Shown here: positions 1 through 64,000 of the stretch, one piece after another
How positions within the stretch are numbered: position 1 is the first letter of the stretch
Layout of the letters: every line of letters begins with the position of its first letter
DNA from: a candidate division FCPU426 bacterium
Lineage (GTDB): Bacteria; Oederibacteriota; JAAXVQ01; JAUVAV01
Assembly: GCA_040756875.1 (NCBI GenBank)
Contig: JBFLYH010000001.1
Coordinates: forward strand, 1,052,778-1,116,777
DNA length: 64,000 nucleotides
Direction of reading: 5' to 3'
Notes under the pieces: generated by a model
The model's database searches: none
Told to the model about the DNA's origin: nothing
The model's input: only the letters and a program-made list of their open reading frames with translations
Made by a program: the position numbers and the translations under genes

Positions 1-276
1 TCTGGACATATAGAGAAAGGCGCCGTGAGGGCGGTCCACCTTGGCTGCCTGGCCGATCAAGTCGAAAATTTCGTCGGCGCGGCGCGCTTCGATCAGCACG
101 GTCAGCACTTCCTTCTCGAAGGCCAGCGGCGTCTGATCCGCCACGGAAGATCCCCGGGCATGGCAGGCCACGGCCGTATTGACGCCCGCGCGCCGCAACG
201 CCTTGAGCACCGGCGCGCTGGCGCCGCGGTAAAGCACGGCCGTGATCACCCGCGCGGCTTCCTTGACCGGGCTCAC
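1..276 (-). CDS. P-II-like regulatory protein, second copy (3' end runs off the window)
   Basis: Not in the ORF track. GTG at 276 overlaps the TGA of the upstream P-II gene (GTGA). Manual translation MSPVKEAARVITAVLYRG...HARGSS...FEKEVLTVLIEARRADEIFDLIGQAAKVDRPHGAFLYMSR parallels the neighbouring P-II motifs (EKEV..V, AD.IF, D.P.G.F.Y). Confidence 0.8.
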   Translation of the reverse strand, partial: MSPVKEAARVITAVLYRGASAPVLKALRRAGVNTAVACHARGSSVADQTPLAFEKEVLTVLIEARRADEIFDLIGQAAKVDRPHGAFLYMSR

Positions 277-650
277 GGCCGGCCCGCCTTGTCCCCGGCC
301 ATGGCTTTGAGCACCTCATGGGGGATGTAGGTGGCGGCCTTCTCGAGGGGGGTAAGGTAGATGAACCCCATGCCCGGCGTGTCCAGCTTGCCGGCGGCGA
401 ACATGCACTCGAAAATCCGGTCCGCCTGATCGGTGGAAACCACCACCTGGATGACTTCCTTCTCCACCTCGACCGCGATGCCCAGCACGCCCAAGCGTTC
501 CCGCACGCCTGTCCCGCGTCCGTAGAAAATAGTGGCGCCCTGAGCCCCGGCTTCGCGCGCGGCTTTCACGATGGTGTCGGCCGCCCCCCGCTGCACGATG
601 CAGGTGATCAGGGCCACGTCGGTCAAAACGGTCATTTTACGCTGCGGCAT
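273..650 (-). CDS. P-II family nitrogen regulator-like protein
   Basis: ITCIVQRG, GAQGAT, GRGTG, EKEVIQVVV and PGMGFIY motifs of the P-II superfamily; adjacent to DUF1538 gene. Confidence 0.85.
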   Translation of the reverse strand: MPQRKMTVLTDVALITCIVQRGAADTIVKAAREAGAQGATIFYGRGTGVRERLGVLGIAVEVEKEVIQVVVSTDQADRIFECMFAAGKLDTPGMGFIYLTPLEKAATYIPHEVLKAMAGDKAGRP

Positions 651-656
651 GGACAG

Positions 657-2393
657 TCACTCCTCGACGAGGATTTTGGGCGCACTGCGGCGGGCGCGCC
701 ATTGCACGTACAATCCGACGGACAGGACGGACAGGATGGGAAACACCGAGGCGGCGGCCAAAACGCCGAATCCCTCGATCACGCCCAGCGCCCGCCCAAA
801 CCCCAGGCCCATGGCGAGCACGAGCGGAACCGTCACCGGGCCGGTGGTGACGCCGGCGCTGTCCCAGGCCACGTTGACATAGGCTTCGGAGGAAAAAAAG
901 GTCAGGAGCAGGGCTAGGGAGTACGCCAGGAACAGGATCAGCGTCAGGTTGAGCCCGAAAACCAGTTTAAGCACGCCCACGGTGATCCCGCAGGCCACAC
1001 CCAGGGAAACCGCGTACATGAGCAGGGTCTTCTTGAAAGCGCCGCTGGTGAGGTTCTCCACGGTCAGCCCCAGGGCGTTGAGCGCGGGTTCGGCCAGCGT
1101 GGCGCCGAATCCCAACACCCAGCTGAACAGGCAGGCCAGCAGCACGCCGGTGACCAGGCTGAAAAGCGGAGACCCGGCGATGGCCGGGATGTTCGTGAAG
1201 GCGCCGGGGATCAGGCTGCCGGATTGCCCGCCCAGTTTCGAAAGGCCGTAGGTCAGGCCGAGGTTGAACAGGATCATGCCCGCGACGGCCAAGGCCAGGC
1301 CGTAAACGATGAAGCGCCCCTGCGCCAGCCTTTCCCGCAGGATGAACCGCAGCACCAGGAACAGAAAAAGGATGAGCGGCACGATGGCCCGCAACCCCGT
1401 AACGATCTCGACGCCGGGCGTGGTCTCGTACCAGGCCGCGCCGCCGGCGGCGACGGCGGACCCGGACGCCAGCAGGGCTGGCAGCTGGGCCGGCGGAAAC
1501 GCATTCACCGCCGCTATCCCGAGCAGCAGGACGCCCATGATCGGGTACAATGAGGCCAGCGTGACGATGCCGAAGCCCGAGAGGGATTCATTCCCCCGGG
1601 TGACCGCCGCGGCCACGCCGATGCCCAGCGCCAGCACCAGGGGCACGGTCACCGGCCCCGTAGTCACGGCTCCGCAATCCCAGGCCAATCCGATCAGAGT
1701 GCGCAAATGGGGATGCCATTGGCAGGCAACCGTAAGCGCGAGCAGGGGGATCAGACTGAAATAAACGATCGGTTTGAGGCTCCAGCCGCGCACGAACCGC
1801 AGGGTGCCGACCACCGCAGCCAGGCCCACGCCCGCGCCCACCACCAGCACCAGCCAGACGGACCAACGGTTCAGCAGCAGATGAAGATACGGCGCTTTGG
1901 CGGGATCTACGATCGATCCCGCCACTTGCAACGCGCCGATAGCCGGTTCGGCGAAGGTGACCCCCACGCCCAGTAAAAACGTGATGCCCAAAACCACAAA
2001 CAGGCCGGTGCGGCGCGGCAGGTTGTTGCCGATGGTCTCGCCGAACGGCATCAGCCCGAGCTTGAGGCCTTCCATAAACAGCATGAGGCCGGCCATGACC
2101 GCCAGCAGGCCGGCGGCAATCACCGCGGCATCAGCCACGGATTGGCGGAGCACCAGCCATTGGAAAAGCGCCAGATACAGCGCCAGGGGAAACACGGCCT
2201 TGAATTGTTCGCTGAAACGGGTGCCGAGGTACGGCGCCAGCAGGCGGTAGATATCCATGGAGCGCAGCTTCAGCTTGCGTTCCCTGGCAGCGGTTTCAGC
2301 CTCGGATTTTGGCGTCAAGCGGTTGTAGCTGACTTGAGTGCTCTGGACGCTGACTTGGCGGAGATAATCACCGAAGCGGACGGGTTTGGGCAT
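657..2393 (-). CDS. DUF1538 family membrane protein (two fused DUF1538 halves)
   Basis: Highly hydrophobic; repeated T(F/L)AEPA and AWD(C/S)xxVTTGPVTVPLVLA motifs in both halves. Confidence 0.88.
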   Translation of the reverse strand: MPKPVRFGDYLRQVSVQSTQVSYNRLTPKSEAETAARERKLKLRSMDIYRLLAPYLGTRFSEQFKAVFPLALYLALFQWLVLRQSVADAAVIAAGLLAVMAGLMLFMEGLKLGLMPFGETIGNNLPRRTGLFVVLGITFLLGVGVTFAEPAIGALQVAGSIVDPAKAPYLHLLLNRWSVWLVLVVGAGVGLAAVVGTLRFVRGWSLKPIVYFSLIPLLALTVACQWHPHLRTLIGLAWDCGAVTTGPVTVPLVLALGIGVAAAVTRGNESLSGFGIVTLASLYPIMGVLLLGIAAVNAFPPAQLPALLASGSAVAAGGAAWYETTPGVEIVTGLRAIVPLILFLFLVLRFILRERLAQGRFIVYGLALAVAGMILFNLGLTYGLSKLGGQSGSLIPGAFTNIPAIAGSPLFSLVTGVLLACLFSWVLGFGATLAEPALNALGLTVENLTSGAFKKTLLMYAVSLGVACGITVGVLKLVFGLNLTLILFLAYSLALLLTFFSSEAYVNVAWDSAGVTTGPVTVPLVLAMGLGFGRALGVIEGFGVLAAASVFPILSVLSVGLYVQWRARRSAPKILVEE

Positions 2394-2509
2394 GACCGGT
2401 AAAAAATAACCTAAAAAAAGCTGTCTGGCAAGAATTTTCCCTGAGGGCCGTTTGCGCCTCCCTGTTCAACCGCCACGGGTTCAGGGAAAACGCGAAGCGA
2501 CCGCAACCG

Positions 2510-5500
2510 TCAGGCGGCTTGTCCGGGCGAATAGCGCAGGCGCGGACGGCGCAACGGCTTTTCGAGATCCAGGGGCGCGAGGAAGGGCCACGGTTCGAGC
2601 AGCTTGCGCACGCGGCCGGTCCAGCTGGCGCGCCGGAGCAGAACGCCGGGCAGCAGCAGGCGTTGGTCGCGTCCGGTCCCGAGCGCGGCCACGGGGGCGC
2701 TGCGCAGGGCCGCGAGCCGGGACAGCAGGGCCGAAGCGTAAGTCCATTCGGCCAGGCGCTGGCCGGGGTCAGGCACGGCTTGCAGCCACTCCAGCAGGGC
2801 CAGGGCCAGGGCCGCTTCCTGCCCGGCGCCTGGTTCGCGGGCAAAGGCCAGGTACGCCGCGCCAAGCGGATCGTCCGCGCTGGCCCAGGCCGCGGCCAGT
2901 TCCGCTGCGGCGGCGGCTTCGGGCTGCCGACGTTTGGCGTCAGCCTGCACCAGCCGCAGATACAATTCCGGCGCGCGCGTCATGAGCAGCCGCTGGCTGA
3001 AACGCGCCAGCCAGGACGGTTGCACGCTGCTCAGGCGGTAGAACGCGTTCGCAACGGTTTCGGTCCAGGCAGCCGCCGCGTGCTGGCGGTAGAATTCGGC
3101 GCTGCGGTAGCGAAGGATCTGGCGCGCGGTTTCCGCGGCCAGTGCGGACCGCAGCCGCGCCCAGCGCCCGGCTGCAGCCGGCGCGCCCAGATCGGCCAGG
3201 AGCGATCCGCTGAGGTCGAGGCGCGCCGTCTGACCGGCCAGGGCTTCATAGCGGCCGAGCAGGCGCTCGGTCCAGGCGGCCGTTTCCTCCAGCTGCTCGG
3301 TGGCGAGCTGATGCGGACGGAAGGAGGCCGATTCCACGTCGTCCCGCGGGAAGTATCGCCGTTTGAGCAGGTCGAGGCGTTCCTCGGCCAGCCCGGCGTC
3401 GGACACGGTCATCGGAGCCAGACGGCCGACGACCCAGCGGCCGGTCTGAAGCAGGATCAACCACAGGAGGCGCGGCGTCCGCCAACGCTGGAATACGCGG
3501 AAAGGACGGTTCAGCAACGGCTGGTTGACCAGCGCCTCGGCGGCGGATAACCGGCGCGCCAGGCGCGGGGTCAGCCGGCCGCCTTCGGCGCTTGAGTACC
3601 GGACCTGGCGGAAAATCAGGGCGCCGGGCTGGGACTCAGGCCATCCCCGGAGCCGGAGGCTGAAACGGGCGCCGACTGATTCCAAGGCTGTCAGGCCGGG
3701 TTCTCCGGGATGAAGCTGTTTGAGATAAGTATTGCGGATGGGTTCCGCGGGCAGGGATTCCCAGCGGTCCGCAATCACGAATCCGTTCCGTTTCAGAAAT
3801 TGCCGGACCATGACGCCGGCCAGGCGTCCGAGTTTCAGCGCGGGGTTCCCGAGTTCCTGGGTTTGGTATTGTCCAACTTTCAGCAGCAGGAAATCAAACG
3901 GGCCGCGGCGGTCCAAGGCATCGGCATACGTTTCCGTGTCCTCGAGGTCCGCGACCTGCAGATAAGTGAGGCGCCGGATCTTGCCCCCCCATTCGAAGTG
4001 GACCGTGAACTGCCGGGGATCAGTCCTGCTCTGCACGGGTTCGCTGATATGGGTGGCGCCCAGCAGGTTGAGTTCCAGATTAAGGAACGGCCAGATTCCG
4101 GTCCGCGTCAGCACCGTGCGCGGCAGGCCGAGAATCTTGCCGTGTACCTGCTTGAACCGCAGATAGTAGGTTTGATTGCTGTCCAACGCCGCGCGGGACA
4201 GGGGTTTTCCGGCCGGCTGCCATGGCAGGTCGTCCACCAGCATCAGGTCCTCGGCTTGGGTGGCGTTCAGGAGCGTCGCCAGATCGGCCAAGGGGCGCAC
4301 GGCCAGGACGCGTTTGCGCTGCCGGCGCTGGTCTTCCGGATTTACCAGTCGGGCGATGTGGCGGAGATAGTCCAGGTTGAGCGTTCCGCCCACCAGGCGC
4401 GCCTCCAGGGACTCGGTCCGCCCCACGTAAACCAGCGCGGCCTTCAGGGGGTCGCGTTTCATGATGACATAGTCCGTTTCCTGCGGCCCCACGATCTGCA
4501 GCAAATAGGCGTCTTCGCCGACCGCGCTCAAGACCGTGGCATTCGCCGTATCCATGCGCCACATCAGTTGCACGTGGTCGCCGGGAAGCAGCCGCTGTTC
4601 CCCGGCTTTGACTTCCTGGGTCAATTCCACCGGGTTTAGGGGCAGGGGCGCGGTTTGGCGGCCGGCGGACGGTTCGCTCGCGGACCAGCCGGAATGGAAG
4701 ATCCGCTTGGGCGACTCCCGGATCGCATTCCGCCGGAATCCGCGCAGCCGGAAGTAGAGGTAATGGACCACCTCCACCATGGACATGCCGTTGATTTCTT
4801 CCAGCAGGCCGGCCCCGAAACGGGAGAGGCGCTTGTGGTCCTGGGTGCCGGCCTTGATGCCGTCCAGTTCGGGCACCAGTTCGCCCAGGGCCCGCGCCAG
4901 TTCCTGCTGGTTGTCGAGCATGGTGCCGTCGTAGTCGAAGACCACGGCCTTGACATTGCGGATGGAGATGCGCTGGTTGGTTTTGGCGTCGTAAAAACGC
5001 AGGGTGTTTTCGCGCGGGCTCCATTCAAAGGCGTTGTAATCCGAGATCAGGTGGTCCGCGCCGTACGTGGCCAGTTCGGTTTGCTCCAGGTCCGGCGCCC
5101 GGCCGATGGCCACGGTGCCCGGCACCATCTTCGCGGCGCTCATGTCCAGGCCGCCGTCGCCGATCATGACCACCACGCCCGGGTCCGCTGAAACGGCGTG
5201 CGCACGCCGGAGCGTGTCGGTTTTGGGGAACCGGGCGCCGAAGATCCGGCCGGTGAAGTGGGATTCCAAGCCGCGTTGCTTGAGCTCCCGCCAGGTGCGC
5301 CCTTCGGCCGAGCCGGTGGCGATGAAGAGCGGCAGGTTCGAAGCCCGGAAGTCGTCAAGCATCCGCTGCAAGCCGGGCGTAAGGGCCTTGAGTTCGCCCC
5401 GCGAATACAGTGTCCGCCAGGCCCGGCTGCGGCCCACCCGCAGGGCAAACCAGAAAACCGCCAGCGGACGCCCGAGCTCACGCAGGAAATATACCAGCGG

Positions 5501-8500
5501 CAGGACGGGATTGAGGTAAATCGAACGGCCGCGCCAGCCGTCCAGGCGCATGTGTTCCTGGGCCTGAACGTTGAGGAGGATGGTGAGGCGCAGGGCCCAA
5601 TTCACGGCCTGGAGCACGGCCAGATAAGCGCGCTCCGCCCGGTTTTCCCCCTGCGTCCAGTCGATATCCTGGACCAGCCAGCGGGCGATGAACACGCGCC
5701 GGTCCAGGGTTTCTGCAAAACGGCGGCTCACGCGGTCAATGGCCGAAAAATCCACCGGCACGTCGAACGACAGGCGGATGAGGCGCATGAGCATGTGGTT
5801 GTCTGTCAGGGTGTTGGCCGGCAGGCTTTGGTGCACAAAATGGGCGAACAGCCAGTTGGCCACTCCGGGCAGGGCGCGGCTGCCGTAAAGCAAAGTGCCG
5901 AAGCCGAAGAGCCCGAGCCAGGCCTGGGCAAACCAGGCGCCGGTCAGGGGCGCGAGCAACGCCAGGCCGAGGCCGGCTGCCAGACCCCAGCCGGAGAAAG
6001 CCAGCACATTGGCCGCCAGGTCAAAGCGCTTGCCCTGGTCTTTTTCGCCTTCCTCCGGCGCCCGGGCCCTGGCTGCATCCGCCTGATCCGCAGCAGTCGC
6101 CATTCCCAGGGCGTCGCTGGCCGCCTGGCGGACAGCCGGATGATAATCGTTCAACCCGCCGATGATCAGCCGTTTGACCGCGCCGCGCACTGCCTGGTTT
6201 TCCGCCGGAAACGCCGTGTACAGATTGCCCAATGTGCGGTAGAGCTGGCTGCGCAGGGGCGTGCTGGGTTCCTCCTCCAGCCGCCGCATGATGACCTGCA
6301 GACCTTCCAGGCCCTGGGTGCCCAGGGCCTGGGCCGCGCCCAAGCGGGCCAGACGATGCTGTCGTGGATCGAAGAAATCCGCGGCCATGGCTTTGACCGC
6401 GGTCTGTTCCATCGGGCGGACTTCCAGCACGAACACCGCAGCCTCGACAATGCCCGCGATATTCTCGCTTTCCTTGCCCACGGCACGGATGCGGTAGCCC
6501 TGTTCATACAGCAGCTGGAAGAAGCGCGGGCTGCGGATCAGGTACGGCAGCACGATCTGGCCGTTGGGTTTGAGATGGTTTTTGGCCTGGCGGAGGAATT
6601 CGGCGATCACCTGCAGGCCCGGATCCTTGAACGCCTGCTGGGCCATGGATTCAGCCGGCTGGTCGATCATGGGCGGGTTGAAATAAATCTGATCGAACAG
6701 GCCCAGGGGTTTGCCGGAAAGCAGGGAGAAGAAATCCCCCACCCAGGCTTTCACCCGGTCAGCCACGCCCAGGCGCCTGGCGACGTCGTTGGCATTGGCC
6801 ACGGCCATGGGGTTGAAATCCACGGCCACCACTTCAGCCGCGCCGCGCTGCGCGGCCAGGACCGAAACCACGCCCATGCCGCAGCCCATTTCGCAGATGC
6901 GCTCGCCCGGCTTGACGTCCACGCTTTCGATCAGCGAGGTGCTGGACGGGCCCAGGGCCGTGAAAACCGAGGCATAGGTGGGCACGCGCCGGCCCAGGGC
7001 CGGCACTTCCGACCACTCGGCCAGAGCGAAGGGTTTGACCGGTTTGGCGCCGAGCCGCGCCAGCAGCGCATCCACCTGCGGCTGGACAGCCGCAAACGCG
7101 TCCGCCGGATCTTCCGCCATTTCGGTCATCACGCCGATATAATTTTCAGGCGAGCCCTCGGCTTCGATGACCAGGGCCAGCGGTCTGCCTTGAGGACGCA
7201 GCAAATGCAGGCGGACTTGCCCCCCCCGCAGCTGCAGATGGACAATCCGCTCCAGCAGGGCAATCTGGTCTCCGGGCACTTGCCACGTCTGGCGCTGGCT
7301 GTCCGCGGATATGATCCCCTGGGTTGCATCCAGGCCCAGCACGTGTAAAAACGGCAACCAGTCATCCAAGGCCTGGGGCGATTCCCCTTGGGTCGCAAAA
7401 GGCAGGGTCAATTGCCTGGATTCCCGGGCCTGGGCGGCTTGCTTCTGGATTTGATCCTGGGCTGCCAATTGCCGGACCACGTCATTCCAGGTGATTTTTT
7501 CAGCCAATTGATAGAAAGCCGGAGGCCCGCGCATATCCGGACTGAACATCCAATCCAGCAGTCCGGGCGCCAGTTGTGGCTGCTCGCTAACCACCCATAA
7601 TGGCAGGTCACCCACGGTTTGCGAACGCACATCAATGGTGCCAAGTAAATGCAATGGATACAACATATCCATGTAATAGTTAAGGTATTCTCTCTGTATA
7701 AGGCGATATAGATAGGGTTTGTTTTGACGAGGCAGTTGATTTCTCAAGGACAGCCAGGTGCGGTTGCTCATCCGGCCCGCGTCCAGGCCCATATCGCGGA
7801 ACAGGGTCCGGAAATGCCGGGTAAGCTCCTCGGTAATCTCGCGTTTACCGTGACGGAGGTTGTAGTCATTCAGCGTCCGGATGAGCTTGGTAATGGGCAT
7901 CCGGATGAGCCGTTGCCAGTGTGCGCCCCTCTCCGCCGCATACCCTTCCCGTGGCTCGGAGAACAAGTGGGAAGCCTGTTGCCGCCATTCCTGGTAATGG
8001 ATCCCACCCAGGGTGCCGTATTCGCTCAACACTTTGGCCGGATCGTCCCGGGGTGCGAGCAGAAGGTAGGCAAAACGATCATAGCCGGCTTCGGACTGCC
8101 CCATCCTCAGGCGCAGGAACAACCGGCTGTCCTCTTCCACATATTGGATCTGGTAAGCATAAGGCGCGAGGTCCTGCAAGGCCGGTGGAACGCCTTTATC
8201 CAGCAACCCGGCCAGGGGCTTCCAGGCTGATTCAGCGACCAAACCGGGCGCTTCCCGCCAGACCATGGCCAGGGGGCCGATCGATGTGGTCAGGAACAGT
8301 TTGGCCCACGAGCCGCTGGCATCCAAAGTGGGCTGCAGCAAAGTTTTGCTTACCTGGCTGCTGTACAAAACGCCCTGTTCGAGCAGTTTGGAAACATCCG
8401 CAAGCTTGTCCATCGGATCTTTATAATCTTCGCCCTCCAGAATCCGCTGGTAGTAAGGCGCCAAGCCCTGGTCCGGAGCAGCCCAGGATTTAATGTCCGC

Positions 8501-11500
8501 CAGCAGGCGCCCGGCGCGCTGCCGGTCAAAACGGACCAGGTCCTCGAAGCCCCGCAGGTTGATCCAGAGCAAGGCGAAAAGCTCCAGGTGTGCGGCCGGA
8601 GTCTGCGGCATCAGACGGGACAACTGCAATTTGCCCAACTCCCGCGCGAGGGAAACGTCCAGCCAGTCCTGGTTTTGGAACACGCGCCAATCCAGGTATA
8701 TTCTCGGCTTGGCGCCGGTCTGAAGCTCCTTCACCCCGGCCGAGGCGAAATCGCCGGACGTGATGATCAGTTCCACATTCAATTCCTCGGGGCTGAAGCG
8801 TCCGGTCTGCAGCAGGCGGCCGCGCGCCTGGTCCAGGGCGGATTGGAACGCAGTCAGGACGGCCGGACTGAGTTGCACGAACTCGTGGCTGACATCCGCC
8901 AGCTCCGATTCGCGCCAAGACGCTGCCTGGGCCAGGCGGCCGGCTGCCTCGCGGGGCAAGGACAGGCTGGACAGGCGGTTCCAGGATCCGGCCGCGATCT
9001 GCAGCGTGCGGCCTTCGAGGCTCGGCAATGCCCAGCCGCCCTGCCCTTTAAAAATCTTCATATCGTCCTGAGCGGCGATCTGGCCCAGCCCCAGCACCAT
9101 GCCCATGGCCAGCATGCTTTCCGAAGCATTGTGGCCGGACAGCCACTGGGCCACGGCCGCCCCGGCCAAGACCAGCAAGGCCAGGGTATCAAGGTTTCCA
9201 CCCAGGTAATGAAGAACCCACGCCCAGGCCGCCTGTGCGCGCACGGCCAGGCGCTGGTTCCGCGTGATCGCCGGCTTGCCGGTCCAGGCCAGAACGCGCT
9301 CCGCCTCCTGCCACAGTTCTTCCTCGGCGCCGGTGACCGGCACTCTCGCGATGGCTGCCGCGAACCGTTCTTCGTCTTTAACGACCAGGGACTGGCCGAG
9401 GTACACGGGGCTAAACCCGTCGTCCCTGGCCGCCACATATTCGTATTGTTCCTGCATCTCCTCCGGCGCCGCGGATTCAAAGGCAGCGCGATCGGCCTGG
9501 TCCGGGAAGTATACCTGCAATACCGCCGCCTCGCCGGCGCCTGCCTTGAATTTGACCCAGGCCGTGGGTTCGGACGGAACGCTCGGCCCAAATCCGTATT
9601 CCCGCATCAGCACTTCGTGCAGAATCAGGTTTTTCATGGCCGGGTGTGTTTGCCTGAGGCGCGGGAATTGGTTGAAGAACAGCGTCAACAGGGGCCGCAG
9701 CAGTCCCATGCCCCGTAAATCCCGGGCGATCAGCACGCCCCGCAGGCCGCTGCCCGCATAGCCGTCGGCGATCGGCATCCGGTAGGCCAGCAGCTCGGCG
9801 AATTCTTTGGCCGGGGTCTGGGGCCGGATCAGGCCCACGCCGATTTCCGTCACCAGGGACCTCTGCTGCCGCAGTTCCACGGTCCGGCCGCGCGACGTGA
9901 GGCGCACGCGGTCGCCGGCCAGCTGGATCTGGTCCGCCGCCGTCGCCGGCACGCCGCGTTCGGCCTCCAGCTGCGCCAGGGTCAGCGGCCGGCCGGCTTC
10001 GTCGCGCTGGAAGGACACGCGGTAAGCCACTTCGGCGTTGAACAGGCGGCTGGTGACGGGATTCAACCCCAGATGGCCGTCGGTATCGTTGAGCGCGCCC
10101 GGCGGAGAAGTGACCGGCTCCAGGGCGAAGAAACCCGTTTCCTTGTCCCACACCACCACGAACGGCATGTTTGCGGACTGGGCCACCTCGATCATCAGGC
10201 CTTCGGTCTCGTTGTAAGCGCGCGACACCACCTGGCCTTCTGGCTCGGCCTGCAGGTCGAGCAGCACACCGTGGCGGCTGCGGTCCGAAGCCTGGAAAGC
10301 GCGCAGGTCCATGGACGAACGGTCCACGGTCCGGGGCGGCCCGGTCGGAAGCATGTCCCGGGTGGGCAGCAGGCGTTCGGCCGGAACCTGCAGGAACCAT
10401 TTCCCCTCCCCGCGTTTGAACCAGGGATGGCTGCCCGTGGTGAACACCGTGGCATTGTCCACCTGGATGCGGTTGAACAGCTCCGGACCGGACAGGCGGT
10501 AGGTCAGGGCCAGGCGGCCGGGGCCGAAACGCTTCAGGATCTCCGGATGGCTGCGGTTGTCGAAACGGACGCGGACTGAAAGGCCCTTGGCATTGACGCT
10601 GATTTTGTCCACGTGGAACGGCTGGCGCCGCACCAGGCCGTGATAGACGGTGCCCTGCGCGTTTTTCTTGGTCAGCCCGGCGTCCGTCAGCGCCTTGTCG
10701 CCCAGGTCGATGAGGCGGCCGTTGAACATGAATTGATTGCCGGCCACCTGGTCGATGTAGGGATACATGACTTCGATGCCGCCCGAGGACGGCACTTTGT
10801 CGAAATGCAGGATTTCCCGGCCGGCGACGGTGAAGGAAGCGATTTTGGCCGCGAACCCGGGCACGATCTCGAAGGAACTGTCGTGCGCCAGATCGCGGAA
10901 GATCAGGGTGTCATAGCCGTCGCGCGAACCCCGCTGGACGTCATAGCGCCCGGCCCAGGGCGAGAACCGCTCGGCCACCCGGGCGTAGGCGCGGGCCAGC
11001 CAGGCCGGCAGCCAGGGCGCGTTGACCTGTAAAACAAGGACGCGGGCGGCCAGGGCCTGTTGCCGCAGCGCGTCAGCAGGACTGGCTTCGGCCTGCAGCA
11101 GCAGGCTGCTCACGATCCGCAGGGCCCCGGCTTCGGCGCCCCGGGGGATTTGTTCGCGCAGGAAGGCGTCGAAAAAGCCCCGGCTGAGCCCGCCCATCTT
11201 CCGGGCGGCCGCGGGATCGGCCAGCAGCGCCTGCAGCAAGCCGCGGTCGAACATCCGCGCTCCGCCGGCCGCTTCGAGCCCCTGCCAGGCTTCGCGGTTG
11301 TATTCCCAGTGCGAACCGAAATACAGCACGGGCTTGCCCTGGGCCGCGGGCTCCAGTAGGTTGCGGTCGTTGCCCATCACCACCACGTCGGCTGCTGCGT
11401 AGAAGGCGTTCATCTCGCCGACGCTCTCCACGAGCAGGATATTCTTGCCGGACAGGTCCGGGTACGCTTCGCCGTCCGCGCGCCGGACCTCGCCCGCCTG

Positions 11501-14500
11501 CCCCTGCAGAACATCCAGGGGCGTCTGCGGATAATCGATGTCGTCGCGGCGCAAGCCGACCACGACCACCGGCCGCTCCGCGATGGGCAGGCCGGCGTAT
11601 AAAGCCCGGTACTCCGCCATGAAGGCATCGAGTTCGTGCCGCGACGGAGAGCCGAGCACGATCAGCGGCCGGCCGGACAGGTTGAGGTCCAGCCGCAGCC
11701 TGGCGGCCGCGGCTTCGGGCACCTGCTCCGGCACGCCGTATTTCAGGGGCGCGTAATTCACGGCCACGCAGCTGACGTCGTTTTTCTCAAAAGGCGCGGC
11801 TGCGAATTGGTTGTCGCGGAAAGTCAGGCCTACGGCCGAGCGGTTTTCGACTGATTGCGGTTCCCGGGCCCACTGCGGGAATTCCCTGGCCGCCAGGCCG
11901 GCCATGCCGGGTTCGCGTTCCTCGTTGACGCCGATCACGACGTCTTCGGGTTGCAGACTCAGGGCCCGCACCAGGCCCTGTAGGGCGCGGGCCGAGGCGG
12001 TTTCGTACAAATTCAACTTCAATTTCTTGCCCAGGGTCCGCAGTAAGGCCGGAACCAGGCCGGCCGCTGTGGAGGCAGAGGCAAACGCGGCATTGCGGCC
12101 GATCATCCCCTGCCGCCGGGCGTTCCGGAACCAGCCAAGGATCACGGAGGCGGCGTCGTATTGATCCGGGTCAGCCAGCAGCAGGTTGAGCCAGCGGATT
12201 TTTTGGGCCGGTTCCGCGGTTTGGTCGCTCAACAAGCCGGTGATCAGATCCTGCCGGCCGTCAACCGCCAGGAATTCCAGGCCCGCGCGCGTTATTTTTT
12301 CGAGTTCGCCCGCCAGGGTGGGGTCTTTGGGCAGCAGGGGCATGACGCGCAATAATCGGGCCGCTTGTTCCGGTTTGATTCCCCGGAATTTGACCACCGC
12401 CTGCTGCAGGGATGAACGGGCCATCAGCAGGGTCCGGAAATCCAGGTTCGCGAGGCCCCGCTCCCAGGCTTCGGCCAGCCGGTCCAGTACCTGGCGCGGC
12501 TCCCCGGCTTGGAAAGCGCTGGCAATGGCTGCGTTGTAGTCGACCGGAATTTCCGCCGCGCCGGTCCGGAATCTGCCCCATTCCGCAAACAAAGCGCGCG
12601 CTTCTTCGGCCAGCCAGGCCAGGCCGGGCAGGCGCTGCCACCACGCGATCAAGCCGGCCGAAGTCCGGTCAGCCAGGTAATGATGAAGTTCGTGCGCCAC
12701 CACCTGCAGGCGCCGGGATTCAGGCAGGGAGCGGAGATTGGCGTGGAACGCCAGCGCGCGGTCCGAGGGCGAATAATATGCCGCCGGGCCGAAAAGGAGC
12801 AACAGACGCCAGGGCGATATTTTCAGGGACTCGATCCGCAATAATCTCAGGCTTTCGGGAATCGCCTCGGTTTCTCCATTCACCCACGGCAGCCAGTCCG
12901 CAGCCAGGGGAACCTTGAACCGCACATCCAGGAGGCTGCGCATATCGCGGCGCAGGTCCTGCATGTCGTACGCCCGGTCAGCCGGTTTGAACAAGCCGAG
13001 CACCAGGGGCAGGCGCCAGGCAAAATGCGGCAGCAGCGCCACCGCCAGGCCAGTGCCCCACCCTAAACCAGTTTGCAGGCCCGAGGCCCACAGCAGCAGG
13101 TCCACCACCACTCCGGCCGCGATTCCCGCCAGGCCGAGCACGCCCAGAGGCTGCCGTGGAGCTTCGCCCTCCGGCGCCCGGGCCTTTCGCTCCACAATGA
13201 ACATTTTGGGCATCGAAGCCATGGGCGTCGCGGATTCCAGGTTGGAAGCCGGATAGTCCGCGGGCAGGTCCGCTTCAACCCAGTTCAAATCAGGATCAGC
13301 GGCAGCCAGCTGCTCCAGCCGCCGGCGCGTATTGGCGATGAAATCTTGTTCCTCGGTGTAGGCGTGCGTAATCACGAGCAGGCCGCCGGGTTTGACCAGG
13401 CCCAGGGCCGGCGCGATCAGGTCGTTGTTATCGATGTTGTTCAGCGTGACCAGTTCCTGGGCTTGGGGGTGCAGGCCCACGGCGGCCAAATCCTGCGGGG
13501 AGTGGATGTCCGCGTACTGCACGCGCAGTTCCTCGGGCGCCGCGCGGTCCATGATACCCTGCTCCACACTGACGCCCGTGGAAACGCCGAAGCCCAGCTG
13601 CTGCACCAACTGGCGCAGGTTGCGGCCGAACTCGGCGCGCGCGCCGGCCCCCAGATCCGCAAACGCCAGGCTGGCCCGGCCGGTAAAACGTTTCTGCAGG
13701 AAGGCGCCGAAAGACCGGCTCATTTCCTGAAGATCGGAGGCCTGGGCCTGCCTGAGGCGGCGTTCGGCCAGCAGGTTTCTAAGGTAGTCTGACTGCGTGT
13801 AGCCGAGGCCGAGCCGCACCTGGTTGGTTCCCGGCAGCACCTGAAGCGCATGCATGGCCAGGCCGCCGATGATCTCAGGGCGGGTCAGTTCCACGCCGCC
13901 GATGCTGACCGTCGCGCTTGAAGCCAGGAAGGCTTCGATCGCCTGCATGGTGGGCTGGTTCCGGCCGTTCCGGACGGCCTGGATCAATTCCCGCCTGGAC
14001 AGGTCCGCGGGCTCGAGCGCCATCTGGTTGTTGTTCCGGCGCACAGGCACCACCAGGCCGGACATAATGCTGCGGTAGGCTTCAAACAGGGTCAGCCGCT
14101 CGGCTTGCCGGATTTGCTGCAGCCGTTCGCGCTCGGATTTGGAGACTTTGGGTTTCTTGTCCTTGCCCTTTTTAGCCGAAGGTTTGGCAGCCTGAGGTTG
14201 CACGCCGCGGGTTACAATGTCGGCCACCTCGATCGTGTCCACGCCGTTTTGCAGGGCCCAAGCCAGCAGGGCATCAGCAGCATCCTGCCGGGCGCCAATC
14301 AGGTTTTCGACGAAATCCACGATTTTCAGCCCGACCACATGCCTGGCCAGGACCTTGTTCTCGTAACTCCACACCATGCGGCCGTCCCGGATCGCCTGGT
14401 AGGATTCGATGCGGTGGCTGGCAAAGCCAAAAGGTGCAATGGCCGCGCGCACGAATTCAGGGTCCTCGCTCACGGACCCGCGGATGCTGCCGTTGCGGAT

Positions 14501-17500
14501 GTCCTCCAAGGGTGACTCGAGGAAAAGCTTCAGGAAGGCATCGGCGCTGGCCTTGCGGGTTCGGTCCAGTTCTTCGGCATAGGCAGCCGGGTCCTGCCCC
14601 ACCACCCGCACGCCATAGCGGCCGTCCGCGAACACAGGCACCAGCCGGCCGGCCCGGATGTGGCGGATGGTTTCGAAAAGATTGGGCTGCGCCGGGGTGT
14701 CGACCACCCGGCCCTGGGCATCCACCAGGTCGATGTACACCACGCCGGTCTCGGGCAGCGGTTCGACCAGAGATTGCTCCCGCTCCTTGCGTGACCGCTG
14801 GATGAGGGCGAAGATCGGCTCAGCCGGCCTGCCCACAATGCCGACCTGCTTGACGCCGTCCCGTTCCCGATAGATCAGGCGGCCTTCGCGCACGTACTGG
14901 TCCACGTCCTCCACAGTGGGCCAGACTTCGTCCGGGATCTGCTTTTGCGCCTGGCTTCTTTCCATATATATCTGCCCGGGCTTCAGGCTCAGGGCATAAT
15001 CGTCGGCTGCCCGGTTCCGGGCGGCCGTGACTTCGGCCATGTATTCCGGGGTGCCCATGTCCACCACGTACATTTGCAGGGCGTTGGTTTTGGGGTTATG
15101 GCGCCAGCCCAGTTTGCCCTGCATGATGCCTTCCCGGACTTCTTCCACATTGGGCCGGTTGAAGCCTTCGAACACATCCAGGCCGGTGTCGCTTTCCAGG
15201 TCGACGTACAGGGTTTCTCCGGGCAGTTGATCTTCGAACTCATCCTGGATTTTCTGCCGCCCGGCTTCCAGCACCCGGAAATAATCCGCAGCGCGGATGC
15301 CGGTCAGGCGCAGCCAAACCCCGCCATCCGGATAAACGGTATAGCGCAGCCAGCCCTCGCGCAGTCCGCGCTCCGCCTCCTGGGTGTTGGGATGACCGAG
15401 ATAAGCGTGGGCAGGGGCGGCTTCCAATTCTTCGTCAGACAGCATCAGGCCCATGGCCCGTTCGTTTTCGTCGAACAGGCGCTGGAACTGCTCAGCTGCT
15501 CCGGCGCGCGCCTGGCGTATGTTTTCCAGGTAGTCCTCGGCTGATCCGGCCACCAGCGCGGGCAGGTCCCTGCCCTCCTGGGTTTCGATGGTCAGACGGC
15601 CCGAAGCCACGGCCAGGTAGGCTTCTTCCCGGTTCAGGCGCAGCGCGCCTTCCCGGGCGCCAACCAGGGGCAGCATATAATCGCCGGTAGCCTGGGTCTG
15701 CTGCCAGAGGCGTTCAGCCCATTCCACCCGGGCTTCGTCCAATTGATTCAAGTACTCCTCGAGGCTTATTTTCCTCGGGGTTACGACTACCTGGCCGTCC
15801 GCTTCCCGCCAGGTCAGGCGGCCTTGGCGGATGTCTTCGTACGCTTCGAGCACATTGGGCCGGGAATCATCCTCGCCCGCGCCGGCCAGTTCCACGAACA
15901 CCTGGCCGTCCGCCAGGGCCCGGCGGAACATGCGGGCTTCGTATTGCTGGTTCTTCTGCCGCTTCTCCTCGGCGGTCATCTGGCCGCCCCGGGATTTGTT
16001 GCTCTTGGACATGAGGAAGGGCGCCTGCAGCAGGGGGATCAGGTCCGTGGTGCCTGCGGGCTGCACGAAACGCACCGGGCTTTGCACGGTGATTTGGGGC
16101 CAGGGCAGGCGGGCCAGTTCAGCCCCCAGGGCGCGGGCTTCCTCGGCGAGCCAGCTCAACCCGGGCAATTGCCGCCACCCGGCGCGCCGGCCGGCAGGCG
16201 CCTGTGCAGCCAGATAATGATCCAGCTCGTGCGCCACCACCTGCAGGCGCCGGGCTTCGGGCAGAGAGAGCAGATTGGCGTGAAGGGCCAGCACATCGGC
16301 GCCGGGCGAGTAGAACGCCGCCGGGCCGAAAAACAGCAACAGGCGCCAGGGCGACAGGCGCAAGGTCTCGATGCGGAGGTTCCGAAGCTCGGGCGGGACG
16401 TTCTCGTTGGCGCCCCGGATCCAGGGCAGCCAGGCCGCAGGCAGGGGCACTTTCAGGCGCACGCCCTGGAGCTTGCGCAAGTCTTCGCGTAAATCTTGCA
16501 AACCATAGGCCCGGTCAGCTGGTTTGAACAAGCCGAGCACGAGCGGCAGGCGCCAGGCAAAGTACGGAACCAGCAGTGTGGTCAGCCCGGTTCCCCAACC
16601 CAGGCCGCCCTGCAGCCCGGCGGCCCACAGGACCAGGTCAACCGCCAGGCCGGCGAACACCGCGGCCAGGCCCAGGACAGGCATGGGTTGTTTGGCTCCT
16701 CTTCCCGCTGCCGGAGTCTTTGCCGTCTGCGGCCGGGAGATGATGTGCACTTCGTTTTCTTCGTCGTCCGGGTTGATGGTATCCAGGACCTCCAGGCCGT
16801 TGGCTTCAGCCTCGGCATAGATCAAGCCGGCCGCGTCACCCCGGTTCCACACGATGAGGCGCCCGCGGTCAGGAACCAGGGATTCGCCGGTGCCCAAAGT
16901 CAGCTGGCGGATGAACTCGCCGTTGTCTCCGTCCGCATAGCCGGCGAGGCGCTTGGGCCGCAACTGGCCGTTGTTGACCAGCACCTGCCGCACCCATTGC
17001 GCGATTTCCTCCAGCGTGCCGGACACTCCAGCCAGGAACTCCCTGGCGATCTGGGCGTAAAAGCCTTTTTCTTCCTCGGACATGCGCTTCACGAACGGCG
17101 CATTGGAAAAGATCAGCGCAAATTGCTCGCCCGCAAAGGCCCATTGGCCGTCCCGGGACATTATATTGTCGTGCACCTTGGCAATCAGCGGGAACCCCGC
17201 GGCTTTGGCCAGGTAGCGGGAATTGGCCACTTCGAAGGGATTGATGCCCACGGCATACACCGGCAATCCGGCACCCAGCCAGGCGATCCAGGCGTCAATG
17301 CCCGACCCCGGGCCCACCACCAGGATTTTATCGTCCTGGGCGAGTTTTTCGTTTTTGCCGGCGATATAGATGCTTCTCAAGTACATATAATCCGCGAGGA
17401 AATTCTGGCCGAGGCCGGTTTCGCCTTCGCCCAGGGCCGGCGAATAAACCGTGGGAAAAACCGGGAACAGCACGCGTTTGACCTCGGGCCGGGCGTCATA

Positions 17501-20500
17501 GAAACGGTCCAAAATCCCGCCCTGCGTGCGAAGGACATCCGCAAAATCGAATTCCATGAACCAGGGCATGAACAGGCCCATTTCCTCCACGAACTGCGCG
17601 AAGACGAATGGTTTGTGCCCCAGGTCCGGCACTTTGGTGACAATCTCCGCCAGCCCCCTGCTTTCCAAATACTGGCGGATGGCCTGCTGGTCAGCCTGCC
17701 ACTGTCCGGCCTGGTCCAGCCAGTGCTGTTTGAATTCCCGGTCATCCCAAGCCGGAAGCGCAAAATTGAAAGCCGAGAAGTCGAAGTAATTGAGCGGGTG
17801 CGTATCCCGGTTCGGAAATTCAGCCAGCAGTTGTCCGGACACTACCGGGAAAACGGCCAGCAGCTGCCCCTGGCGGTTGTAAAGCAGCTCGAACTCCCGG
17901 GTGGGCCCCAGTTCATTGTGCAGCACGTCAATGCCCTGCGGCGGTTCGGACGGTTTGGCCCGGACCGGAGCCAGGATGCGCTGCACGGTCAGCCGGGTGG
18001 TTTCATCGGTCCGGGTTTCCAGCACCCGGGCGCTTTCCAGTTCCAGCACCTGCAGCAGTTCGTGCGCCGGCGTGCCTTCGGTCCGGGCCAGCAAGGCCCC
18101 GACATCCACCCGGTCCGAATCATCCGCGGGCCGGGCTTCCGCTTCCGGCGCGCGCGCCTGTTCTGCCGCGACATCGACCTTTTCAGTCTGGCATAGGAGA
18201 ACCATGGCGTTCCCGCGGGTACCGACCTGCCGGAAGCCCAGGCCGTTGTAGAGATTGACCGCCGCTTCCTGGATTTCCGAGGTCACCAGGGAGATGTTCC
18301 GGGTTTTTTCCTGGGGATAGGCGGCAAAGCCCTGGGCCTTGAAATCCGCCATGGCCTGCAGCATCAGTTTCCGGCCCAGCCCCAGCCGGCGATAGGCCTC
18401 GTCGACCACCAGGGCTTTGATGTACAGGGTGGGTGTGTCGATGTTGGCCAAGACGCTTGCAGGCCGTTCATAGGCAATGAGCATGGCCACCGGTTCGCCG
18501 GCGGCGTTTTCGATGACATAGCTGCGGTTCCAGCGGTTGAACCAGCGCACGCCGTTGACGACTTCGGCATCGAGGTCTTGCGGATGCATGACCGGCAGAT
18601 GAGGATCGCGGTTGTGCAGGTCGAGCAAGGCCTGCTGTTTGCTGCGGGCATACGCCCGGTCCAGCGGGCGCAACTCCTGGACCGAGTTTTCGCCGGGCAG
18701 TTGCGCCGCCTTCCGCCCCGCCTGCTCGGCAGCCAGGGCCTGCCATTCGCCTGCCAGCCAGCTCAACCCGGGCACTTGCCGCCACCAGGCGCGCCGGCCA
18801 GCAGGCGCCTGCGCGACCAGATAATGGTCCACTTCATGCGCCACCACCCGCAGGCGCCGGGCTTCGGGCAGGGAGAGCAGATTCGCGTGGAAGGCCAGCG
18901 CATTGGCACCGGGCGAATAGAACGCCGCCGGGCCGAAAAACAGCAGGAGGCGCCAGGGCGAAATTTTCAGGGAATGGATCCGCAATGATTGCAGGTCTGC
19001 GGGAACTTCTTCGGTTTGGCCGCTCACCCAGGGTAGCCAGCGTCCGGGCAGGGGCACTTTCAGGCGCACGCCTTGCAGTTTGCGCAGGTCTTCGCGCAGG
19101 TCCTGCAGGCCATAGGCCCGGTCAGCTGATTTGAACAAGCCGAGTACGAGCGGCAGGCGCCAGGCGAAATATGGAACCAGCAGAGTGGTCAGCCCGGTTC
19201 CCCAGCCCAGGCCGCCCTGCAGCCCGGCGGCCCACAGGACCAGGTCAACCGCCAGTCCGGCGAACATTGCCACCGCGCCCAGGGCAAACAGCGCCTGCTG
19301 TGCGACCCGTCCGGGTATCTCGTACCTGAGAATCCGGCCGCTGGGCGTTTCCTGGAACCCGGATTTGACAAGGAACTGTTTGGTTTCCTTCCATTCCTCG
19401 GTTCCCTCGGCTCCGGGCCCCTGCTGGAAAGAGATTCTTTCGATGTTGGTTTCCTGATACAAAAGGCCGGGAATGGTCATGGCCTTCATGACCAGCAGCA
19501 GGACCTGGCGCCCGTAACCCTGCCGCAAAAAGGGCGGATAAATCCGGATGCCGATTATTCCGGTTCGCGACCGTTCATTGTCCCGCGCGATGAGCGCATG
19601 TCCGATGACTTCGCCCTGCTGGTTCTGAATGACGACGATGTATTCCTCGGGTTTGGTATCCTGGTTGCGGAAAGCGGTCACCACCACCGCGCCGGCCTGG
19701 AACCGGCGGCCGTGGTATAAGTCCAGGCGTTCCTCGAAGGGCATGGGCCTGCCGCCCTCCTCCAGGATGGCGTATCCGTGGCGGGCGTGGGCGGCGCGCA
19801 AATCGCGGAGCAAATCCCGCACCAACTGATCGTCACGGTAGTTAAAGACCTTGGTTTCGACCTCCAGGCCTTGCGCCTGCTGCCAGGTAGCTTCGGCTGT
19901 GCTCAGGACAGCCGCGGGCCTCTGCCGGGCAAACGCGTTGGCGAGGCCTTCGGCCTGCTGCGGCAGGTCCAGGGCGCGGCCGCGCAGGTTGAAATCCGTG
20001 CTGAAACGGAACCGGGTCTCGCGGGTCCCGGTGCCACGGTCGCGGATCTCCAGTTTAACGCCGGCGAGAGCGACATCCAGCCCGGCGGGTTGGGAGACCA
20101 CTTCGTATCGGCCGTCCGCGCGCCGGATCTTGATTTCACCGGCTATATACTGCCGCCGCAGCGGCCCGAAGGAATTATAGAGGTCCACGCGGGGATCATC
20201 CAGGCGGTTCCAGGCCTGCTGGTCCGGTTCCTGCATTTCCATGGTCCCGGCCTGGAACAATTCCAAAGCAATGCCGAGCATGGCCGGATTGCGGACACTG
20301 TCAAAGACCAGGGGCATGGGATTGTCCGGATAGAGTTCCCGGGCCAGGCCCTGCAGCCAGCGGCTGACAGCCAATCCCCAGCCCTGCCCTTCCACGGGTT
20401 CAGTGGCTTCTATATTTAATAGCCGCAGGTGGTCCCCGGCCAGTTCAAAACCCACGGCCAGGCTGCCTTCCGGCAACTGGGTGGAGTACAGGAATTCATA

Positions 20501-23500
20501 ATGGCCTTCGACGAGAATCCGCTCCCGGAAATGCAGGGCAAGCCGGCTGCCCGGCTGCCGCGGGTTGTCCACGGTCACGGTCCTGGGCACGTCCTCGCCG
20601 GTCTGCCACTCCGGTTCGCCGTATTGGACGCGCTGGACCGGCGCGCCTTCGGTAGGGCCAGCGGTTTCCAGGCGCGCAACCAGTGCCCGGTCCACCGCGC
20701 CCTCCTGCAGCAGGCTGTCGAGCGAAACACGGCCGTCGTAGAATGCCAATCGGCGGTAAGGCGTGCCCTGTTCATGCGCGTCCAGAAAGTTTTTCAGGGC
20801 CAGGCCGGCGGCGCGGAACCCGGCCCGGTCTCGGCCCTGGTCATCGCGTGCTACGATAACACCGGGCTGGCCGGTTACGTCTTTTGCCGGTCCCAGGAAA
20901 ATCGGAAAGCGCAGGCCCGGCAGGCCGGCGTCGGTCAGGAAATCATCGATCACCGAATCGCCCAGGAGCAGGAGCGCGCCCGCGGCCGGAAGATTTGCAG
21001 CCCAGGTCCGCACGTGGTCACGCTTGCGAGCCAGGCTGAATTTGGCGTAATCAGTCGAAGCGCCGGCCATGAATTCCGGGAACTGGTCCGCCAAACCCCA
21101 TTTTCCGAGCAGGGCCTGCGCGCCGGCCAGCACGTCCCTGCCCTCGACGATTGTGTCGTGTGAGGAAAGGTTCACTTCGTAGTCATAAGGCTGGAAAAAG
21201 GCCGTGGTCCGGCCTTTAACCACAGCCTGGAAGCGGTCTTTAATTTCCAAAAAATCGTTGCTGGCTTCGATGGCCGCCAGTTCGTTTTCCAGGTCCAAGC
21301 CCTGCTGCCGGCCAAGCAGCCGCAGATAGGACAATGCCAGGGCTTTGCCCAGGGAGATCTGTGCGGCCGGTTTGACCACCGGGCCTTGCCGGCGTTCGAA
21401 GCGCGTGGTTCCTTGTGCGTCAAAGGTGAAGGTCTCGCGGCCGGTGTTGGCTTGGATTTCCAGGTTGGCCAGGGCCGCCAGATCGCCGGTTTTGCCCAAT
21501 TCGGTCCGGAGTTGCCGGATAATGCGGAGCTCGAGAGAATCCTGGTCCCGAATCTCGGTCCGTTCCACAAAATCCCGCGGATCGTTGGAACGGAATATTT
21601 TACTGGTCTGCGCCGCGCGGCCCGGACTGCCGCTGATTAAAAGCACGGGAATCCCGGCCTTGAGGGCGCGCACGATTTGATCCAAAGCCTGGCGCGTCAG
21701 CGGCGCGACGGGGGTGTCGGTCAGGGTCAGGTCCACGTCCGCGACCAGGCCGCGCAGGCGCACGGGCGCGTTGGGGTCCAGACCGGCCGGAGTCTGCGCC
21801 AGCACGCGGTCCTGCCAAGCCTGATCCGTGGTCATTCCCATGGCGCCGACAACCGGCCCCTGAGCCGTTGCCAGACCCGGGGCAGCCAGCCGCTCCCGGA
21901 TCAGGTTCGCGAAAAACGTCTTTGTCTCTTCCCCGCTCTCCCGGCCGGTAAGGCGCTCGCGGCCGCGCTGCACCGCCTCCTCCAGGGCCGACAGCGGCAA
22001 TCCGAGTTTTCCGGCTAGTTGGGCGGATTCACTGCGCGCGGCTTCCACGAACCCCGCGCTCATTTCCGGCGATAGGCCCGGCAGCCTGCCAAACACCGCG
22101 TGCTCGTATAAATCCGCCAGGTAGCCGCCGATTTGATCCAGGCGGCTGGCCAGGGTCCGGGCCGCTAATTCTTCGGCCGTGAAAACCCTGGCCGACCCCT
22201 CGGGGAAATCGCTCTGGCCGCGGGGCAGCTGGACCGTCAGGTTCAGGGGCACTTCGGCATATCCGTCGTAGTCGATTCCCACCAGCCGGCGCGGGCCTTC
22301 GCCCACCGGCGTTTGCAGGAAAAACGGCATGGCCGCGCTGGCGTTTTCGTCAATGAGGCCGCGGATTCCAGCCTCCGCCTCGGGCCCGAGGTTGCCCACC
22401 GCACTGGCTGGAGCGGAAATGCGGCCGGCGTCGTCCCGCAGCCAGATGCTCACCCGCTCATCGGGCTCAACGCGCAGCGTATAGCGCCAGTTGCCGCCCC
22501 CAATATAATAATGAACCAGGGTGCCGACCGGCAGGAGGCGCAGGTTGATCCACTGGGCCCTCTGCGAACGCTTAGGGTCCAGAACCGGCGGCGCGCTTTG
22601 GTCTTCAACGCGGACCGCAGGTTTGCGGCTGGTTCCGAACTGCGACATGGCCAGGGGCGCGAAACGGTTCACGGCGAAATGAACCAGGAAAGCGGAGGCC
22701 AGAACCACGGGCAGCGAGCTGGAGACCGCCAGCAAGCCGAGATTAAGGACCGCGATAAGGGCCGCCAGCGCGAGATTGAGCGCCGGCGCGCGGCGGCCGG
22801 CTGAATCGGCGATGAAGTGCAGGCCCAGGAACGCGGGCCAGGCCAACAGATAGGAAGCCCTGGCAGCCAGCGCGATGTCGCCCGTGGCCCAGTAGAGCGG
22901 CACGCCCAAAAGCAATCCCGCGCCGGCCAACACCAGGCTGTTCTCCAGCCAGAACGCCACCCAGCGGTCGTAGCGGCTGCTGCGCGCCTGGCGCGTGGCT
23001 TCGTCCGGGTTGCCCCGGTTGACATACCATTCTTTGACGCGCGGCATGATGCCGCCGGCAGCGAAGCGGCCCTGCATGGCCTTTTCAGCGGCCTGCACGT
23101 CCGCTTCGGCGGGCATTTCGAAATATTTGCCGGCAAACCGGGTCGGCTGTACTTTAGTTTCAGGTTCGCCCTGCACCACGGTTTCCGGCCGCGGCTGCAG
23201 GGACACCGGCGTATCCAGTTGCAGGTAAGGCACGAACCGGGTGGGATCGAAGATCAGCCACTCGCCGTCCACCTTGACCAGCAGCACGCCGTGCGCTTCG
23301 TTTTCGGTCAACAGCGAATTGCCATCCACATTCGAAAGGCCCATGGCAAAAACCGCGTCCAGGCCCAAGTAGCGCAAATAAATAAACGCGTTCATGGCCA
23401 GGGCTTCGCAATCGCACAGGAAACGGCGGCCCTGCTCCAGTTCCCCGTTCACGAACGAGCCCCAGGTCCCCTGGTTGAGCGCGTAAATCTGCCGTTCGTA

Positions 23501-26500
23501 GTAGGCGAAGTAATCCACGATCGCCCGCATGGCCGCCTGCGCTTTCCACTGTTCGTTGGACAGCGGCTGGTTGCGGTCATTGCGGAAACCGGTCCAGCGT
23601 TTCACATCATCCAGTTGGCCGCGGATCACGTCCGGAATGTCCGCGAATTCGCGCTCCAGCCTCGGCGTGACCGGGAAGCTGCCTTGGAGGTCGCCGTTTT
23701 CCGACATTTTTTCGATTTCATAATCAAGCGAGTATTCGAGATTGTCCGCCTGTCGGCTTACAATCTTGCCGTCCGAACCAATGCTGACCTTCTCGTCCGG
23801 CCCGGCGACATAGTGTATACGGCCGTTCACAGTGACGGGCGCATTGATGCGAAGTCCGCTTTCCAGGTTGGGGAACAGCACGTCCACCTGCACGCGTTCG
23901 CCGGTGGGCTGCCCGCGGCTGACCAGGTTCAGGCTGCCCTCTTTGGAAAAAGCGCCGGCATCATTGATCGCGTTGAAAAAACCCGTGAAATAAATTTCCG
24001 AAGGCGCTCCGGAGCGCCGGCCGGCATTGCCTGACAGGCGGGCGCGCACTAGTTCGGTCACGGTCAGCGTGCCCTCGGATGGAACGGCGGTTTTTTCGGC
24101 CTCGACCACGGAAGGCAGGCGGCCGTCCAGCGCCCGCTGTTCCGGGTCCAGCGGCTTGTAATAATACCCGCGCTGCCGGACCAGGTTGATCTTCTGGATG
24201 CGGGCTTCCGTGGGAGCCACCGGCTCCGAATAGTAGATATTAGGCCTGGCTTCGCGTGACACGCCGGCCAGGGCGGCCAAAGGCTGGGAAAGTGCCGTGG
24301 TCAGGGACAGGGCCAGCAGGAACGCGGTCGCCAGCCATCCGGTCGACAGGCTCAGGCGCGGCCAGCGCCAGTGAAACGCCATCACCCTAGGCACGGCTTG
24401 ATTGACGATGAAGTGCGACAGGACCCCAGCGCCCAGCAGCAGGGGCAGCGACAGGCCTGACAGGCACAACCCTATATTCAGGAGGGACAACAAGCCGGCC
24501 AGCGCCAGGTTGAGCGGCGGCGCGCGACGGCCCTGCGAATCAGCGATGAAGTGCCCTCCCAAAAACGCCGGCCAGGCAGCCAGCATGGTCGCACGCAGAG
24601 CCAGGGAGATGTCTCCGGTTGCAGCCACGACCGGCAAACCAACCAGGAATCCGGCAAACGCCAGGGTCAGACTGTTCTCCAGCCAGAACGCCACCCAGCG
24701 GTCGTAGCGGCTGCTGCGCGCCTGGCGCGTGGCTTCGTCCGGGTTGCCCCGGTTGACGTACCATTCCTTCACGCGCGGCATGATGCCGCCCTGTCCGGAG
24801 TAGGGTTCCTTGACCACGACCGGCGCCTGGGCGAACGCGGCGTTGAATTTGGCCTGGTCCTTCACCACCAATGTCTCGCCCAGATACAGCGGTTCGAACT
24901 CCGGCGTCTTGCGGTCCACGATGGCGTATTGTTCCCGGATGGTGAGCGGGGCGTTACCGACCAGGTCGCGGGCCGCGGGATCCACGAAAAACAATTGGGC
25001 CCGGACCTTTTGCGTGCGGTCGGCTTCCGGAAGCATCCGGATCCAGGCATTGGGTCTGAGCGGCTTTTGCGGCCCGAAGCCGAATTCGCGGATGAGCATG
25101 CTCTGCAGCATGGGATTTTCCAGCTTCGGATGGGTTTGACGCACCTCGGGATACAGGTGGAAAAAGAGGTTGAGTAAGGGGCGCAAGAGATTCATGTCGC
25201 GCAAGCCGGTCAGTTCCTCAATCAGCAAACCCCGCAACCCCAGAAGGCCTCCCACCTCCGGTTCGCGCAGGGCATAGACGAAAATATCGGGCACGCCGGT
25301 CCACTCGTCCCATTTGCCGCCCATGCCGTAGTAATTGAGCATATATCCCTGTCTGGCCCCCTGCCGCAGGGGCTGGTACTCAAAAACCAGACGCTCGGCT
25401 CGGCTGTGGATGGCCACTTCCAGGCGGTCAATGACTACTGCCCGCCCGGCAATCAGGCCCGGCTGGACAGTCATTTCGGGCACGACAAACATATTGGGCG
25501 CCAGGGCGTCCTCGTACAAGCGCTGGGTGAACGCCGGCAGAATCAATCCGCTGATGGAGCGGCCTTCGGAAGCAAAATCTTCCTCGTCGATCTGGACGCC
25601 TTCCAGGTGCTTGCCGCTGTGCAAGCGCTCCACCTGGATCCCGAATTGCTCCTCCCATTGCCGTAACTGCTCCGGCGCCGGCAGTTCGTCCGCCGTCACG
25701 CCGATGCGGATCGGTTCCTCCGGATCCACGGTGAGCAATTCTCCCCGGCCCCAGGCGCCGATCAAATACAATCCCGGGAATCCGGGGCCGTAGAACTCCA
25801 GCAGTTCCCTGATCACCTTCAGAAAACCGCTTTGAGCCGCCTGCAAACGGTCCATCACACGTTCCGGAATGGGCGTATAGCGGTCAGCCTCGGGCAAACC
25901 GGCCGCCACCGCGGCCTGCGGGGTGAGGGGCACCAATTCCCCCTGCTGTTTTTGGAACACGCGGTAGAAATTATTCTGGCCGGCAATGGTGTTGCTGACT
26001 TCAATATAGAATCCGCCTTCGCGCAGATTGGCCGCGATTTGCTGCCGCGCCCGCTCCCAAACCTCGGGCGAAAAATGGATCGCCACGTTGGCGGCGCGGA
26101 TCACGTCCACCGGCGTGGGCAGCTTGAAGTCCATGACATCGCCCTGGAACAGGCGCAAGCCCGCCTGGAGATATTTGGGATTCTGCCAGGGATTCCAAAT
26201 GCCTTCCGCCCGGTCCAGGGCATACGCCTGCCCCTTGCCCGGCTGAGCCCGGCTGTAGGTTTCCAGGGTTTTAAAGCGCCGGCGGAATTCAGCAGCCAGG
26301 CTTTTCCAACGGGCAATAAAGCTGGCGCCCACGGTGCGGCCGCTGCGGGTCATCAAACTGATGATATTGCCCTGGCTGTCGAATATGGCCTGGACTTCCT
26401 CGCGGTCGCCGCGAACCACGGCCAGGGGCAGGTTTTTGTCCATGCCCAGGAAATCCACCTGCGGGGCGGCCGTGCTTTCCCGGTCCAGCTGCCGCCGCAC

Positions 26501-29500
26501 ATTGCCGGCGGTGAGCCACAAGGCATCAGGGTCCGCGCTCACGCCCACTTCCAGAAACCGCAACCCGGCGCCGGGCCGTGCGCGGCCCGCGGCGCGGAGC
26601 GCCGAAGCGACCAAGGCGTCCGACTTGTCCAGCCGGTAGGGCGCCGTGTTCATGAATTCGAACAAATTGCCCTTGAACGCAAACGCCCGGGCTTCGGCCG
26701 GGCTGTAGAGCCTGGGTTTGGCCCAGGCTAGAAGGTCGAACTCGAATTTCTGGCGGAGGTGGTTCAGGGTCAGGCTGCCGTTGAGAACGCCTTCGGCAAA
26801 GGCCCCGGCCGCGGCCTCGGGCAAGGCGGGCAGCATGGGAAAAATGTCGTGGTGCAGGTCCCTGATTTGCGCCGTCAGGCGCATGATTTCTTCCGCGGCC
26901 GCTTCCTCGAATTCCGCGAGCGCGCCCAGGAGCAGCGCGCGTTCCTCGGGGGACAGGATCGCTTCCGCGGGGATATTCTCCCGCTCCCGGGCTGCGGGCC
27001 GCGTGGCAGCCAGCCACCGGCTCAGGGCTTCCTGCTGGTCATTGCCCAGCAGGCGCCCGACGAATCCCACTGCCTCGGAGGTCAGGTTGCCCAGCTGCGC
27101 GACCCGTTCCCGCTTGCCCGCGCCGCGCAGGAAGCGGTGATCCACAGCCGGATCGCCGAGGGATTCGCCCAGCTCGTGCGCCAGCGCGGCGTCGAACACC
27201 CCGTCCTGGCTGAACAGTCCCTGGTCGAGCAGCACGGTCCCGGCCGCGGCCATGCCGCGGAAAACGGCATCCGGCGGGCCGCGCCGGACCTCCACCCGGG
27301 TCATGATGTAAAAACCGCCGAACGTTTGGTCCAGGTCCACCGGCTGGCCGGTCGTCTGCATCAGCGTACGGGCCTGCGCCAGCATCGCGGCCAGCACTTT
27401 TTTATCCTGGCCGAACCAACGGGCGCGGGAGGCTGAAATTCCATCCAGTTTTTGCAGCGCCTGTTCGATCCGCGCCATCTCCCGCGCGCTTGGTTCGCGC
27501 AACGTCACGATGAATTCCAGTTCCTGGCTGCGGTCGACCTGGCCCTGGGCGTCGATGGGATGGGCCTTGACGCGGATTTGCGGCAGGGACAGGACTTTGA
27601 GCACGGTTTCGTCCGTGCTGGCAATGCCCTGCAGCAGGTCCGCTTCGGCCTGGGTGAAGGTGGCGGCCCGGGGCGAGAGCACGGTGGCTTCGGTGATTTC
27701 GAATTTGCCCATGGCCCCGCCGGTCTCGTCCGGGTCCAGGAGCGAGCGGCCGTGCGCGCGGAGCTTGTACCGTTGGGCCGAGGTGCTGAGGACCTCGCCG
27801 TCCGCGGGCGTGTTGAAGTAATCGGTTACGTCCACGTCGCCCCAGCCCATGGCCTGGAACACGCGGGTCGAGGCGGCGATCAGGCTGCGGATCATCCCGT
27901 TATATTCCTCCGCCGGGCGCTCATGCCCTTCCAACCAGTAGAAGTTGAAGTCATAAGAGACGAGCGAGCTTAAATCCACGAAGAAATCGTACACCGTTTC
28001 GTGCAGCTGCGCGGCCGTGTATTCGCCGGCCTGGATGGCCTGTGCGGCCTTGGCCAGTTCGGCGTACTGCTGACCCACCGTGGAGTACAGCGAAGGCGCG
28101 GTGGCGCGCAGGCGGGTGTAAAACCCGAACATCCCCTCCAGGGCCTCCCGGACTGCTTTCATTTCCGCCTGGACCGTTTCGACCGGCGCCGCGCGCTCCT
28201 GCGCGCCCGGCGCATGCTGGGCCAGGCTCTTGTACATCCGCGGCGTTCGGTCGCGCGACTCCACGTATTGCAGGCAGCGGGACATGATCCGTTTGTTGGC
28301 GGCGCTCATCAAAGCGGCGTGCAGCAGGATCTGGTTGGAGACCGTTTGGTAGAGTTCCAGGTCCGGCACCATGCCGCCGGACATGAAAGTAATATGATGG
28401 TAGCCGGCCATGCCGAAGAGGTATTGCCGCACCGAATCTTCCAGGCGCTGCAGGCGCACCAGCAGGTCATTGGCCTGGCGGGGGTTCATGCCTTTGGGCG
28501 CTTTGGGGACGCTTTGCAGTATTTTCTGGAATTCGTTGACCAAGGGCAGGTAATCGGTCTGCCGCAAGGGGACGGCCTGGGGCTTGCGTTTCATCAGCTT
28601 GGCCACGCGCTGGATCTGCAGGCGCATGTCCTTCAGCAGGTTCAGCTGCTGATTGTACCTTCCCACGCGTTCCTGGTCCCGCAGGGCCTGCGTGAGCGGA
28701 TGCTCGTTCAGGCGCCGGGTTTCGCCCCCGATCACCGCGCGCAAATCGTCCGCGAACTGCCGCGCGGCTTCGGCCTCCCGGGCTTCGGCTTCGCGCTTGC
28801 GCGCCTGTTCCTCGGCTTGGGCCGAACGGCCGGCCTCGGGCTTTTGCGCTTCGGGTTCCTTGCCGGCCTGTTCCTCCGCGGGCTTGGCCTGGCGGGCCTC
28901 GCGCCAGGAAGCCTGCAGCTGGATCAGGTCCGAGGCGGAGATGAACCACTGGGTTTCATCCGGCGCGACGACGGAGTGGACGAATGTCAGGGGCAGGTTC
29001 CAGACTGCCAGGCGCAGCTCGCCGCTGACCAGGGCCTGCCGCACATCCTCCGGGGTGAGCGGCATGGCCGAGGACTGCATGCGGCGCAGGAAGGTTTTGG
29101 ATTTAACCTGCAAGGTCAGCGTGCGTTTGCCGCTGAACGTGAAGGGTTCGGCCGCGGTCACCGCGATCTCCGCGTACATCTGCCAGGCTTGAGGCGCCTG
29201 CACTTCCCCGGCCTGGGACAGTTCGCGGAGCAAAACCGCGTCGTGGTTTGCAGGTAGGGCCTGTTCTCGGGCCGACTCCTGCGGCGACAGGCCCAGGGCT
29301 TCCAAGGCTTCGGCCTGTTCGGGCGTGGAGGCTGCCAGGTTCATCTGTGCTCGCACGCCATAAAACCGGGCAATCCGCTGCGCCTCGGCTAAATATTCGA
29401 GAATGCCGTCCTCGGTCGCCCGGGAATCAAAGGTGTGTTCGACGATCCAGACGCCCCGCTTCCACGCTTCCAGCCACTCGGTCAGCCCGTCCTGGGCGTC

Positions 29501-32500
29501 CAGGCCGAACTCCCGGCCCACGAACCCGGCCTGTTCGGATGAGGGAACCGTGGCCAGGTCCAGGCGCTCCGTTTTGCCGGCGCCGCGCAGGAAACGGTGG
29601 TCCACCGCGGGATCAGGCAGCGATTCGCCCAGTTCGTGCAGCAGGGCCGCGGCCAGGGGCTGCCGCGTCGAGAACAGGCCGGCGTGCAGCAGCGCGGCTT
29701 CCGGGAAACCCAGGCCGCCGATCACGAAATCCTGCGGGCCGCGCACCACCTCGGTTCTGGTGATGGCGAACAATCCCTGGAAAGGCGCGGTTCCGCGCGC
29801 GGCTTTCAAGGCGTCCCACTGTTCCAGGAGGGACGCCAGCACGCGCCGGTCGGTCTGGTCCAGGTCCTTCCGGGCGGCGCGCGCTTGACGCGCTTCGGCC
29901 AGCCCTGCGTTCGCCAGTTCCAGTTCGGGATCTGACAGGGGCCGCACGGTCAGGATCAGTTCCACAGTTTCGGTCTCAATCGGGCGGCCTTCGGCATCCA
30001 GGGGATGGCCGGTCACCAGCAATTTGGTTTCAGCCGCTTCCGGCGGTTGGGCCTGCTCCTGTCCGGTCTTGGCCACGGACAGAGGGGCGGTCAGCAGCAT
30101 GCGCGCATCCGTGATTTGCAGCCTGCCCATGGCCGAGGGTTTGTCCAGGCGCTTGACTTCAGGGCCGCTGAACACCGCCTCCAAGGCCCGGCGCGCCGGA
30201 ACCTGCAGCGGCTCGGCGCTTTCGGCCACCAGCAGCGCCTGGCGGATGCCCGCGTTGACGGCCAAGGGACCCAGGGCGGCCACGGTTTCCAGGGCCTGGA
30301 CCCGGGCCTCGTCCGAGCCGCTGGAAATCAGTCCCGCCAGGCCGGCGAGCACGCGCTCCTGCAGCTCCCTCCGGTTCCTGAATTCCTCCAGCGCCTGTTG
30401 CCGGGTCTCGGGCGCGAGCAACTGCCTGATCAGTCCGGCTTCATCCGATATTGTCAGCCGGTCCGTGGCCGGCTGCTCTTCCTGCCCGTCTGGCCGGTTT
30501 TTCTTTTGCTGGTCGCGGTTGGGATCGCGGTCCGGGGAGACCCGTTCGACCGGCCCCACGGGCGGAATGATCGCGGCCGCGAACGCCCAGTTCCACCATT
30601 CGCCGGCCGCGCCGGTCAGCGTGGTTTCGGGCGAGAACGCGCGGACCGCCAGCAGCACCGCGATCGCCAGCCAGCCCGCGTAATCGAAGCCGGTCCAGCG
30701 CACACGCGCCGGAACCCGCGCCAGCAGGGTTTGCATCCGCTGTCCCCAGGCGGCCAGGACCGAGACAGCGGAGCGCAGGCGGGCGAACCAGTCCCGGCCT
30801 TGCAGGCCCGCGGTCACGGCCGTCCACTGTTCCTGGCCGTAGAAAGTCATTTCGAACTGCCGCAACGGAAGGGTTTGCAGGGGCTCGGGCCCCAGGCGGC
30901 GGTTGAGGCCGACCGGGCCGACCACCGCGAAAAACCCGGGCGAGAACGGCACGGCCAGGGCGTTGGGCGTGACCAGGGCCCGGCTGAAATCCGGCGCGAT
31001 CCCGCTCGAATTGGAACGGTACGTTGCCAGGGTGGCCGCGTAGCGCGCCGTGAGGGCTTCCAGTCCGGAGGCGCCCTGCTGCCGGGCGTATTGCAGGTAG
31101 GCGAGTTTGAGCGACGCATCCAGCAGGCGGTAGCCGATGCGCAGGTCCTCGGGCAGCTGCGCGTCGTCCAGCACGGACTGGGTGTCGTCGGCTTCCGCGA
31201 AGAACGGCGCCAGGGCCAGGATGTTCTGGTTCTGGGCCAGGAGTTTTTCCAGGGGCGTGCGCTGTTTGCGCAGCAGCGAATAATACGGGTTCACCACGTC
31301 GACCTGGCTCAACTTGGGCTTGAGGGAGAGATAGGACAGGTTGCGCAGGCGCAGGAGGTCCAGGACGTGCTGAGTGTGGTAGCCGCCGCTGATCAGGACT
31401 GCGATGGAGGCATGTTCCCGGTCCATGCGCGCCAGCAGGTTGCGCACGAAGTCCTGGCTGCGCACGTCGGCGTTGGCGTAGAACTCCTCCACCTTTTTCA
31501 GGTAATTTTCCAGCTCATAGACCGCGGGCTCCAGGGTTAGCTCGCCGTCCGGGTCGTGGTGCCGGATGAAAGTCTGGAAAGTGTCCACCTTGAACAGGTA
31601 CGGCTGGCTGCGGTATTCGGCGAACTCCCGGCTCGACACCGCGATGCTCAGCATTTTCTCCATGATGTCCAGGCGGTGGATGAGCTCGTCCAGGGACTGC
31701 TGGTCCGCGTGGGTGTACATGCCCGCGCGCAGGCGGGCGTCCAGCGCCTCAAGCTGCTGGTAGAGGATTTCGGGATCGAACGCCGGGCCGGCGGTTTCGC
31801 CTTTACCGGCGGCGAAGGCGGCCAGCTGCGGATACTCGGACAACGGCAGGCCTTGGCGGTTGGCCGCGTCCAGGAGCGTGCGGCTGTAGCGGTAGAGCGA
31901 GCGTTCGCCTTTGCGGAACGCCGTGGTTTCGGCGTCGAAACCCAGCAGCGCCTGGGTGTACACCCGCGGCTTGAGCCGGTCCAGGACCTCGCGGATGTCC
32001 CACACGTAGCCCTGGCTCTCGTGGGTCAGGAACGACATGACGCACTCGCGGCCTTCGCGGTAATGCTCCGCCTCTTCAATGCCCACGAGGTTGACTGGCT
32101 GTTCACCCGCGGCCGCGGCCAGTTCGGCCCCGGAAATTTTCCCCAGCCGGACAAAATGGTCGCCGACTTCCTGTTTGACCTTTTCCACCGGGAAGGTCGA
32201 CAGTTTGGTGACATTCACCGGACGGCTGGCCCCTTCGATAGCCACAAGCTTCAGGCCGTGGCGTTTGGCCAGGTATTCGATGCAGGCCGCGATGTTTTTT
32301 TGCACTTCGTAATTGCAATGCAGGTCCTGGATGTGGATGACCAGCCGGTCTTCGCCCTGGAAAGCGTGCGCGATGGTGGCGAGTTTTTCGGGGATTTCCA
32401 CGGGTTGGTCATGATAGCGGATCAAGGCCGGTTGGGTCTGATAGGTCTGGGTTTCGAAAGCCCAGGCCAGCGCCGGCATCAGGAAAGCCAGGGATAACAG

Positions 32501-32608
32501 GAGTGAAACAGTTCTGGTCGCGAGCCTGCGCTTCGGGTCAGTCCAAAAAGACAGAATCGACCACGAAAAGCCCGCTTCAAATTGTCGAGGAGTGTTTGCT
32601 GTCTTCAT
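2510..32608 (-). CDS. Giant (~10,032 aa) multidomain membrane-associated protein
   Basis: 30.1 kb without a stop codon, with many recognisable enzyme motifs in this frame. Start placed at ATG 32608 because ATG 32623 lies only 2 nt from the predicted -10 box. Confidence 0.93.
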   Translation of the reverse strand: MKTANTPRQFEAGFSWSILSFWTDPKRRLATRTVSLLLSLAFLMPALAWAFETQTYQTQPALIRYHDQPVEIPEKLATIAHAFQGEDRLVIHIQDLHCNYEVQKNIAACIEYLAKRHGLKLVAIEGASRPVNVTKLSTFPVEKVKQEVGDHFVRLGKISGAELAAAAGEQPVNLVGIEEAEHYREGRECVMSFLTHESQGYVWDIREVLDRLKPRVYTQALLGFDAETTAFRKGERSLYRYSRTLLDAANRQGLPLSEYPQLAAFAAGKGETAGPAFDPEILYQQLEALDARLRAGMYTHADQQSLDELIHRLDIMEKMLSIAVSSREFAEYRSQPYLFKVDTFQTFIRHHDPDGELTLEPAVYELENYLKKVEEFYANADVRSQDFVRNLLARMDREHASIAVLISGGYHTQHVLDLLRLRNLSYLSLKPKLSQVDVVNPYYSLLRKQRTPLEKLLAQNQNILALAPFFAEADDTQSVLDDAQLPEDLRIGYRLLDASLKLAYLQYARQQGASGLEALTARYAATLATYRSNSSGIAPDFSRALVTPNALAVPFSPGFFAVVGPVGLNRRLGPEPLQTLPLRQFEMTFYGQEQWTAVTAGLQGRDWFARLRSAVSVLAAWGQRMQTLLARVPARVRWTGFDYAGWLAIAVLLAVRAFSPETTLTGAAGEWWNWAFAAAIIPPVGPVERVSPDRDPNRDQQKKNRPDGQEEQPATDRLTISDEAGLIRQLLAPETRQQALEEFRNRRELQERVLAGLAGLISSGSDEARVQALETVAALGPLAVNAGIRQALLVAESAEPLQVPARRALEAVFSGPEVKRLDKPSAMGRLQITDARMLLTAPLSVAKTGQEQAQPPEAAETKLLVTGHPLDAEGRPIETETVELILTVRPLSDPELELANAGLAEARQARAARKDLDQTDRRVLASLLEQWDALKAARGTAPFQGLFAITRTEVVRGPQDFVIGGLGFPEAALLHAGLFSTRQPLAAALLHELGESLPDPAVDHRFLRGAGKTERLDLATVPSSEQAGFVGREFGLDAQDGLTEWLEAWKRGVWIVEHTFDSRATEDGILEYLAEAQRIARFYGVRAQMNLAASTPEQAEALEALGLSPQESAREQALPANHDAVLLRELSQAGEVQAPQAWQMYAEIAVTAAEPFTFSGKRTLTLQVKSKTFLRRMQSSAMPLTPEDVRQALVSGELRLAVWNLPLTFVHSVVAPDETQWFISASDLIQLQASWREARQAKPAEEQAGKEPEAQKPEAGRSAQAEEQARKREAEAREAEAARQFADDLRAVIGGETRRLNEHPLTQALRDQERVGRYNQQLNLLKDMRLQIQRVAKLMKRKPQAVPLRQTDYLPLVNEFQKILQSVPKAPKGMNPRQANDLLVRLQRLEDSVRQYLFGMAGYHHITFMSGGMVPDLELYQTVSNQILLHAALMSAANKRIMSRCLQYVESRDRTPRMYKSLAQHAPGAQERAAPVETVQAEMKAVREALEGMFGFYTRLRATAPSLYSTVGQQYAELAKAAQAIQAGEYTAAQLHETVYDFFVDLSSLVSYDFNFYWLEGHERPAEEYNGMIRSLIAASTRVFQAMGWGDVDVTDYFNTPADGEVLSTSAQRYKLRAHGRSLLDPDETGGAMGKFEITEATVLSPRAATFTQAEADLLQGIASTDETVLKVLSLPQIRVKAHPIDAQGQVDRSQELEFIVTLREPSAREMARIEQALQKLDGISASRARWFGQDKKVLAAMLAQARTLMQTTGQPVDLDQTFGGFYIMTRVEVRRGPPDAVFRGMAAAGTVLLDQGLFSQDGVFDAALAHELGESLGDPAVDHRFLRGAGKRERVAQLGNLTSEAVGFVGRLLGNDQQEALSRWLAATRPAARERENIPAEAILSPEERALLLGALAEFEEAAAEEIMRLTAQIRDLHHDIFPMLPALPEAAAGAFAEGVLNGSLTLNHLRQKFEFDLLAWAKPRLYSPAEARAFAFKGNLFEFMNTAPYRLDKSDALVASALRAAGRARPGAGLRFLEVGVSADPDALWLTAGNVRRQLDRESTAAPQVDFLGMDKNLPLAVVRGDREEVQAIFDSQGNIISLMTRSGRTVGASFIARWKSLAAEFRRRFKTLETYSRAQPGKGQAYALDRAEGIWNPWQNPKYLQAGLRLFQGDVMDFKLPTPVDVIRAANVAIHFSPEVWERARQQIAANLREGGFYIEVSNTIAGQNNFYRVFQKQQGELVPLTPQAAVAAGLPEADRYTPIPERVMDRLQAAQSGFLKVIRELLEFYGPGFPGLYLIGAWGRGELLTVDPEEPIRIGVTADELPAPEQLRQWEEQFGIQVERLHSGKHLEGVQIDEEDFASEGRSISGLILPAFTQRLYEDALAPNMFVVPEMTVQPGLIAGRAVVIDRLEVAIHSRAERLVFEYQPLRQGARQGYMLNYYGMGGKWDEWTGVPDIFVYALREPEVGGLLGLRGLLIEELTGLRDMNLLRPLLNLFFHLYPEVRQTHPKLENPMLQSMLIREFGFGPQKPLRPNAWIRMLPEADRTQKVRAQLFFVDPAARDLVGNAPLTIREQYAIVDRKTPEFEPLYLGETLVVKDQAKFNAAFAQAPVVVKEPYSGQGGIMPRVKEWYVNRGNPDEATRQARSSRYDRWVAFWLENSLTLAFAGFLVGLPVVAATGDISLALRATMLAAWPAFLGGHFIADSQGRRAPPLNLALAGLLSLLNIGLCLSGLSLPLLLGAGVLSHFIVNQAVPRVMAFHWRWPRLSLSTGWLATAFLLALSLTTALSQPLAALAGVSREARPNIYYSEPVAPTEARIQKINLVRQRGYYYKPLDPEQRALDGRLPSVVEAEKTAVPSEGTLTVTELVRARLSGNAGRRSGAPSEIYFTGFFNAINDAGAFSKEGSLNLVSRGQPTGERVQVDVLFPNLESGLRINAPVTVNGRIHYVAGPDEKVSIGSDGKIVSRQADNLEYSLDYEIEKMSENGDLQGSFPVTPRLEREFADIPDVIRGQLDDVKRWTGFRNDRNQPLSNEQWKAQAAMRAIVDYFAYYERQIYALNQGTWGSFVNGELEQGRRFLCDCEALAMNAFIYLRYLGLDAVFAMGLSNVDGNSLLTENEAHGVLLVKVDGEWLIFDPTRFVPYLQLDTPVSLQPRPETVVQGEPETKVQPTRFAGKYFEMPAEADVQAAEKAMQGRFAAGGIMPRVKEWYVNRGNPDEATRQARSSRYDRWVAFWLENSLVLAGAGLLLGVPLYWATGDIALAARASYLLAWPAFLGLHFIADSAGRRAPALNLALAALIAVLNLGLLAVSSSLPVVLASAFLVHFAVNRFAPLAMSQFGTSRKPAVRVEDQSAPPVLDPKRSQRAQWINLRLLPVGTLVHYYIGGGNWRYTLRVEPDERVSIWLRDDAGRISAPASAVGNLGPEAEAGIRGLIDENASAAMPFFLQTPVGEGPRRLVGIDYDGYAEVPLNLTVQLPRGQSDFPEGSARVFTAEELAARTLASRLDQIGGYLADLYEHAVFGRLPGLSPEMSAGFVEAARSESAQLAGKLGLPLSALEEAVQRGRERLTGRESGEETKTFFANLIRERLAAPGLATAQGPVVGAMGMTTDQAWQDRVLAQTPAGLDPNAPVRLRGLVADVDLTLTDTPVAPLTRQALDQIVRALKAGIPVLLISGSPGRAAQTSKIFRSNDPRDFVERTEIRDQDSLELRIIRQLRTELGKTGDLAALANLEIQANTGRETFTFDAQGTTRFERRQGPVVKPAAQISLGKALALSYLRLLGRQQGLDLENELAAIEASNDFLEIKDRFQAVVKGRTTAFFQPYDYEVNLSSHDTIVEGRDVLAGAQALLGKWGLADQFPEFMAGASTDYAKFSLARKRDHVRTWAANLPAAGALLLLGDSVIDDFLTDAGLPGLRFPIFLGPAKDVTGQPGVIVARDDQGRDRAGFRAAGLALKNFLDAHEQGTPYRRLAFYDGRVSLDSLLQEGAVDRALVARLETAGPTEGAPVQRVQYGEPEWQTGEDVPRTVTVDNPRQPGSRLALHFRERILVEGHYEFLYSTQLPEGSLAVGFELAGDHLRLLNIEATEPVEGQGWGLAVSRWLQGLARELYPDNPMPLVFDSVRNPAMLGIALELFQAGTMEMQEPDQQAWNRLDDPRVDLYNSFGPLRRQYIAGEIKIRRADGRYEVVSQPAGLDVALAGVKLEIRDRGTGTRETRFRFSTDFNLRGRALDLPQQAEGLANAFARQRPAAVLSTAEATWQQAQGLEVETKVFNYRDDQLVRDLLRDLRAAHARHGYAILEEGGRPMPFEERLDLYHGRRFQAGAVVVTAFRNQDTKPEEYIVVIQNQQGEVIGHALIARDNERSRTGIIGIRIYPPFLRQGYGRQVLLLVMKAMTIPGLLYQETNIERISFQQGPGAEGTEEWKETKQFLVKSGFQETPSGRILRYEIPGRVAQQALFALGAVAMFAGLAVDLVLWAAGLQGGLGWGTGLTTLLVPYFAWRLPLVLGLFKSADRAYGLQDLREDLRKLQGVRLKVPLPGRWLPWVSGQTEEVPADLQSLRIHSLKISPWRLLLFFGPAAFYSPGANALAFHANLLSLPEARRLRVVAHEVDHYLVAQAPAGRRAWWRQVPGLSWLAGEWQALAAEQAGRKAAQLPGENSVQELRPLDRAYARSKQQALLDLHNRDPHLPVMHPQDLDAEVVNGVRWFNRWNRSYVIENAAGEPVAMLIAYERPASVLANIDTPTLYIKALVVDEAYRRLGLGRKLMLQAMADFKAQGFAAYPQEKTRNISLVTSEIQEAAVNLYNGLGFRQVGTRGNAMVLLCQTEKVDVAAEQARAPEAEARPADDSDRVDVGALLARTEGTPAHELLQVLELESARVLETRTDETTRLTVQRILAPVRAKPSEPPQGIDVLHNELGPTREFELLYNRQGQLLAVFPVVSGQLLAEFPNRDTHPLNYFDFSAFNFALPAWDDREFKQHWLDQAGQWQADQQAIRQYLESRGLAEIVTKVPDLGHKPFVFAQFVEEMGLFMPWFMEFDFADVLRTQGGILDRFYDARPEVKRVLFPVFPTVYSPALGEGETGLGQNFLADYMYLRSIYIAGKNEKLAQDDKILVVGPGSGIDAWIAWLGAGLPVYAVGINPFEVANSRYLAKAAGFPLIAKVHDNIMSRDGQWAFAGEQFALIFSNAPFVKRMSEEEKGFYAQIAREFLAGVSGTLEEIAQWVRQVLVNNGQLRPKRLAGYADGDNGEFIRQLTLGTGESLVPDRGRLIVWNRGDAAGLIYAEAEANGLEVLDTINPDDEENEVHIISRPQTAKTPAAGRGAKQPMPVLGLAAVFAGLAVDLVLWAAGLQGGLGWGTGLTTLLVPYFAWRLPLVLGLFKPADRAYGLQDLREDLRKLQGVRLKVPLPAAWLPWIRGANENVPPELRNLRIETLRLSPWRLLLFFGPAAFYSPGADVLALHANLLSLPEARRLQVVAHELDHYLAAQAPAGRRAGWRQLPGLSWLAEEARALGAELARLPWPQITVQSPVRFVQPAGTTDLIPLLQAPFLMSKSNKSRGGQMTAEEKRQKNQQYEARMFRRALADGQVFVELAGAGEDDSRPNVLEAYEDIRQGRLTWREADGQVVVTPRKISLEEYLNQLDEARVEWAERLWQQTQATGDYMLPLVGAREGALRLNREEAYLAVASGRLTIETQEGRDLPALVAGSAEDYLENIRQARAGAAEQFQRLFDENERAMGLMLSDEELEAAPAHAYLGHPNTQEAERGLREGWLRYTVYPDGGVWLRLTGIRAADYFRVLEAGRQKIQDEFEDQLPGETLYVDLESDTGLDVFEGFNRPNVEEVREGIMQGKLGWRHNPKTNALQMYVVDMGTPEYMAEVTAARNRAADDYALSLKPGQIYMERSQAQKQIPDEVWPTVEDVDQYVREGRLIYRERDGVKQVGIVGRPAEPIFALIQRSRKEREQSLVEPLPETGVVYIDLVDAQGRVVDTPAQPNLFETIRHIRAGRLVPVFADGRYGVRVVGQDPAAYAEELDRTRKASADAFLKLFLESPLEDIRNGSIRGSVSEDPEFVRAAIAPFGFASHRIESYQAIRDGRMVWSYENKVLARHVVGLKIVDFVENLIGARQDAADALLAWALQNGVDTIEVADIVTRGVQPQAAKPSAKKGKDKKPKVSKSERERLQQIRQAERLTLFEAYRSIMSGLVVPVRRNNNQMALEPADLSRRELIQAVRNGRNQPTMQAIEAFLASSATVSIGGVELTRPEIIGGLAMHALQVLPGTNQVRLGLGYTQSDYLRNLLAERRLRQAQASDLQEMSRSFGAFLQKRFTGRASLAFADLGAGARAEFGRNLRQLVQQLGFGVSTGVSVEQGIMDRAAPEELRVQYADIHSPQDLAAVGLHPQAQELVTLNNIDNNDLIAPALGLVKPGGLLVITHAYTEEQDFIANTRRRLEQLAAADPDLNWVEADLPADYPASNLESATPMASMPKMFIVERKARAPEGEAPRQPLGVLGLAGIAAGVVVDLLLWASGLQTGLGWGTGLAVALLPHFAWRLPLVLGLFKPADRAYDMQDLRRDMRSLLDVRFKVPLAADWLPWVNGETEAIPESLRLLRIESLKISPWRLLLLFGPAAYYSPSDRALAFHANLRSLPESRRLQVVAHELHHYLADRTSAGLIAWWQRLPGLAWLAEEARALFAEWGRFRTGAAEIPVDYNAAIASAFQAGEPRQVLDRLAEAWERGLANLDFRTLLMARSSLQQAVVKFRGIKPEQAARLLRVMPLLPKDPTLAGELEKITRAGLEFLAVDGRQDLITGLLSDQTAEPAQKIRWLNLLLADPDQYDAASVILGWFRNARRQGMIGRNAAFASASTAAGLVPALLRTLGKKLKLNLYETASARALQGLVRALSLQPEDVVIGVNEEREPGMAGLAAREFPQWAREPQSVENRSAVGLTFRDNQFAAAPFEKNDVSCVAVNYAPLKYGVPEQVPEAAAARLRLDLNLSGRPLIVLGSPSRHELDAFMAEYRALYAGLPIAERPVVVVGLRRDDIDYPQTPLDVLQGQAGEVRRADGEAYPDLSGKNILLVESVGEMNAFYAAADVVVMGNDRNLLEPAAQGKPVLYFGSHWEYNREAWQGLEAAGGARMFDRGLLQALLADPAAARKMGGLSRGFFDAFLREQIPRGAEAGALRIVSSLLLQAEASPADALRQQALAARVLVLQVNAPWLPAWLARAYARVAERFSPWAGRYDVQRGSRDGYDTLIFRDLAHDSSFEIVPGFAAKIASFTVAGREILHFDKVPSSGGIEVMYPYIDQVAGNQFMFNGRLIDLGDKALTDAGLTKKNAQGTVYHGLVRRQPFHVDKISVNAKGLSVRVRFDNRSHPEILKRFGPGRLALTYRLSGPELFNRIQVDNATVFTTGSHPWFKRGEGKWFLQVPAERLLPTRDMLPTGPPRTVDRSSMDLRAFQASDRSRHGVLLDLQAEPEGQVVSRAYNETEGLMIEVAQSANMPFVVVWDKETGFFALEPVTSPPGALNDTDGHLGLNPVTSRLFNAEVAYRVSFQRDEAGRPLTLAQLEAERGVPATAADQIQLAGDRVRLTSRGRTVELRQQRSLVTEIGVGLIRPQTPAKEFAELLAYRMPIADGYAGSGLRGVLIARDLRGMGLLRPLLTLFFNQFPRLRQTHPAMKNLILHEVLMREYGFGPSVPSEPTAWVKFKAGAGEAAVLQVYFPDQADRAAFESAAPEEMQEQYEYVAARDDGFSPVYLGQSLVVKDEERFAAAIARVPVTGAEEELWQEAERVLAWTGKPAITRNQRLAVRAQAAWAWVLHYLGGNLDTLALLVLAGAAVAQWLSGHNASESMLAMGMVLGLGQIAAQDDMKIFKGQGGWALPSLEGRTLQIAAGSWNRLSSLSLPREAAGRLAQAASWRESELADVSHEFVQLSPAVLTAFQSALDQARGRLLQTGRFSPEELNVELIITSGDFASAGVKELQTGAKPRIYLDWRVFQNQDWLDVSLARELGKLQLSRLMPQTPAAHLELFALLWINLRGFEDLVRFDRQRAGRLLADIKSWAAPDQGLAPYYQRILEGEDYKDPMDKLADVSKLLEQGVLYSSQVSKTLLQPTLDASGSWAKLFLTTSIGPLAMVWREAPGLVAESAWKPLAGLLDKGVPPALQDLAPYAYQIQYVEEDSRLFLRLRMGQSEAGYDRFAYLLLAPRDDPAKVLSEYGTLGGIHYQEWRQQASHLFSEPREGYAAERGAHWQRLIRMPITKLIRTLNDYNLRHGKREITEELTRHFRTLFRDMGLDAGRMSNRTWLSLRNQLPRQNKPYLYRLIQREYLNYYMDMLYPLHLLGTIDVRSQTVGDLPLWVVSEQPQLAPGLLDWMFSPDMRGPPAFYQLAEKITWNDVVRQLAAQDQIQKQAAQARESRQLTLPFATQGESPQALDDWLPFLHVLGLDATQGIISADSQRQTWQVPGDQIALLERIVHLQLRGGQVRLHLLRPQGRPLALVIEAEGSPENYIGVMTEMAEDPADAFAAVQPQVDALLARLGAKPVKPFALAEWSEVPALGRRVPTYASVFTALGPSSTSLIESVDVKPGERICEMGCGMGVVSVLAAQRGAAEVVAVDFNPMAVANANDVARRLGVADRVKAWVGDFFSLLSGKPLGLFDQIYFNPPMIDQPAESMAQQAFKDPGLQVIAEFLRQAKNHLKPNGQIVLPYLIRSPRFFQLLYEQGYRIRAVGKESENIAGIVEAAVFVLEVRPMEQTAVKAMAADFFDPRQHRLARLGAAQALGTQGLEGLQVIMRRLEEEPSTPLRSQLYRTLGNLYTAFPAENQAVRGAVKRLIIGGLNDYHPAVRQAASDALGMATAADQADAARARAPEEGEKDQGKRFDLAANVLAFSGWGLAAGLGLALLAPLTGAWFAQAWLGLFGFGTLLYGSRALPGVANWLFAHFVHQSLPANTLTDNHMLMRLIRLSFDVPVDFSAIDRVSRRFAETLDRRVFIARWLVQDIDWTQGENRAERAYLAVLQAVNWALRLTILLNVQAQEHMRLDGWRGRSIYLNPVLPLVYFLRELGRPLAVFWFALRVGRSRAWRTLYSRGELKALTPGLQRMLDDFRASNLPLFIATGSAEGRTWRELKQRGLESHFTGRIFGARFPKTDTLRRAHAVSADPGVVVMIGDGGLDMSAAKMVPGTVAIGRAPDLEQTELATYGADHLISDYNAFEWSPRENTLRFYDAKTNQRISIRNVKAVVFDYDGTMLDNQQELARALGELVPELDGIKAGTQDHKRLSRFGAGLLEEINGMSMVEVVHYLYFRLRGFRRNAIRESPKRIFHSGWSASEPSAGRQTAPLPLNPVELTQEVKAGEQRLLPGDHVQLMWRMDTANATVLSAVGEDAYLLQIVGPQETDYVIMKRDPLKAALVYVGRTESLEARLVGGTLNLDYLRHIARLVNPEDQRRQRKRVLAVRPLADLATLLNATQAEDLMLVDDLPWQPAGKPLSRAALDSNQTYYLRFKQVHGKILGLPRTVLTRTGIWPFLNLELNLLGATHISEPVQSRTDPRQFTVHFEWGGKIRRLTYLQVADLEDTETYADALDRRGPFDFLLLKVGQYQTQELGNPALKLGRLAGVMVRQFLKRNGFVIADRWESLPAEPIRNTYLKQLHPGEPGLTALESVGARFSLRLRGWPESQPGALIFRQVRYSSAEGGRLTPRLARRLSAAEALVNQPLLNRPFRVFQRWRTPRLLWLILLQTGRWVVGRLAPMTVSDAGLAEERLDLLKRRYFPRDDVESASFRPHQLATEQLEETAAWTERLLGRYEALAGQTARLDLSGSLLADLGAPAAAGRWARLRSALAAETARQILRYRSAEFYRQHAAAAWTETVANAFYRLSSVQPSWLARFSQRLLMTRAPELYLRLVQADAKRRQPEAAAAAELAAAWASADDPLGAAYLAFAREPGAGQEAALALALLEWLQAVPDPGQRLAEWTYASALLSRLAALRSAPVAALGTGRDQRLLLPGVLLRRASWTGRVRKLLEPWPFLAPLDLEKPLRRPRLRYSPGQAA
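12583..13142 (-). repeat. Internal repeat D copy 3 (TM hairpin + HExxH zincin)
   Basis: VDLLLWASGLQTGLGWGTG...RLQVVAHELHHYL...WLAEE; HELHH at 12680-12694. Confidence 0.9.
13760..15900 (-). repeat. About 9 degenerate tandem ~65-80 aa repeats within the giant protein
   Basis: Recurrent PNxxEaxxxIxxGxL followed by (E/D)YxxxLxxAR (RPNVLEAYEDIRQGRL, HPNTQEAERGLREGWL, RPNVEEVREGIMQGKL, QPNLFETIRHIRAGRL...). Confidence 0.8.
16120..16680 (-). repeat. Internal repeat D copy 2 (TM hairpin + HExxH zincin)
   Basis: Near-identical DNA to copy 1 over long stretches; HELDH at 16217-16231. Confidence 0.9.
18725..19289 (-). repeat. Internal repeat D copy 1 (TM hairpin + HExxH zincin)
   Basis: AGLAVDLVLWAAGLQGGLGWGTG...HEVDH (18824-18838)...WLAGE. 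Confidence 0.9.
22660..23056 (-). repeat. Internal repeat C copy 2 (multi-TM module)
   Basis: GGIMPRVKEWYVNRGNPDEATRQARSSRYDRWVAFWLENSL is identical in protein to copy 1; DNA 22940-23023 matches 24674-24757. Confidence 0.9.
24400..24790 (-). repeat. Internal repeat C copy 1 (multi-TM module)
   Basis: Same 41-aa core as copy 2, followed by about 4 hydrophobic helices with AWPAFLGxHFIADSxGRRAP. Confidence 0.9.
27005..27715 (-). repeat. Internal repeat A copy 2 (HELGE domain)
   Basis: AMGKFEITEA...HPIDAQG...HELGESLGDPAVDHRFLRGAGK. Confidence 0.85.
29460..30135 (-). repeat. Internal repeat A copy 1 (HELGE domain)
   Basis: AMGRLQITDA...HPLDAEG...HELGESLPDPAVDHRFLRGAGK. Confidence 0.85.
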
Positions 32609-32625
32609 ATAATGGAATTGCATTC

Positions 32626-32654
32626 AATATATCACATTTTTCTTCTCCTGGCAA
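32626..32654 (-). promoter_or_regulatory. Sigma70-type promoter of the giant gene
   Basis: TTGCCA-17 nt-TATATT with extended TG, in an AT-rich intergenic region. Confidence 0.65.
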
Positions 32655-32805
32655 ATAGGCAATCTAATAATACAGCTTATTTTAAAAGATTTTAATTAGT
32701 TTGTTTCAATTTGATACGATACTGGCGGGTTATTTAGCCTTTAAAATTAAGGATCTGCAGGGTGTTGGCCAAACACCCTGCAGATTGCCTGCTAAACCAT
32801 TATCT

Positions 32806-32985
32806 TTATTGGCCCAAACCCAAGGCCATAATGATGCCGTTTATTCCATGCATGAGCGCCAGGAGCAAAATGACCCAACCAAGTATGATATGCACTTTCC
32901 GGTCGGCTTTAATGATCCTGTGCCCGAGCAGGATATTCAACGCCAGCAAAACAAAGAGCGTGATACCGCTGAAAACCATAATCAT
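32806..32985 (-). CDS. Small 2-TM membrane protein with His residues
   Basis: GGAGGTGA RBS before ATG 32985; 59 aa hydrophobic, RKVH...LMHG; directly downstream of recG. Confidence 0.65.
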   Translation of the reverse strand: MIMVFSGITLFVLLALNILLGHRIIKADRKVHIILGWVILLLALMHGINGIIMALGLGQ

Positions 32986-33008
32986 GGTCTCACCTCCTTC
33001 CGGAAACA

Positions 33009-35501
33009 TTATCCCGCCAATGCCCGCTGTTCTTTTTCCAAGTACAGCGAGGCGTAAATCCGGCGCAATGCCGCGTGCTCCGGCCGGCTGAGCTCAGGGT
33101 CCGCTTCCAGGATGCCGCCGGCTGCCTGGCGCGCGGCTTCGATCTGGTCTGCGTCGCGGATCAAATGTGCGAGCTTGAGATCCGGCAGGCCGTGCTGCCT
33201 GAGCCCGAAGAACTCGCCCGGCCCGCGCAGGGCCAGATCCTCCTCGGCCAGCTTGAAGCCGTCGCGCACTTGGCTCATAACTTCGAGCCGGCGCTTCCCC
33301 TCTTCGGTGGTGGGCTCGCCGATCAGGAAACACTGTGCCGGTTTCGAACTCCGGCCCACCCTTCCGCGCAACTGGTGCAGGCTGGCCAGGCCGAACCGCT
33401 CCGCGTTCTCGATGATCATGACCGTGGCATTGGGAATGTCCACGCCCACTTCCACCACAGTGGTCGCGGCCAGGATCTGGGTGCGGCCGGCCGCGAACTC
33501 GGCCATGATGCGCTCCTTGTCCGGAGTCGGCAGCCGGCCGTGCAGCAACCCCAGGCGGCAGTCAGGAAAGACGCGTTCCAGGCGCTGGTATTCAGTGGCC
33601 AGGGCTTTCAAGTCCAGCTTCTCGGATTCCTCGATCGCCGGGAACACCACGAAGCCCTGCTGCCCCGCGGCTACGGCCTGGGCCAGTTGCTCGTAGGCCT
33701 TGCGGCCGGCCGAGCGCCGCAGCCATTCCGTGTGCACGGGGATGCGGCCGGGCGGAAGCTCGTCGAGCACGCTCACGTCCAGGTCGCCGTACACGGTCAA
33801 GGCCAGGGTCCGGGGGATGGGCGTGGCCGTCATGACCAGCACGTGCGGATGCTCGCCCTTGGCGCGCAACAGGCTCCGCTGCTCCACGCCGAAACGGTGC
33901 TGTTCGTCCACCACGGCCAGCCCCAGGTCGCTGAATTCGACGCCGGCCTGCGTCAGCGCGTGCGTGCCCACGGCCAGGTGGATCCGGCCCGAGGCCAGGT
34001 CCGCGCGCAAGCCGGCTTTGGCCTTGGCCGGCAGGCCCGAGGTGAACAATTCCAGGCGCAGGCCCAGCGGTTCCAGCAGGGGCTTCAGATTCAGGTAATG
34101 CTGGCCGGCCAGGATTTCCGTGGGCGCCATGAGCGCAGCCTGCCGGCCGCTGTCCGCCGCGGCCAGCATGGCCAGGGCGGCCACGATGGTCTTGCCCGAG
34201 CCCACGTCGCCCTGCAGCAGCCGGTGCATGGGCCGCGCCAGCCCGAGATCGCGGCAGATTTCCTGCGTGGCCCGTTCCTGGGCCGTGGTCAGGGCAAACG
34301 GCAGGTTCTGCCGGAAGCGCGCGGCCAGCGGCCCGTTGACCTGCAGGGGCTGGCTGTGCTGGTGCTGGTAGCGGCGCTTCAGCCGGACCACGGCGATCTG
34401 CTGCAGAAACAGCTCCTCGAACACCAGCCGGGCCCGGGCCCGGGCCAGCGAGTCCTGGTCCGGCGGGAAGTGGATGCTGCGCAGCGCCTGCGCGGCCGGG
34501 GCAAAACTTTTTTCCGCGGTCAGCGCGGGCGGCAGGGGGTCGGGCCAATCGTCCGGGATCTGCCCGACCAAGGCGTGCACCAGGCTTCTCACCACGCGCT
34601 GGGAGAGCCGCTCAGTCAGCGGGTAGATGGGCACGATCCGTCCCGTGTGGATCGACTCCTCGGTTTCATCCTCCAGGATTTCATAGTCTGGATTCAGGAC
34701 CTGCCAGGACCGATGAAACTCCACCTTGCCATAGGCCAGCACGCGCTGCCCGTTTTGGAAGCGCTCCATGAGATACGGCTGGTTGAACCACGTGGCCGCG
34801 ATGTGGCCGGTGCCGTCCTCGAGTACCACTTTGGTGATTTTCAGGCCGCGCCGGACCGTGAATGTCTGGCGGGCTTTGACCCTGCCGTCCACCAAAGCCG
34901 TCTGGCCGTGGCGCAGGATCGCGATCTTGGCCGGAGAACGGCGGTCCTGCCAGTCCCGGGGATAGTGCCGCAGCAGGTCCTCGGCCGTGTGCACGCCCAG
35001 GTTGGCGAACAGTTTCGCCCGCTGCGGGCCCACGCCTTTGATATATTGCACCGGGTCCTGCCACTGGAACCCCCCGGCGACCGAAGGTGCCGGGGTACCA
35101 CTCCTGCCATGCGCTTTCCGCATGGCAGGCGGCGACATCCCCGCAGCAGGAGATTCACATTTATCACTCCTGCGAAGGGGAACGATGGGCCGGGCCGGGG
35201 CTGCCGGAGCCGCGGCTGGCGTGGCCTTGGGTTCCGGGGCTTTCGGACCGGCCAGCCGGCTCCAGACTTCGGCCACGAGCCGTTCCCGCTGGTCGGACCG
35301 GGCTTCGGCGTACGCCTCCAGCCCCTCCAGCAGGCGACCGGCTTCGGCGGCCGTCAGCCCGGCCTGGGCCATCAGCTTGTCCCGCACCTGCGGCAGCCAG
35401 CGCTTCATGCCGCCGGCCACGGCCGTGTCCAGGAACCCCAGCCGTTGCTCCAGTTCCAGCGGCTTCAGCAGCCAGCGGACCGCTTCCTGATTGGGTTTCA
35501 T
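33009..35501 (-). CDS. recG: ATP-dependent DNA helicase RecG
   Basis: KGVGP, wedge domain, QGDVGSGKT, DEQHRFGV, MTATPIPRTL, QLRGRVGR, DLALRGPGE. Confidence 0.97.
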   Translation of the reverse strand: MKPNQEAVRWLLKPLELEQRLGFLDTAVAGGMKRWLPQVRDKLMAQAGLTAAEAGRLLEGLEAYAEARSDQRERLVAEVWSRLAGPKAPEPKATPAAAPAAPARPIVPLRRSDKCESPAAGMSPPAMRKAHGRSGTPAPSVAGGFQWQDPVQYIKGVGPQRAKLFANLGVHTAEDLLRHYPRDWQDRRSPAKIAILRHGQTALVDGRVKARQTFTVRRGLKITKVVLEDGTGHIAATWFNQPYLMERFQNGQRVLAYGKVEFHRSWQVLNPDYEILEDETEESIHTGRIVPIYPLTERLSQRVVRSLVHALVGQIPDDWPDPLPPALTAEKSFAPAAQALRSIHFPPDQDSLARARARLVFEELFLQQIAVVRLKRRYQHQHSQPLQVNGPLAARFRQNLPFALTTAQERATQEICRDLGLARPMHRLLQGDVGSGKTIVAALAMLAAADSGRQAALMAPTEILAGQHYLNLKPLLEPLGLRLELFTSGLPAKAKAGLRADLASGRIHLAVGTHALTQAGVEFSDLGLAVVDEQHRFGVEQRSLLRAKGEHPHVLVMTATPIPRTLALTVYGDLDVSVLDELPPGRIPVHTEWLRRSAGRKAYEQLAQAVAAGQQGFVVFPAIEESEKLDLKALATEYQRLERVFPDCRLGLLHGRLPTPDKERIMAEFAAGRTQILAATTVVEVGVDIPNATVMIIENAERFGLASLHQLRGRVGRSSKPAQCFLIGEPTTEEGKRRLEVMSQVRDGFKLAEEDLALRGPGEFFGLRQHGLPDLKLAHLIRDADQIEAARQAAGGILEADPELSRPEHAALRRIYASLYLEKEQRALAG
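35064..35184 (-). repeat. Multi-hairpin palindromic element inserted in frame in recG
   Basis: Three hairpins (incl. perfect CCTGCCATGCG/CGCATGGCAGG); shares ordered blocks with 46809-47046. Confidence 0.75.
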
Positions 35502-35508
35502 TTTTCGC

Positions 35509-35537
35509 TTGTCAAGCTCCCGGGCTCGTGATAGATT
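35509..35537 (+). promoter_or_regulatory. rpmB promoter
   Basis: TTGTCA-17 nt-TAGATT with extended TG. Confidence 0.6.
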
Positions 35538-35572
35538 CAACCCCTACTTTTTTTTTAAAAAGGAGATCGACC

Positions 35573-35767
35573 ATGGCTGTTAAATGCGCCATCTGCCAGA
35601 AATCGTCCAAGAGCGGGTTCCAGGTGTCCCACTCCATGCGCCATACCCACCGGCGCTGGGAACCGAACCTGCAGAGCGTGCGCGCCGAGATCAACGGCAC
35701 CGTGCGCCGCGTGCGGGTCTGCACCCGCTGCCTGCGCTCCAACAAGGTCAAAAAAGTCGCTTCGTAA
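35573..35767 (+). CDS. rpmB: 50S ribosomal protein L28 (Zn-ribbon, CxxC...CxxC form)
   Basis: AAGGAG RBS; MAVKCAICQK...VSHSMRHTHRRWEPNLQ...VCTRCLRS. Confidence 0.96.
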   Translation: MAVKCAICQKSSKSGFQVSHSMRHTHRRWEPNLQSVRAEINGTVRRVRVCTRCLRSNKVKKVAS

Positions 35768-35784
35768 CCGCCGGCGCTTTTTCC

Positions 35785-35821
35785 AAACCCCGGGAATCCC
35801 CTTCCCGGGGTTTTTCTTTTT
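35785..35821 (+). terminator. Rho-independent terminator after rpmB
   Basis: AAACCCCGGGAA/TTCCCGGGGTTT stem followed by a T-tract. Confidence 0.85.
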
Positions 35822-35830
35822 ATAACACCC

Positions 35831-36066
35831 ACCACGAAGGCACGAAGCTGACACGAAGGAACAGTAAAAACGTTCTTGGGTTAAAAGATTTTACCCCGGC
35901 CCTCTTCGTGCCTTCGCTCTTCCTTCGTGCCCTTCGTGGTCCGCTTTTAAAGTCCACCACGAAGGCACGAAGTTGACACGAAGGAATGCATAGAAGGTTC
36001 AGGGTTAAGGATTTAAACCCCGATATTCTTCGTGTGCTTCGTGGTCAGCTTCATGCCCTTCGTGGT
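35831..36066. repeat. Two tandem CACGAAG-family palindromic elements (35831-35940, 35956-36066)
   Basis: ACCACGAAGGCACGAAG...CTTCGTGCCCTTCGTGGT inverted arms with a central GGGTT...ACCC hairpin. Confidence 0.85.
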
Positions 36067-36449
36067 CAGTCTTTCCCCAGGTAAACCACTGCCTCGATTT
36101 CCACTTTGGCGCCGATGGGAAGGCCCGCCACCTGGACCGTGGCCCGCGCCGGGCGATGGCTGCCCATGAACTCCTGGTACACGCGGTTGAATTCGGGAAA
36201 ATCCGCCAGGTCGGTCAGGTAGACCGTCGCCTTGGCCACCTGCCCCAAGGTCGCGCCCGCGGCCGAGATCACGGCCTGCAGGTTGTGCAGCACGCGCCGG
36301 GTCTGGGCCTCAATGCCGCCCTCGACCCGCTTGTTGGTCTCGGGGTCCAGGGGCACCTGGCCTGAGCAGAACAGCCAGTCCCCGGTCCGTACAGCCTGGG
36401 CGTAAGGTCCCACGGGCTTGGGTGCATGCGGGCTTTCGATGTAGTCCAT
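36066..36449 (-). CDS. ridA: RidA/YjgF family enamine deaminase
   Basis: GPYAQA, SGQVP, PARATVQV, VEIEA; GGAGGT RBS. Confidence 0.92.
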   Translation of the reverse strand: MDYIESPHAPKPVGPYAQAVRTGDWLFCSGQVPLDPETNKRVEGGIEAQTRRVLHNLQAVISAAGATLGQVAKATVYLTDLADFPEFNRVYQEFMGSHRPARATVQVAGLPIGAKVEIEAVVYLGKD

Positions 36450-36493
36450 GCAAACACCTCCAGGAAAAGCTTTCACCTTCCTCCAATATCCGC

Positions 36494-36564
36494 GTCATTG
36501 TGAAGCAATCCCCATCAGGAGAAACATGTCGAGATTCCGTCGTCGCTTCGCTCCTCGGAATGAC
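36494..36564. repeat. GTCATT...AATGAC palindromic REP-like element
   Basis: GTCATTG..GAAGCAATC...GAGATTCCGTCGTCGCTTCGCTCCTCGGAATGAC between rel and ridA. Confidence 0.6.
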
Positions 36565-36599
36565 GACACAAAAAGAAACGCGTATCAATGATTCCTTGC

Positions 36600-38738
36600 C
36601 TACCGCCTGAACACCCGGTGTACGCCCTTGACCTTGTCCATCCGGCGCAACAGCTCCGCCAGGTCGGCCTGGCCTTTGAGTTCGATGGTGTAAACCCCCT
36701 CGAACAGACCCTGGCGGTTGGTGCGGGTGCTGCTTTCCTTGAGCCCGATTTCCAGGTCGTCCAGCACCTGCAACAGTTCGGTCTGCAGCTTCTCCCGGTC
36801 CCGCGCCACCACCTGGATCTGCAGGGTGTGGGCCGCGCCGCGCATTTCCTCCCAGGACACCTGGATGCGCCGCCCGGGCTCGGTGAACAGCGTTTGCGCG
36901 TTCGGGCAGTCCTGGCGGTGGATGGACACGCCCCGGCCCTGGGTGATGTAGCCGACAATGGGATCGCCGGGAATGGGATGGCAGCACTGCGCGAAGCGCA
37001 CCACCATGCCCGACAGGCCGTGTACGCGGATGCCGTCGTCCCCCGCAGGTTCGGGGCGCGCGGCTGGAACCGGGGCCGCGGGCGCAGGATGCTGGGCCGG
37101 CGCCTCGAGGCCGAGCCGGGCGGCCACGGTGCGGGGGGTCAGGTTGTTGTCGCCGACCTGCAGCAGCAGGTCGTCCACGCCGCGGAGGTTGAACTGTCGG
37201 GCCACTTCCAGCAGCCGGTCTTTCTTGAGCATTTCGTTGAAGCTGCTGCCGCAGCGCTCCAGTTCGGCCGAGAGCTCGGTCTTGCCCCGGCGGACCGTTT
37301 CCTCGCGCTCGGTCTGGCGGAAGTAATGCCGGATGCGGTTCTTGGCCTTGGTGGTCTTCACCAGGGTCAGCCAGTCGCGCGACGGCCGGGCGTCGCTGCG
37401 CGTGATCACCTCCACGATGTCACCGTTCTTCAATTCGTACTTCAGAGGCACCAGCCGGCCGTTGACCTTGGCGCCGGCCAGCGAGTCGCCCAGGCGGGAG
37501 TGGATCTGGTAGGCGAAGTCGATCGGAGTAGCCCCGCGCCGCAGGGCCTTGACCTCGCCCTTGGGCGTAAACACGAAGACCTCGTCCTCGAACAGGTCCA
37601 CTTTGAGCGCTTCCACGAATTCGCGCGAATCCCCGCCCAGTTCCTGCTGCCAGTCCAGGAATTGCCGGAACCAGGAGAGCTTGGACAGGTATTTTTCCGT
37701 GGCCGCCACGCCGGACTTGTAGGACCAGTGGGCCGCGATCCCGACTTCGGCCGTGCGGTGCATCTCTTCGGTGCGGATCTGGATTTCCAGGGGTTCGCCG
37801 GCCGGCCCGATGACCGTGGTGTGCAGCGACTGGTAGAGGTTGGAGCGCGGCACGGCGACGAAATCCTTGAACCGGCCGGGCATGGGTTTCCAGTGGGCGT
37901 GCACGATGCCCAGGGCGGCATAGCAGTCCTTCATTTCAGGCACGATCACGCGGATGGCCAGCAGGTCGTAAATCTGGTCCAGGGTCTTTTTCTGGAACTG
38001 CATTTTGTTCCAGATGCTGAATAGGTGCTTGCGCCGGCCGGTCACCTGTCCGGAAACGCCCGCCTCGGCCAGCCACTGCTCGATCTGGGTTTTGGCCTCG
38101 GCAATGGCCTGGCTGTGCTCCTGTTCGAACACCTTGAGTTCCGAATCCAGGGCGGCGTAGGCTTGCGGCTCCAGGTGGGACAAAGCCAGGTCCTCGAGCT
38201 CGTTTTTCATGCGCGCCATGCCGAGGCGGTGGGCCAGGGGCGCGTAGATTTCCATGGTTTCGCGGGCCAGCCGCAGGCGCTTGTCCTCGGGCAGGAACCC
38301 CAGGGTGCGCATGTTGTGCAGGCGGTCGGAAAGCTTGACCACCAGCACGCGGATGTCGCGGACCATGGCCAGCATGATCTTGCGCAGGTTCTCGGCCTTC
38401 TGCTCCTCGGAATCGCGGAACAGGCGCGTGCTGATTTTGGTCACGCCCTCGACCAGGTTGGCGACTTCGACGCCGAACTCGGCCTCGATCTGTTCGAACG
38501 TGGCGGGCGTGTCCTCCAGGCAGTCGTGCAGCAGGCCGGCCATAATGGCAGCCGGATCGGAATGCAGCTCGAGCAGGATGGCGGCCGTGGCCACACTGTG
38601 GGTCACGAAGGGCTCGCCGGACAGGCGCTTCTGGTCGCCGTGTTCGCGCTCGGAAAACCGGTACGCCCGTTCCAGGCGCTCCAGGTCCGCCGGCTGGAAC
38701 ACCTCGACCAGTTTGGGTTTCAGTTCAGTCCACAGCAT
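36600..38738 (-). CDS. rel: Bifunctional (p)ppGpp synthetase/hydrolase Rel (RelA/SpoT homolog)
   Basis: Intact HD (LLHDCLED), DRLHNMRT, synthetase YQSLHT/EIQIRT, TGS, CC and ACT domains. Confidence 0.96.
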   Translation of the reverse strand: MLWTELKPKLVEVFQPADLERLERAYRFSEREHGDQKRLSGEPFVTHSVATAAILLELHSDPAAIMAGLLHDCLEDTPATFEQIEAEFGVEVANLVEGVTKISTRLFRDSEEQKAENLRKIMLAMVRDIRVLVVKLSDRLHNMRTLGFLPEDKRLRLARETMEIYAPLAHRLGMARMKNELEDLALSHLEPQAYAALDSELKVFEQEHSQAIAEAKTQIEQWLAEAGVSGQVTGRRKHLFSIWNKMQFQKKTLDQIYDLLAIRVIVPEMKDCYAALGIVHAHWKPMPGRFKDFVAVPRSNLYQSLHTTVIGPAGEPLEIQIRTEEMHRTAEVGIAAHWSYKSGVAATEKYLSKLSWFRQFLDWQQELGGDSREFVEALKVDLFEDEVFVFTPKGEVKALRRGATPIDFAYQIHSRLGDSLAGAKVNGRLVPLKYELKNGDIVEVITRSDARPSRDWLTLVKTTKAKNRIRHYFRQTEREETVRRGKTELSAELERCGSSFNEMLKKDRLLEVARQFNLRGVDDLLLQVGDNNLTPRTVAARLGLEAPAQHPAPAAPVPAARPEPAGDDGIRVHGLSGMVVRFAQCCHPIPGDPIVGYITQGRGVSIHRQDCPNAQTLFTEPGRRIQVSWEEMRGAAHTLQIQVVARDREKLQTELLQVLDDLEIGLKESSTRTNRQGLFEGVYTIELKGQADLAELLRRMDKVKGVHRVFRR

Positions 38739-39405
38739 GGAGCCCCCGCTGCGCTTCTTCGCGCAGGCGGTTCAAATCCGCCTGCAGGCGGCTGTTCCAC
38801 TGCTCTACTTCGGCTTCGGTCATCCGGCTGGGAATGTGCAGGGGTTCCCCGAACACGATCACCGCGCGCGAAAAGGGTTTGGGGATTTCGAAGCGGTCCC
38901 AGCTTTTAAGGCGCCAGGGGTTGGACGACGCGCAGCCGTACGGCACCACGGCTTCCTGGGTCAGCGCGCCCAGGAAGACCGCTCCCGGCTGGGCCACGTA
39001 GACCGGGCCGCGGGGCCCGTCCGGCGTGATGGCCGCGTGATAGCCGGCGCGCAATTCGCGCGCCAGGCCGCGCAGGGCGTTCACCTTGCCGCTGCTGGTC
39101 GAGGACCGCACGGTCTTGAAGCCGAAATACTCGAGCGCCCGGGCGATGTACTCCCCGTCCCGCGACCGCGACACCAGCACGCGGATGCCGAAGTTGCGGA
39201 AAAACACCATGGACAGGATTTGCTGGTTGTGCCAAAAAGCGTAAATGAATTTTTCCTTGGGCCTGGCTTGCGGCGCCACCTTGTGCGGGTCCACCAGGCG
39301 CACCCGCCAGGTCAGGCCCATGAGGCGCAGTACGAACGCGGCCACGGGGATCAGGGCCAGGGCCAGACGGTGTTTGAAAGGGAGAGGTGCGTCCGTAGTT
39401 TCCAA
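38725..39405 (-). CDS. DUF374 / lysophospholipid acyltransferase family protein
   Basis: AFWH, SRSRDGE, ITPDGPRGP, SWDRFEIPKPF. Confidence 0.88.
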   Translation of the reverse strand: METTDAPLPFKHRLALALIPVAAFVLRLMGLTWRVRLVDPHKVAPQARPKEKFIYAFWHNQQILSMVFFRNFGIRVLVSRSRDGEYIARALEYFGFKTVRSSTSSGKVNALRGLARELRAGYHAAITPDGPRGPVYVAQPGAVFLGALTQEAVVPYGCASSNPWRLKSWDRFEIPKPFSRAVIVFGEPLHIPSRMTEAEVEQWNSRLQADLNRLREEAQRGLHAVD

Positions 39406-39415
39406 AAGTGTGCTC

Positions 39416-39787
39416 CTATAATATATCCCTCTCCCTTTTCAAAGGGAGAGGGGAGGGTGAGGGATCACAGATATATTCACTTAGTCTTTGTAATACGCCT
39501 TCAATGTTGTTTTGTATATCGTTGTTCCAGAAACGGATAATCTTGTATCCTTGAAGTTCAAGATAACGAGACCATTCCTGGTCTTGCTTTTCATTCATTG
39601 CATGCTGACCGCCATCCAGTTCGACGACCAGATGTTTCTCCGCGCAATAAAAGTCAACCACATACGGGCCAATAGGGTGTTGCCTTCTGAATTTCAGGCC
39701 ACCAAAACGCCGGTCCTTTAGGGAATACCACAGCTTCCTTTCGACATCCGTCATATTTTCACGAAGCTGTTTGCGGAAGTCTTTCAC
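39416..39787 (-). CDS. DUF559 (Vsr-like) endonuclease domain protein; start uncertain (39787 or 39847)
   Basis: LRENMTDVERKLW, KFRRQHPIGPYVVDFYC, VELDGGQH, IRFWN; AT-rich relative to its neighbours. Confidence 0.9.
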   Translation of the reverse strand: MKDFRKQLRENMTDVERKLWYSLKDRRFGGLKFRRQHPIGPYVVDFYCAEKHLVVELDGGQHAMNEKQDQEWSRYLELQGYKIIRFWNNDIQNNIEGVLQRLSEYICDPSPSPLPLKRERDIL

Positions 39788-39836
39788 TTCGGGACCCCTC
39801 ACCCCCGCCCTCTCCCCGCTCGCGCGGGGCGAGGGG
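39427..39836. mobile_element. Putative DUF559 cassette bounded by inverted CCCTCTCCC-hairpin repeats
   Basis: 39427-39463 and 39795-39836 are the same hairpin+GGGTGAGGG motif in opposite orientation. Confidence 0.55.
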
Positions 39837-39864
39837 TAGTATTTTACAGTGTTTCCATTTCTAC

Positions 39865-40383
39865 TTACGTCAATATCGCCCTTTCGAGCTGCAGCAGGCG
39901 GCTTTTCAGCTCCGCACCGCCGGAGAACCCGCCCAGCTTGCCCCGCGCGGCGGTCACGCGGTGGCACGGCACCAGCAGGGGCAGCGGGTTCGCGTGCAGG
40001 GCCTGCCCCACGGCCCGCCGCGCGTCCGGGTCGCCCAGCATACCGGCCACCCAGCCGTAGGTTTCGGTGCGGCCGTAGGGTATGGTCCGCGCCACGCCCC
40101 AGACCTGGCGTTGAAACGGCGTGGCCGTGTAAAAATCCAGTTTGAAATCCCAGGCCACGGCCCGCCCCTGGAAATACTCGCGCAGACGCAGCGCCAGGCG
40201 TTTCAGTTCCGGGTCCTTGGGTTCGGGCGCCAGCTTGACTTCGCCCGCTTCCTGAGCCAGGGCTTGAAAAGCCTGGTCCTTGTCCGCTTTAGGCAGGATC
40301 AGATAACGGAGGCCCAGGCGGCCTGCCGCCGCAGCCGCGAACCCCCACTCGGTTTCGATGATGTTGAACTTCAGCTTTTCCAT
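39865..40383 (-). CDS. ogt: Methylated-DNA-protein-cysteine methyltransferase
   Basis: FQRQVW, IPYG, RAVG, NPLPLLVPCHRV. Confidence 0.94.
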   Translation of the reverse strand: MEKLKFNIIETEWGFAAAAAGRLGLRYLILPKADKDQAFQALAQEAGEVKLAPEPKDPELKRLALRLREYFQGRAVAWDFKLDFYTATPFQRQVWGVARTIPYGRTETYGWVAGMLGDPDARRAVGQALHANPLPLLVPCHRVTAARGKLGGFSGGAELKSRLLQLERAILT

Positions 40384-40403
40384 CTCAACCTCAATAAATT
40401 CGG

Positions 40404-40515
40404 ATCACGAAGCACACGAATGAATAATGAATAATGAATAAGGTTCAGGGTTGAAGTCTTTAACCCAAGCCCATCCTTCTTCGTGCCTTCGCTTTTTCTT
40501 CGTGCCCTTCGTGGT
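40404..40515. repeat. CACGAAG-family palindromic element
   Basis: Same arms and central hairpin as 35831-35940; contains (ATGAATA)x3. Confidence 0.8.
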
Positions 40516-40522
40516 CAATCTT

Positions 40523-42133
40523 TTACTCTATCCACGGTTCGTTGGTTCCTCCCAGGCCGACTTTGCTCTTGATCAGGTTCCACACCCGCTGCTGCTCAGG
40601 CACCTTGAAAAACCAGGCGAAGGCCAGGTAAGCAAAGGCTCCGAAGAAAATCAACCCGAAAACCTTGAGCGCCAGTTCGCTGCGCGGCAATCCGGCGCCG
40701 GCCAGCGGCAGCCAGCCGCGGCTGCCGGACCACACTAAAAATCCCATGGCCCCGGCGGCCAGGCACACGCGCGCCAGGGACCCTATAATCCGGCGGCCGT
40801 CGAGCCGGCCCACCCGCTTGCGCAGGCGCCAGAGCAGATAGCTGAAATTGACGAATGCCGACAGGGCCGTGGCCAGGGCCAGTCCCTTGAACCCCAGCGG
40901 CCCCATGAGCGCCAGGTTCAGGACGATGTTGACCGCCACGGCCATCACCGCGGCGGTCACCGGCACGCGCGCTTCGTCCAGCGCGTAGAAAGTCGGCACC
41001 ACCACTTTGACGCCGGCATAGGCCACCAGGCCCAGCGTGTAGATGACCGAGGCCTGGGCCACGGCCACCACGGCCTCGGGCGTGAAGCGCCCGTATTCAA
41101 ACAGCAGGCGGTTGATGGGTTCGGAGAGCACGCACAACCCGACCGCAGCCGGGATCGTGATCAAAAACAAAAGACGCAACCCGAACGACAGGGTTTCAAT
41201 GAAGCGCTCCTGTTCCCCCTGGGCCAGGTGCTTCGAGGTCACGGGCAGGAGGGCCGTGGCAATGGCCACGCCGAACACGCCCAGGGGCAGCTGCATCAGG
41301 CGGTTGCCGTAATAAAGGTACGTCACCGCGCCCTGGGGCAGGAACGAGGCGATCAGCGTGTTGATGAAGAGGTTGACCTGCGTCACCGACAAGCCGGCCA
41401 CGGCCGGCAGCATGAGCTTCACGATCCTGCGCAGGCCGGGGTCGCGCCAGTCGAACAGCGGCTGCCAGCGGAACCCGGCCTTGAGCACGAAGGGCACCTG
41501 GATCGCCATCTGCAACAGGCCGCCGGCCAGGGCGCCCCAGGCCCAGCCCATGACCTGCTCCTCGGGCCGGTCGCCGAACAGCGGGCAGATAAAAATTCCG
41601 GCCGCGATCATGGCCAGGTTGAGCATGACCGGCGCGAAAGCCGGCGGGCCGAACTGTTCGCGGGAATTCAGGATGCCCATCAAGACCGCAGCCAGGCTGA
41701 TGAATCCCAGGAACGGCAGCAGGATGCGCGTCAGCCGCACGGTCAGCTCCATTTTTTCCGGGATCGCGGAGAAGCCGGGCACGATCGCGCGCACCAAGCC
41801 AGGCGCGCCCCATTCGCCCAGCAGCACCAGGGCCAGCATTACGACCGCGACGGCGTTGATGACCACGGACGCCAGGCGCCAGGCCCGCTCCTGGCCCTCC
41901 CTGACCGCCGTGGCCGTGAACGTAGGGATAAAGGCCGAGGACAAGGCGCCTTCGGCGAACAGGTCGCGCAGGAGATTGGGAATGCGGAAGGCCGCGAGAT
42001 AGGCGTCGTTGGCCAGCCCGGCGCCGAGCAGGGCACCGCCCAGCCCGTCCCGGATGTACCCGAAGATCCGGGACACCATGGTCAGACCCGAAACCAGCCC
42101 TGCGGTTTTCGCCACTTGCCGGGATTGGGACAC
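40523..42133 (-). CDS. murJ: Lipid II flippase MurJ
   Basis: SRIFGYIRD, AFRIPNLLRDLFAEGA, NRLMQLPLG; GTG start after AAGAGG. Confidence 0.96.
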   Translation of the reverse strand: MSQSRQVAKTAGLVSGLTMVSRIFGYIRDGLGGALLGAGLANDAYLAAFRIPNLLRDLFAEGALSSAFIPTFTATAVREGQERAWRLASVVINAVAVVMLALVLLGEWGAPGLVRAIVPGFSAIPEKMELTVRLTRILLPFLGFISLAAVLMGILNSREQFGPPAFAPVMLNLAMIAAGIFICPLFGDRPEEQVMGWAWGALAGGLLQMAIQVPFVLKAGFRWQPLFDWRDPGLRRIVKLMLPAVAGLSVTQVNLFINTLIASFLPQGAVTYLYYGNRLMQLPLGVFGVAIATALLPVTSKHLAQGEQERFIETLSFGLRLLFLITIPAAVGLCVLSEPINRLLFEYGRFTPEAVVAVAQASVIYTLGLVAYAGVKVVVPTFYALDEARVPVTAAVMAVAVNIVLNLALMGPLGFKGLALATALSAFVNFSYLLWRLRKRVGRLDGRRIIGSLARVCLAAGAMGFLVWSGSRGWLPLAGAGLPRSELALKVFGLIFFGAFAYLAFAWFFKVPEQQRVWNLIKSKVGLGGTNEPWIE

Positions 42134-42211
42134 GAAACGCCTCTTTATTCCAAAATAATCCCCCTCCCTTGATGGGAGGGTGACACCAAACATTCACCTG
42201 CCTGAATTCAT

Positions 42212-42240
42212 TTGACAAGCCCGGGCGGAGGTGATAGATT
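42212..42240 (+). promoter_or_regulatory. rpsT promoter
   Basis: TTGACA-17 nt-TAGATT with extended TG. Confidence 0.7.
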
Positions 42241-42287
42241 AACCCGTTTTTTTATAGACTTTCAAATGCGAGGAGGGGCATGCTCCC

Positions 42288-42551
42288 ATGCCGAGAATCA
42301 AGTCATCCATCAAAGACGTGCGTAAAAACCGCGCCCAACGGACGATCAACCGCCAGCGCTTGGCGTCCCTGAAAACCGTTTTGCGCCGGATCCGCGCCAC
42401 CGGGCAGGACCAGCGCCCCGCGGCCATCCGCGAAGCTTATCACGCGATCGACAAAGCCGTCCAGGCCGGACTGATCCACAAGAACGCCGGCGCCCGCTAC
42501 AAGTCGCGCCTCACCAAAGCCCCGGCCGCGGCGGCAACCGCCGCGAAATAA
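42288..42551 (+). CDS. rpsT: 30S ribosomal protein S20
   Basis: MPRIKSSIK...IDKAVQAGLIHKNAGARYKSRL; divergent from murJ. Confidence 0.95.
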   Translation: MPRIKSSIKDVRKNRAQRTINRQRLASLKTVLRRIRATGQDQRPAAIREAYHAIDKAVQAGLIHKNAGARYKSRLTKAPAAAATAAK

Positions 42552-42572
42552 CTTCCCGCCTGTTTCTTTCGC

Positions 42573-43601
42573 TTACCGGAGCTTGGCGCCAGCCAGGCTC
42601 CGGCAAATGCGAAACAGCGCCAGTTGGGCGTGCAGTTCCCAGTGCCCCTTCCCGGTCTTCAGCCGGCTGTCCAGCTTGAACAACTCCTCGAAAATCCCGT
42701 CGAACGCTTCGCGCGAATAAGTGCGGATCTGCGCCAGCAGGTCCTGCCGCGTTTTGGGATGGCGCACGTCCGCCACCACCGCGTCCGGCGTTTCACCCGC
42801 GTCCAGGCGGCGCCGGGCCGCGAGCAGGTTGCGGAAATGCCAGGCCAGGCTGCCGAGAATCTGCGGCGGTTTGATCCCCTCTTCCAGCACCGTTTCCAGC
42901 CGCCGCCAGGCCAGGGACAGGTCCGCCTGGCCCACGGCGTTGTTCAGATCCTGCAGTGTGTCCTCACGCAGGTAGCCGGCCGCAGCTTCCACGTCCTCGG
43001 CCGCAATCGCGGCCTTGGCGCCCACGTAACTGGCCAGTTTGGAAATCTCCTGGGCCAGGTCCTGCAGGTTCTGGCCTGAACGCCCGATCAGGAGGCGCAC
43101 GGCTTCGGCCGAGATGGCCTTGCCGTGTTCGCGGCAGCGGCGCTCCACCCAGCCCGGAACCTGCTGGTCAAAGAGCGGGTAGCATTCCACGTGGTAGAGC
43201 TTATCGGCCGCGCTCTTCCAATACGCCTGCGTAAGCCGTTCATCCTGGGAGACCAGGATCAGCACCGTGGCCGGCGAAGGGCGCGCGAGGTATTCCTCCA
43301 GGGCTTTCACGTCCGCGGCGTGCCATTTCTCGGCCTGGCGGACCACCAGCACCCGGTGTTCGGCCAGGAACGGCAGGGTCAGGGCGCGTTCAAGCACCTC
43401 CCGGCCGGAGACGTCGCTGCCCGCGTATACGGTTTCCAGGTTCAGGCTGCGGTCGCCGCCGGCTAGGGCCCGGTCCACGAGCGCGGTTGCGCCTTCTTCC
43501 TTGAGGAAGGCCTCGGCGCCGGTGAAGAGGTAGGCCGGCCGCAGGGCTTCCTGGTCCAGTCCACGGCGGAACTCGGAATAATAAATGCGTTTCTTGGCCA
43601 C
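42573..43601 (-). CDS. holA: DNA polymerase III delta subunit
   Basis: YLFTGAEAF, LPFLAEHRVLVV, QEISKL, LKTG; leuS-lptE-holA synteny. Confidence 0.9.
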   Translation of the reverse strand: MAKKRIYYSEFRRGLDQEALRPAYLFTGAEAFLKEEGATALVDRALAGGDRSLNLETVYAGSDVSGREVLERALTLPFLAEHRVLVVRQAEKWHAADVKALEEYLARPSPATVLILVSQDERLTQAYWKSAADKLYHVECYPLFDQQVPGWVERRCREHGKAISAEAVRLLIGRSGQNLQDLAQEISKLASYVGAKAAIAAEDVEAAAGYLREDTLQDLNNAVGQADLSLAWRRLETVLEEGIKPPQILGSLAWHFRNLLAARRRLDAGETPDAVVADVRHPKTRQDLLAQIRTYSREAFDGIFEELFKLDSRLKTGKGHWELHAQLALFRICRSLAGAKLR

Positions 43602-44117
43602 TCAGAACCCTTCGATCACCCGCGACAGGATGCGGCGGGAAAGCTGCTGCATGAGGCGCCGCCGGGCCGCGCCCTCGTCCTCGGGCGGGATGCCGAGGTT
43701 GTTGTTCACGTAGTAGGTGGTGCTTTCCTCGAAGGCGTCCTCGGTCCAGAGGTTTTGGCCGGCTTTGGTGTCCTTGAGGGACAGGTTGAGGATGATGCGC
43801 ATCTTGTACTGCTGCGGAATGTTGTGCACGTCCAGGAGCAGCGGCTCCAGCACGTAGCGCGTGATGGTCCCCTGGAGCACCGCGTTGGCCTGGCTGGGAT
43901 CGGTCAGCTCCAGGCGTCCGTCCACCAGGAAATCCTGCTGCAGTTGCCGCGTCAGCTCGTTCTCGATGTCCGGCTGGGGCGTGCGGTTTTGGAAGACCGG
44001 AATGGCCAGCTTGCTCATGTAATCCGGCAGTCCGGGCCTCAGGGCCACGTCCGTGCAGCCGGCTATAATCATTGCTATGCTCATTACCGAAATTATAAAC
44101 GTCATTCTTTTAATCAT
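43602..44117 (-). CDS. lptE: LptE-family LPS assembly lipoprotein
   Basis: Lipobox IAGC, IPVFQNRT, VLQGTIT; between leuS and holA. Confidence 0.8.
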   Translation of the reverse strand: MIKRMTFIISVMSIAMIIAGCTDVALRPGLPDYMSKLAIPVFQNRTPQPDIENELTRQLQQDFLVDGRLELTDPSQANAVLQGTITRYVLEPLLLDVHNIPQQYKMRIILNLSLKDTKAGQNLWTEDAFEESTTYYVNNNLGIPPEDEGAARRRLMQQLSRRILSRVIEGF

Positions 44118-44183
44118 TTTACACCTCCGGCATCACCGAAAAGGATGATTGAGCATTTAAAACAGCCCGGCAGAATAATTATT

Positions 44184-44278
44184 CCCCTCCCCAGGATGTG
44201 GCGGGAGGGGATTCAGGGGAGGGGGTTGACAACCGGATCTCCCCCCTCTCCATTATCCTCTCCCACCAGGGGAGAGGA
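44184..44278. repeat. Inverted doublet of CCCTC(T)CCC-hairpin repeats (no gene inside)
   Basis: 44184-44225 and 44241-44278 resemble the DUF559 flanks. Confidence 0.7.
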
Positions 44279-44291
44279 ATGAATATCTAAA

Positions 44292-44317
44292 TAGGGGCGT
44301 TCAATTGAACGCCCCTA
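44292..44317. repeat. Perfect 26-bp palindrome TAGGGGCGTTCAATTGAACGCCCCTA (REP-like) after leuS
   Basis: Self-complementary; resembles GTAG-type REP ends. Confidence 0.75.
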
Positions 44318-44322
44318 CAGAT

Positions 44323-46797
44323 TTAAAACACCACGTTCACCAGCTTGTCCGGCACCACGATCACTTTTTTCGGTTTCCGGCCCTCGGCCAGGGCCGCCAC
44401 GCGTTCGTCCGCCAGGGCCAGCCGCTCCACCTCGGCGGAAGGCGTCCGGGGCGGAAGTTCCAGGCGGCTGCGCACCTTGCCGTTGACCTGGACCACCACG
44501 GTCACCAGTTCCTCGGCCGCAATGGCCTGGTCATGGCGCGGCCAGGGCTGTTTGAACACGCTCTCCGCGCCGCCCAGCATGGCCCACAGTTCCTCGCCCA
44601 GATGCGGGAAGAACGGCGCAGCCAGGCGCGCCAGGGCGTCCAGGGACTCCCGCATCACGGCCGGGTGCGGCGCGCCGGCTGCGCCGGGCTCCGGCAGGCC
44701 GGTCAGCGCGTTGACCAGCTCCATCATGGCCGCGATGGCGGTGTTGAATTTGAAATCCTGGTCCAGGTCCTCGGTGATGCGGCGGATGGTCTGGTGGGTC
44801 TTGCGCCGCAGCTGACGGTCCGTTTCGCCCAGGTCCGCCGGGATGGCCGCTCCGGCAGGCCGCACGGCCTCCTGCCAGCGCTGGTAAAACAAATACACCC
44901 GGCGCAGGAAGCGGAAGATGCCTTCCACGCCCTGGTCCACCCATTCCAGCTCGCGTTCCGGCGGGGCGGCGAACAGGATGAACCCGCGCGTGGTGTCGAT
45001 GCCGAAGCGCCCCACCATTTCGTCCGCGGCCACGGTGTTGCCCTTGGACTTGGACATCACCTGCCCGTCCTTGAGCACCATGCCCTGGGTGAACAAGGCC
45101 GCGAACGGCTCGTCGAACGGCAGCAGGCCGCGGTCGTGCAGGAACTTGGTGAAGAAGCGCGAATACAGCAGGTGGAGGATGGCATGCTCGATGCCGCCGA
45201 TGTACTGGTCCACGGGCATCCAGTAGTTCACGGCCGTGGGATCAAAGACCCGGTTCGCGTCGCGGGGCGACGCGTAACGCAGGTAGTACCAGGATGAGTC
45301 GATGAAGGTGTCCATGGTGTCGGTCTCGCGCCGGGCCGGCTGGCCGCAGCGCGGGCACGGGACCTTGACGAAGGCCTCGGAGGATTCGAGCATGCCCGAG
45401 GCCTGGTACGTCAGGTCCAGGGGCAGGGTCACGGGCAGCTGGTCCTCAGGCACGGGCACCTGCCCGCACTTTTGGCAATAGACGATGGGAATCGGGCAGC
45501 CCCAGTAGCGCTGGCGGGAGATCAGCCAGTCGCGCAGGCGGAAGTTGACCACGCGGCGGCCGATCCCCTGCTGCTCCATCCATTCCGCGATCTTGGTCAT
45601 GGCCGCGCGGTTGGGCAGGCCGTCGAAGGCGCCGCTCCGCACCTGCACGCCGTCCGCCACGAAGGCCTCGGTCATGCCGGCCGGATCGAGGTCGCGGTCT
45701 TCGGGCCGGATGACGACCTTGACCGGCAGGCCATGCGCCCGGGCGAAATCGAAATCGCGCTGGTCGTGCGCGGGCACGGCCATGATCGCGCCCGTGCCGT
45801 ATTCCATCAGCACGTAGTCCGCGGCATAGACCGGGATTTTTTCGCCGGTGGCCGGATTGATGGCGCGCAGGCCCGTGTCCATGCCTTGCTTGGGCTTGGC
45901 GGTCGAGGCGCGCTCGATCTCGCTCTCCAGCTTCACTTTCTCCGCGAACTCCGCCACCAGCGTGCCTTCGGGCTTGCAGGCCAGGAGCTCGGTCAGGATC
46001 GGGTGCTCAGGCGCCACGGACACGTAAGTCACGCCGAACACGGTGTCGATGCGGGTGGTGAACACTTCGAGGTCCCGCTGGGTGCCGTCGATGCGCAGCT
46101 TGAATTCCACGCCCTCGGAGCGGCCGATCCAGTTTTCCTGCATGGTGCGCACGCGCTCCGGCCACTTCTTCAGCTTGGCCAGGTCGTCGAGCAGGCGCTG
46201 GGCGTAATCTGTGATCTTGAGGTACCACTGTTCCAGGTCCCGCTTCCCCACCGGCTGCTTGCAGCGCCAGCAGGCGCCCTCGATCACCTGCTCATTGGCC
46301 AAGACGGTCTTGCACGTGTCGCACCAGTTGACCGGGTTCTTTTTTTTGTACGCCAGTCCGGCCTGGTAAAACTGCAGGAACAGCCACTGCGTCCAGCGGT
46401 AGTATTCGGGGTCGCAGGTGGCCAGTTCCCGGCTCCAGTCGTAGATCAGGTCCAAGGCTTTGAGCTGGCGGGTCATGACCGCGATGTTGTTGCGGGTGTA
46501 CTCGTGGGGATGGATGCCGTTCTTGATGGCTGCGTTCTCGGCCGGCAGGCCGAAAGCGTCCCAGCCCATGGGCGAGAGCACGTTGAACCCCTGCATCAGC
46601 TTGTAGCGGACGATCACGTCTCCGATGGTGTAGTTGCGCACGTGCCCCATGTGCAGGTTGGAGCCCGAGGGGTAAGGAAACATGACCAGGCAATAGTACT
46701 TCGGCTTGGCGGGGTCCTCCTGGACCCGGCCCAGGCCGGATTCATTCCATTTGAGGTGCCATTTTTCCTCGATGGCTTGAAAAGGATATTCTTCCAC
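44323..46797 (-). CDS. leuS: Leucine--tRNA ligase
   Basis: MFPYPSG..HMGH, editing domain ([16 protein letters not shown]), [19 protein letters not shown]. Confidence 0.98.
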
Positions 46798-46808
46798 AAA
46801 ATACTCCT

Positions 46809-47046
46809 CTGGAGCCCCCCGGCCGAATCATCGTAATCCCTTTTACAAAGAAGGCCGGGGTACCCCTGCTGAACTTGGCAGACCCTAACTCCGCAAGGCG
46901 ACCGAAGGTCGTACCTTATTTATCCGGTCGGCGCGACCGAAGGAAGTGCCATCCTTTTAATATCTATCCGGTCGGCGCGACATCCCCGACACAGGAAGCG
47001 CCTATGTTCTCTGTTTGAGAACGTTGATTCCCTGCGTCGGAGACAG
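46809..47046 (-). other. Structured element in the leuS 5' leader (repeat or candidate ncRNA)
   Basis: Several hairpins with G-U pairs on the minus strand; 17-bp direct repeat at 46921-46937 and 46965-46981; homologous blocks inside recG. Confidence 0.6.
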
Positions 47047-47071
47047 TGAAAAGCCCTTTAAAATCTGCCGG

Positions 47072-47101
47072 ATTATAGCACAGGCAAAAAGCGAGGGTCA
47101 A
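47072..47101 (-). promoter_or_regulatory. leuS operon promoter
   Basis: TTGACC-18 nt-TATAAT with extended TG. Confidence 0.75.
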
Positions 47102-47122
47102 ACGATTAATCTTTTTGGAAAT

Positions 47123-47264
47123 CCCCTCTCCCCAACGGAGTTGCGGGAGAGGGTGAGGGTGAGGGGTCCAACAATATTCCTTTCGTTTAAAAAGGGTGCC
47201 GCCCCCTCCTCTATCCCCCTTGTGCCCGGTTTTTGGGTATCCCACCAAGAATCCAGGGGAGGGG
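47123..47264. repeat. CCCTCTCCC-hairpin repeat doublet
   Basis: CCCCTCTCCC...GGGAGAGGGTGAGGGTGAGGGG followed by a degenerate inverted partner. Confidence 0.7.
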
Positions 47265-47285
47265 AATTCAAGTGGAAAGGATTAT

Positions 47286-48200
47286 TTAAAGTATCAGCGA
47301 CAGGGACACCTTATGGGTGTTGCTTAATTCCTGAGCCAGGCCGAAAGCATAGTCAAACTGCAGAAACTGGTAGTGCGCGCCGAAACCCGCGGTCAGACCT
47401 TCCAGGTCCGACCCGGTTTTATAGCCCAGCCGCAGGGCCAGAAAGCCCGCGTACCAGTATTCAGCGCCCAGGTTCAGGCTGAAATCCTGGTCATTGGCCT
47501 TGACCAAATCCACGGCCAGCAAGCCGGCATGATCTTCGGCCAAATCGACCTGGTATCCCGCGCCCAGGCGAGCGGTCAGGGGCAGCGGATCGCCTTCCTC
47601 CTGGTATTTGATCTCCGTGCCCGCGTTTTGCAGCACCACGCCCACGGTCAGCTGCTCGTTGATCGTCAGCAGCGCGCCCAGATCCGCGGCCACGGCCATG
47701 GCGGACACTTCCTCGGCCAGCGTGCTGTTCAACATTTTTACTGCCAGCCCCAACCCCAGGGCAGGGGTCAGATTCGCGCCAAAACCCGCGCTAAACGCCA
47801 CATCGCTTTGGGACTGCACCTGTTTGAGCGTGCCGTCCGGGTTGTCCAGATCGACCATACCCCCTTGCAGGAGCGACAAGCCCAGGCTGATGGTGCCCAG
47901 GTTATTCAAGCAATAACTGGCCAGTATTTGTTCATAGGCTGATTCCGCCAAACCGGCCTGGTAGGTGGCATTGGCCTGCAGGCCTGTCACCTGGCTCAAG
48001 CCCCCTGGGTTCCAAAACAAAGCCGTGGCATCGTCCGCCACGCCGGCAAACGCCTCGCCCATGCCCAGCGCCCTCGCGCCCACGGCCTGCCGCAGCAGGA
48101 TGCCGCCCGAAGTCCCTGCGCCTGAGGCCGGTTGTAGTGTCATGATCACCAGCATGCCGAATAAAACAGATGTTAGGTACCAAGAGGCGCGGGTTGTCAT
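47286..48200 (-). CDS. PorV/PorQ-like (UPF0164) outer-membrane beta-barrel protein
   Basis: Signal peptide; GARALGMGEAFAGVADDATALFWNPGGL; amphipathic strands, FDYAF...HKVSL. Confidence 0.85.
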   Translation of the reverse strand: MTTRASWYLTSVLFGMLVIMTLQPASGAGTSGGILLRQAVGARALGMGEAFAGVADDATALFWNPGGLSQVTGLQANATYQAGLAESAYEQILASYCLNNLGTISLGLSLLQGGMVDLDNPDGTLKQVQSQSDVAFSAGFGANLTPALGLGLAVKMLNSTLAEEVSAMAVAADLGALLTINEQLTVGVVLQNAGTEIKYQEEGDPLPLTARLGAGYQVDLAEDHAGLLAVDLVKANDQDFSLNLGAEYWYAGFLALRLGYKTGSDLEGLTAGFGAHYQFLQFDYAFGLAQELSNTHKVSLSLIL

Positions 48201-50194
48201 TTAATCACCACCACTTTCTGGGTCTTGTCGATCCCCGGCGACTTCACACGGATAAGGTAGACGCCGCTGGCGACCCTGGCGCCATTCTCGTTGACCGCCG
48301 CCCACTCCCACGTGTAATTCCCTGCGGCCAGGTACCCATCAGACAGCACTTTTACCAGGTTCCCCTGCAGCGAGTAAATCTTGACTGAAGCCGAACCAGC
48401 CTGCGCCATAGCCAGATGAATGGCCGCCTGGCCGCCTTTCAGCGGTTCGATCTTGCGGTTGCTGACGGTCAAGGTGTTTACAGCCGGCACGGCGGCAGCC
48501 GGACTATAATGGTAACGGACCGACATCGTGGTGCCGGGCTGTTCCACCTGATAACAAGAGGCGTCCAGACGGTTTTTCGAGCCGTCGTTTTGCCTCCAGA
48601 CACTCATCGCTTCACCGGCGCTGTTGATGGCGACCGTGGGCATGTCGGCATCAAACCCCAAACCGGCATCCAGTATCCGGGCGCTCGACCAACCATTGGC
48701 AAAGTGATTGACATAAATCCGGGACGCGCTGCCGTCATTCTGCCGGAAAACGCAGATGCCCTGTCCTTGGTCATTGAGAACCAGACGTTCATCGTAAGTA
48801 TTGTAAGGATTGAATGAATCAATATACACGGGACTGGACCATCCCGTGCCAACGGCATACTGGCGCGCAAGGAGCCGATAATTGCTGCCGCCAACATATG
48901 TATATACAGCCAGGGCTGTCCCGGCCTGGTTGAACGCCAGCGTCCCCCCCAAAACACCAGTCGAATTGACATAGAGGTCAACCGGGGTGTTCCAGCCTGT
49001 TCCGGGAATATATTCGACGGCTTGAATGCTGTAAAGCGGCGTGGCGTCAGCCGTTCCTATGAGGCAGAGCGCGCGACCGGTATTGTTCATCGCCAGTCCA
49101 AAAGAATCGATATAGGTCGCCGTCCCTTCGTCGATCGGCGCCGGGGACTGCCAGCCCGCACCTGGAACGTATTCAACGGCATGGACTCTCGGCGTGGCTG
49201 CCTGCCGGGCATAGACGCAGAAGGCCTGGCCCGAGCTGTTCATGGCCACCCTGGGATTGAGGTTATCGACCGCGTTGCCGGCGTCAATGGTCACGGCGCC
49301 GTACCAACCGTCCGTGACTGTATATTCATTGGCATAAACCCGCCAGTTGCTGCTGCCGTCTTGCTGTTCAAAGACGCAAATGGCCTTGCCGTTGATCATG
49401 GCCACCGCAGCATTCTCCGTTGGCTGGTCTTGGCCCGAATCAATCAGCCTCGGCCCTTGCCAGCCTGCTCCCGGAACATAAAGGTTGGCGTACATCCGGT
49501 AATTCGTGCTAAACGTGTCTTGCCGGAAAACGCACATGACCCGGCCCTGGCTGTCCATGGCCAACGCCGGATTGGCGGCGTGCATGGTGGGCACGGAGTT
49601 CGCGACCGAATCGATCAGCACGGGCCCCTGCCAGCCCAACCCCGGAATATAATGGTTGGCGAAAACGCGGGTATGGCTCTCATAGGTCTGCCAGAAAGCC
49701 GCAACCGCGCTGCCGTCGGCATGCATGACCACGGGCATTTGCGTATCGCTTTGCCCCCCGGGCGCCACATCGATGAATCCCATGCGGTTCCAGGTGGGCG
49801 CCGCGAATTTAAAGCGGCCGCTGGCCGGGTCCACGGCCACGGTGCCGGGCGTCGGAAACGAAACGCTGGTCCAGGAATACCCGGACAGGTCCGCGCCGAG
49901 CACCTGCAGGTTTTTCTCGGCCACCCAGTCCTGGCTGTCGTTGAAGATTTGAAACGATGTTCCGTAGGCCAGGGGCATGCCGTTGATTGTCAACGCCGTG
50001 CCGTCGGGCTTGGTCATTTGGAAATTCACATTGCCGGAATTGAAATGGAAGGTGGTGGACAGACTATCGCCGCCGTTGCCCGGGACGACGCCGGAAACCT
50101 CCACTGCCCCGGCCTGTCCCCAGGCGCACACGACGGCCATCAGCCCCAGTGCGCCATAAACCGCCAATCCTTTCCCTGCCCGCTTTATTCCCAT
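48197..50194 (-). CDS. Secreted 8-repeat beta-propeller protein with C-terminal FlgD-Ig/T9SS-like sorting domain
   Basis: Signal peptide; eight ~50-aa WxxPxxID...AM...G...RxYAN.Y..G.G repeats; C-terminal KIYSLQGNLVK...VASGVYLI...KVVVIK. Confidence 0.8.
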   Translation of the reverse strand: MGIKRAGKGLAVYGALGLMAVVCAWGQAGAVEVSGVVPGNGGDSLSTTFHFNSGNVNFQMTKPDGTALTINGMPLAYGTSFQIFNDSQDWVAEKNLQVLGADLSGYSWTSVSFPTPGTVAVDPASGRFKFAAPTWNRMGFIDVAPGGQSDTQMPVVMHADGSAVAAFWQTYESHTRVFANHYIPGLGWQGPVLIDSVANSVPTMHAANPALAMDSQGRVMCVFRQDTFSTNYRMYANLYVPGAGWQGPRLIDSGQDQPTENAAVAMINGKAICVFEQQDGSSNWRVYANEYTVTDGWYGAVTIDAGNAVDNLNPRVAMNSSGQAFCVYARQAATPRVHAVEYVPGAGWQSPAPIDEGTATYIDSFGLAMNNTGRALCLIGTADATPLYSIQAVEYIPGTGWNTPVDLYVNSTGVLGGTLAFNQAGTALAVYTYVGGSNYRLLARQYAVGTGWSSPVYIDSFNPYNTYDERLVLNDQGQGICVFRQNDGSASRIYVNHFANGWSSARILDAGLGFDADMPTVAINSAGEAMSVWRQNDGSKNRLDASCYQVEQPGTTMSVRYHYSPAAAVPAVNTLTVSNRKIEPLKGGQAAIHLAMAQAGSASVKIYSLQGNLVKVLSDGYLAAGNYTWEWAAVNENGARVASGVYLIRVKSPGIDKTQKVVVIK

Positions 50195-50727
50195 TTGATC
50201 CGCCACCGCCATTCCTGGGGATTGTCAGGAACGTGCTGGACCCGGACGTTCTTCGCACCAGCGTATTCCATGATGCTGCAAATGTTGCCGCTGATCACCT
50301 CGCGCATGGCCGGAGGAAGATCCGGAAAGCGCTTGACGGCAAACAGGATTTCCTGGTTTCCGGTTTTTTCGGCCGTGGCCTGGCCGGTGTCGAAGTAAGT
50401 GCCCCAAACCTTGGCCGCCAGGCTGACGACGATCGGGATGGAGGGGATCCGCAGGAAGAACTTGTACACGCCGGAGTAGCTCTTGTCCGCCATGGCCCGG
50501 CCCAGCCGCTGCATCCGGTCCGGCGCGCCGGGAAACAGGGACTCGGCGGCTTTTTCATACAGGCGGGTCTGCTGGTCCACGGGCGACCAAGTGGAATAAA
50601 GCGTGGCTTGGTACATGCTCCGCAACTCCGGCGGCAGCCCGTCGAGAAACGCCCCCTCCACGGCCTGCCCCTGTTCCGCGAAAAGTTTGCGCAGCGCCAC
50701 AATGTCCGTGCCCTTGATGCTTCCCAC
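50185..50727 (-). CDS. Hypothetical protein, DUF2378/TIGR02265-like, paralog 2
   Basis: IKGTDIVALRK...WSP...LGRAMA...WGTYFDTG; similar to the adjacent gene. Confidence 0.7.
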   Translation of the reverse strand: MGSIKGTDIVALRKLFAEQGQAVEGAFLDGLPPELRSMYQATLYSTWSPVDQQTRLYEKAAESLFPGAPDRMQRLGRAMADKSYSGVYKFFLRIPSIPIVVSLAAKVWGTYFDTGQATAEKTGNQEILFAVKRFPDLPPAMREVISGNICSIMEYAGAKNVRVQHVPDNPQEWRWRIKWE

Positions 50728-50751
50728 GGTGACGGCCAGCCTCCGGCTGGA

Positions 50752-51294
50752 TTATTCCCAGGACAGTTTCCACTCCCAGGCTTCGGGGTCGTCGTCGCAG
50801 GTCTGAATCTGCACGTTTTTGGCCCCGGCCATGCCCATAATCGCCTGGATGTTCCCCGCGATCACTTCCCGCATTTTGCGCGGCAGCGAGGGAAAATGGC
50901 GCACGACGAAGCTCGTGTGCTTGCCTCCCAAATTCCGGGCTTCCGCCTCGCCGGCGTCGAAGTACGAACGCCACACCGAGGCGGCGCGGGAAATCACGAA
51001 CTCCATGGTGGGAATCCTCAGGAACAGTTTGTAAACCGTGGAATAACTGCGGTTCGCCATGTCCTGCCCCAGGCGGACCATGCGGTTGGGATCGTTCGGA
51101 TACAGCAGCTCGGCCGCGCGGACGTAGAGGTCGGTTTGCAGGGGCACGGGCGACAGGGTGGTGGAAACCGCGTTCTCGTACAACCGGCGCTGTTCGGGCG
51201 AAAGCCGGTCCAGCAGCTTCTGCTCGGTTCCCGGGCCGGCGCCGGCCAAAATTTTACGCAGCGCCACGATGTCCGTACCTTTGATGTTCGCCAT
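50752..51294 (-). CDS. Hypothetical protein, DUF2378/TIGR02265-like, paralog 1
   Basis: Same length (180 aa) and colinear with paralog 2. Confidence 0.7.
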   Translation of the reverse strand: MANIKGTDIVALRKILAGAGPGTEQKLLDRLSPEQRRLYENAVSTTLSPVPLQTDLYVRAAELLYPNDPNRMVRLGQDMANRSYSTVYKLFLRIPTMEFVISRAASVWRSYFDAGEAEARNLGGKHTSFVVRHFPSLPRKMREVIAGNIQAIMGMAGAKNVQIQTCDDDPEAWEWKLSWE

Positions 51295-51300
51295 GGGTTC

Positions 51301-51759
51301 CTATATATACAACCGGGAAGTGGTCTTGAGCAGCCGGTTGTCGAGCAAAAACTGCCGGAAGCGTCTGCGGCTTTCCTGATCCAGGTCGAGGAACTGGATG
51401 CCCAGCCGGTATTTTTTCTTGTGATCAGTAGGCCGGCAATACACCACGCGGGACAAAATGGAGGTGGGATCGCCTTGGGACTTGGAGAACGCGCGGACCG
51501 CGTCGAGGGCGTTCTTTTTCCGGCCGCGGGGAATGACCAGGCTCAACACCAGCATCTGGCCCTGTTTAAGCTTGGTCAGCGAGTGCATTCCCAGCCCGCC
51601 GGCGCTCAGGTCATCGCTGCGGCTGCGGCGCAGGGGGGATATTTTTCCCCGTTCTACACTGCGAAAATTGACCGCCATTTTCAGGGGTTGGCGGCTGTAC
51701 CGCCGCCGGTCGGAGGCATCGGTCTTGCGTTTGACGACTGGTGGCATGCTCCCCTCCAT
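51301..51759 (-). CDS. PilZ domain protein
   Basis: RRYSR (RxxxR) and DLSAGG (DxSxxG); GIQF. Confidence 0.85.
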   Translation of the reverse strand: MEGSMPPVVKRKTDASDRRRYSRQPLKMAVNFRSVERGKISPLRRSRSDDLSAGGLGMHSLTKLKQGQMLVLSLVIPRGRKKNALDAVRAFSKSQGDPTSILSRVVYCRPTDHKKKYRLGIQFLDLDQESRRRFRQFLLDNRLLKTTSRLYI

Positions 51760-51767
51760 TTGATTTC

Positions 51768-51861
51768 ACCACGAAGGCACGAAGAATGCCTGCCTAAGCC
51801 CAGGTCCAGTCTTTGACCCAGGTCATGCTTTTCTTCGTGCCCTTCCTTTACACTTCGTGGT
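51768..51861. repeat. CACGAAG-family palindromic element
   Basis: ACCACGAAGGCACGAAG...CTTCGTGC...CTTCGTGGT. Confidence 0.8.
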
Positions 51862-51917
51862 CCCGGTTGATTGGCTATAGAAAATTCTATTGGACCTGTT
51901 CCCCAAAGGCAAGCGCT

Positions 51918-54900
51918 TTATGCTTTCCTTCGGCGGGAACGGGGTTTCTCCACCCCGGCGAACGGATCGGCGCACTGGGTCTTCAGCGGCAGCCAGGGGA
52001 ACCAGCCGGCCAGGCGCATCTCGAACTGCACTTCCAGCAGATAGAGGCCGGGCAGCAAAAACAAAGTCAGCGTGGAGGCAAAGATGATGCCCCAGCCGAT
52101 GGCCAGGACCATGGGCGCAATGGCCTCCACGTAACCGCCCAGGCCGTAGGCCGTGGGCATGACCCCCGCGATGGTGGTAAGCGAGGTCAGCAGGATGGGG
52201 CGCAGGCGCGTGCGCGCGCCCTCCACCACGGCGCGCAGGTAATCTTCGAAACTGTGGCACCCCTTCTCCCGGATCAGATGGTTGATGTAATCCACCATGA
52301 TCAGGGAATCATTGACCACCACGCCGGAGAGCCCCACCACCCCGATCATGGTCAAAAAGGAAAAATCCAGGCCGTGCAGAAAAAATATCCAGATCACGCC
52401 CACGATGCCGAAGGGAATGGCCAGAATCACGATAAACGGCTGCAGAAAGGAATTGAAGAGCAGGGCCAGGATGAAATAAATCGCCAGAATGGCCACAAGG
52501 AAAGCAATGGAGATTTCCACGATGAATTTTTGGCTTTCCTTGGCTTCCCCGCCGAGTTCGTAGCGGAACCCCGGATACGCCTTGAGCAGGCCGGGGATGA
52601 ATGCGGCCAGTTTGCCGCTCACCTCCAGGGGCGTGACCCGCTGCTTGTCCAGGTTGGTTTGGATGGTGGTTACCCGGTCGCCGTTGAGGTGGTCGAGCTT
52701 GGCCACGGTCTCCTTCTCGCGCAGGTTCACCACCTCGGTAATGGGCACCAGGTTGCGCTGCTGGTTGGTGACGTGCAGCTGGCGGATGGTGTCCAGGGAC
52801 TTGCGGTCCTGGGGCCTCAGGAGCACGCGGTAATCGATCCGCTCGTCCGGGGTGTAGGTGCGGCTGACGATGCTGCCTTCAATGGCCGTGCGCACGGTCA
52901 GGCCCACGTCCTGCGCCGACAGTCCGAAGCGCGCCAGTTTTTCGAAATCGAATTCCAGGGCGAATTCCGGTTTCCCGGTTTTATCCGAGCTCTCCACGTC
53001 GGCGACGCCGGCAAGAGAGGCTAGGAACGCCTTGATCTTGCCCACGATTTCAGCCCGCTGCGCGTTGTCATTGCCGATGATTTTGACTTCCACGTCCCCG
53101 CCCACGGGCGGGCCGCCCTGGGCGATTTCAAAACGCGTCTTAATAAATTCGGGAATGGCCGCCATGGCGTCTTTCATGGCCTGGATGACCTGGTTCGGAT
53201 CATGGGTTTGTTCCGCGGCCGGCGGAAAATTGACGGTCATGGTGGCCACGTTTTCATTGTCCGGGATCTCCCAGCGGCCGCGGGCGATCTGGGTGGTGAA
53301 GGAGCTGATCGCGCCCTGGGGCTGGGCCTTGAGTACGTCCTCCACGCGGCGCGTTAGCTCGTCCATTTTAACGAGCGAGGTTTCCCGGTCCGCTTCGATG
53401 AAGCACGTGACCTGCTCGATGCTCCGGGTCGGAAAGAGCACGAATTTCATCTTCACGACCGCGAAAACCACGCTGCCGACGAAAAACACGATGAAGAGCA
53501 TGACCAGGATCAGCCGGTGGTGCAGGGCCAGGTCCAGCAGGCGCCCGTACCCTTCCCGCAGGGCCGGAAACCAGCGGCGCTCCTTCAGGGCCGCCGCTTC
53601 CCCGGCCGCCTGGCTTTTTTGCACGTGGCCGGTGAGGTGGTTGGGCAGGATGAAGTAGCTTTCGAACAAGCTGGCCATGAGGGCGAAGGTGATGACCAGG
53701 GGCACGGGCAGCACGAACTTGCCCGGGATGCCCGGCAGGAGGAAAAGCGGGGCGAAGGCGATGATGGTCGTGACCACGGTCACCAGCACGGGCAGGGCCA
53801 CCACCCGCAGCCCCTCCTTGGCCGCCTCGTAGGCGGACAGCCCCTGCAGGCGGTAACGGTAAATGCTCTCGGCCACCACGATGGCGTCGTCCACCAGCAT
53901 GCCCAGCACGATGATCATGCCCAGCATGGAGTTCCCGCTCAGGGAAACGTCGAACACCAGCATCACAAAGAGCGTGAGGAAAAGCGAGAGCGGGATGCCC
54001 ACGGCGGTCCAAAAGGCGGTGCGCAGGTTGAGGAACAGCAGCAGCACGGCCACCACCAGGATCATGCCGAAGGCCGCGTTCAGGGTGACGATGCCGAGGA
54101 TGCTGCGCGTGGCCCGCGAGGTGTCGTTGATGAAGTTGATCCGGAGCGTTTCCGGCGCCCCGGTTTTGAAATCGTCGACCGCCGCCTTGACCTGGTCGAT
54201 GGTCCTGAGGGCGTCGGCGTTCACCTTCTTGATGATTTCCAGGGTCACGCCCAGGCTGCCGTTCATCTTGATCAGGTCGCGGTATTCCTCGAACCCGTCT
54301 TCCACCCGGGCCACATCCTTCACCCGTACGCGCTGGCCTTCGAAATTGGTGCGCAGGATCATGTTTTCCACGTCCTGCAGGGTCTGGAATTTGGCTTCCG
54401 TGACCACACTCTTGGCTTCGCCCTGGCCCCGGATCGTGCCGGCCGGGATGCGGACATTGCGGGCGCGGATGAAATTGACGATGTCGCCGAGGGAGAGATA
54501 GTTAAAGGGCAGCTTGGCCAGGTCCACCAGGATCTGGATTTCACGCTGGCGGAAACCCAGAGTGTCCACCCGGGCCACGGTGGGCAGGCTTTCCAGCTTC
54601 TTCTTAAGCGCCCGGCCGAAGCGGCGGACCTCCTGTTCGCTCAGGTCGGCCGAGGAGAGCGAGACCTGGATGACGCCGAAATTGTCGGTTTTGAGCTCCC
54701 AGATCACGGGCCGGTTCTCCACCTCGGGCGGCAGGTCGATCACCTGGTCCACGGCTTTCTGGATGTCCTGTTTGACCTTCTCCTTGTCGAGCACATCCGG
54801 GTCCAGGGTCACCTGGACGCTGGAATACCCTTCGCGGCTTACGGACTCCACCTTGTCGATGCCGGACACACCCCGGATGCGGTCTTCGATCGGGATGGTG

Positions 54901-55088
54901 ACGTTGAGCTCCACGTCCTCGGGCGCGGCGCCGGGATAGATCGTCACCACGAAAACCACGTCGAAGTCCACCTTGGGAAAGGCCTCGCGCTTGATGCGCC
55001 CCAGGGAAAGCACGCCCACCAGCAGGATGCCGATAGTCAGCATGTTGACCAGTTTGGTCCGGCTGATGAAAAAGTTGAGGATGTTCAT
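51918..55088 (-). CDS. RND efflux transporter permease (AcrB/D/F family)
   Basis: YPGAAPEDVE, GMLVDDAIVVAE, GVVVNDS, RLRPILLTS. Confidence 0.95.
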   Translation of the reverse strand: MNILNFFISRTKLVNMLTIGILLVGVLSLGRIKREAFPKVDFDVVFVVTIYPGAAPEDVELNVTIPIEDRIRGVSGIDKVESVSREGYSSVQVTLDPDVLDKEKVKQDIQKAVDQVIDLPPEVENRPVIWELKTDNFGVIQVSLSSADLSEQEVRRFGRALKKKLESLPTVARVDTLGFRQREIQILVDLAKLPFNYLSLGDIVNFIRARNVRIPAGTIRGQGEAKSVVTEAKFQTLQDVENMILRTNFEGQRVRVKDVARVEDGFEEYRDLIKMNGSLGVTLEIIKKVNADALRTIDQVKAAVDDFKTGAPETLRINFINDTSRATRSILGIVTLNAAFGMILVVAVLLLFLNLRTAFWTAVGIPLSLFLTLFVMLVFDVSLSGNSMLGMIIVLGMLVDDAIVVAESIYRYRLQGLSAYEAAKEGLRVVALPVLVTVVTTIIAFAPLFLLPGIPGKFVLPVPLVITFALMASLFESYFILPNHLTGHVQKSQAAGEAAALKERRWFPALREGYGRLLDLALHHRLILVMLFIVFFVGSVVFAVVKMKFVLFPTRSIEQVTCFIEADRETSLVKMDELTRRVEDVLKAQPQGAISSFTTQIARGRWEIPDNENVATMTVNFPPAAEQTHDPNQVIQAMKDAMAAIPEFIKTRFEIAQGGPPVGGDVEVKIIGNDNAQRAEIVGKIKAFLASLAGVADVESSDKTGKPEFALEFDFEKLARFGLSAQDVGLTVRTAIEGSIVSRTYTPDERIDYRVLLRPQDRKSLDTIRQLHVTNQQRNLVPITEVVNLREKETVAKLDHLNGDRVTTIQTNLDKQRVTPLEVSGKLAAFIPGLLKAYPGFRYELGGEAKESQKFIVEISIAFLVAILAIYFILALLFNSFLQPFIVILAIPFGIVGVIWIFFLHGLDFSFLTMIGVVGLSGVVVNDSLIMVDYINHLIREKGCHSFEDYLRAVVEGARTRLRPILLTSLTTIAGVMPTAYGLGGYVEAIAPMVLAIGWGIIFASTLTLFLLPGLYLLEVQFEMRLAGWFPWLPLKTQCADPFAGVEKPRSRRRKA

Positions 55089-55091
55089 AGG

Positions 55092-56624
55092 CTATTCTCC
55101 CTGGCTGCGGGACAGACGCGCCTCCAGCTCCGGGAACCCGGAAAGCAGGCGGTCGCTTAGGGACAGGTATTCGAGCTGCAGGCGCTTGAGCTGGATCTGG
55201 GTGCGCACGAGATTGAGCCGGGCGCTGGTCAGGGCGTTCTGGGCGTCGATGAGGTAGAAAGTATCCAGGCGGCCGATGCGGTAGTTGCGTTCATCGAGCG
55301 CCAGTTTTTCCTCGGCGTTCCTGACCTGTTCCTGCTGCAATTGCTCCACGTCCCGAAAACGCCGGATGTTTTCAGCCATCTGCACCAGGGCCAGGGCCAG
55401 GGTTTGCCGGGTGGCGGCCAGGCCGGCGTGCAGTTCCTCCCGGCCGGACCGGGCCTGGCCCTCATCGCCGCCGGCCTGCATCCCGCCGAGGGGGTAACTG
55501 GCCTGGAGAAACACGCTGTAATCGCGGCGGTTCACTTGGTCGTACCCGCCCTGTTTGTCGTCGCTCCGGCCTTTCCAGGCCACGTCTCCCACCAGGTCCA
55601 TTTGCGGCAGGCTGCTGTTGTTGGCCACGAATTCCCGTTCCTCGACCTGGCGCAACGCCAGTTCGAGCTTCCGCAGCAGCCGCAGGCGGTTCACTTCGGC
55701 TTCCGCGGTTCCGTCTTCCAGCAGCACGCAGTCCGGGGCGGCCGCGGCAAGGTCCGGCCGGATCGCGAGTTTGCCGGGATCGGTTTCCGGACGGCCGGCG
55801 CGCAGGCAGGCGATGTCGCGCGTGGCGTTCAGAAGCGCGCCCTCGGCCTGGGACAATTGCCCCTGGAAGTTCAGCACGTTGTCGCGGGTGCGCAGCAGAT
55901 CCGTCCGCTCGGCCACGCCCGAGCGGACTTTGCGCCCGACTTGCTCCTCCAGGCGTTTGAGTTCAGACACGATTTCACGCAGAGCCGCGACGTTTTCGTA
56001 CGCCGCCACCCAGTCGAAATAGGCGCCGTATAGCTCGGCCAGGCGCTTTTCCCAGGCTTCCCGGGCGTCCAGTTCAGCCGCTTGGCGTTGCAATTCGGCG
56101 GAAACCACGGGAAAGCGTTCGGCCAGGCCGAATGCATTTTTAAGCAGCGGCTGCACCAGCGAAACCCGGAACACGGGCTGGCTGGTTTCCGCCGCAAGGT
56201 CGAAGGCGCCGCCGAAAGCCGCGGCCAAGGCCGGATCGACGTTGTAGCCCAGATCCGTGAGGCCGTTTTCATGGGCCAGTTTGAGCCTGGTGCCGGATTC
56301 CAAAAAGAGTTTTTGCAGGCTCACCTGGTAGCTCAGGGTGTCGATGGTTTGCGGTTCGAAAACCACGCCGCTCGTGGACTCGGTGTGCACCCAGCCCGCG
56401 GCCGCGCCCAGGGTCAGGTCGGACATGGCCCGCGTCGAGAGCACCGCGTATTTTGCCTGCAGGTAAGTGTGCAGGGCGCGGTTAAACTCCGGATCCTGGC
56501 CAAGCGCCTCCCCCAGAAATTGTCGGCAGGTGAGCTCCTGGCTGTCAGCGGCCAAAAGCCGGCCGGGCAGCAGGCACCCTCCCAGGCAAACCGCCAGAAA
56601 TAACCAATGACGCGCGAGAGTCAT
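55092..56624 (-). CDS. TolC family outer-membrane efflux protein
   Basis: Signal peptide; QPLLKNAFG, coiled coils, YRIGR...IDAQ; AAAGGAG RBS. Confidence 0.85.
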   Translation of the reverse strand: MTLARHWLFLAVCLGGCLLPGRLLAADSQELTCRQFLGEALGQDPEFNRALHTYLQAKYAVLSTRAMSDLTLGAAAGWVHTESTSGVVFEPQTIDTLSYQVSLQKLFLESGTRLKLAHENGLTDLGYNVDPALAAAFGGAFDLAAETSQPVFRVSLVQPLLKNAFGLAERFPVVSAELQRQAAELDAREAWEKRLAELYGAYFDWVAAYENVAALREIVSELKRLEEQVGRKVRSGVAERTDLLRTRDNVLNFQGQLSQAEGALLNATRDIACLRAGRPETDPGKLAIRPDLAAAAPDCVLLEDGTAEAEVNRLRLLRKLELALRQVEEREFVANNSSLPQMDLVGDVAWKGRSDDKQGGYDQVNRRDYSVFLQASYPLGGMQAGGDEGQARSGREELHAGLAATRQTLALALVQMAENIRRFRDVEQLQQEQVRNAEEKLALDERNYRIGRLDTFYLIDAQNALTSARLNLVRTQIQLKRLQLEYLSLSDRLLSGFPELEARLSRSQGE

Positions 56625-56665
56625 GGCGTCTCCTTTCTTCCTTATCAATGGATTTGGGGGTGAAA

Positions 56666-57358
56666 TCAATTCTTTCGTTCGCCCGGCAGCCAAGCAAGCA
56701 CATAACGGGCTAAAGCCTGCAAATCAGGGAAACAGCGTTCAGCCTCCTGCAACCGGTCGCAGCCCAAGGATGTGCCCACGGCCAGCACGGCCAGACCGGC
56801 GGCCTTGGCCGAACGCACGCCCAGGGGCGCGTTCTCGACGACCACGGCCTGGTGAGCGGCCAGCTCCAGCGCAGCCAGGGCGCGCAGATACGGTTCGGGA
56901 TGGGGCTTGCCGCGTTCCACCTGGTCGCCGGTGATGATGATTTCGAACTTCTTCTGGATGTCCAGCGGAAGGCTGATGTCCAGTTCCTGCCGCGCGGTGC
57001 CGGTCACCAGGGCCAGGCGCTGGCCGCGCTGCAGCAACGCGTCGAGGAATTCCGGAACCCCGGCGAACACTTCCACCTGGGCGATGGCTTTAAAGCGCTC
57101 TTCCTTCTGCCGGATCAGTTCCCGGATCCGCTCCAGGCTGGCCTCAACCCCGCGCTCCCGCAGGAAATGCCCGACCGCGGCCGTTCCCGATTCCCCTTCC
57201 CGTTCGTACACTTCCTCGGGCGTGATCGTGAGCCCCACGCTGCGAAAAGTCTCCTCCCAGGCGCGGGCGTGGAACGGCATACCGTTGATGATCACGCCGT
57301 CCATGTCGAAAATCATGGCCTGGATCGCTTCCGGCCGGATGGTTTCAGGCGGGGTCAC
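56666..57358 (-). CDS. HAD family phosphatase (beta-phosphoglucomutase-like)
   Basis: FDMDGV, VTGT, KPHPEPY, VENAPLG; GTGA overlap with the upstream gene. Confidence 0.9.
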   Translation of the reverse strand: MTPPETIRPEAIQAMIFDMDGVIINGMPFHARAWEETFRSVGLTITPEEVYEREGESGTAAVGHFLRERGVEASLERIRELIRQKEERFKAIAQVEVFAGVPEFLDALLQRGQRLALVTGTARQELDISLPLDIQKKFEIIITGDQVERGKPHPEPYLRALAALELAAHQAVVVENAPLGVRSAKAAGLAVLAVGTSLGCDRLQEAERCFPDLQALARYVLAWLPGERKN

Positions 57359-58254
57359 GGCGTTTTTTTCTCCTGTTCGGCTTCCAAATAACGATGGAAA
57401 AATTCGGTCACGCGTTCCTGGTAAGCGGTGCGCTGCACGACCATGGCTTGACCGTGGTCGGCCCCGGGCACCAGCCATATTTCCTTCCCGGCCGCCGGGC
57501 AGGCTTCGAACAGCTTTCGCGAATGCCACGGCGGGATCTGGCGGTCCTGCTCGCCGTGAATGAACAGCACCGGGAAGCGCAGGTCGCGCACCGCGTTGAT
57601 CGCCGAGGCGTCCTCGGCCCGGCGCTTGAGAAAAATCCGGCCATACCATTTGGAGAGCCAGATCAGCGGCAGCTTGAGCGGCCCCCGGGCCCAGCGGTAG
57701 CCGTCGTGCATCATGGTCTCAAAATCCACGAACGGCGAGTCCGCCACCAGGGCCTTGGCGTCCGGATGGTTCGCCTGGATGAAAATCGAGGCGGACAGCG
57801 AAAACCCGTACTGGCCGATGCGGCCCGTGCCCACTTCGGGCCGGGTCTTCAGGTACTCCATGGCCGCGGCCACGTCCTTGCGCTCGTCGTAGCCGAAGGT
57901 GGTGAACTTCCCCTGGCTTTCCCCGAACGCCCGGAAATCCAGGTAGAGGCAGTTGAAGCGCCGGAGCAAAAACGCAGTCGCGGGTAGGATGTTCCCCTTG
58001 TCAAAGGGATACCCGTGCCCGATGACCACGGCCGCGGTGGTGCGGGTCGTGGGGATGAACCAGCCGGTCAGTTCCAGCCCGTCTTCCGTGGTCAGAGTCA
58101 CGCGTTCGTACTCCACCCCGAAGGTTTTGGGCGTGGCGGCGGAGTGGGTCCGCGCCGGCATAAGCGCCACCACGAACATGGCGGAGGTGTACACGACCAT
58201 TGCCAGAATGACCAGCGAAAGAATCAGCATTATACGCCAGAGGACGGATGTCAT
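57355..58254 (-). CDS. Membrane-anchored alpha/beta hydrolase
   Basis: N-terminal TM, HGY, DFRAFGES, GFSLS nucleophile elbow, IHGEQD, GADH. Confidence 0.88.
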   Translation of the reverse strand: MTSVLWRIMLILSLVILAMVVYTSAMFVVALMPARTHSAATPKTFGVEYERVTLTTEDGLELTGWFIPTTRTTAAVVIGHGYPFDKGNILPATAFLLRRFNCLYLDFRAFGESQGKFTTFGYDERKDVAAAMEYLKTRPEVGTGRIGQYGFSLSASIFIQANHPDAKALVADSPFVDFETMMHDGYRWARGPLKLPLIWLSKWYGRIFLKRRAEDASAINAVRDLRFPVLFIHGEQDRQIPPWHSRKLFEACPAAGKEIWLVPGADHGQAMVVQRTAYQERVTEFFHRYLEAEQEKKTP

Positions 58255-58264
58255 GAGTGTCGGG

Positions 58265-58294
58265 ATTGTAGCACAGGCAGGTGGGAGGAAACAA
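58265..58294 (-). promoter_or_regulatory. Promoter of the hydrolase-HAD-tolC-RND operon
   Basis: TTGTTT-18 nt-TACAAT with extended TG, 10 nt before the ATG. Confidence 0.55.
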
Positions 58295-58317
58295 CCCGGA
58301 AGGGCGGCCGCAGGGTC

Positions 58318-59454
58318 CTAAAGACGGTCCTGGAAATCAGCACCTTTCTGGAGGGGGCGCCGGGGCAGGATCAATTCCACCAGCGTGCCTTTGCCGGGTT
58401 CGGAAGTCAGCCGCACCATGCCCTGATGCGCTTCCACCACGCGTTTGACGAGAGGCAGGCCGATGCCGATGCCGCCGCCGCCGAAGCGGCAGTTGCTGCT
58501 GGTGTGCAGGGACACGTCGGCCACCTCGTAGAACGGTTCGAATACTTTGCCCTGCTCCTCTTCCGGAATGCCGATGCCGTTGTCCTTGACCCACAGCACC
58601 ACGTGCTGGTCCCGGTCCTCGGCGCCAATGACCACCCAACCGCCGTCGTTGGTGTTGCGCAGGGCGTTCTGCACCAGTTCGGCCAGGCTTTGGTGCAGGC
58701 GGATCAGATCCCCGGCAAACGCCTCCAGTTCGGCGCCCTCCTCCAGCCTGAGCTCGAGCTTGCGTTCGGTCGAGGACGCTTTCATTTCCGCCAGCACGTC
58801 GGCCAGCAGTTTGCGCGGCCATACGTCCTGCAGGTGCAGCTGGAACTCCCCGGAATCCGCCTGGGCGATGGTTTGGATGTTGTTGACGATCCCGATCAGC
58901 TGTTTGCTCGATTTCAGGATGATATTGAGCAGTCCGACCTGGTCGTCGCTGAAGGAGGCGCTCTGCCGCTGCAGGATCGTAAGGTAGCCGTAAATGAGGG
59001 TGAGGGGCGTGCGCAGTTCGTGGGACACCAGGGTCAGGAACTTGTCCTTCATTTCATTGAGGCTTCTCAGCATCAAGTTTTGCTGGGACAATTCTTTCTT
59101 AGCCACGGCCTTGCGGACCGCTTCCAGCAACTGCTCGCGCTTGCAGGGTTTGAGCAGAAAATCACCCGCGCCCGCCCGCATGCAGGCCACGGCCGCGTCC
59201 AGGGTGCCGGACGCGGTCATCACCACCACTTCGGTGCTGGGGCGGATTTTTTTCAGCGCTGCGATGATCCGGCTGCCGTCCACGCCCGCCACGTCCAGGT
59301 CCGTGATCGCCACGCCGTATTCGGTGGCCACGATCCGTTTGCGCGCCTCGTCCAGGTTGGCTGCGCCGTCGGTCTCGAATCCGGCCTCAGCCAGAATCAG
59401 GGAGGTGGCGTTAAGCGTGATTTTATCCGGATCGATCAACAATATCCTGGTCAT
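58318..59454 (-). CDS. Hybrid response regulator / histidine kinase
   Basis: Receiver domain (ITD, TA, KP), SHELRTPL, DNGIG, GIGIGL. Confidence 0.92.
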   Translation of the reverse strand: MTRILLIDPDKITLNATSLILAEAGFETDGAANLDEARKRIVATEYGVAITDLDVAGVDGSRIIAALKKIRPSTEVVVMTASGTLDAAVACMRAGAGDFLLKPCKREQLLEAVRKAVAKKELSQQNLMLRSLNEMKDKFLTLVSHELRTPLTLIYGYLTILQRQSASFSDDQVGLLNIILKSSKQLIGIVNNIQTIAQADSGEFQLHLQDVWPRKLLADVLAEMKASSTERKLELRLEEGAELEAFAGDLIRLHQSLAELVQNALRNTNDGGWVVIGAEDRDQHVVLWVKDNGIGIPEEEQGKVFEPFYEVADVSLHTSSNCRFGGGGIGIGLPLVKRVVEAHQGMVRLTSEPGKGTLVELILPRRPLQKGADFQDRL

Positions 59455-59609
59455 GCCAAGACGACCTTTGGGCAGAATAAGGCATACCTTCGCCAGGAAT
59501 AGTATCGATAAAATATGGAAAAAACTGAATGTACGGGAAGGAAGAAATCCGAGGAAGCTTTCCTGCATAAAACCGGATTTTTCAGGGAAAAACAGGCGGC
59601 GGCGCAGAA

Positions 59610-59897
59610 TCAGAGGTTTTTAAACATCTCGTCCCATTTGCGTTTTGAGGCTTCCTGCAGGGAGTCCTTCCGCTGGGCCTGGAAGACCCGGAAGGCAAAG
59701 GACCCGCAATCATTGGCCGACCGTTTGTCGCGCCGCATGGGGAGCCCTTCCACCAGGCACTGCTGAAACGCCGCTGGCGAGTGGGAGCGGCAATTGAAAC
59801 AGCAGTGGAGCGGCGCCGAACAATTCGGGCAGGCCGCCTCCCGGGTCAAGGGGTCCGGCAGCTTGATCTCTTTCTGGCATTTATAGCAGCGTTGCAT
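59610..59897 (-). CDS. Small Cys-rich zinc-ribbon protein
   Basis: CYKC, CPNC, CFNC, C...NDC; ends WDEMFK. Confidence 0.75.
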   Translation of the reverse strand: MQRCYKCQKEIKLPDPLTREAACPNCSAPLHCCFNCRSHSPAAFQQCLVEGLPMRRDKRSANDCGSFAFRVFQAQRKDSLQEASKRKWDEMFKNL

Positions 59898-59966
59898 GGG
59901 ATCAGTGTAAGCCGCGCGCACGCGAAAAGCAAGCGCGATGCGGACCCGGGCAAAAGACGCGCCTTC

Positions 59967-60074
59967 ACTACGAAGGCACGAAGAGCGCTAAGTTAACACG
60001 AAGGAAAAATGGTTTTTCCATCTTTTACCCCGAAACCTCTTTTGCTTTTCTTCGTGTCCTTCGTGCCTTCGTGG
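59967..60074. repeat. CACGAAG-family palindromic element
   Basis: ACTACGAAGGCACGAAG...CTTCGTGTCCTTCGTGCCTTCGTGG. Confidence 0.8.
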
Positions 60075-60177
60075 CGGAAGCCTCGTTACCTTTCCGCCGG
60101 CCGAGGGAAAAGTGCTTGCGCCGCGGCTTCGGGTCCGATACTATTTAAGGAAACACCATTCTTTCCCGGAGCCGGGC

Positions 60178-61458
60178 ATGGGCCTCAACATCCGACAAAA
60201 GATCCTGCTCGCTTTCCTGATCGTCATCCTGGTCTCGGGCGCCGCGGTTTTTCTCATCAATAACAATAGCACCCAGATCACTGAACTCACCAACTTCATC
60301 ATCAACGAGGACATGAAAAATATTCTCAGGTCCCAGAAGATGATGGAGGACCTGCTCCATACGGATTGGGCCCTTTCCAAATACCAGCTGACCCACCAGC
60401 CCACCTGGCGCAACATGATCTACAAGGCTCAGCGGGAATTCAAAAAGGAGTTCCTAGAGACCAAGCGCAATGTGGTGCGGGACAACGAGAAGACCCTCGT
60501 AGCCAACATCAGCAAACTGTACGAAAAATACGCCCACCAGGTTGGGAATCAAATCAACCGTTTCGAGCAGGGACTTCTCGACCTCTCGACGCAGCAGGTC
60601 TTGCGCCAGCAGGAAAGCGTCGTTGGGGAAATCGTGGAACAGCTGCAGCAGTTGAGTTACCTAAATGCCGGCAGGCTCAACGAACGTCTGGAGCAGGCTA
60701 AAAAGATCAAGAAATTCAACCAGAACCTTTCCGTGGCCGTGATCCTGGTGGTCACGCTGACCTCGGCCCTGCTGGTGTTCGTGCTCAACCAGAATATCAT
60801 CCTGCCGATCCGCCGCCTGATGGAGGGCGTGCGCAAATTCGCCGGCGGCAATTTCGCGGCCCAGGTGCCGGTCACCTCGCAGGACGAGGTCGGAGAGTTG
60901 TCCAGCGCCTTCAACGAAATGGCCAAGAACATTAGGACCGACCGGCAGAAGCTGACCGCCCTCACCACGCTGGACGAAAAAACCGGGCTGTTCAACTTCC
61001 GCCACTTCAAACAGGCCGTGAACGAGGAAATCAAGCGCGCCGAGCGCTACAACCGCCATATCTCGCTGGTCATGATCGACATCGACCATTTCAAGCACTA
61101 CAACGACACCAACGGCCATCCCATGGGCGACCTGTTGCTGAAAGAATTGTCCCTGATCCTAAAAGAAGCCACCCGCGAAACCGACATGGTGGCCCGTTTT
61201 GGGGGCGAGGAATTCATCCTGCTCCTGCCGGAAACACCCCTCCGGGAAGCCGTCAAACTGGCCGAAAGCCTGCGCGTGCGCATTAAAAACCACGTTTTTC
61301 CCATGGAAGAAAAACAGCCCAGCAAGGACCTGACCGTGAGCATGGGCGTAGCCGCCTACCCTTCCCGTAACGTGGTTTCCTCGGATACCCTGCTGGAACG
61401 GGCCGACCAGGCTCTGTATAAAGCGAAGAAACAGGGCCGCAACCGGGTTTGTTCCTAA
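60178..61458 (+). CDS. Membrane diguanylate cyclase (helical sensor-HAMP-GGDEF)
   Basis: Two TM, HAMP (DEVGELSSAFNEM), DIDHFK..ND..GH, RETD I-site, RFGGEEF. Confidence 0.93.
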   Translation: MGLNIRQKILLAFLIVILVSGAAVFLINNNSTQITELTNFIINEDMKNILRSQKMMEDLLHTDWALSKYQLTHQPTWRNMIYKAQREFKKEFLETKRNVVRDNEKTLVANISKLYEKYAHQVGNQINRFEQGLLDLSTQQVLRQQESVVGEIVEQLQQLSYLNAGRLNERLEQAKKIKKFNQNLSVAVILVVTLTSALLVFVLNQNIILPIRRLMEGVRKFAGGNFAAQVPVTSQDEVGELSSAFNEMAKNIRTDRQKLTALTTLDEKTGLFNFRHFKQAVNEEIKRAERYNRHISLVMIDIDHFKHYNDTNGHPMGDLLLKELSLILKEATRETDMVARFGGEEFILLLPETPLREAVKLAESLRVRIKNHVFPMEEKQPSKDLTVSMGVAAYPSRNVVSSDTLLERADQALYKAKKQGRNRVCS

Positions 61459-61512
61459 AAAAAGCCGAATAATTTTACCGCCTCCCGGGTCTAATCTGCA
61501 GAGGAGGCGGCC

Positions 61513-61878
61513 ATGCACGATCCCCATTCCATCCCCTTTGTAACCGAGGAACTGCAAAAGCTGTGCCGGCAGCTGTCCGCCACCGGGCAGCGGACACCGT
61601 GGCCTGTCGCGCAGGCGTACAGCCTGCACCGCTCCACCTCCCGCCTGGCCAAAGCCGTACTGCACCTGGCCAGCGCCCGTTCCCAAAAAGCCAAGACCGC
61701 GCATTACCAAAATGCACTGGCAGCGGCCCGCGCCGCGGAAGTGCTTTTGGAACGGCCTTTGGACCGGCACTGGCTGGCCAGGCGGCAACAGCGGCATTTG
61801 CGCCGCGACCTGGCGTGCCTCACCGAATTACTCCTGCGCATAGTGGCCTCCCTGCAGCCGAAGCCCCCCAAACGTTGA
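61513..61878 (+). CDS. Divergent four-helix-bundle family-like protein
   Basis: GAGGAGG RBS; 121 aa with helical spacing P...Y.L....A...+..L resembling four helix bundle proteins but lacking the usual NIAEG motif. Confidence 0.5.
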   Translation: MHDPHSIPFVTEELQKLCRQLSATGQRTPWPVAQAYSLHRSTSRLAKAVLHLASARSQKAKTAHYQNALAAARAAEVLLERPLDRHWLARRQQRHLRRDLACLTELLLRIVASLQPKPPKR

Positions 61879-62002
61879 CATTCCCGACCTGCTTATGGTT
61901 TGATGGTGAAGCCCCGGAGCAGGCGCAACGCTTTCCCCGACCAAAGGGACTGCCCAGGGACGAAAGGCGAAGACAACGTTTCTTAGAAAGGAACCCGGGT
62001 CT

Positions 62003-62926
62003 TTGCTTTCATCGATTTTCGGACGCAATCCTAAAATCGGCCTGGCTTTGGGCGGCGGCGGCGCGCGCGGATTGGCGCACATCGGCGTGCTTAAAGTTCT
62101 GGAAGCCGCGGGGCTCAAGCCCGACGTGGTGGTGGGAACGTCCATGGGCGCGATCATGGGCGCCCTTTACGTTCACCTGCGCGACGCGCTTAAAATGGAG
62201 CAGGTGGTGCTCAAGCAGCTCCAGCATCCCAAGCTCCAGCGGCTGGGCATGGATCAGTTCACGCGCGGCCGTTCACGCCACTTTTTGGAGCGCAATCTCA
62301 AGCAGGCCATCACCAATTTGACCAAACTGTATCTGGTGACCACGGCCCTGACGCGCGATCACATCATCGCCGCCGAGCAGGTCAAAGACCTTCTTTCCCT
62401 GCTTCTGCCCACCATTCAAATCAGCGATCTTCCCCTCCCCTTCGCCACCGTGGCCACGGATCTGCTGGCCGGCAAGCCGTATGTCTTCTACGAAGGGCCG
62501 CTGCTCACGGCCGTGCAGGCTTCGGCGGCGATCCCCGGCGTTTTCGAACCCGTCCGCTATGCAGGACGGCAGCTGGTGGACGGCGCCATGGTGGCCCTGG
62601 TCCCGGTCTACGAAGCCTTCACCCTGGGCGCGGATTTCGTCCTGGCTGTGGACGTGTCGCCGCTCCCCCCCGTGGACAAGCCCCTGCGCACGGGCATCGA
62701 AATTTTCCTGCGGGCGGACATGATCGGGAACGCCACCCTGCGCGACGTGCATCTGCAAAAAGCCGACGCCGTCATCCGTGTCCAGGACCTCAACGCCGAG
62801 TGGCACGAATTTGGAAAAGCCGGTGCGATCATCGCCGCCGGCCAGGCCAGCGCGGAACACAACCTGCCCCTGATCCGCGCCGCGCTCAGGGCCCGTCTGC
62901 CGTGGTGGAGGAAAATAATAGGGTGA
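62003..62926 (+). CDS. Patatin-like phospholipase
   Basis: GGGGARG, GTSMG, ASAAIPG, DGA. Confidence 0.92.
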   Translation: MLSSIFGRNPKIGLALGGGGARGLAHIGVLKVLEAAGLKPDVVVGTSMGAIMGALYVHLRDALKMEQVVLKQLQHPKLQRLGMDQFTRGRSRHFLERNLKQAITNLTKLYLVTTALTRDHIIAAEQVKDLLSLLLPTIQISDLPLPFATVATDLLAGKPYVFYEGPLLTAVQASAAIPGVFEPVRYAGRQLVDGAMVALVPVYEAFTLGADFVLAVDVSPLPPVDKPLRTGIEIFLRADMIGNATLRDVHLQKADAVIRVQDLNAEWHEFGKAGAIIAAGQASAEHNLPLIRAALRARLPWWRKIIG

Positions 62927-62949
62927 AGGGAATGGCAGGGTGCTTTTCT

Positions 62950-63108
62950 GGCTGCGTAACTCGCCCCCGCCTCCGGCGGGAAGCTCAGACAGGTACTCGC
63001 TGCGAATAGCACCCTGTCATTCCCTTCCGAAGCAGGAGAGGTCGAAAAATACAACCAGCCTCTTTTTCGGCTGCGTAACTCGCCCCCGCTGGAGGCGGGG
63101 GCGAGGGT
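62950..63108. repeat. 21-bp direct repeat with hairpins (62950-62970, 63069-63089)
   Basis: GGCTGCGTAACTCGCCCCCGC twice; the second closes a CTCGCCCCCGC/GCGGGGGCGAG stem followed by GGTGA, like the DUF559 flanks. Confidence 0.7.
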
Positions 63109-63126
63109 GAAACAAAAGGATGAGGA

Positions 63127-63156
63127 TTGCTTCCATTTTCGCGGCCGTGCTATAAT
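63127..63156 (+). promoter_or_regulatory. Promoter of the OM protein gene
   Basis: TTGCTT-18 nt-TATAAT with extended TG. Confidence 0.65.
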
Positions 63157-63202
63157 CCTGCCGGATTATCCGTTCGCCTTAACAAACAAAAAGGAGAATG
63201 TC

Positions 63203-63775
63203 ATGAAAAAGGGTCTGATCTTGCTGGTTATGGTTTTCCTTCTGGGAGGCGCGTCCGCGGCCCGGGCTGATGTGTTCGGCACCGCGGGTATTCTGCGGCC
63301 CGGCGGCTTTGCCCTGGGCATTGAACCGTCGCTGACTTTCAATCCCAGCGATTTCACGCTGTATCTGCACGGCGGCGTGGGACTGACGCGCGGCATCGAT
63401 TTGGATTTGAAACTCGGTTTGGGATCGGAAATCTACTTCGGCGGCGATGTGGAGTTCTCGCTGATTCCGGACACGTCCCGCACGCCGGGGCTGTCGTTCA
63501 CAGCCGGCGCCCATGGCGCGAATAATTTCGGGTTGGATGCGATCCTGCTCCTGTCCAACCGTTTCTCGACTTTCAGCCTCTACGGCGCCCTGGACGCGGA
63601 CATCGAGTTCGTGGACAACGGGACCGGCGGCTCGGAAGTATTGTTGCCGCTGTATTTTGACCTGGGCGTGGCGATTCCGGTATCGCGCGCGTTCGAGGTC
63701 CTGCTGGAGGGCAACATCGCCATCACCAACGTGGCTGCCAGCGGATTGTCGGGAGGAGTAATGTTCTATTTTTGA
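63203..63775 (+). CDS. Putative small outer-membrane beta-barrel protein
   Basis: AAGGAG RBS, signal peptide ARA|D, amphipathic strands, C-terminal YF. Confidence 0.75.
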   Translation: MKKGLILLVMVFLLGGASAARADVFGTAGILRPGGFALGIEPSLTFNPSDFTLYLHGGVGLTRGIDLDLKLGLGSEIYFGGDVEFSLIPDTSRTPGLSFTAGAHGANNFGLDAILLLSNRFSTFSLYGALDADIEFVDNGTGGSEVLLPLYFDLGVAIPVSRAFEVLLEGNIAITNVAASGLSGGVMFYF

Positions 63776-63806
63776 ACCGCCATCGAACGATATTCTCCGC
63801 TGATGG

Positions 63807-64000
63807 CGGTTCACCCTAGGGTCTTTGGCCTAGGGTGAACAATGAAAAAAATCAAATCTTCTCCTCGGGCAGTCGGTTCACCCTAGGGTCTTTGGCCTAG
63901 GGTGAACAATGAAAAAAATCAAATCTTCTCCTCGGGCAGTCGGTTCACCCTAGGGTCTTTGGCCTAGGGTGAACAATGAAAAAATCAAATCTTCTCCTCG
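63807..64000. repeat. 67-bp tandem repeat, each unit with a 12-bp-stem palindrome (at least 3 copies, runs off the window)
   Basis: Units start at 63807, 63874 and 63941; GTTCACCCTAGG-8 nt-CCTAGGGTGAAC; inter-palindrome sequence identical except for one A. Confidence 0.92.

Follow-up and report, generated by a model that had tools for sequence, protein, structure and literature searches.

The giant ORF and its three repeat units

The window, a stretch of 64,000 nucleotides from an uncultured groundwater bacterium, contains a giant ORF at 2510..32623 (-). It is free of internal stops, encodes a membrane protein of 10,037 aa and hosts three copies of a repeated unit. The neighbouring genes (RecG, RelA/SpoT, MurJ, HolA, LptE and LeuRS) are chromosomal housekeeping genes, and no partner gene for the units is evident among them.

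The unit boundaries were set by fragment-versus-self BLASTP within the giant. Each unit comprises about 198 aa, in which a hydrophobic hairpin of two helices is followed by a zincin-like domain with an HExxH motif and a distal Glu. Unit 1 (aa 4438-4635) is located at 18719..19312 (-), with the motif HEVDH at 18824..18838 (-) and the invariant distal Glu, aa 4626, a candidate third metal ligand, at 18746..18748 (-). Unit 2 (aa 5307-5504) lies at 16112..16705 (-), its motif HELDH at 16217..16231 (-) and its invariant Glu, aa 5495, at 16139..16141 (-). For unit 3 (aa 6486-6685) the positions are 12569..13168 (-), with HELHH at 12680..12694 (-) and the invariant Glu, aa 6674, at 12602..12604 (-). 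An earlier note, made from the DNA alone, had described three such units in intervals equivalent to aa 4445-4633, 5315-5502 and 6494-6681. The recurrence and the motifs were confirmed, including the downstream WLA(G/E)E, which is present in the translations as WLAGE or WLAEE. The location was right as well, while the repeats proved to be about 7-8 residues longer N-terminally than noted.

The repeat is established, the similarity among the three units being far above chance. Identities were 81.6% between units 1 and 2 (163 aa, E 4.8e-74), 68.4% between units 2 and 3 (193 aa, E 8e-85) and 67.5% between units 1 and 3 (163 aa, E 6.9e-71). At codons 21-40, unit 2 shares 98% nucleotide identity with unit 1. 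The similarity stops abruptly at the unit ends, and the flanking 40 codons on each side display only 21-42% nucleotide identity. A profile built from 21 copies and searched without any filter found exactly three units in the giant, which are also the only copies in the whole 3.22-Mb genome. A regular-expression search for HE..H in the 10,037 aa gave exactly three occurrences, each within a unit.

The hairpins are situated at 19139..19282 (-) in unit 1, 16532..16675 (-) in unit 2 and 12995..13138 (-) in unit 3. In unit 1 the two helices are joined by an uncharged loop of nine residues. Each hairpin contains a conserved Asp and a conserved Arg (Asp 4460 and Arg 4489, Asp 5329 and Arg 5358, Asp 6508 and Arg 6537, respectively). 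The Kyte-Doolittle values were about 2.0 for helix 1 and 1.1-1.3 for helix 2; given this moderate hydrophobicity of helix 2, the hairpin may be re-entrant instead of spanning. The giant holds a second repeated membrane module, detected by the same self-comparison at aa 2612-2749 and aa 3190-3327.

As observed in the earlier note, different content follows each unit. Directly downstream of unit 1 lies a GNAT acetyltransferase domain (aa 4694-4797; 18233..18544 (-); Pfam Acetyltransf_1, E 3.1e-17), for which the PDB match was also a GNAT (E 0.0047). Unit 2 precedes about 980 aa of weak repeats of 75-95 aa, a stretch with no Pfam or PDB match, and unit 3 precedes about 490 aa without a match and then an aldose-epimerase-like domain. 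According to the Pfam scan, the enzyme types beside the units are GNAT, SAM methyltransferase and HAD, all cytoplasmic and cofactor-dependent. No toxin or secretion domains were found in the domain search of the giant.

Conservation and distribution of the unit

Conservation was evaluated in the set of 21 unit copies from this genome and related genomes. The first His is present in 21/21 copies, the catalytic Glu and the second His each in 20/21, so that HExxH is intact in 20 of the 21. The distal Glu (position 192) is located 26 residues past the second His in all 21, and an additional Glu seven residues beyond it is found in 20. Otherwise the copies are mutually only 28-49% identical. The gluzincin signature seen in the earlier note, which had named a lack of His and Glu conservation in homologs as one refuting outcome, is conserved in the homologs. 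The motif was lost in a copy of the same-genus giant, where it reads HVLNR, and a hairpin-less relic of the unit in G014 reads HALEQ. These two motif-less copies suggest that an active unit is not required at every junction.

The hairpin is as well conserved as the catalytic part: R55 is kept in 20/20 copies and G15 in 19/21, position 26 is acidic in 18/21, and LP is conserved at 56-57. In the 21-copy alignment, charged residues are conserved within the hydrophobic helices and the hairpin loop is Gly-rich. The unit ends share a basic-Pro-hydrophobic lead-in to helix 1, and no other conserved candidate cleavage site was observed at the unit ends of this alignment. Upstream enzyme domains end 7-30 residues before helix 1.

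The distribution of the unit is restricted. Among 1.84 billion cluster representatives only 13 carry it, all from the order to which the window belongs, and each of the 13 belongs to a long protein or a contig fragment; no free-standing small unit was detected among them. The units are a module not described before, a new lineage-restricted family. Copies, for which the earlier note had suggested a search of other giant ORFs, were found in long proteins of relatives, with 1 to 4 units per protein; collinear giant ORFs of 9,859, 9,269 and 6,246 aa exist in relatives. In the unit-bearing ORFs of seven relatives, 12 of 12 HE..H occurrences fall within units.

The architecture is a mosaic. The units always occur inside very long multi-enzyme membrane proteins, the middle parts of which are shuffled between relatives. 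The same-genus giant has no counterparts of the post-unit stretches aa 4636-5282, 5505-6480 and 6686-7175, and two of these three recur beside units in another genus. LOG/SLOG, HATPase_c and metallophosphoesterase domains were found near the units of relatives, and in one relative a Rhomboid protease domain (E 1.8e-27) lies between two units.

Predicted fold and topology

An AlphaFold (AF2) model was built from the unit 2 sequence (mean pLDDT 84, pTM 0.77). It predicts three strands, a helix (153-171) with HExxH and a helix (186-200) with both Glu residues, the two helices being consecutive and lying behind a small sheet. About 45 extra helical residues stand ahead of the sheet. The hairpin stands between one strand (9-14, block pLDDT 92) and the remaining sheet. 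In this model, the unit carries the gluzincin signature, with HExxH on a predicted helix and a ligand-type Glu on the following one. The two hydrophobic helices are a conserved, integral part of the unit, as evidenced by the confident strand ahead of them and by a conservation as high as that of the catalytic part.

The model was compared with 48,161 chains using VIA-align. The top three matches were minigluzincins, namely selecase (Z 5.0, rmsd 4.0, 94 aligned), proabylysin (4.9) and projannalysin (4.6), followed by SPRTN, lugdulysin, PprI (Z 3.8) and BlaR1 (Z 3.5), and lower down by ArdC (Z 3.1-3.3) and BepA (Z 2.8). HExxH metallopeptidases, counted from titles, made up about four fifths of the best 50 rows, and Z was 5.0 or less throughout, under the reliability level of the tool itself. 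A second structural comparison gave IrrE a Z of 4.2. The closest Foldseek matches belonged to the same zincin families but were weak (best E 0.032, none at E ≤ 0.001), and those in BFVD were IrrE- and SprT-like phage proteins. The structure prediction proposed in the earlier note puts HExxH and the Glu on consecutive helices, as in zincins, and has minimal zincins as its nearest folds, through matches (Z 5.0 at best) that are too weak for a reliable fold assignment.

No Pfam, NCBIfam or PHROG model attained its threshold on the units. Peptidase_M78 (PF06114) scored 19.7 bits on unit 3 (E 7.7e-4; gathering cutoff 22) and 12.3-12.7 bits on isolated units, matching 5/21 copies at E ≤ 1. SprT-like (PF10263) was matched by 4/21 copies at E ≤ 1 (best 0.015) and reached 23.6 bits on one unit of the relative G003 (gathering cutoff 25.6), whereas MPTase-PolyVal (PF18818) was matched by one copy only, at E 0.15. 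Together the 21 copies matched 17 Pfam families at E ≤ 1, and neither Peptidase M48 nor M56 was among them. In a profile-versus-PDB sequence search, proabylysin was the sole peptidase (E 0.53).

The topology was predicted from the charge distribution. In 20 hairpins, Lys and Arg account for 60 of 259 residues in the N-terminal flanks, 6 of 180 in the loops and 60 of 303 in the C-terminal flanks. This positive-inside pattern predicts that both hairpin ends and the protease domain are cytoplasmic.

Proposed role and comparison with known systems

Our best explanation, which is tentative and held at a probability of about 0.4, is that the unit is a minimal, gluzincin-type module with a membrane hairpin for limited proteolysis of the giant itself. 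The hairpin would dip into or cross the inner membrane, with both ends and the catalytic domain facing the cytoplasm. Since these are on the same side, the upstream enzyme domain would be held at the inner face of the membrane, next to the putative active site. We infer that the units are catalytic and would cleave the giant at its module junctions or close to them, either in cis or from one unit to another, so that one 10,037-aa product would yield several membrane-tethered enzymes in a fixed ratio. Cis-cleavage at the upstream junction would be less likely should strand 9-14 prove to be a structural part of the sheet. The similar repeated units could double as recombination handles, which would explain the module swapping among relatives. 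The units are a testable candidate for how giant proteins could be processed into functional parts; the cleavage of giants of this kind is a question left open in bioRxiv 10.1101/2023.11.21.568195.

Identical evidence from active-site conservation and fold would apply if the units were active membrane-tethered metallopeptidases directed at other substrates, with the giant remaining uncut. Such an enzyme could serve in the quality control of membrane proteins or nascent chains (cf. HtpX), in cleavage of a regulator or partner (cf. BlaR1, ImmA/IrrE) or in turnover control of neighbouring enzyme modules. Relatives have proteins of 1,281 and 1,304 aa with a single mid-protein unit, for which a general membrane protease fits as well as a self-processing one. 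Among the closest folds are those of IrrE/PprI and BlaR1, whose targets are other proteins (BlaR1: PMC6925264), and the junctions show no conserved motif. However, neither a free-standing unit among the 13 representatives nor a neighbouring partner gene was found, and the copy number tracks the module number with units at module borders, which would be unnecessary for a general housekeeping protease. We consider this reading possible, though rather doubtful. It is less likely, though still a live alternative, that the unit acts mainly as a structural anchor, a role also suggested in the earlier note, or as a spacer. The hairpin would then fix one enzyme module after another to the inner membrane, and the zincin-like domain would be a rigid connector or docking surface that is not proteolytic and is perhaps stabilised by metal. 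The strong conservation of the hairpin with its buried acid-Arg pair, the short distance from upstream enzyme domains to helix 1, the second repeated membrane module, which makes repeated anchoring recurrent in the giant, and the retention of two copies despite lost catalytic residues are all consistent with an anchor. Yet a plain anchor would hardly need about 140 conserved soluble residues, and the near-perfect retention of all four catalytic and ligand residues at such low overall identity would be surprising if the unit neither catalysed a reaction nor at least bound metal.

Self-assembly of the hairpins as a pore or translocation device carrying adjacent modules through the membrane, a reading that takes up the translocation module suggested in the earlier note, would agree with the conserved charges in the hydrophobic helices and the Gly-rich loop. 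It is highly improbable, considering the variable copy number, the even number of helices, which leaves both flanks on one side, the agreement of these flanks with the positive-inside rule and the dependence of the adjacent domains on cytoplasmic cofactors. A reading of the cargo as secreted effectors is not supported, because the protease domain, judging by the charge pattern, is cytoplasmic and lies beside GNAT, methyltransferase and LOG-type domains; the housekeeping neighbours and the lack of toxin or secretion domains in the giant point the same way.

The minigluzincins (PDB 4qhf, 4jiu, 4jix) resemble the modelled unit in their core of about 100 residues with a small sheet, an HExxH helix and a subsequent ligand helix. 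The resemblance is weak (16-19% identity, rmsd about 4 Å), and these archaeal enzymes are soluble, stand alone and lack the hairpin, the strand ahead of it and the 45 or so extra helical residues. Membership was rejected, the unit being never stand-alone, carrying the hairpin and resembling them only in the core fold. In IrrE, a Glu follows HExxH after about 26-27 residues. This spacing relates Peptidase M78 (ImmA/IrrE/PprI) to the unit, but M78 proteins are soluble and paired with a repressor substrate, while the unit is membrane-tethered in a giant without such a partner. Assignment to Pfam Peptidase_M78 or SprT-like was rejected on the scores below gathering cutoff given above. The M48/M56 enzymes (HtpX, Ste24/ZMPSTE24, BlaR1/MecR1) combine a gluzincin core with membrane helices and a cytoplasmic active site, an arrangement like that predicted for the unit, and autoproteolysis has been reported for BlaR1 (PMC6925264). 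The unit differs in having only two helices, placed ahead of the HExxH-to-Glu segment and not inside it, and in being repeated in one polypeptide; lacking any sequence-model match, it was not assigned to M48/M56.

The autoprocessing protease of MARTX is a cysteine protease. The likeness of MARTX and large clostridial toxins to the giant is in concept only, a built-in protease freeing modules from one chain; the catalytic class is different, and their modules are secreted effectors, whereas those of the giant look cytoplasmic. A MARTX-type domain was rejected, as scanning the full-length giant with Pfam gave no Peptidase_C80 at E ≤ 0.01.

Omnitrophota giants, as described by West-Roberts et al. 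2023 and in 10.64898/2026.06.07.730766, are likewise very long ORFs, rich in membrane helices, and share with this family HEAT_2, HATPase_c, Lysine_decarbox, HAD_2, methyltransferase and GNAT domains. The ESM-Atlas clusters closest to the conserved N-terminal domain of the giant are mostly Omnitrophota (score 0.90), which is a lead only. C39 and S8 peptidase domains have been suggested there as possible processing enzymes (West-Roberts et al. 2023; 10.64898/2026.06.07.730766), and the terms "zinc", "HEXXH" and "zincin" are absent from the main texts of both preprints. With only 13 cluster representatives carrying it, the unit is not general to Omnitrophota giants.

In the polyvalent proteins that phages and conjugative elements encode (PMC5512222), one to five zincin domains lie between unrelated enzymatic domains, and these zincins were proposed to cut the polypeptide into functional units (Iyer et al. 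2017). The zincin core layout given there, strands, HExxH helix and Glu helix, is that of our model, and the architectures are similarly mosaic and shuffled. Polyvalent proteins differ in being mobile-element products delivered to other cells and in having no membrane hairpin. The unit was not assigned to their MPTase family (PF18818), in view of the single match and of the chromosomal housekeeping neighbourhood. By analogy, self-processing of the giant is plausible, and the zincins interspersed in polyvalent proteins are a better precedent for it than MARTX.

The hairpin-zincin unit and its conservation

The giant, an uninterrupted ORF of 10,037 aa on the minus strand (window 2510-32623), was cut into 200-aa pieces and each piece was compared with the whole protein. 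This delimited a unit of about 198 aa in three copies, with pairwise identities of 81.6%, 68.4% and 67.5% (E 1e-71 to 1e-85). Unit 1 spans aa 4438-4635 (window 18719-19312) and contains HEVDH, unit 2 spans aa 5307-5504 (window 16112-16705) with HELDH, and unit 3 spans aa 6486-6685 (window 12569-13168) with HELHH, all on the minus strand. The earlier note had reported three such repeats, and the translation of the giant confirmed both the repeats and their motifs, including the downstream WLAGE/WLAEE, with the coordinates correct to about 8 residues. The unit edges are sharp, with a nucleotide identity of just 21-42% across the 40 codons flanking either side. Exactly three unit domains were found in the giant with a 21-copy profile (filters off), and the giant holds exactly three HE..H strings, every one inside a unit. 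No further copy was found in the genome (3.22 Mb, 7 contigs, 100% complete by marker genes). An assembly artefact was rejected, since the copies are 20-30% apart at the nucleotide level and independent genomes also contain unbroken giant ORFs with 2-4 units.

In order to evaluate residue conservation, 21 copies were aligned: three from the window, 15 from relatives' loci and three database proteins. One same-genus copy straddling two loci (substituted by a near-identical database copy), three short fragments and a relic in the relative G014 were left out. In unit-2 numbering, the first His and the Glu 26 residues downstream (E192) were kept in 21/21 copies, while the catalytic Glu, the second His and a second Glu seven residues beyond E192 (E199) were each kept in 20/21. 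The remaining sequence was only 28-74% identical to unit 2. The sole aligned exception to HExxH was HVLNR, in copy 2 of the same-genus giant. In the G014 relic (locus L021, giant ORF fragment aa ~6471-6587), which sits in an ORF of >7,000 aa from a sister family, the zincin part is degenerate, the hairpin is missing and HALEQ replaces HExxH. Within seven relatives' ORFs, all HE..H strings (12/12) fell inside units.

Codons 21-40 of units 1 and 2, in the hairpin (window 19193-19252 and 16586-16645), were 98% identical at the nucleotide level, and 95% at third codon positions; outside this patch the identity was 57-92%. This pattern in the sequence suggests a recent gene conversion between the repeats. 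The tree of the 21 copies was mostly unresolved, its sole pairs being units 1 and 2 of the window genome and two copies of the relative G004.

An exhaustive HMMER search of 1.84 billion cluster representatives, carried out with a profile of the three window copies and not with the 21-copy one, returned 13 proteins at E <= 0.001, all of them long proteins or contig fragments. None of these matches linked the unit to a known family. A word-indexed search with the 21-copy profile, covering lengths of 414-2000 aa, gave 2 proteins, both already known, and a related-locus search with one unit gave the contig of the same genus and, in a Nocardia genome, a 22-residue match judged spurious. The unit was present in 11/61 genomes of the phylum, the window's own included. 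Apart from the latter, it was found in 7/10 genomes of the same family and in 3/4 of a second family of the same order, and in none of the 46 genomes from fifteen other families of the phylum. Relatives' ORFs bearing several units measure 9,859 aa (3 copies), 9,269 aa (4) and 6,246 aa (2), and those with one copy 3,214, 1,979, 1,304 and 1,281 aa. The family has very few members, all within a single uncultured order, and all statements on its function are inferred.

Predicted fold and membrane hairpin

The AlphaFold2 model built on the 21-row alignment reached a mean pLDDT of 84 and a pTM of 0.77. It comprises a short strand (9-14), two long hydrophobic helices (16-31 and 40-61), three short helices, strands 114-118, 129-136 and 141-145, a helix carrying HExxH (153-171) and a helix with both Glu residues (186-200). 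This agrees with the zincin core of three strands, HExxH helix and Glu helix as laid out in the available text of PMC5512222.

Foldseek gave no PDB match at E <= 0.001, the best rows being selecase (E 0.032), IrrE, SPRTN and proabylysin. VIA-align against 48,161 chains ranked selecase first (Z 5.0, rmsd 4.0 A over 94 residues), followed by proabylysin (4.9), projannalysin (4.6), SPRTN (4.1), lugdulysin (4.0), PprI (3.8) and BlaR1 (3.5), all values below the tool's own trust level. HExxH metallopeptidases made up about four in five of the best 50 rows, as counted from their titles. A second structural comparison gave IrrE at Z 4.2, and in BFVD the matches were phage proteins resembling IrrE and SprT, at E >= 0.03. 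The assignment to the zincin fold is made because motif, secondary structure and hit-list composition agree, and no single score carries it.

When the units were compared with Pfam, NCBIfam and PHROGs, nothing reached any cutoff, and the latter two gave no match at all. The best score for Peptidase_M78 was 19.7 bits (cutoff 22), and SprT-like gave 23.6 bits on a relative's unit (cutoff 25.6); at E <= 1 they matched weakly in 5/21 and 4/21 copies, respectively. Against PDB sequences the profile gave only matches at E >= 0.055, headed by an FAD-binding FR-type protein that matched through membrane helices; these top matches were discounted as compositional. The ESM Atlas gave a score of 0.85 at best (SprT-like, DUF3920, M78), which is a lead only. 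The unit departs from M78, SprT-like, M48/M56, polyvalent MPTase and minigluzincins in at least one defining test of each. At the superfamily level, the sequence features are those of a gluzincin and the modelled fold suggestively so.

The hairpin is as conserved as the catalytic part. Arg55 was kept in 20/20 copies, Gly15 in 19/21 and an acidic residue at position 26 in 18/21. Leu-Pro occupies positions 56-57, and the loop is uncharged and rich in Gly. The strand preceding the hairpin was modelled confidently (block pLDDT 92) and the remaining sheet comes after it. With the sheet split in this way, the hairpin looks like an insertion between the first strand and the rest of the protease fold and not like a loose N-terminal tag. 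Over 20 hairpins, Lys and Arg accounted for 60/259 residues in the N-flanks, 6/180 in the loops and 60/303 in the C-flanks, which by the positive-inside rule places both hairpin ends and the catalytic domain on the cytoplasmic side. Hydrophobicity is high in helix 1 (about 2.0) and only moderate in helix 2 (about 1.1), and the latter value would also be compatible with a re-entrant hairpin. The prediction is for a zincin-like core on the cytoplasmic side into which a membrane hairpin is inserted. The unit represents an undescribed zincin family, and in this model its membrane hairpin separates the first strand from the remainder of the catalytic domain.

Modules around the units

The domains surrounding the units are cytoplasmic-type enzymes. 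Pfam detected a GNAT domain after unit 1 (E 3e-17) and a weak one before it, and further along the giant a SAM methyltransferase, HAD, an aldose-epimerase-like domain and HEAT repeats. Relatives' giants contain LOG/SLOG, HATPase_c, metallophosphoesterase and Rhomboid domains. The last is an intramembrane serine protease domain (Pfam E 1.8e-27) at aa ~8588-8735 of the giant ORF of G003 (locus L017), between its third and fourth units. Upstream domains stop near helix 1: in the relative G001, a LOG domain ends ~7 residues before unit 3. The stretches before units 2 and 3 of the window giant have no Pfam match; judged from sequence, they resemble methyltransferase folds whose ends lie 12-15 residues ahead of helix 1.

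The window giant aligns collinearly with its same-genus counterpart over ~700 aa at the N-terminus and ~2,900 aa at the C-terminus, and between these it is a mosaic. The post-unit stretches aa 4636-5282, 5505-6480 and 6686-7175 are absent from the same-genus giant, and two of the three were found beside units in another genus. Shorter family members retain the N-terminal domain, one unit and the C-terminus. Sequence searches of the PDB with the stretches after units 2 and 3 and with the N-terminal domain gave no match. Between units 2 and 3, aa 5505-6485 (window 13169-16111, minus) show weak internal repeats of ~75-95 aa (24-31% identity); this block is shared by G003 and G004 and has no Pfam or PDB match.

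The genes near the giant are housekeeping ones (DUF1538, RecG, RelA/SpoT, MurJ, HolA, LptE, LeuRS), and the setting is not that of a mobile element. In a search of sequencing runs, the window DNA was found only in its probable source run, and no RNA run was among the matches.

Other modules of the giant were also observed. At aa 1-700 (window 30524-32623, minus), a conserved N-terminal part of ~650 aa follows a signal-peptide-like segment (aa 38-57). It is among the best conserved regions, with 63-88% identity to the same-genus giant over aa 5-674 and 51-69% to another genus over aa 22-600. This domain had no match in Pfam, NCBIfam or PDB. The ESM-Atlas clusters nearest to it consist of unnamed proteins, the majority of them from Omnitrophota (score 0.90, a lead only). 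A second repeated module lies at aa 866-1065 and 1681-1884 (window 29429-30028 and 26972-27583, minus), with an invariant HE.GE ... H..LRG.GK motif in which HExxE replaces HExxH. Relatives carry it as well (G001 one copy, G003 three, G004 two). Its AF2 model (pLDDT 84.9) has zincins as nearest folds (deuterolysin Z 6.2, AsaP1 6.1, Ste24 5.8, minigluzincins 5.2-5.6), and hhalign detected no relationship to the hairpin unit (probability 0.4), so that the giant may hold two unrelated zincin-like module types. At aa ~3058-3127 (window 23243-23452, minus) lies a transglutaminase-like Cys...His...Asp core (Pfam Transglut_core E 0.013, below cutoff), which might be a third domain with a protease-like or cross-linking role. 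A repeated membrane module (aa 2612-2749 and 3190-3327, window 24377-24790 and 22643-23056, minus; copies 71-83% identical), also present in relatives, consists of a conserved soluble lead-in of ~40 aa and several hydrophobic helices.

Possible role of the unit and comparison with known systems

The reading we favor, at a probability of about 40%, is that the units work as metallopeptidases, cleaving the giant at the borders of its modules or close to them, and leave each enzyme module tethered to the membrane. The outcome would be enzyme modules held at the inner face of the membrane in fixed stoichiometry, from a single gene. The repeated units could also serve as recombination handles with which lineages swap enzyme cassettes. 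The location of the units at module borders, a copy number that tracks the number of modules and the Rhomboid domain between two units of one relative argue for self-processing, and polyvalent proteins provide a printed precedent in the available text of PMC5512222. On the other hand, no conserved junction motif was found at the borders, two copies are degenerate and some relatives have a single unit.

These last observations weigh against self-processing, and an active protease with other substrates, of the HtpX, BlaR1 or ImmA kind, is a tentative alternative. The hairpin, as conserved as the catalytic part, could also make the unit chiefly a structural anchor, which we regard as improbable with the first His and E192 kept in every aligned copy. 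The earlier note had offered processing into effectors or a translocation or anchor module. Its protease-like module proved real, the effectors found no support among the cytoplasmic-type enzymes of the giants, and a translocation device is very improbable. Self-processing may be extended to a self-contained cut-and-anchor device that doubles as a recombination handle. The giant would be translated once, with the hairpin of each unit inserted co-translationally, and the units would then cut the chain at module borders. Bacteria of this lineage would thereby use a polyprotein strategy encoded on the chromosome and served by a new protease family of its own, but as a whole this is rather doubtful.

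A growing number of reports describe giant bacterial ORFs, 10,000 to over 100,000 aa long. If cut-and-anchor holds, the cell gains a fixed-stoichiometry array of membrane-tethered enzymes from a single gene, and one lineage would give a first concrete answer on whether the giant proteins of bacteria function as a single chain or in pieces. As a candidate for processing, the unit is discrete and amenable to mutation: it bears a classical active-site signature and lies precisely where swappable enzyme modules meet. Independently of processing, it provides a minimal model for gluzincins associated with membranes, among them HtpX and BlaR1.

No description of the hairpin-zincin unit was found in the literature, the two preprints on giant proteins being covered by their main texts (supplements could list it). 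The main text of the 2023 preprint (bioRxiv 10.1101/2023.11.21.568195) states as open whether giant ORFs yield a single chain or cleaved products and considers cleavage of giant Omnitrophota proteins by C39 or S8 domains possible; 'zinc' and 'HEXXH' have zero occurrences in it, as have 'cleav' and 'zincin' in that of the 2026 preprint (10.64898/2026.06.07.730766). HEAT_2, HATPase_c, Lysine_decarbox and HAD_2 are shared with the listed Omnitrophota giant proteins. A zincin processing-type domain within a multi-domain protein is of a known kind; new here are the built-in membrane hairpin and the setting in a chromosomal giant enzyme array.

Follow-up and report, generated by a model that had tools for sequence, protein, structure and literature searches.

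Repeated membrane modules within a giant multi-enzyme gene of a candidate division FCPU426 bacterium and their possible role in cargo exchange

Comparison with Omnitrophota-type giant proteins

The closest described systems are giant proteins from Omnitrophota. Multi-enzyme, multi-transmembrane giants constitute the first category of the "Archaeovorins" in the accessible text of West-Roberts et al. (2023, bioRxiv 10.1101/2023.11.21.568195), where a divergent SecA DEAD helicase domain is described for "most" full-length giants. In a catalogue of proteins of at least 10,000 aa they correspond, in the accessible part of that text, to class 1, the "multi-enzyme metabolic clusters" (bioRxiv 10.64898/2026.06.07.730766). 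The word "recombination" does not occur in the accessible text of either preprint.

Our analysis of a 64,000-nucleotide stretch of DNA (the window) revealed a protein that resembles these systems in being encoded by one very long open reading frame (10,037 aa; positions 2510..32623, minus strand), in carrying many transmembrane (TM) segments and in stringing together unrelated enzyme domains (methyltransferase, GNAT, HAD, HEAT and epimerase). All features of the gene given below are likewise encoded on the minus strand, and no internal stop interrupts the 10,037 codons. The product is predicted to be a multi-pass membrane, multi-enzyme protein consisting of a signal-anchor, a conserved N-terminal domain, variable enzyme cargo that is separated by membrane modules, and a conserved C-terminal domain. 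Hydropathy clusters were located by a simple scan at aa 34-52, 2648-2785, 3222-3324, 4440-4465, 5316-5334, 6493-6544, 7807-7825 and 8873-9017. Pfam matches above cut-off were obtained for GNAT (twice), MTS/Methyltransf_31, HAD and aldose epimerase, those to HEAT, CheR-type methyltransferase and transglutaminase stayed below it, and neither NUDIX nor glycosyltransferase domains were matched by Pfam anywhere in the giant protein.

Several features set the window's protein apart. Archaeovorins and class 1 proteins come from Omnitrophota genomes, where genes for type II secretion frequently lie close by. The closest relatives of the window's gene are labelled otherwise, and a scan of 23 flanking ORFs revealed no gene for type II secretion. 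Pfam searches for SecA-DEAD, C39 and S8 domains in the window's protein yielded no match (22 segments at E≤0.1; three large chunks at E≤0.01). The family also differs in its common N- and C-terminal domains and in its number of loci, with 2 to 11 fetched per related metagenome-assembled genome (MAG). The family-defining N-terminal domain (aa 1-500; 31124..32623) had neither a Pfam family nor a PDB sequence match; the conserved C-terminal domain (aa 9666-10037; 2513..3628) ends in -AA. Loci with 33-78% N-terminal identity occur in MAGs labelled Ca. Firestonebacteria, Ca. Goldiibacteriota or "uncultured bacterium", and more distant relatives of this domain (23-35% identity, the range of the Omnitrophota loci) in loci labelled Omnitrophota, Planctomycetia or Elusimicrobia. 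Both terminal domains are common to the family, and the architecture varies among paralogs.

Two membrane modules, R3 and R4, recur in the giant protein. All copies fall within the single ORF and are separated by in-frame distances of 578, 869 and 1179 codons. We interpret the repeats, with a probability of roughly 70%, as paralogous copies of two coding membrane modules within one giant gene, which would stay similar because of purifying selection and whose similarity would make them substrates for ordinary homologous recombination.

The R3 module and the syntenic ortholog

R3 comprises an N-terminal amphipathic part of 41 codons and four TM helices and is present at aa 2612-2750 (copy 1; 24374..24790) and aa 3190-3327 (copy 2; 22643..23056), with 77% nucleotide identity over 362 nt (22699-23056 versus 24433-24790). 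An earlier note on this DNA had equated positions 22940-23023 with 24674-24757, and indeed 84 of 84 bases are identical there. The full exact run is 86 nt long, extending over 22938..23023 in copy 2 and 24672..24757, within the N-terminal part, in copy 1; the longest exact direct repeat in 10 codon-shuffled windows measured 15-18 nt.

In the N-terminal part (codons 1-41), 4 mismatches in 123 nt separate the copies (identity 0.967), which are less similar to the ortholog L001a (0.862 and 0.870). The reverse holds for the adjoining TM part (codons 42-140), where copies 1 and 2 share an identity of 0.616 and copy 2 and L001a one of 0.754; the relative P0001 has an R3 module whose membrane part shares 63-66% identity with copy 2 and L001a, compared with 55% for copy 1. 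Judging from these identities, the divergence of the TM parts predates the split of the two species. Since the N-terminal parts are closer to each other than to the ortholog and the rest is older, this pattern bears the hallmark of a gene-conversion tract.

Selection only could be invoked instead, that is purifying selection together with a nucleotide-level constraint in the N-terminal part (RNA structure, a translation signal or codon bias), with no recombination between copies. The encoded N-terminal part is indeed 100% conserved between the copies and 80-85% to L001a and P0001, and its codon identity between orthologs is high (29/35, against a baseline of 0.52-0.63 elsewhere in the gene), so that nucleotide-level constraint may add to the identity. 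The predicted RNA fold of the tract had a z-score of -2.0 and was equalled by 10 of 200 shuffles, and Rfam returned no family match for the tract. However, such constraint does not account for copies that are closer to each other than to the ortholog next to a TM part older than speciation. It also fits poorly with the 61 identical codons observed where codon usage predicts 42.2, which are moreover clustered (p = 1e-4), 26 of them standing in a row within the 92 degenerate positions that are conserved (permutation p = 1e-4). As selection would furthermore leave the junction in the ortholog unexplained, we consider this explanation unlikely.

This junction was found in the syntenic ortholog L001, whose upstream region is collinear over 10 kb with that of the window's gene. 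L001 carries one R3 module (R3a) that unites the upstream flank of copy 1 with the body and downstream flank of copy 2. In the upstream flank of R3a, 24 of 40 residues match that of copy 1 and 3 of 40 that of copy 2, and in the downstream flank 40 of 60 match copy 2 and 3 of 60 copy 1. L001 lacks exactly the 578-codon block that separates the R3 copies of the window, namely an R3 membrane part and transglutaminase-like cargo, and its junction falls within the identical tract. Read from the two genes, recombination between R3-type copies has in this one instance added or removed an enzyme block. Altogether the window and L001 differ in at least three large features of architecture, one of which is bounded by linker repeats and the other two not.

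The R4 module, the cargo and the wider family

R4, the "repeat D" of the earlier note, is present in three copies at aa 4441-4640 (copy 1; 18704..19303), aa 5310-5506 (copy 2; 16106..16696) and aa 6489-6687 (copy 3; 12563..13159). Copies 1 and 2 had been described as nearly identical over long stretches. The repeat is real, with 83.0% identity over 570 nt (16113-16679 versus 18720-19286), but the wording was overstated, as the longest exact run covers merely 50 nt (16599-16648 and 19206-19255). Five further exact runs of at least 20 nt are each 20-28 nt long, and local identity (60-nt windows) varies between 0.50 and 0.97. The third copy (12594-13117) shares 72-74% identity with copies 1 and 2. 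Informative sites unite copies 1 and 2 in 106 cases, copies 1 and 3 in 45 and copies 2 and 3 in 38. The sites uniting copies 1 and 3 cluster at module nt 262-325 (none of 1000 permutations reached the observed value), corresponding to a mosaic patch at 16357..16420 in copy 2 (counterpart in copy 1 at 18964-19027), where 25 of 38 informative sites join copies 1 and 3 against copy 2. Comparison of the copies at the sequence level thus shows a mosaic patch in R4 and, in R3, a short tract homogenised after the split from the nearest relative. No clustering of identical synonymous sites was seen between R4 copies 1 and 2 (p = 0.21), and lineage-specific duplication without conversion can account for the within-gene similarity of R4. 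In the tree of R4 modules, the pair of P0001 copies is monophyletic (99/99), and so, with weak support, is the set of three window copies (73/8). Monophyly of window copy 2 and P0001 copy b was rejected (AU p = 4e-46) despite the collinear cargo downstream of them.

The cargo between copies was claimed to be unrelated, which was borne out at BLAST level by a protein self-comparison that recovered at E≤1e-4 the linker families, weak tandem repeats at aa 5560-6113 and nothing else. Between the R3 copies (aa 2751-3189; 23057..24373) lies the cargo missing in L001, with a weak match to the transglutaminase core (E 0.013, 16.2 bits, cut-off 23 bits); no relatives of it were detected anywhere, and it therefore has no known donor. 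The cargo between R4 copies 1 and 2 (16697..18703) contains a GNAT acetyltransferase (PF00583, E 1.3e-11) and a segment without Pfam match that has relatives in P0007 and L005. Weak tandem repeats and a C-terminal segment make up the cargo between R4 copies 2 and 3 (13160..16105), which is collinear with aa 4856-5856 of P0001 and aa 758-1485 of P0011.

Linker and cargo might alternatively have been tandem-duplicated long ago, the cargo having diverged beyond recognition and the linkers being the slowest-evolving parts. Consistent with this, identical synonymous sites of R4 copy 3 are near the codon-usage expectation in comparison with the other two copies (69 observed versus 53.0 expected, and 69 versus 55.9), and long-gene repeats are mostly considered not recent in the accessible text of the 2026 Omnitrophota preprint (bioRxiv 10.64898/2026.06.07.730766). 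Yet the blocks of cargo represent distinct folds or families (GNAT, repeats, transglutaminase-like) and are not diverged copies of each other, R4 copies 1 and 2 share 107 identical codons where 68.5 are expected, and the R3 N-terminal part is younger than speciation, so old duplications as the sole explanation appear quite improbable.

A profile search with R4 recovered 13 matches in 1.84 billion representative proteins, and the neighbouring cargo differs among them. When relatives were tested for a shared domain order and for linkers confined to the window, the order differed and the linkers adjoined other cargo elsewhere; across the family, these comparisons show one and the same linker next to differing cargo. 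Dispersed in-frame repeats with 80-88% identity, made up of membrane or HExxH-like modules, occur in at least four other family loci, and one locus (L014) has a 507-nt repeat of 100% identity.

Such repeats also raise the question of an assembly artefact, in which the contig would pass twice through a short exact repeat of two paralogous giant genes or strains and create a chimeric succession of linker, cargo and linker. An exact repeat of 86 nt would fit inside a long read and is in the range of assembler word sizes. The relatives found are all metagenome-assembled, and their MAGs with several family loci, as well as the perfect repeat of L014, make confusion of this kind conceivable. Nonetheless, the path through the gene keeps one open frame over 10,037 codons, the R3 copies differ within the N-terminal part and are 62% identical beyond it, and the independently assembled L001 gene likewise holds two R3 copies. 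Furthermore, an alternative path would need a closed loop, because the segment between the R3 copies begins and finishes in R3. We therefore regard an artefact as very unlikely.

A specialised machinery that frequently exchanges cargo cassettes by way of the linkers is highly improbable, since, for all the strong differences in architecture between syntenic orthologs and among paralogs and the recurrence of dispersed linker repeats in the family, the R4 copies share just 72-83% DNA identity, two of at least three indels have no linker boundaries, and no recombinase, integrase, invertase or reverse transcriptase families were found in the 23 larger flanking ORFs scanned (Pfam, E≤1e-5), unlike in integrons, shufflons and diversity-generating retroelements, which have an adjoining recombinase or reverse transcriptase. 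The genes flanking the giant gene encode RecG, SpoT, MurJ, HolA, LptE, LeuRS and AcrB.

Concerted evolution and deletion by homologous recombination are familiar from intragenic and paralogous repeats in bacteria. The window shares with them a tract in which paralogs are closer than orthologs, mosaic sites, and the in-frame loss or gain of a segment between direct repeats. It differs from the general case in that the repeats are functional membrane modules separating unrelated enzyme domains in one ORF, so that each event alters the enzyme content of a single protein. For the preferred reading of recombining paralogous modules, the process would be RecA-type unequal recombination or gene conversion within the gene, probably with exchange among the several paralogs per genome in related MAGs, and linker recombination would be one of several routes by which enzyme blocks are gained and lost. 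The proposal that the linkers act as anchors for homologous recombination or gene conversion accordingly holds for the R3 tract, the R4 mosaic patch and the 578-codon block of L001, but not for the two indels unbounded by linkers. The further step to a modular diversifying giant-gene system could not be upheld. With linker recombination evidenced once and no programmed machinery seen in the 23 flanking ORFs, what we describe is a recombination-prone modular architecture, and a diversifying system is not demonstrated.

Membrane topology and protease-like features of the linkers

R3 is a four-helix bundle and R4 contains a two-helix hairpin. Owing to these even helix numbers, consecutive enzymatic domains (methyltransferase-like, GNAT, HAD, aldose-epimerase-like and others) would all remain on one side of the membrane, arranged as tethered beads on a string. 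Structure modelling of R4 (pLDDT 75, core near 90, two TM helices) indicates that the hairpin precedes a small HExxH domain of the zincin type, a putative peptidase. All 13 aligned R4 modules have the HExxH motif, with H160, E161 and H164 nearly invariant in alignment A3. The top PDB matches in Foldseek were 4qhi, 4qhf, 4jiu and 4jix, then 3dti. Fold matches to the minigluzincins selecase, proabylysin and projannalysin are weak (probability 0.57-0.99, E 0.017-0.25, target-normalised TM-score 0.40-0.47), the fold search of PDB giving none at E≤0.001; Pfam Peptidase_M78 reached 20.8 bits, under its 22-bit cut-off, and a profile search of PDB gave no relevant match. Like minigluzincins and M78/IrrE-type zincins, R4 has the HExxH helix after a small beta-sheet and a conserved Glu downstream; unlike these, it is joined to a TM hairpin within a giant protein.

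For R3, four long helices were predicted, and E43-N44, F81xxxH85 and H131xxxN135 are invariant in six of six aligned modules. CPBP/Rce1-type intramembrane proteases carry their motifs in order on the core TM helices, with Glu, FxxxH and HxxxN on the first, second and fourth helix, respectively. R3 differs from them in a first motif without the second Glu and the Arg. None of the six R3 members matched Pfam at E≤10, and the best match of the R3 fold in PDB (E 3.5) was unrelated, with no CPBP/Rce1 fold among the matches.

A doubtful extension of these observations is a self-processing membrane polyprotein, in which protease-like linkers (R4, the polar four-helix R3 and the rhomboid of P0013) would both anchor and cut out the enzymes and serve in cassette exchange among paralogous giant genes. 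HExxH linkers might, speculatively, cut the precursor into separate membrane-anchored enzymes, and being conserved in DNA, the linkers would double as homology arms. If true, this would represent a natural plug-and-play way of building membrane-tethered enzyme arrays.

Other modules of the giant protein are repeated as well. R1, a soluble module with a HELGE motif, is found at aa 831-1056 (29456..30133) and aa 1637-1875 (26999..27715), and R2 at aa 2462-2607 (24803..25240), immediately upstream of R3 copy 1, and at aa 7626-7768 (9320..9748). Among the relatives, P0013 carries a rhomboid domain.

The giant protein and its repeated membrane modules

The interval 16120-24790 lies entirely within a single stop-free ORF of 10,037 codons (window 2510-32623, minus strand), whose G+C content of 0.62-0.67 is similar to that of the remaining window. 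Amino acid positions below refer to its product unless a relative is named. Hydropathy revealed a hydrophobic anchor at the start of the protein (aa 34-52) and later hydrophobic clusters at about aa 2650-2785, 3222-3324, 4440-4465, 5316-5334, 6493-6544, 7807-7825 and 8873-9017. Pfam matches above cut-off were obtained for two GNAT copies (about aa 4318-4383 and 4690-4800), an aldose 1-epimerase (about aa 7286-7513), a small-domain methyltransferase (about aa 8558-8693) and a HAD domain (about aa 9077-9166), and below cut-off for CheR/Methyltransf_25 (about aa 2130-2224), a transglutaminase core (about aa 3058-3127) and HEAT. No relevant Pfam match was found in about the first 1,900 residues, which include the N-terminal domain, or in the C-terminal domain.

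Self-comparison of the protein identified four internal repeat families, namely R1 (about aa 831-1053 and 1637-1873), R2 (about aa 2462-2606 and 7626-7767), R3 (about aa 2612-2749 and 3190-3327) and R4 (about aa 4438-4653, 5307-5522 and 6486-6681), as well as weak tandem repeats at aa 5560-6113. The R3 pair shares 77.3% DNA identity over 362 nt (22699-23056 and 24433-24790), including an exact run which an earlier note on this DNA had put at 84 nt and which extends to 86 nt; the longest exact repeats in ten codon-shuffled windows were 15-18 nt. R4 copies 1 and 2 share 83.0% over 570 nt (18720-19286 and 16113-16679), but their longest exact run is 50 nt, so that the earlier description of these copies as nearly identical over long stretches was too strong. 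R4 copy 3 (12594-13117) is 72-74% identical to both. The cargo, i.e. the sequence between repeat copies, is indeed unrelated, with no similarity at E<=1e-4 in the self-comparison.

R4 (mean column identity 80% across the three window copies) was modelled from 10 aligned sequences with a pLDDT of 75, and of about 90 over residues 50-170. The model consists of two long helices (9-29 and 39-60) followed by a small alpha/beta domain with an HExxH motif on helix 151-169. Its best PDB fold matches were the minigluzincins selecase, proabylysin and projannalysin, followed by IrrE/PprI, Spartan and ArdC, all of them weak (E 0.017-0.25, none at E<=0.001); in Pfam, Peptidase_M78 scored 20.8 bits (cut-off 22) and SprT-like 16.3 bits. 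The HExxH motif and a downstream Glu are retained in all 13 aligned R4 modules. The R3 model (pLDDT 69) shows a short N-terminal helix and then four long helices, and the polar residues E43-N44, F81xxxH85, R94-A95-P96, N110 and H131xxxN135 are kept across six aligned R3 modules. We take the order of these motifs to resemble the core motifs of CPBP/Rce1 intramembrane proteases. As an identity for R3 this is a motif-level lead only, since none of the six members had a Pfam match and the best fold-search E value was 3.5.

The predicted helix number is even in both modules, which would leave the cargo before and after each module on one side of the membrane. This side is most likely the cytoplasm, because methyltransferases need SAM and GNATs need acetyl-CoA. 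The repeats are real and constitute functional membrane modules within this multi-enzyme giant. The protease-like look of the linkers raises the possibility that the giants are processed polyproteins, and processing of the giant protein by its own linkers would be an attractive possibility. In one fetched relative (P0013) the R4 remnant is followed by a rhomboid intramembrane protease domain (its aa 199-343, PF01694, E 6.7e-24), which adds a third protease-like type to the membrane modules of this family.

Two other repeated regions were also observed. The R1 copies (26999-27715 and 29456-30133) keep a HELGE...DH..LRG.GK motif that also occurs in the giant relative P0001 and in the syntenic ortholog L001, and in divergent form in the relative P0004; R1 had no relevant Pfam match and may be another metal-binding module. 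Window 13724-16105 (aa 5507-6300) is a cargo block made up of weak repeats, each about 75-100 aa long and 24-33% identical; the block is 44% identical to the relatives P0001 and P0011 and gave no family match.

Recombination signals and the syntenic ortholog

The earlier note had proposed that the repeated linkers act as recombination anchors for a cassette-like shuffling of cargo. Within the giant gene, 61 identical codons were observed at 92 conserved degenerate codon positions of R3, compared with 42.2 expected from the gene's codon usage, and 26 of them lie in one run (permutation p = 1e-4). R4 copies 1 and 2 share 107 identical codons (68.5 expected), which are unclustered (p = 0.21), and copy 3 is near expectation against the other two (69 vs 53.0 and 69 vs 55.9). 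Among the informative sites of the three R4 copies, 106 pair copies 1 and 2, 45 pair copies 1 and 3, and 38 pair copies 2 and 3. The sites joining copies 1 and 3 concentrate at module nt 262-325 (there 25 of the 38 informative sites are of this kind, a value reached by none of 1000 permutations), a mosaic patch that is either a conversion tract or a local fast change in copy 2.

An RNA element as explanation of the identical R3 tract was rejected: no Rfam family was matched in the tract or in window 12000-26000, no tRNA was detected in the tract or elsewhere in the 64-kb window, and the stability of the predicted RNA fold is no more than mild (z = -2.0). Some constraint at the nucleotide level is possible, since 29 of 35 conserved codons in the N part of R3 are identical between orthologs, compared with fractions of 0.52-0.63 in four other segments.

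The most direct evidence comes from L001 (contig CAZVUO010000002.1), whose N-terminal domain shares 78% identity with the window's and whose upstream 10 kb are collinear with the genes upstream of the window's giant gene; we therefore regard it as the positional ortholog in a related species. The comparison covers 3,831 codons of its ORF; its R4 part lies beyond them. Four blocks were matched: window aa 5-674 with L001 3-672 (74% identity), 1906-2752 with 1039-1874 (58%), 3174-3575 with 1720-2116 (68%) and 3606-3779 with 3658-3831 (66%). On the L001 side the second and third blocks overlap at a single R3 module with hybrid flanks. Its upstream flank agrees with that of window copy 1 at 24 of 40 residues (copy 2: 3 of 40), its downstream flank with that of copy 2 at 40 of 60 (copy 1: 3 of 60), and its membrane part is identical to copy 2 at 82 of 99 residues. 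The window and L001 thus differ by exactly one R3-to-R3 unit of 578 codons.

Judged from these alignments, the switch point falls within the first 41 R3 codons, where the window's copies have identical protein sequence. Over these codons the DNA identity between the window's two copies is 0.967, and that of copies 1 and 2 to the L001 module is 0.862 and 0.870. Over codons 42-140 the order is reversed, with 0.616 between the two copies and 0.754 between copy 2 and L001, which indicates that the copies predate the species split and that the N parts were homogenised afterwards. The R3 membrane part of P0001 is 63-66% identical to copy 2 and L001, and 55% to copy 1; this outgroup would be compatible both with a loss of the 578-codon block in L001 and with a gain in the window. 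For the transglutaminase-like cargo between the R3 copies no relatives were detected, with 0 matches in a word-index search among proteins of 770-2,195 aa.

Two other large differences from L001 have edges without a linker repeat: window aa 675-1905 is replaced in L001 by aa 673-1038, and L001 has an insertion, its aa 2117-3657, at the place that corresponds to the stretch from window aa 3575 to 3606. The proposed role of the linkers as anchors therefore holds for the R3 tract with its junction and for the one block that differs from linker to linker, but does not extend to these two. The repeats recombine, and one block of enzyme cargo, running precisely from one linker to the next, has been gained or lost between the orthologs of two related genomes. 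Conserved membrane modules between enzyme domains thus serve as recombination substrates, and the window offers, for one family, a concrete and testable answer to the question of how giant genes take in domains.

For R4, the copies are nearest to other copies in their own protein. In the R4 tree, the P0001 pair groups together (99/99), as do the three window copies (73/8), and a constrained clade of window copy 2 and P0001 copy b was rejected (AU p = 4e-46); the cargo downstream of these two copies is collinear at 44% identity. This pattern fits conversion and also a separate duplication in each lineage. Under either, it is the R4 linker rather than the cargo that gets copied.

A gene family with a variable middle

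R4 is very rare. The profile of the three R4 copies found only 13 proteins among 1.84 billion representatives, several of them giants or giant fragments. Word-index searches gave one giant relative, P0001 (6,243 aa), among proteins of 5,500-17,500 aa (query residues 2400-7000 of a 10,000-aa stretch that begins at aa 38 of the giant protein), and one R4 match, the fragment P0002 (55% identity), among proteins of 381-2,000 aa. A scan of genome contigs with the R4 alignment gave 23 pattern matches, none of which was confirmed. P0001 carries a single R3 and two copies of R4, and what lies between the latter shows no relation to the window's cargo. NAD-dependent epimerase/dehydratase families are among the precomputed Pfam entries of this protein, and its HAD block precedes the R4 copies instead of being near the C-terminus. 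Downstream of R4, P0006 has an aldose epimerase and P0007 a segment that in the window comes after the GNAT domain. P0001, P0006, P0007 and P0013 thus carry R4 beside differing cargo.

Common to the family are an N-terminal domain of about 500 aa (mean column identity 59%) and a C-terminal domain, which frame a middle that varies between members. This newly defined gene family has an N-terminal domain with no Pfam match and no PDB sequence match, for which a protein atlas held only 'hypothetical protein' clusters, mostly from Omnitrophota. With this domain as query, a scan of one genome per species yielded 99 relatives, and 78 loci were retained. Of these, 58 come from nine MAGs that bear the label Ca. 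Firestonebacteria, Ca. Goldiibacteriota or "uncultured bacterium" (2 to 11 loci per MAG); the remaining 20, at 23-35% identity, are labelled Omnitrophota, Planctomycetia or Elusimicrobia or carry no label. Within the fetched stretches their ORFs vary in length between a few hundred and over 3,800 codons, and the module profiles (E<=1e-5) detected R3 or R4 in four loci (L001, L015, L020 and L036). By the N-terminal domain, L001-L058 and L070 form a large paralogous family, with 11 of the fetched loci in CAYVTN, 9 in JAAXVQ, 8 in CBDUZI and 8 in CAVQBK.

Dispersed in-frame DNA repeats were also found inside giant ORFs of other fetched loci, and in four of these they are membrane or HExxH-like modules: L004 (88% over 661 nt, spacing 1,034 codons), L045 (85% over 560 nt, 575 codons), L027 (80% over 512 nt, 628 codons) and L063, an Omnitrophota record (82%, 2,122 codons, with an HExxH motif). 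L014 contains a 507-nt repeat (18312-18818 and 20940-21446, spacing 876 codons) with 100% identity, which stems either from duplication or conversion in the very recent past or from faulty assembly; its translation does not reveal the type of module. Pfam gave no meaningful match for any of these five repeat modules.

An -Ala-Ala ending is shared by the window's protein and eight of nine fetched proteins that end in the common C-terminal region or tail, and by 9 of the 21 closed ORFs of the N-terminal family in the loci; among the other ORFs of 200 aa or more, 16 of 599 have it. It looks like a C-terminal tag for degradation or processing, which we presume to be comparable to ssrA-type tails.

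Comparison with known giant genes and genomic surroundings

Multi-enzyme giant proteins with many TM segments have been described for Omnitrophota (West-Roberts et al. 2023, bioRxiv 10.1101/2023.11.21.568195; bioRxiv 10.64898/2026.06.07.730766). As far as these sources present it, their domain palette overlaps that of the window (methyltransferase, GNAT, HAD, HEAT and epimerase), with NUDIX from the literature side. The window's protein differs in that SecA-DEAD, C39 and S8 were not matched and the 23 flanking ORFs scanned showed no secretion genes, and its closest relatives stand under other phylum labels. The conclusions of West-Roberts et al. 2023 name the origin of bacterial giant genes and their domain uptake as an open question, and the 2026 preprint describes the repeats in long Omnitrophota genes as mostly not recent. 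The word "recombination" is used in neither, and full-text literature searches (supplements outside) surfaced no paper on linker-mediated recombination in giant genes.

The giant gene is flanked by ordinary diderm chromosomal genes, as a Pfam scan of the same 23 ORFs revealed (DUF1538, RecG, SpoT, DUF374, MurJ, HolA, LptE, LeuRS, AcrB with OEP, and others). No recombinase family was seen among them, and a dedicated or high-rate diversifying system would go beyond what these results show.

Some repeats were also noted elsewhere in the window. The adjoining pair of 180-aa ORFs at 50185-51294 are diverged tandem paralogs (66% DNA identity over 345 nt), one of which weakly matches DUF2378, and a PilZ-domain ORF adjoins the pair. 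Three intergenic regions (35829-36074, 40440-40523 and 59996-60078) have short repeats in common (42-117 nt, 77-93% identity), which are REP-like in appearance and include one inverted copy. At the extreme end of the window, 63807-64000 is a tandem repeat with a 67-nt period and 98-99% identity.

Follow-up and report, generated by a model that had tools for sequence, protein, structure and literature searches.

The mobile elements of the IS200/IS605 family, for which IS608 is the paradigm, have their defining features set out in PMC3201880. They carry subterminal hairpins on the same strand and show neither terminal inverted repeats nor target duplication. Insertion is found 3′ of a specific tetranucleotide in the flank, the right cleavage site is inside the element, and a short guide lies near the left hairpin, such that guide changes predict target changes. 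Engineered retargeting has been reported for IS608 (PMC3201880; PMC5934647). Gene-less relatives, the palindrome-associated transposable elements (PATEs), share the hairpin arrangement and the lack of terminal repeats and target duplication, and according to PMC10055086 their copies are mobilised in trans. The repeat element reported here has a gene-less IS200/IS605-type element as its closest model, closer than the Rickettsia palindromic elements (RPEs) to which an initial annotation of the sequence had likened it.

REPs are short single palindromes that bracket a RAYT gene in inverted orientation. The REP/BIME repeats with RAYT, and likewise TIRYT/TIRtron, resemble the present element in that GC-rich intergenic hairpin repeats occur in genomes that keep single-copy Y1/HUH genes, and they are related in principle to IS200/IS605 ends. 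BOX elements are modular boxA-boxB(n)-boxC repeats, and the mechanism of their mobility is, to our knowledge, not known. We also know of no description of a guide-target transposition signature for the RPEs. The BOX elements of Streptococcus pneumoniae are mentioned in PMC10969869, and RPEs appear there as sequences of ~100–150 bp situated mostly inside open reading frames, where they can lie in frame in a housekeeping gene without destroying the protein.

The window is the whole stretch of DNA that was analysed, 64,000 nucleotides in length, and the genome holding it is termed G000. G001 is the sister genome of the same genus, and G003, G004 and G006 are further genomes compared. The initial annotation had noticed sequence blocks common to recG and the leuS leader. 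These are all present, with order and orientation equal at the two loci: CTGGA(A/G)CCCCCCGG at 35064 and 46809, GCCGGGGTACC at 35089 and 46854, GCGACATCCCCG at 35132 and 46977, and GGCGACCGAAGGT at 35076 and 46897. Both genes are on the minus strand and the blocks are in the sense orientation in both mRNAs. The features of the two loci are given in Table 1.

Table 1. Features of the recG and leuS loci; positions are those of the window.
Feature	Position	Strand	Basis and description
recG	33009..35501	-	start placed at ATG of MKPNQ...; Pfam; orthologues
Element copy in recG	35064..35180	-	sequence, translation, HMM, covariance model, parsed ends
3′ (right-end) hairpin, recG copy	35070..35095	-	arms CCCCCCGG / CCGGGG, loop CGACCGAAGGTG
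Middle hairpin, recG copy	35103..35129	-	11-nt perfect arms CCTGCCATGCG / CGCATGGCAGG, 100% complementary inverted repeat
Linker and outer 5′ stem, recG copy	35131..35181	-	inverted repeat; helices 1–2
leuS (leucyl-tRNA synthetase)	44323..46797	-	GTG start; Pfam
Element copy, leuS 5′ UTR	46809..47043	-	~235 nt; HMM, covariance model, G000/G001 alignment
Two tandem nested mini-hairpin modules, leuS copy	46897..46981	-	direct repeats
Putative leuS promoter TTGACC-17 nt-TATAAT	47072..47101	-	consensus only; conserved in G001

The recG open frame extends over positions 33009–35540 (843 aa). A conserved N-terminal domain of ~110 aa is followed by a variable linker that contains the element, and then by the wedge (Pfam RecG_wedge from residue 163) and the helicase core. 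The copy consists of 117 nt, i.e. 39 codons, is in frame and free of stops, and encodes the peptide quoted in the initial annotation, residues ~122–160. It gives an HMM match at C1:1087840–1087962 (E-value = 3e-21) and a covariance model score of 94.1 bits. This copy is a variant without the inner 5′ hairpin and displays the outer stem only, with arms at 35138–35152 and 35167–35181 and an internal loop. The tip CTGGAA (sense TTCCAG), positions 35064–35069, lies just past the 3′ hairpin, which is helix 6 of the tested structure and pairs in 97.5% of cells. The linker GGCGACATCCCC (sense GGGGATGTCGCC) is invariant among the aligned copies; the middle-hairpin sequence differs between sub-variants.

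The recG copy is found in 2 of 12 recG loci. In an alignment of 19 RecG orthologues the peptide is absent from the other genera examined, and a related peptide is present only in G001, of the same genus; it is not a conserved RecG feature, and the extra ~39 residues are an insertion and not a domain. A RecG-based search for related loci was swamped by the conserved helicase motifs and yielded no close relatives. That 39 stop-free codons of the element persist in this variable linker would be a secondary consequence of transposition.

The leuS copy (HMM match C1:1099584–1099820; covariance model 43.7 bits, E-value = 1.9e-9) is situated between a sigma-70-like promoter and the leuS Shine-Dalgarno sequence and GTG start. 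Because the putative promoter is upstream of the element, the leader transcript would include the element, which would lengthen the 5′ UTR, again as a secondary consequence of transposition. It is found in 1 of 11 leuS loci. Each of its two mini-modules is flanked by the duplicated linker word GTCGC(C/G) on the sense strand. The number of nested modules per copy is 0–2, the module is polymorphic between G000 and G001, and it forms arrays of its own. A mosaic with a variable number of an internal module is reminiscent of BOX as described above, and effects on the expression of neighbouring genes are plausible as with BOX; unlike BOX, the element has defined ends and a guide-target signature. 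A nested mini-module bounded by duplicated GTCGCC also sets it apart from IS608.

The recG and leuS stretches are two copies of a dispersed gene-less mobile DNA family, and their similarity is not due to chance. The same architecture is found 26 times in G000 by a strict sequence pattern, a profile search gives 45 HMM matches of which 39 are near full length, and a covariance-model scan, which the initial annotation had proposed, gives 44 matches, so that there are ~39–44 copies and dozens beyond the two first seen. The element is 104–184 nt in length (median 124–132 nt) with a GC content of 0.46–0.70, and consists of three hairpins with near-invariant linkers between them. Among 31 genomes scanned with the covariance model, 13 contain it. 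Each of the 10 further genomes searched from this taxonomic family carries it, with 1 to at least 95 copies, the most being in G001 (at least 95), and in 0 of 4 genomes of the sister family. A permissive DNA pattern gave many single, probably chance matches in GC-rich genomes and only genomes with multiple hits were used. The Rfam scan of the 64-kb window shows no match at the gathering score, and a permissive scan of eight copies gives chance matches only (best E-value = 0.31, to a microRNA model). A description of the element was not found in the literature searched, in agreement with the view that it is undescribed. In this lineage the loci that are scars of a mobile element, and not leaders, small RNAs or protein features, number ~40 to more than 95 per genome. 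The family stays a well-defined marker repeat for the lineage even if the link to an enzyme should fail.

The stems are kept while the loops differ, as had been proposed from the first two copies. In 22 copies of G000, 82.6% of cells pair, compared with 39–59% for slid partners; both members have changed in 20 of 35 pairs, and 0 of 500 shuffles attain the observed score. The 26 copies from 12 other genomes give 85.6% paired (35–51% when slid), with 22 of 35 pairs compensatory and again 0 of 500 shuffles. Hairpin sequences vary between copies and the linkers are constant. The inner 5′ hairpin and the 3′ hairpin have ~6 of 8 stem positions in common, in direct orientation. Conserved hairpins stand at both ends, on the same strand. 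Three to four helices are present, unlike the two simple palindromes of IS608.

Three copies of G000 correspond to clean empty sites in G001, with the flank tetranucleotide kept and no target duplication. At the empty site C3:79584 the junction is 2–4 bases off a perfectly scarless insertion, an ambiguity within a T/AT run. The syntenic blocks of the two genomes are 74–89% identical. Twenty young copies in G001 have sharp edges and unrelated flanks, and the tetranucleotide of their 5′ flank does not recur on the 3′ side; 15 of the 20 are on average 92.7% alike, compared with 31% for their flanks. One subfamily has been amplified recently. Terminal inverted repeats are absent from the consensus, where the 5′ end ATCCCCTCCGCAGG differs from the reverse complement of the 3′ end, ATGGAGCCCCCCGG. 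The same flank dinucleotide, AT, appears on both sides of 15 of 27 copies and was considered as a target duplication. This was dropped because the empty sites and young copies show that AT is part of the element on the 3′ side and part of the target on the 5′ side. Orthologous copies decay by deletion of hairpin arms or of most of the element.

Insertion is directly 3′ of a Y-Y-A-T tetranucleotide in the flank. Its first two bases are complementary (Watson-Crick, antiparallel) to two internal bases next to the 5′ hairpin, and among the four target positions variation and covariation are confined to these two. Of 51 copies with guide GG, 34 have the target CC; for guide AA the target is TT in 20 of 29 copies, and for GA it is TC in 12 of 22 and CT in 2. 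Full two-base complementarity is seen in 67 of 107 copies, compared with 28.6 ± 4.1 for shuffled flanks (maximum 46 in 20,000 shuffles), and is lacking in the other 40. By subset the values are 27/30 for the other genera, 9/21 for G000 (P = 0.012) and 31/56 for G001 (P = 1.5e-4). Mutual information is maximal at exactly the two guide/flank position pairs. Covariation between internal and flanking bases is a signature of DNA transposition, and judging from these sequence comparisons it appears to follow the guide logic of the IS200/IS605 single-strand transposons. It is a natural, in-genome counterpart of the engineered IS608 retargeting cited above.

The guide is located at -6 to -3 from the foot of the inner hairpin, offset by 2 nt, and its place is kept in the subfamily without an inner hairpin. 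The covarying bases (p3p4) are 3–4 nt from the inner hairpin foot, inside the outer stem. In 89 of 129 aligned matches, 15 nt separate the hairpin foot from the left cleavage point. In IS608, by contrast, the guide abuts the foot and the corresponding distance is 19 nt. At the right end, the tip ...GGCTCCAT terminates 8 nt past the hairpin. Here GG before the foot and CC in the tip CCAT are matched in 103 of 121 copies, a pair that hardly varies. The base before the foot and the last base are A/T in 74 copies, G/C in 15, G/T in 11 and A/C in 8; both positions are inherited together, so that lineage effects may contribute.

We favour, with a probability of roughly 0.7, the reading that this is a gene-less, non-autonomous element whose spread, in single-stranded form, follows the "peel-and-paste" route of IS200/IS605. 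Its two hairpins would be bound by a Y1/HUH tyrosine transposase supplied in trans, as with the PATEs. This enzyme would locate the left cleavage/target site through the internal guide and cleave on the right at the CCAT tip of the element; it would excise the top strand and paste it into single-stranded DNA at replication forks. By GC skew, 34 of 39 copies have the leading-strand sequence as their sense strand, a number confounded with transcription sense as 80–95% of genes are co-oriented with replication. The proposed route into single strands at forks would explain why element orientation follows the leading-strand sequence and hence gene sense. The orientation bias would fit insertion into the lagging-strand template, as described for IS200/IS605. 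The route would also explain why tandem copies abut, the CCAT tip being itself a target. T-runs are found at 7 of 31 junctions, compared with 7% of controls (P = 0.005). A rule of insertion after terminators was considered and rejected, since the AA-guide subfamily targets TT and its copies are for this reason found after terminator T-runs.

Y1_Tnp genes are present in all five genomes tested, with open frames of 336–350 aa, one of them with intact H-I-H and Y-I-H-L-N-P motifs. The ends of the element are found by HMM at none of the six Y1 loci examined (G000, G001, two in G003, G004, G006). The Y1 genes of G000 are in cassettes of their own with unrelated 28-nt inverted repeats, and the 10-kb neighbourhood of both has only chance words of 10–15 nt in common with 26 copies. 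In G003, G004 and G006 no Y1 match is within 2 kb of a copy by coordinates. Unlike in IS200/IS605, no tnpA or tnpB with the element's ends was found. Other candidate movers were discarded: a Y2/IS91 transposase is present in one of five genomes, G001 only, and a reverse transcriptase is absent from G001, the genome with most copies. A pair of solo core motifs in inverted orientation, at C1:1202230 and 1203478 (1.25 kb from each other), was considered as an autonomous partner; both are chance matches in ordinary genes.

A sub-case of the single-strand reading is that resident, vertically kept Y1 proteins of ~340 aa and RAYT/TIRYT type move the element in trans. This is possible but doubtful. 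The size class of the Y1 frames, their presence in every genome tested and the one intact set of catalytic motifs agree with it. In addition, three young G001 copies (C2:82469, 86476 and 95016) are 3–5 kb from two Y1 genes, in a span of 17.5 kb where ~0.55 copies are expected at the genome-wide density. The unrelated inverted repeats of the Y1 cassettes and the six loci without element ends speak against it, and co-occurrence in kin is not independent evidence. Unlike REPs, the element is a composite of 104–184 nt and flanks no examined Y1 gene.

A wider proposal is put forward tentatively. The family may be a natural guide-programmed, gene-less single-strand transposon confined to one Omnitrophota lineage, retargeted by two guide bases (CC/TC/TT), with a mover that could be a domesticated RAYT/TIRYT-type or other HUH enzyme without element ends. 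The mini-hairpin might be a second-order parasite that inserts at GTCGCC with duplication of the word and expands into arrays, and the G-rich tip might have been co-opted as ribosome-binding site of essential genes such as rbfA. The guide-target covariation points to uncultured Omnitrophota as hosts of an active HUH enzyme, for which a search could be made.

The initial annotation had left open a mobile structured repeat or an ncRNA family. Mobility and structure are borne out, and the ncRNA alternative is not favoured. According to the latter, a functional structured RNA family (cis-regulatory leader, stabiliser or protein-binding RNA) would have spread for its effect on flanking genes, with selection on the transcript keeping hairpins and linkers. 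In 23 of 27 informative gaps between genes of the same direction the element is sense to both neighbours, and only 2 of 39 copies are intragenic, both sense. The leuS copy, between putative promoter and start codon, is very probably transcribed. The covariation is strong, G.U is commoner than A.C on the sense strand (43 versus 29), the unpaired linkers are near-invariant across seven genera, and the G-rich tips before two start codons (below) are kept in G000 and G001. Folding energies of the two strands did not decide the strand. However, copies have unrelated genes as neighbours and are also found behind terminators, ahead of a tRNA and within open reading frames, with 3 of 39 in convergent gaps and 4 of 39 antisense, there is no Rfam match, and the sense bias is confounded with replication direction. 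An RNA family is unlikely because presence varies between sister genomes, because hairpin arms are lost in orthologous copies, so that the structure is not maintained in place, and because the covariation of an internal dinucleotide with flanking DNA has no RNA explanation. The low proportion of intragenic copies also limits the likeness to RPEs, which according to PMC10969869 are mostly inside open reading frames and which belong to a different lineage; it holds for the recG copy only.

PATEs often encode omega-RNAs acted on in trans (PMC10055086), and the core of the present element could in principle be an omega-RNA scaffold used in trans by a protective TnpB or IscB nuclease. The conserved structured core reaches the right end and the 5′-flank motif could serve as a TAM. 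However, the TnpB families PF07282 and PF01385 are each found in 0 of 5 genomes, including G001 with its at least 95 copies, by searches that are positive in 8 of 14 control genomes; there is no omega-RNA-like Rfam match and the element is short, which makes this reading very improbable. Least tenable is a classical MITE, which would stem from an insertion sequence with a DDE transposase and move by double-strand cut-and-paste: the element is small, non-coding, multi-copy, mostly intergenic and would have a stably folding transcript, which are general MITE traits, but MITEs as outlined in PMC10969869 have terminal inverted repeats, flanking direct repeats and are typically AT-rich, and the ends, the three empty sites and 20 young copies, the GC content, the strand-biased orientation and the guide-target covariation largely refute it.

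Under the single-strand transposition reading, the family shows a selfish hairpin element tolerated in a helicase linker, a tRNA-synthetase leader and operon junctions. Ending of the element at a start codon was considered as a rule and rejected, as a G follows CTCCAT in approximately one third of the copies (6/18; in G000 ~7/18), near base composition. The arrangement is real for rbfA and the DUF503 gene and is not general. In these two genes the G-rich tips, GGGGGGCTCC-ATG and GGGAGGCTCC-ATG, are directly before the true starts of the DUF503 gene and rbfA, in both G000 and G001. The 3′ end of the 16S rRNA is canonical, and the G-rich tip now occupies the place expected for the ribosome-binding site. 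The family also shows how the tip of an element can come to serve as a translation start region.

The element forms a repeat family in the source genome (G000; contigs C1, C2 and C3). In the 3.22 Mb searched (7 contigs) a strict architecture pattern gives 26 full copies. An HMM built from 22 of these shows 45 matches (E <= 0.01), of which 39 are nearly full-length, and a covariance model gives 44 matches. Short-word BLAST of the recG and leuS loci against the same genome shows partial matches at ~20 further loci. The consensus in gene sense is (A)TCCCC-TYCGCAG-[inner hairpin]-CTGCTNCGGGGAT-GTCGCC-[middle hairpin]-GGTRCCCCGG-[loop]-CCGGGGGGCTCCA(T). In the 22 G000 copies, 82.6% of cells are paired vs 39–59% with partners slid; pair changes on both sides are found in 20/35, and 0/500 shuffles reach the observed score. 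For 26 copies from 12 other genomes the values are 85.6% (35–51% slid), 22/35 and 0/500, from an alignment that was fitted to the model and hence is biased towards the model structure. The unpaired linkers are near-invariant. Covariance-model scans show no Rfam family match to the element, and no account of such a repeat was found in the literature on Omnitrophota/Omnitrophica repeats. The initial annotation proposed an undescribed mobile structured repeat or ncRNA family, and the dozens of copies in G000, the lack of Rfam matches and the empty sites in the same-genus sister genome G001 agree with the mobile repeat. The family is real, lineage-specific and apparently undescribed.

The covariance-model search shows the family in 13/31 genomes. 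Within the taxonomic family of G000, all ten further genomes are positive: G001 has at least 95 copies (101 candidates scored), G006 has 20, G004 10, G003 8, G005 7, G008 5 and G002 3, with one each in G007, G009 and G010. It was not found by model search in the sister family (0/4 genomes). Single weaker model matches occur in two genomes from other families of the phylum, G026 (locus L136, G026:C79:3135-3268, E-value = 2e-10) and G016 (locus L139, E-value = 2e-4). Either horizontal transfer or a more ancient origin could account for them. In named species genomes, a pattern scan gives multi-match records mostly labelled Candidatus Omnitrophota and four matches in one record labelled 'FCB group bacterium'. 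Single pattern matches, among others in GC-rich Actinobacteria, are probably due to chance.

BLAST of 14–20-kb G000 blocks against G001, followed by base-level alignment, located three G000 copies with empty sites in G001 (C2:895459, C3:79584 and C3:94591). At all three the whole element is missing from G001 and the flank tetranucleotide is present. No target duplication is seen at the three filled/empty sites, with a 2–4-nt ambiguity in a T/AT run at C3:79584. An intrinsic-terminator T-run directly precedes two of the three copies. Twenty equal-length G001 copies have sharp edges and unrelated flanks; for 15 of these the mean identity is 92.7% (max 100%) vs 31% for the flanks. Syntenic blocks of G000 and G001 are 74–89% identical, and the subfamily of 15 near-identical copies probably expanded after the two genomes split. 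Copies in the infB-DUF503-rbfA operon gaps are common to both genomes, and in G001 the 3′ hairpin of two of them lacks its loop and 5′ arm. G000 and G001 differ in element sub-variant at C2:303286. Copies do not keep the element structure in place.

The two end hairpins share ~6/8 stem positions in direct orientation, and there are no inverted termini at the element ends. After 60 further copies were fetched, 69 + 60 matches were aligned to the model, and both ends were parsed in 128 copies, one spurious reverse-strand match in locus L001 being left out. In copies of the covariation set (n = 107), the six-base string preceding the inner 5′ hairpin foot and the 8-base flank are both complete. 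The internal string is A-G-p3-p4-N-A and the flank is (-4)(-3)-A-T. Where p3p4 is GG, flank positions (-4,-3) are CC in 34/51 copies; AA goes with TT in 20/29, and GA with TC in 12/22 (CT in 2). The two are complementary at both positions in 67/107 copies vs 28.6 +/- 4.1 with shuffled flanks, where the maximum is 46 in 20,000 shuffles. Mutual information is maximal at p3:-3 and p4:-4 (0.40 bits each). By subset, two-base complementarity is found in 27/30 copies from other genera, 9/21 from G000 (P = 0.012) and 31/56 from G001 (P = 1.5e-4). Orthologous insertions were not counted twice (0 G000/G001 pairs with matching flanks). The association between guide and flank reflects target choice, since element and flank are not passed on together.

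The putative left cleavage point lies 15 nt from the foot in 89/129 aligned matches. In 103/121 copies the GG that precedes the right-end foot has its match in CC of the CCAT tip. The base before the foot and the last base are A/T in 74 copies, G/C in 15, G/T in 11 and A/C in 8, but this is weak evidence because both positions are inherited together. Three further observations are accounted for by the guide model. T-runs are found at 7/31 of the 5′ junctions vs 7% of controls (P = 0.005), which fits the AA-guide subfamily. A tandem pair abuts at C2:311939-312205, as expected if the CCAT tip can itself be a target, and an ATG is regenerated by insertion after CCAT in a CCAT|G context.

According to PMC3201880, IS608 cleavage sites are recognised by guides that lie 5′ of the two subterminal palindrome feet, insertion is 3′ of the flank tetranucleotide with no DNA gained or lost, the system is top-strand specific and uses the lagging-strand template, and a change of the left guide gives a predictable change of target. 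The element agrees with IS608 in insertion 3′ of a flank tetranucleotide, lack of target duplication and covariation of left guide and target, and its strand bias and right end may also fit, but the geometry differs. The covarying bases of the element are 3–4 nt from the inner hairpin foot, inside the outer stem, and hold their place in a subfamily without the inner hairpin, the recG copy included. The left cleavage point 15 nt from the foot is a further difference. Features of MITE, REP and RPE used for comparison are those given in PMC10969869, and PATE context is that given in PMC10055086. The most plausible reading of the family is a variant of IS200/IS605-type single-strand transposons that has no genes of its own.

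Enzyme families were searched in five genomes (G000, G001, G006, G004 and G003). Y1_Tnp (PF01797) is present in 5/5, Y2_Tnp (PF04986) in G001 only, and RVT_1 (PF00078) in 3/5, none in G001. Among the Y1 proteins are a ~340-aa type and, in G004, a small IS200-type. TnpB (PF07282 and PF01385) is found in 0/5 genomes by either profile, and each is found in 8/14 control genomes. The G000 Y1 genes reside in 1.1-kb cassettes with 28-nt inverted repeats unrelated to the element. The product of the cassette at locus L190 displays H-I-H and Y-I-H-L-N-P motifs and a long C-terminal tail, and a second Y1/HUH gene is found 6 kb away. Element ends were present at 0/6 Y1 loci examined. Three young G001 copies are 3–5 kb from the two Y1 genes of that genome, a closeness that is suggestive only.

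In the window, blocks shared by recG and the leuS leader had been reported in the same order and orientation, and this holds, as do the coordinates given for them. Since recG and leuS are both minus-strand genes, the shared sequence is sense in both transcripts, as had been proposed. The recG copy is in frame and encodes the peptide that the initial annotation quoted.

Coordinates of features (window positions unless a contig is given)
Feature	Position	Strand	Description
recG	33009-35540	minus	open frame, 843 aa; Pfam RecG_wedge from residue 163
Element copy in recG	35064-35180	minus	117 nt, 39 codons without stop
Blocks shared by recG and leuS leader	35064-35184 and 46809-47000	minus	
RecG N-terminal domain	35185-35501	minus	residues ~14-120; helical-looking, without Pfam match
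leuS	44323-46797	minus	leucyl-tRNA synthetase gene, GTG start
Inverted repeat CCCCTCACCCTCACCCTCTCCC...GGGGAGAGGGG	47125-47175	minus	G/C-rich; just upstream of leuS promoter
Y1/HUH cassette	L190:849-1949 (G000:C1:1039773-1040873)		28-nt terminal inverted repeats enclose gene
Other dispersed repeat, ~138 nt	G000:C2:303078-303216 (L171:6079-6217)		70 nt from element copy
Other dispersed repeat, ~108 nt	G000:C2:305281-305389 (L171:8281-8389); G000:C2:214646-214754 (L175:15646-15754)		
Mini-hairpin array	G000:C2:702890-703200		at least 5 identical ~59-nt units, interrupted by assembly gap of N
Mini-hairpin array	G000:C3:214270-214420		two units
Copy 5′ of tRNA gene	G000:C3:15438-15578 (L023)		directly 5′, same orientation
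Copy read through by upstream ORF	G000:C1:1326860-1326983 (L005)		

RecG is present in 31/31 genomes, and 19 orthologues extracted from these were aligned. A ~110-aa N-terminal domain is conserved in 13/19 rows, from the same family, its sister family and some genomes further away; after it come a linker variable in length and sequence and then the core. The alternative, that the peptide is a conserved RecG feature and that no further copies exist, does not hold, because no other genus in this alignment has the peptide and further copies are present. Only G001 (RecG 82% identical) has a related stretch, at that same codon position; its DNA retains GTCGCC, both the middle and the 3′ hairpins and the tip but has no 5′ stem. 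The middle hairpin of the G001 stretch is of another sub-variant than that of G000.

Upstream of leuS the model search shows the element in 1/11 loci, that of G000. Alignment with G001 shows a conserved promoter (TTGACC-17 nt-TATAAT) and a conserved Shine-Dalgarno/GTG start, with ~220 extra bases between promoter and start in G000. The G001 leader keeps a diverged 5′ arm (TCTCCGACGTGAG) and 3′ tip (CCCTCCA). It is an internal-deletion remnant of the element, and the leuS insertion is older than the G000/G001 split. Both insertions, in recG and at leuS, are old and tolerated. The inverted repeat before the leuS promoter is also conserved in G001 and may terminate transcription of the preceding gene.

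Some copies also contain a nested mini-hairpin of ~45–60 nt bounded by duplicated GTCGC(C/G). It occurs 0–2 times per copy (two in the leuS copy), differs in position among copies and is polymorphic between G000 and G001. Tandem arrays of the module by itself are found at two G000 sites. The module may spread by transposition or arise by slippage. The ~138-nt repeat has at least 25 G001 matches at 82–91% identity, and the ~108-nt repeat has at least 20. The C2:214646 site of the latter gives a weak element-HMM match (E-value = 0.002), thus a distant relationship to the element is possible.

The 39 near-full-length G000 copies were placed on a codon-usage gene map of 2,411 genes. Same-direction gaps contain 27, with 23 sense to both neighbours and 4 antisense; 7 are in divergent gaps, 3 in convergent gaps and 2 inside an open reading frame, both sense. 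In 34/39 copies the sense strand carries the leading-strand sequence, which is inseparable from transcription bias because 80–95% of genes are co-oriented with replication. In Pfam alignments, profile position 1 falls at residue 5 of RbfA and residue 3 of DUF503, therefore the ATGs directly after the tips GGGAGGCTCC and GGGGGGCTCC are true starts. These ATGs are kept in G000 and G001 even with the hairpin arm deleted. The 16S 3′ end is canonical, which makes element tips plausible as ribosome-binding sites, and the two tips plausibly serve the rbfA and DUF503 genes in this way. At locus L005 the upstream open reading frame reads through the copy and stops 15 nt inside the next gene, whose ATG directly follows the element tip. 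The L005 copy may have replaced the C-terminus of the upstream open reading frame.
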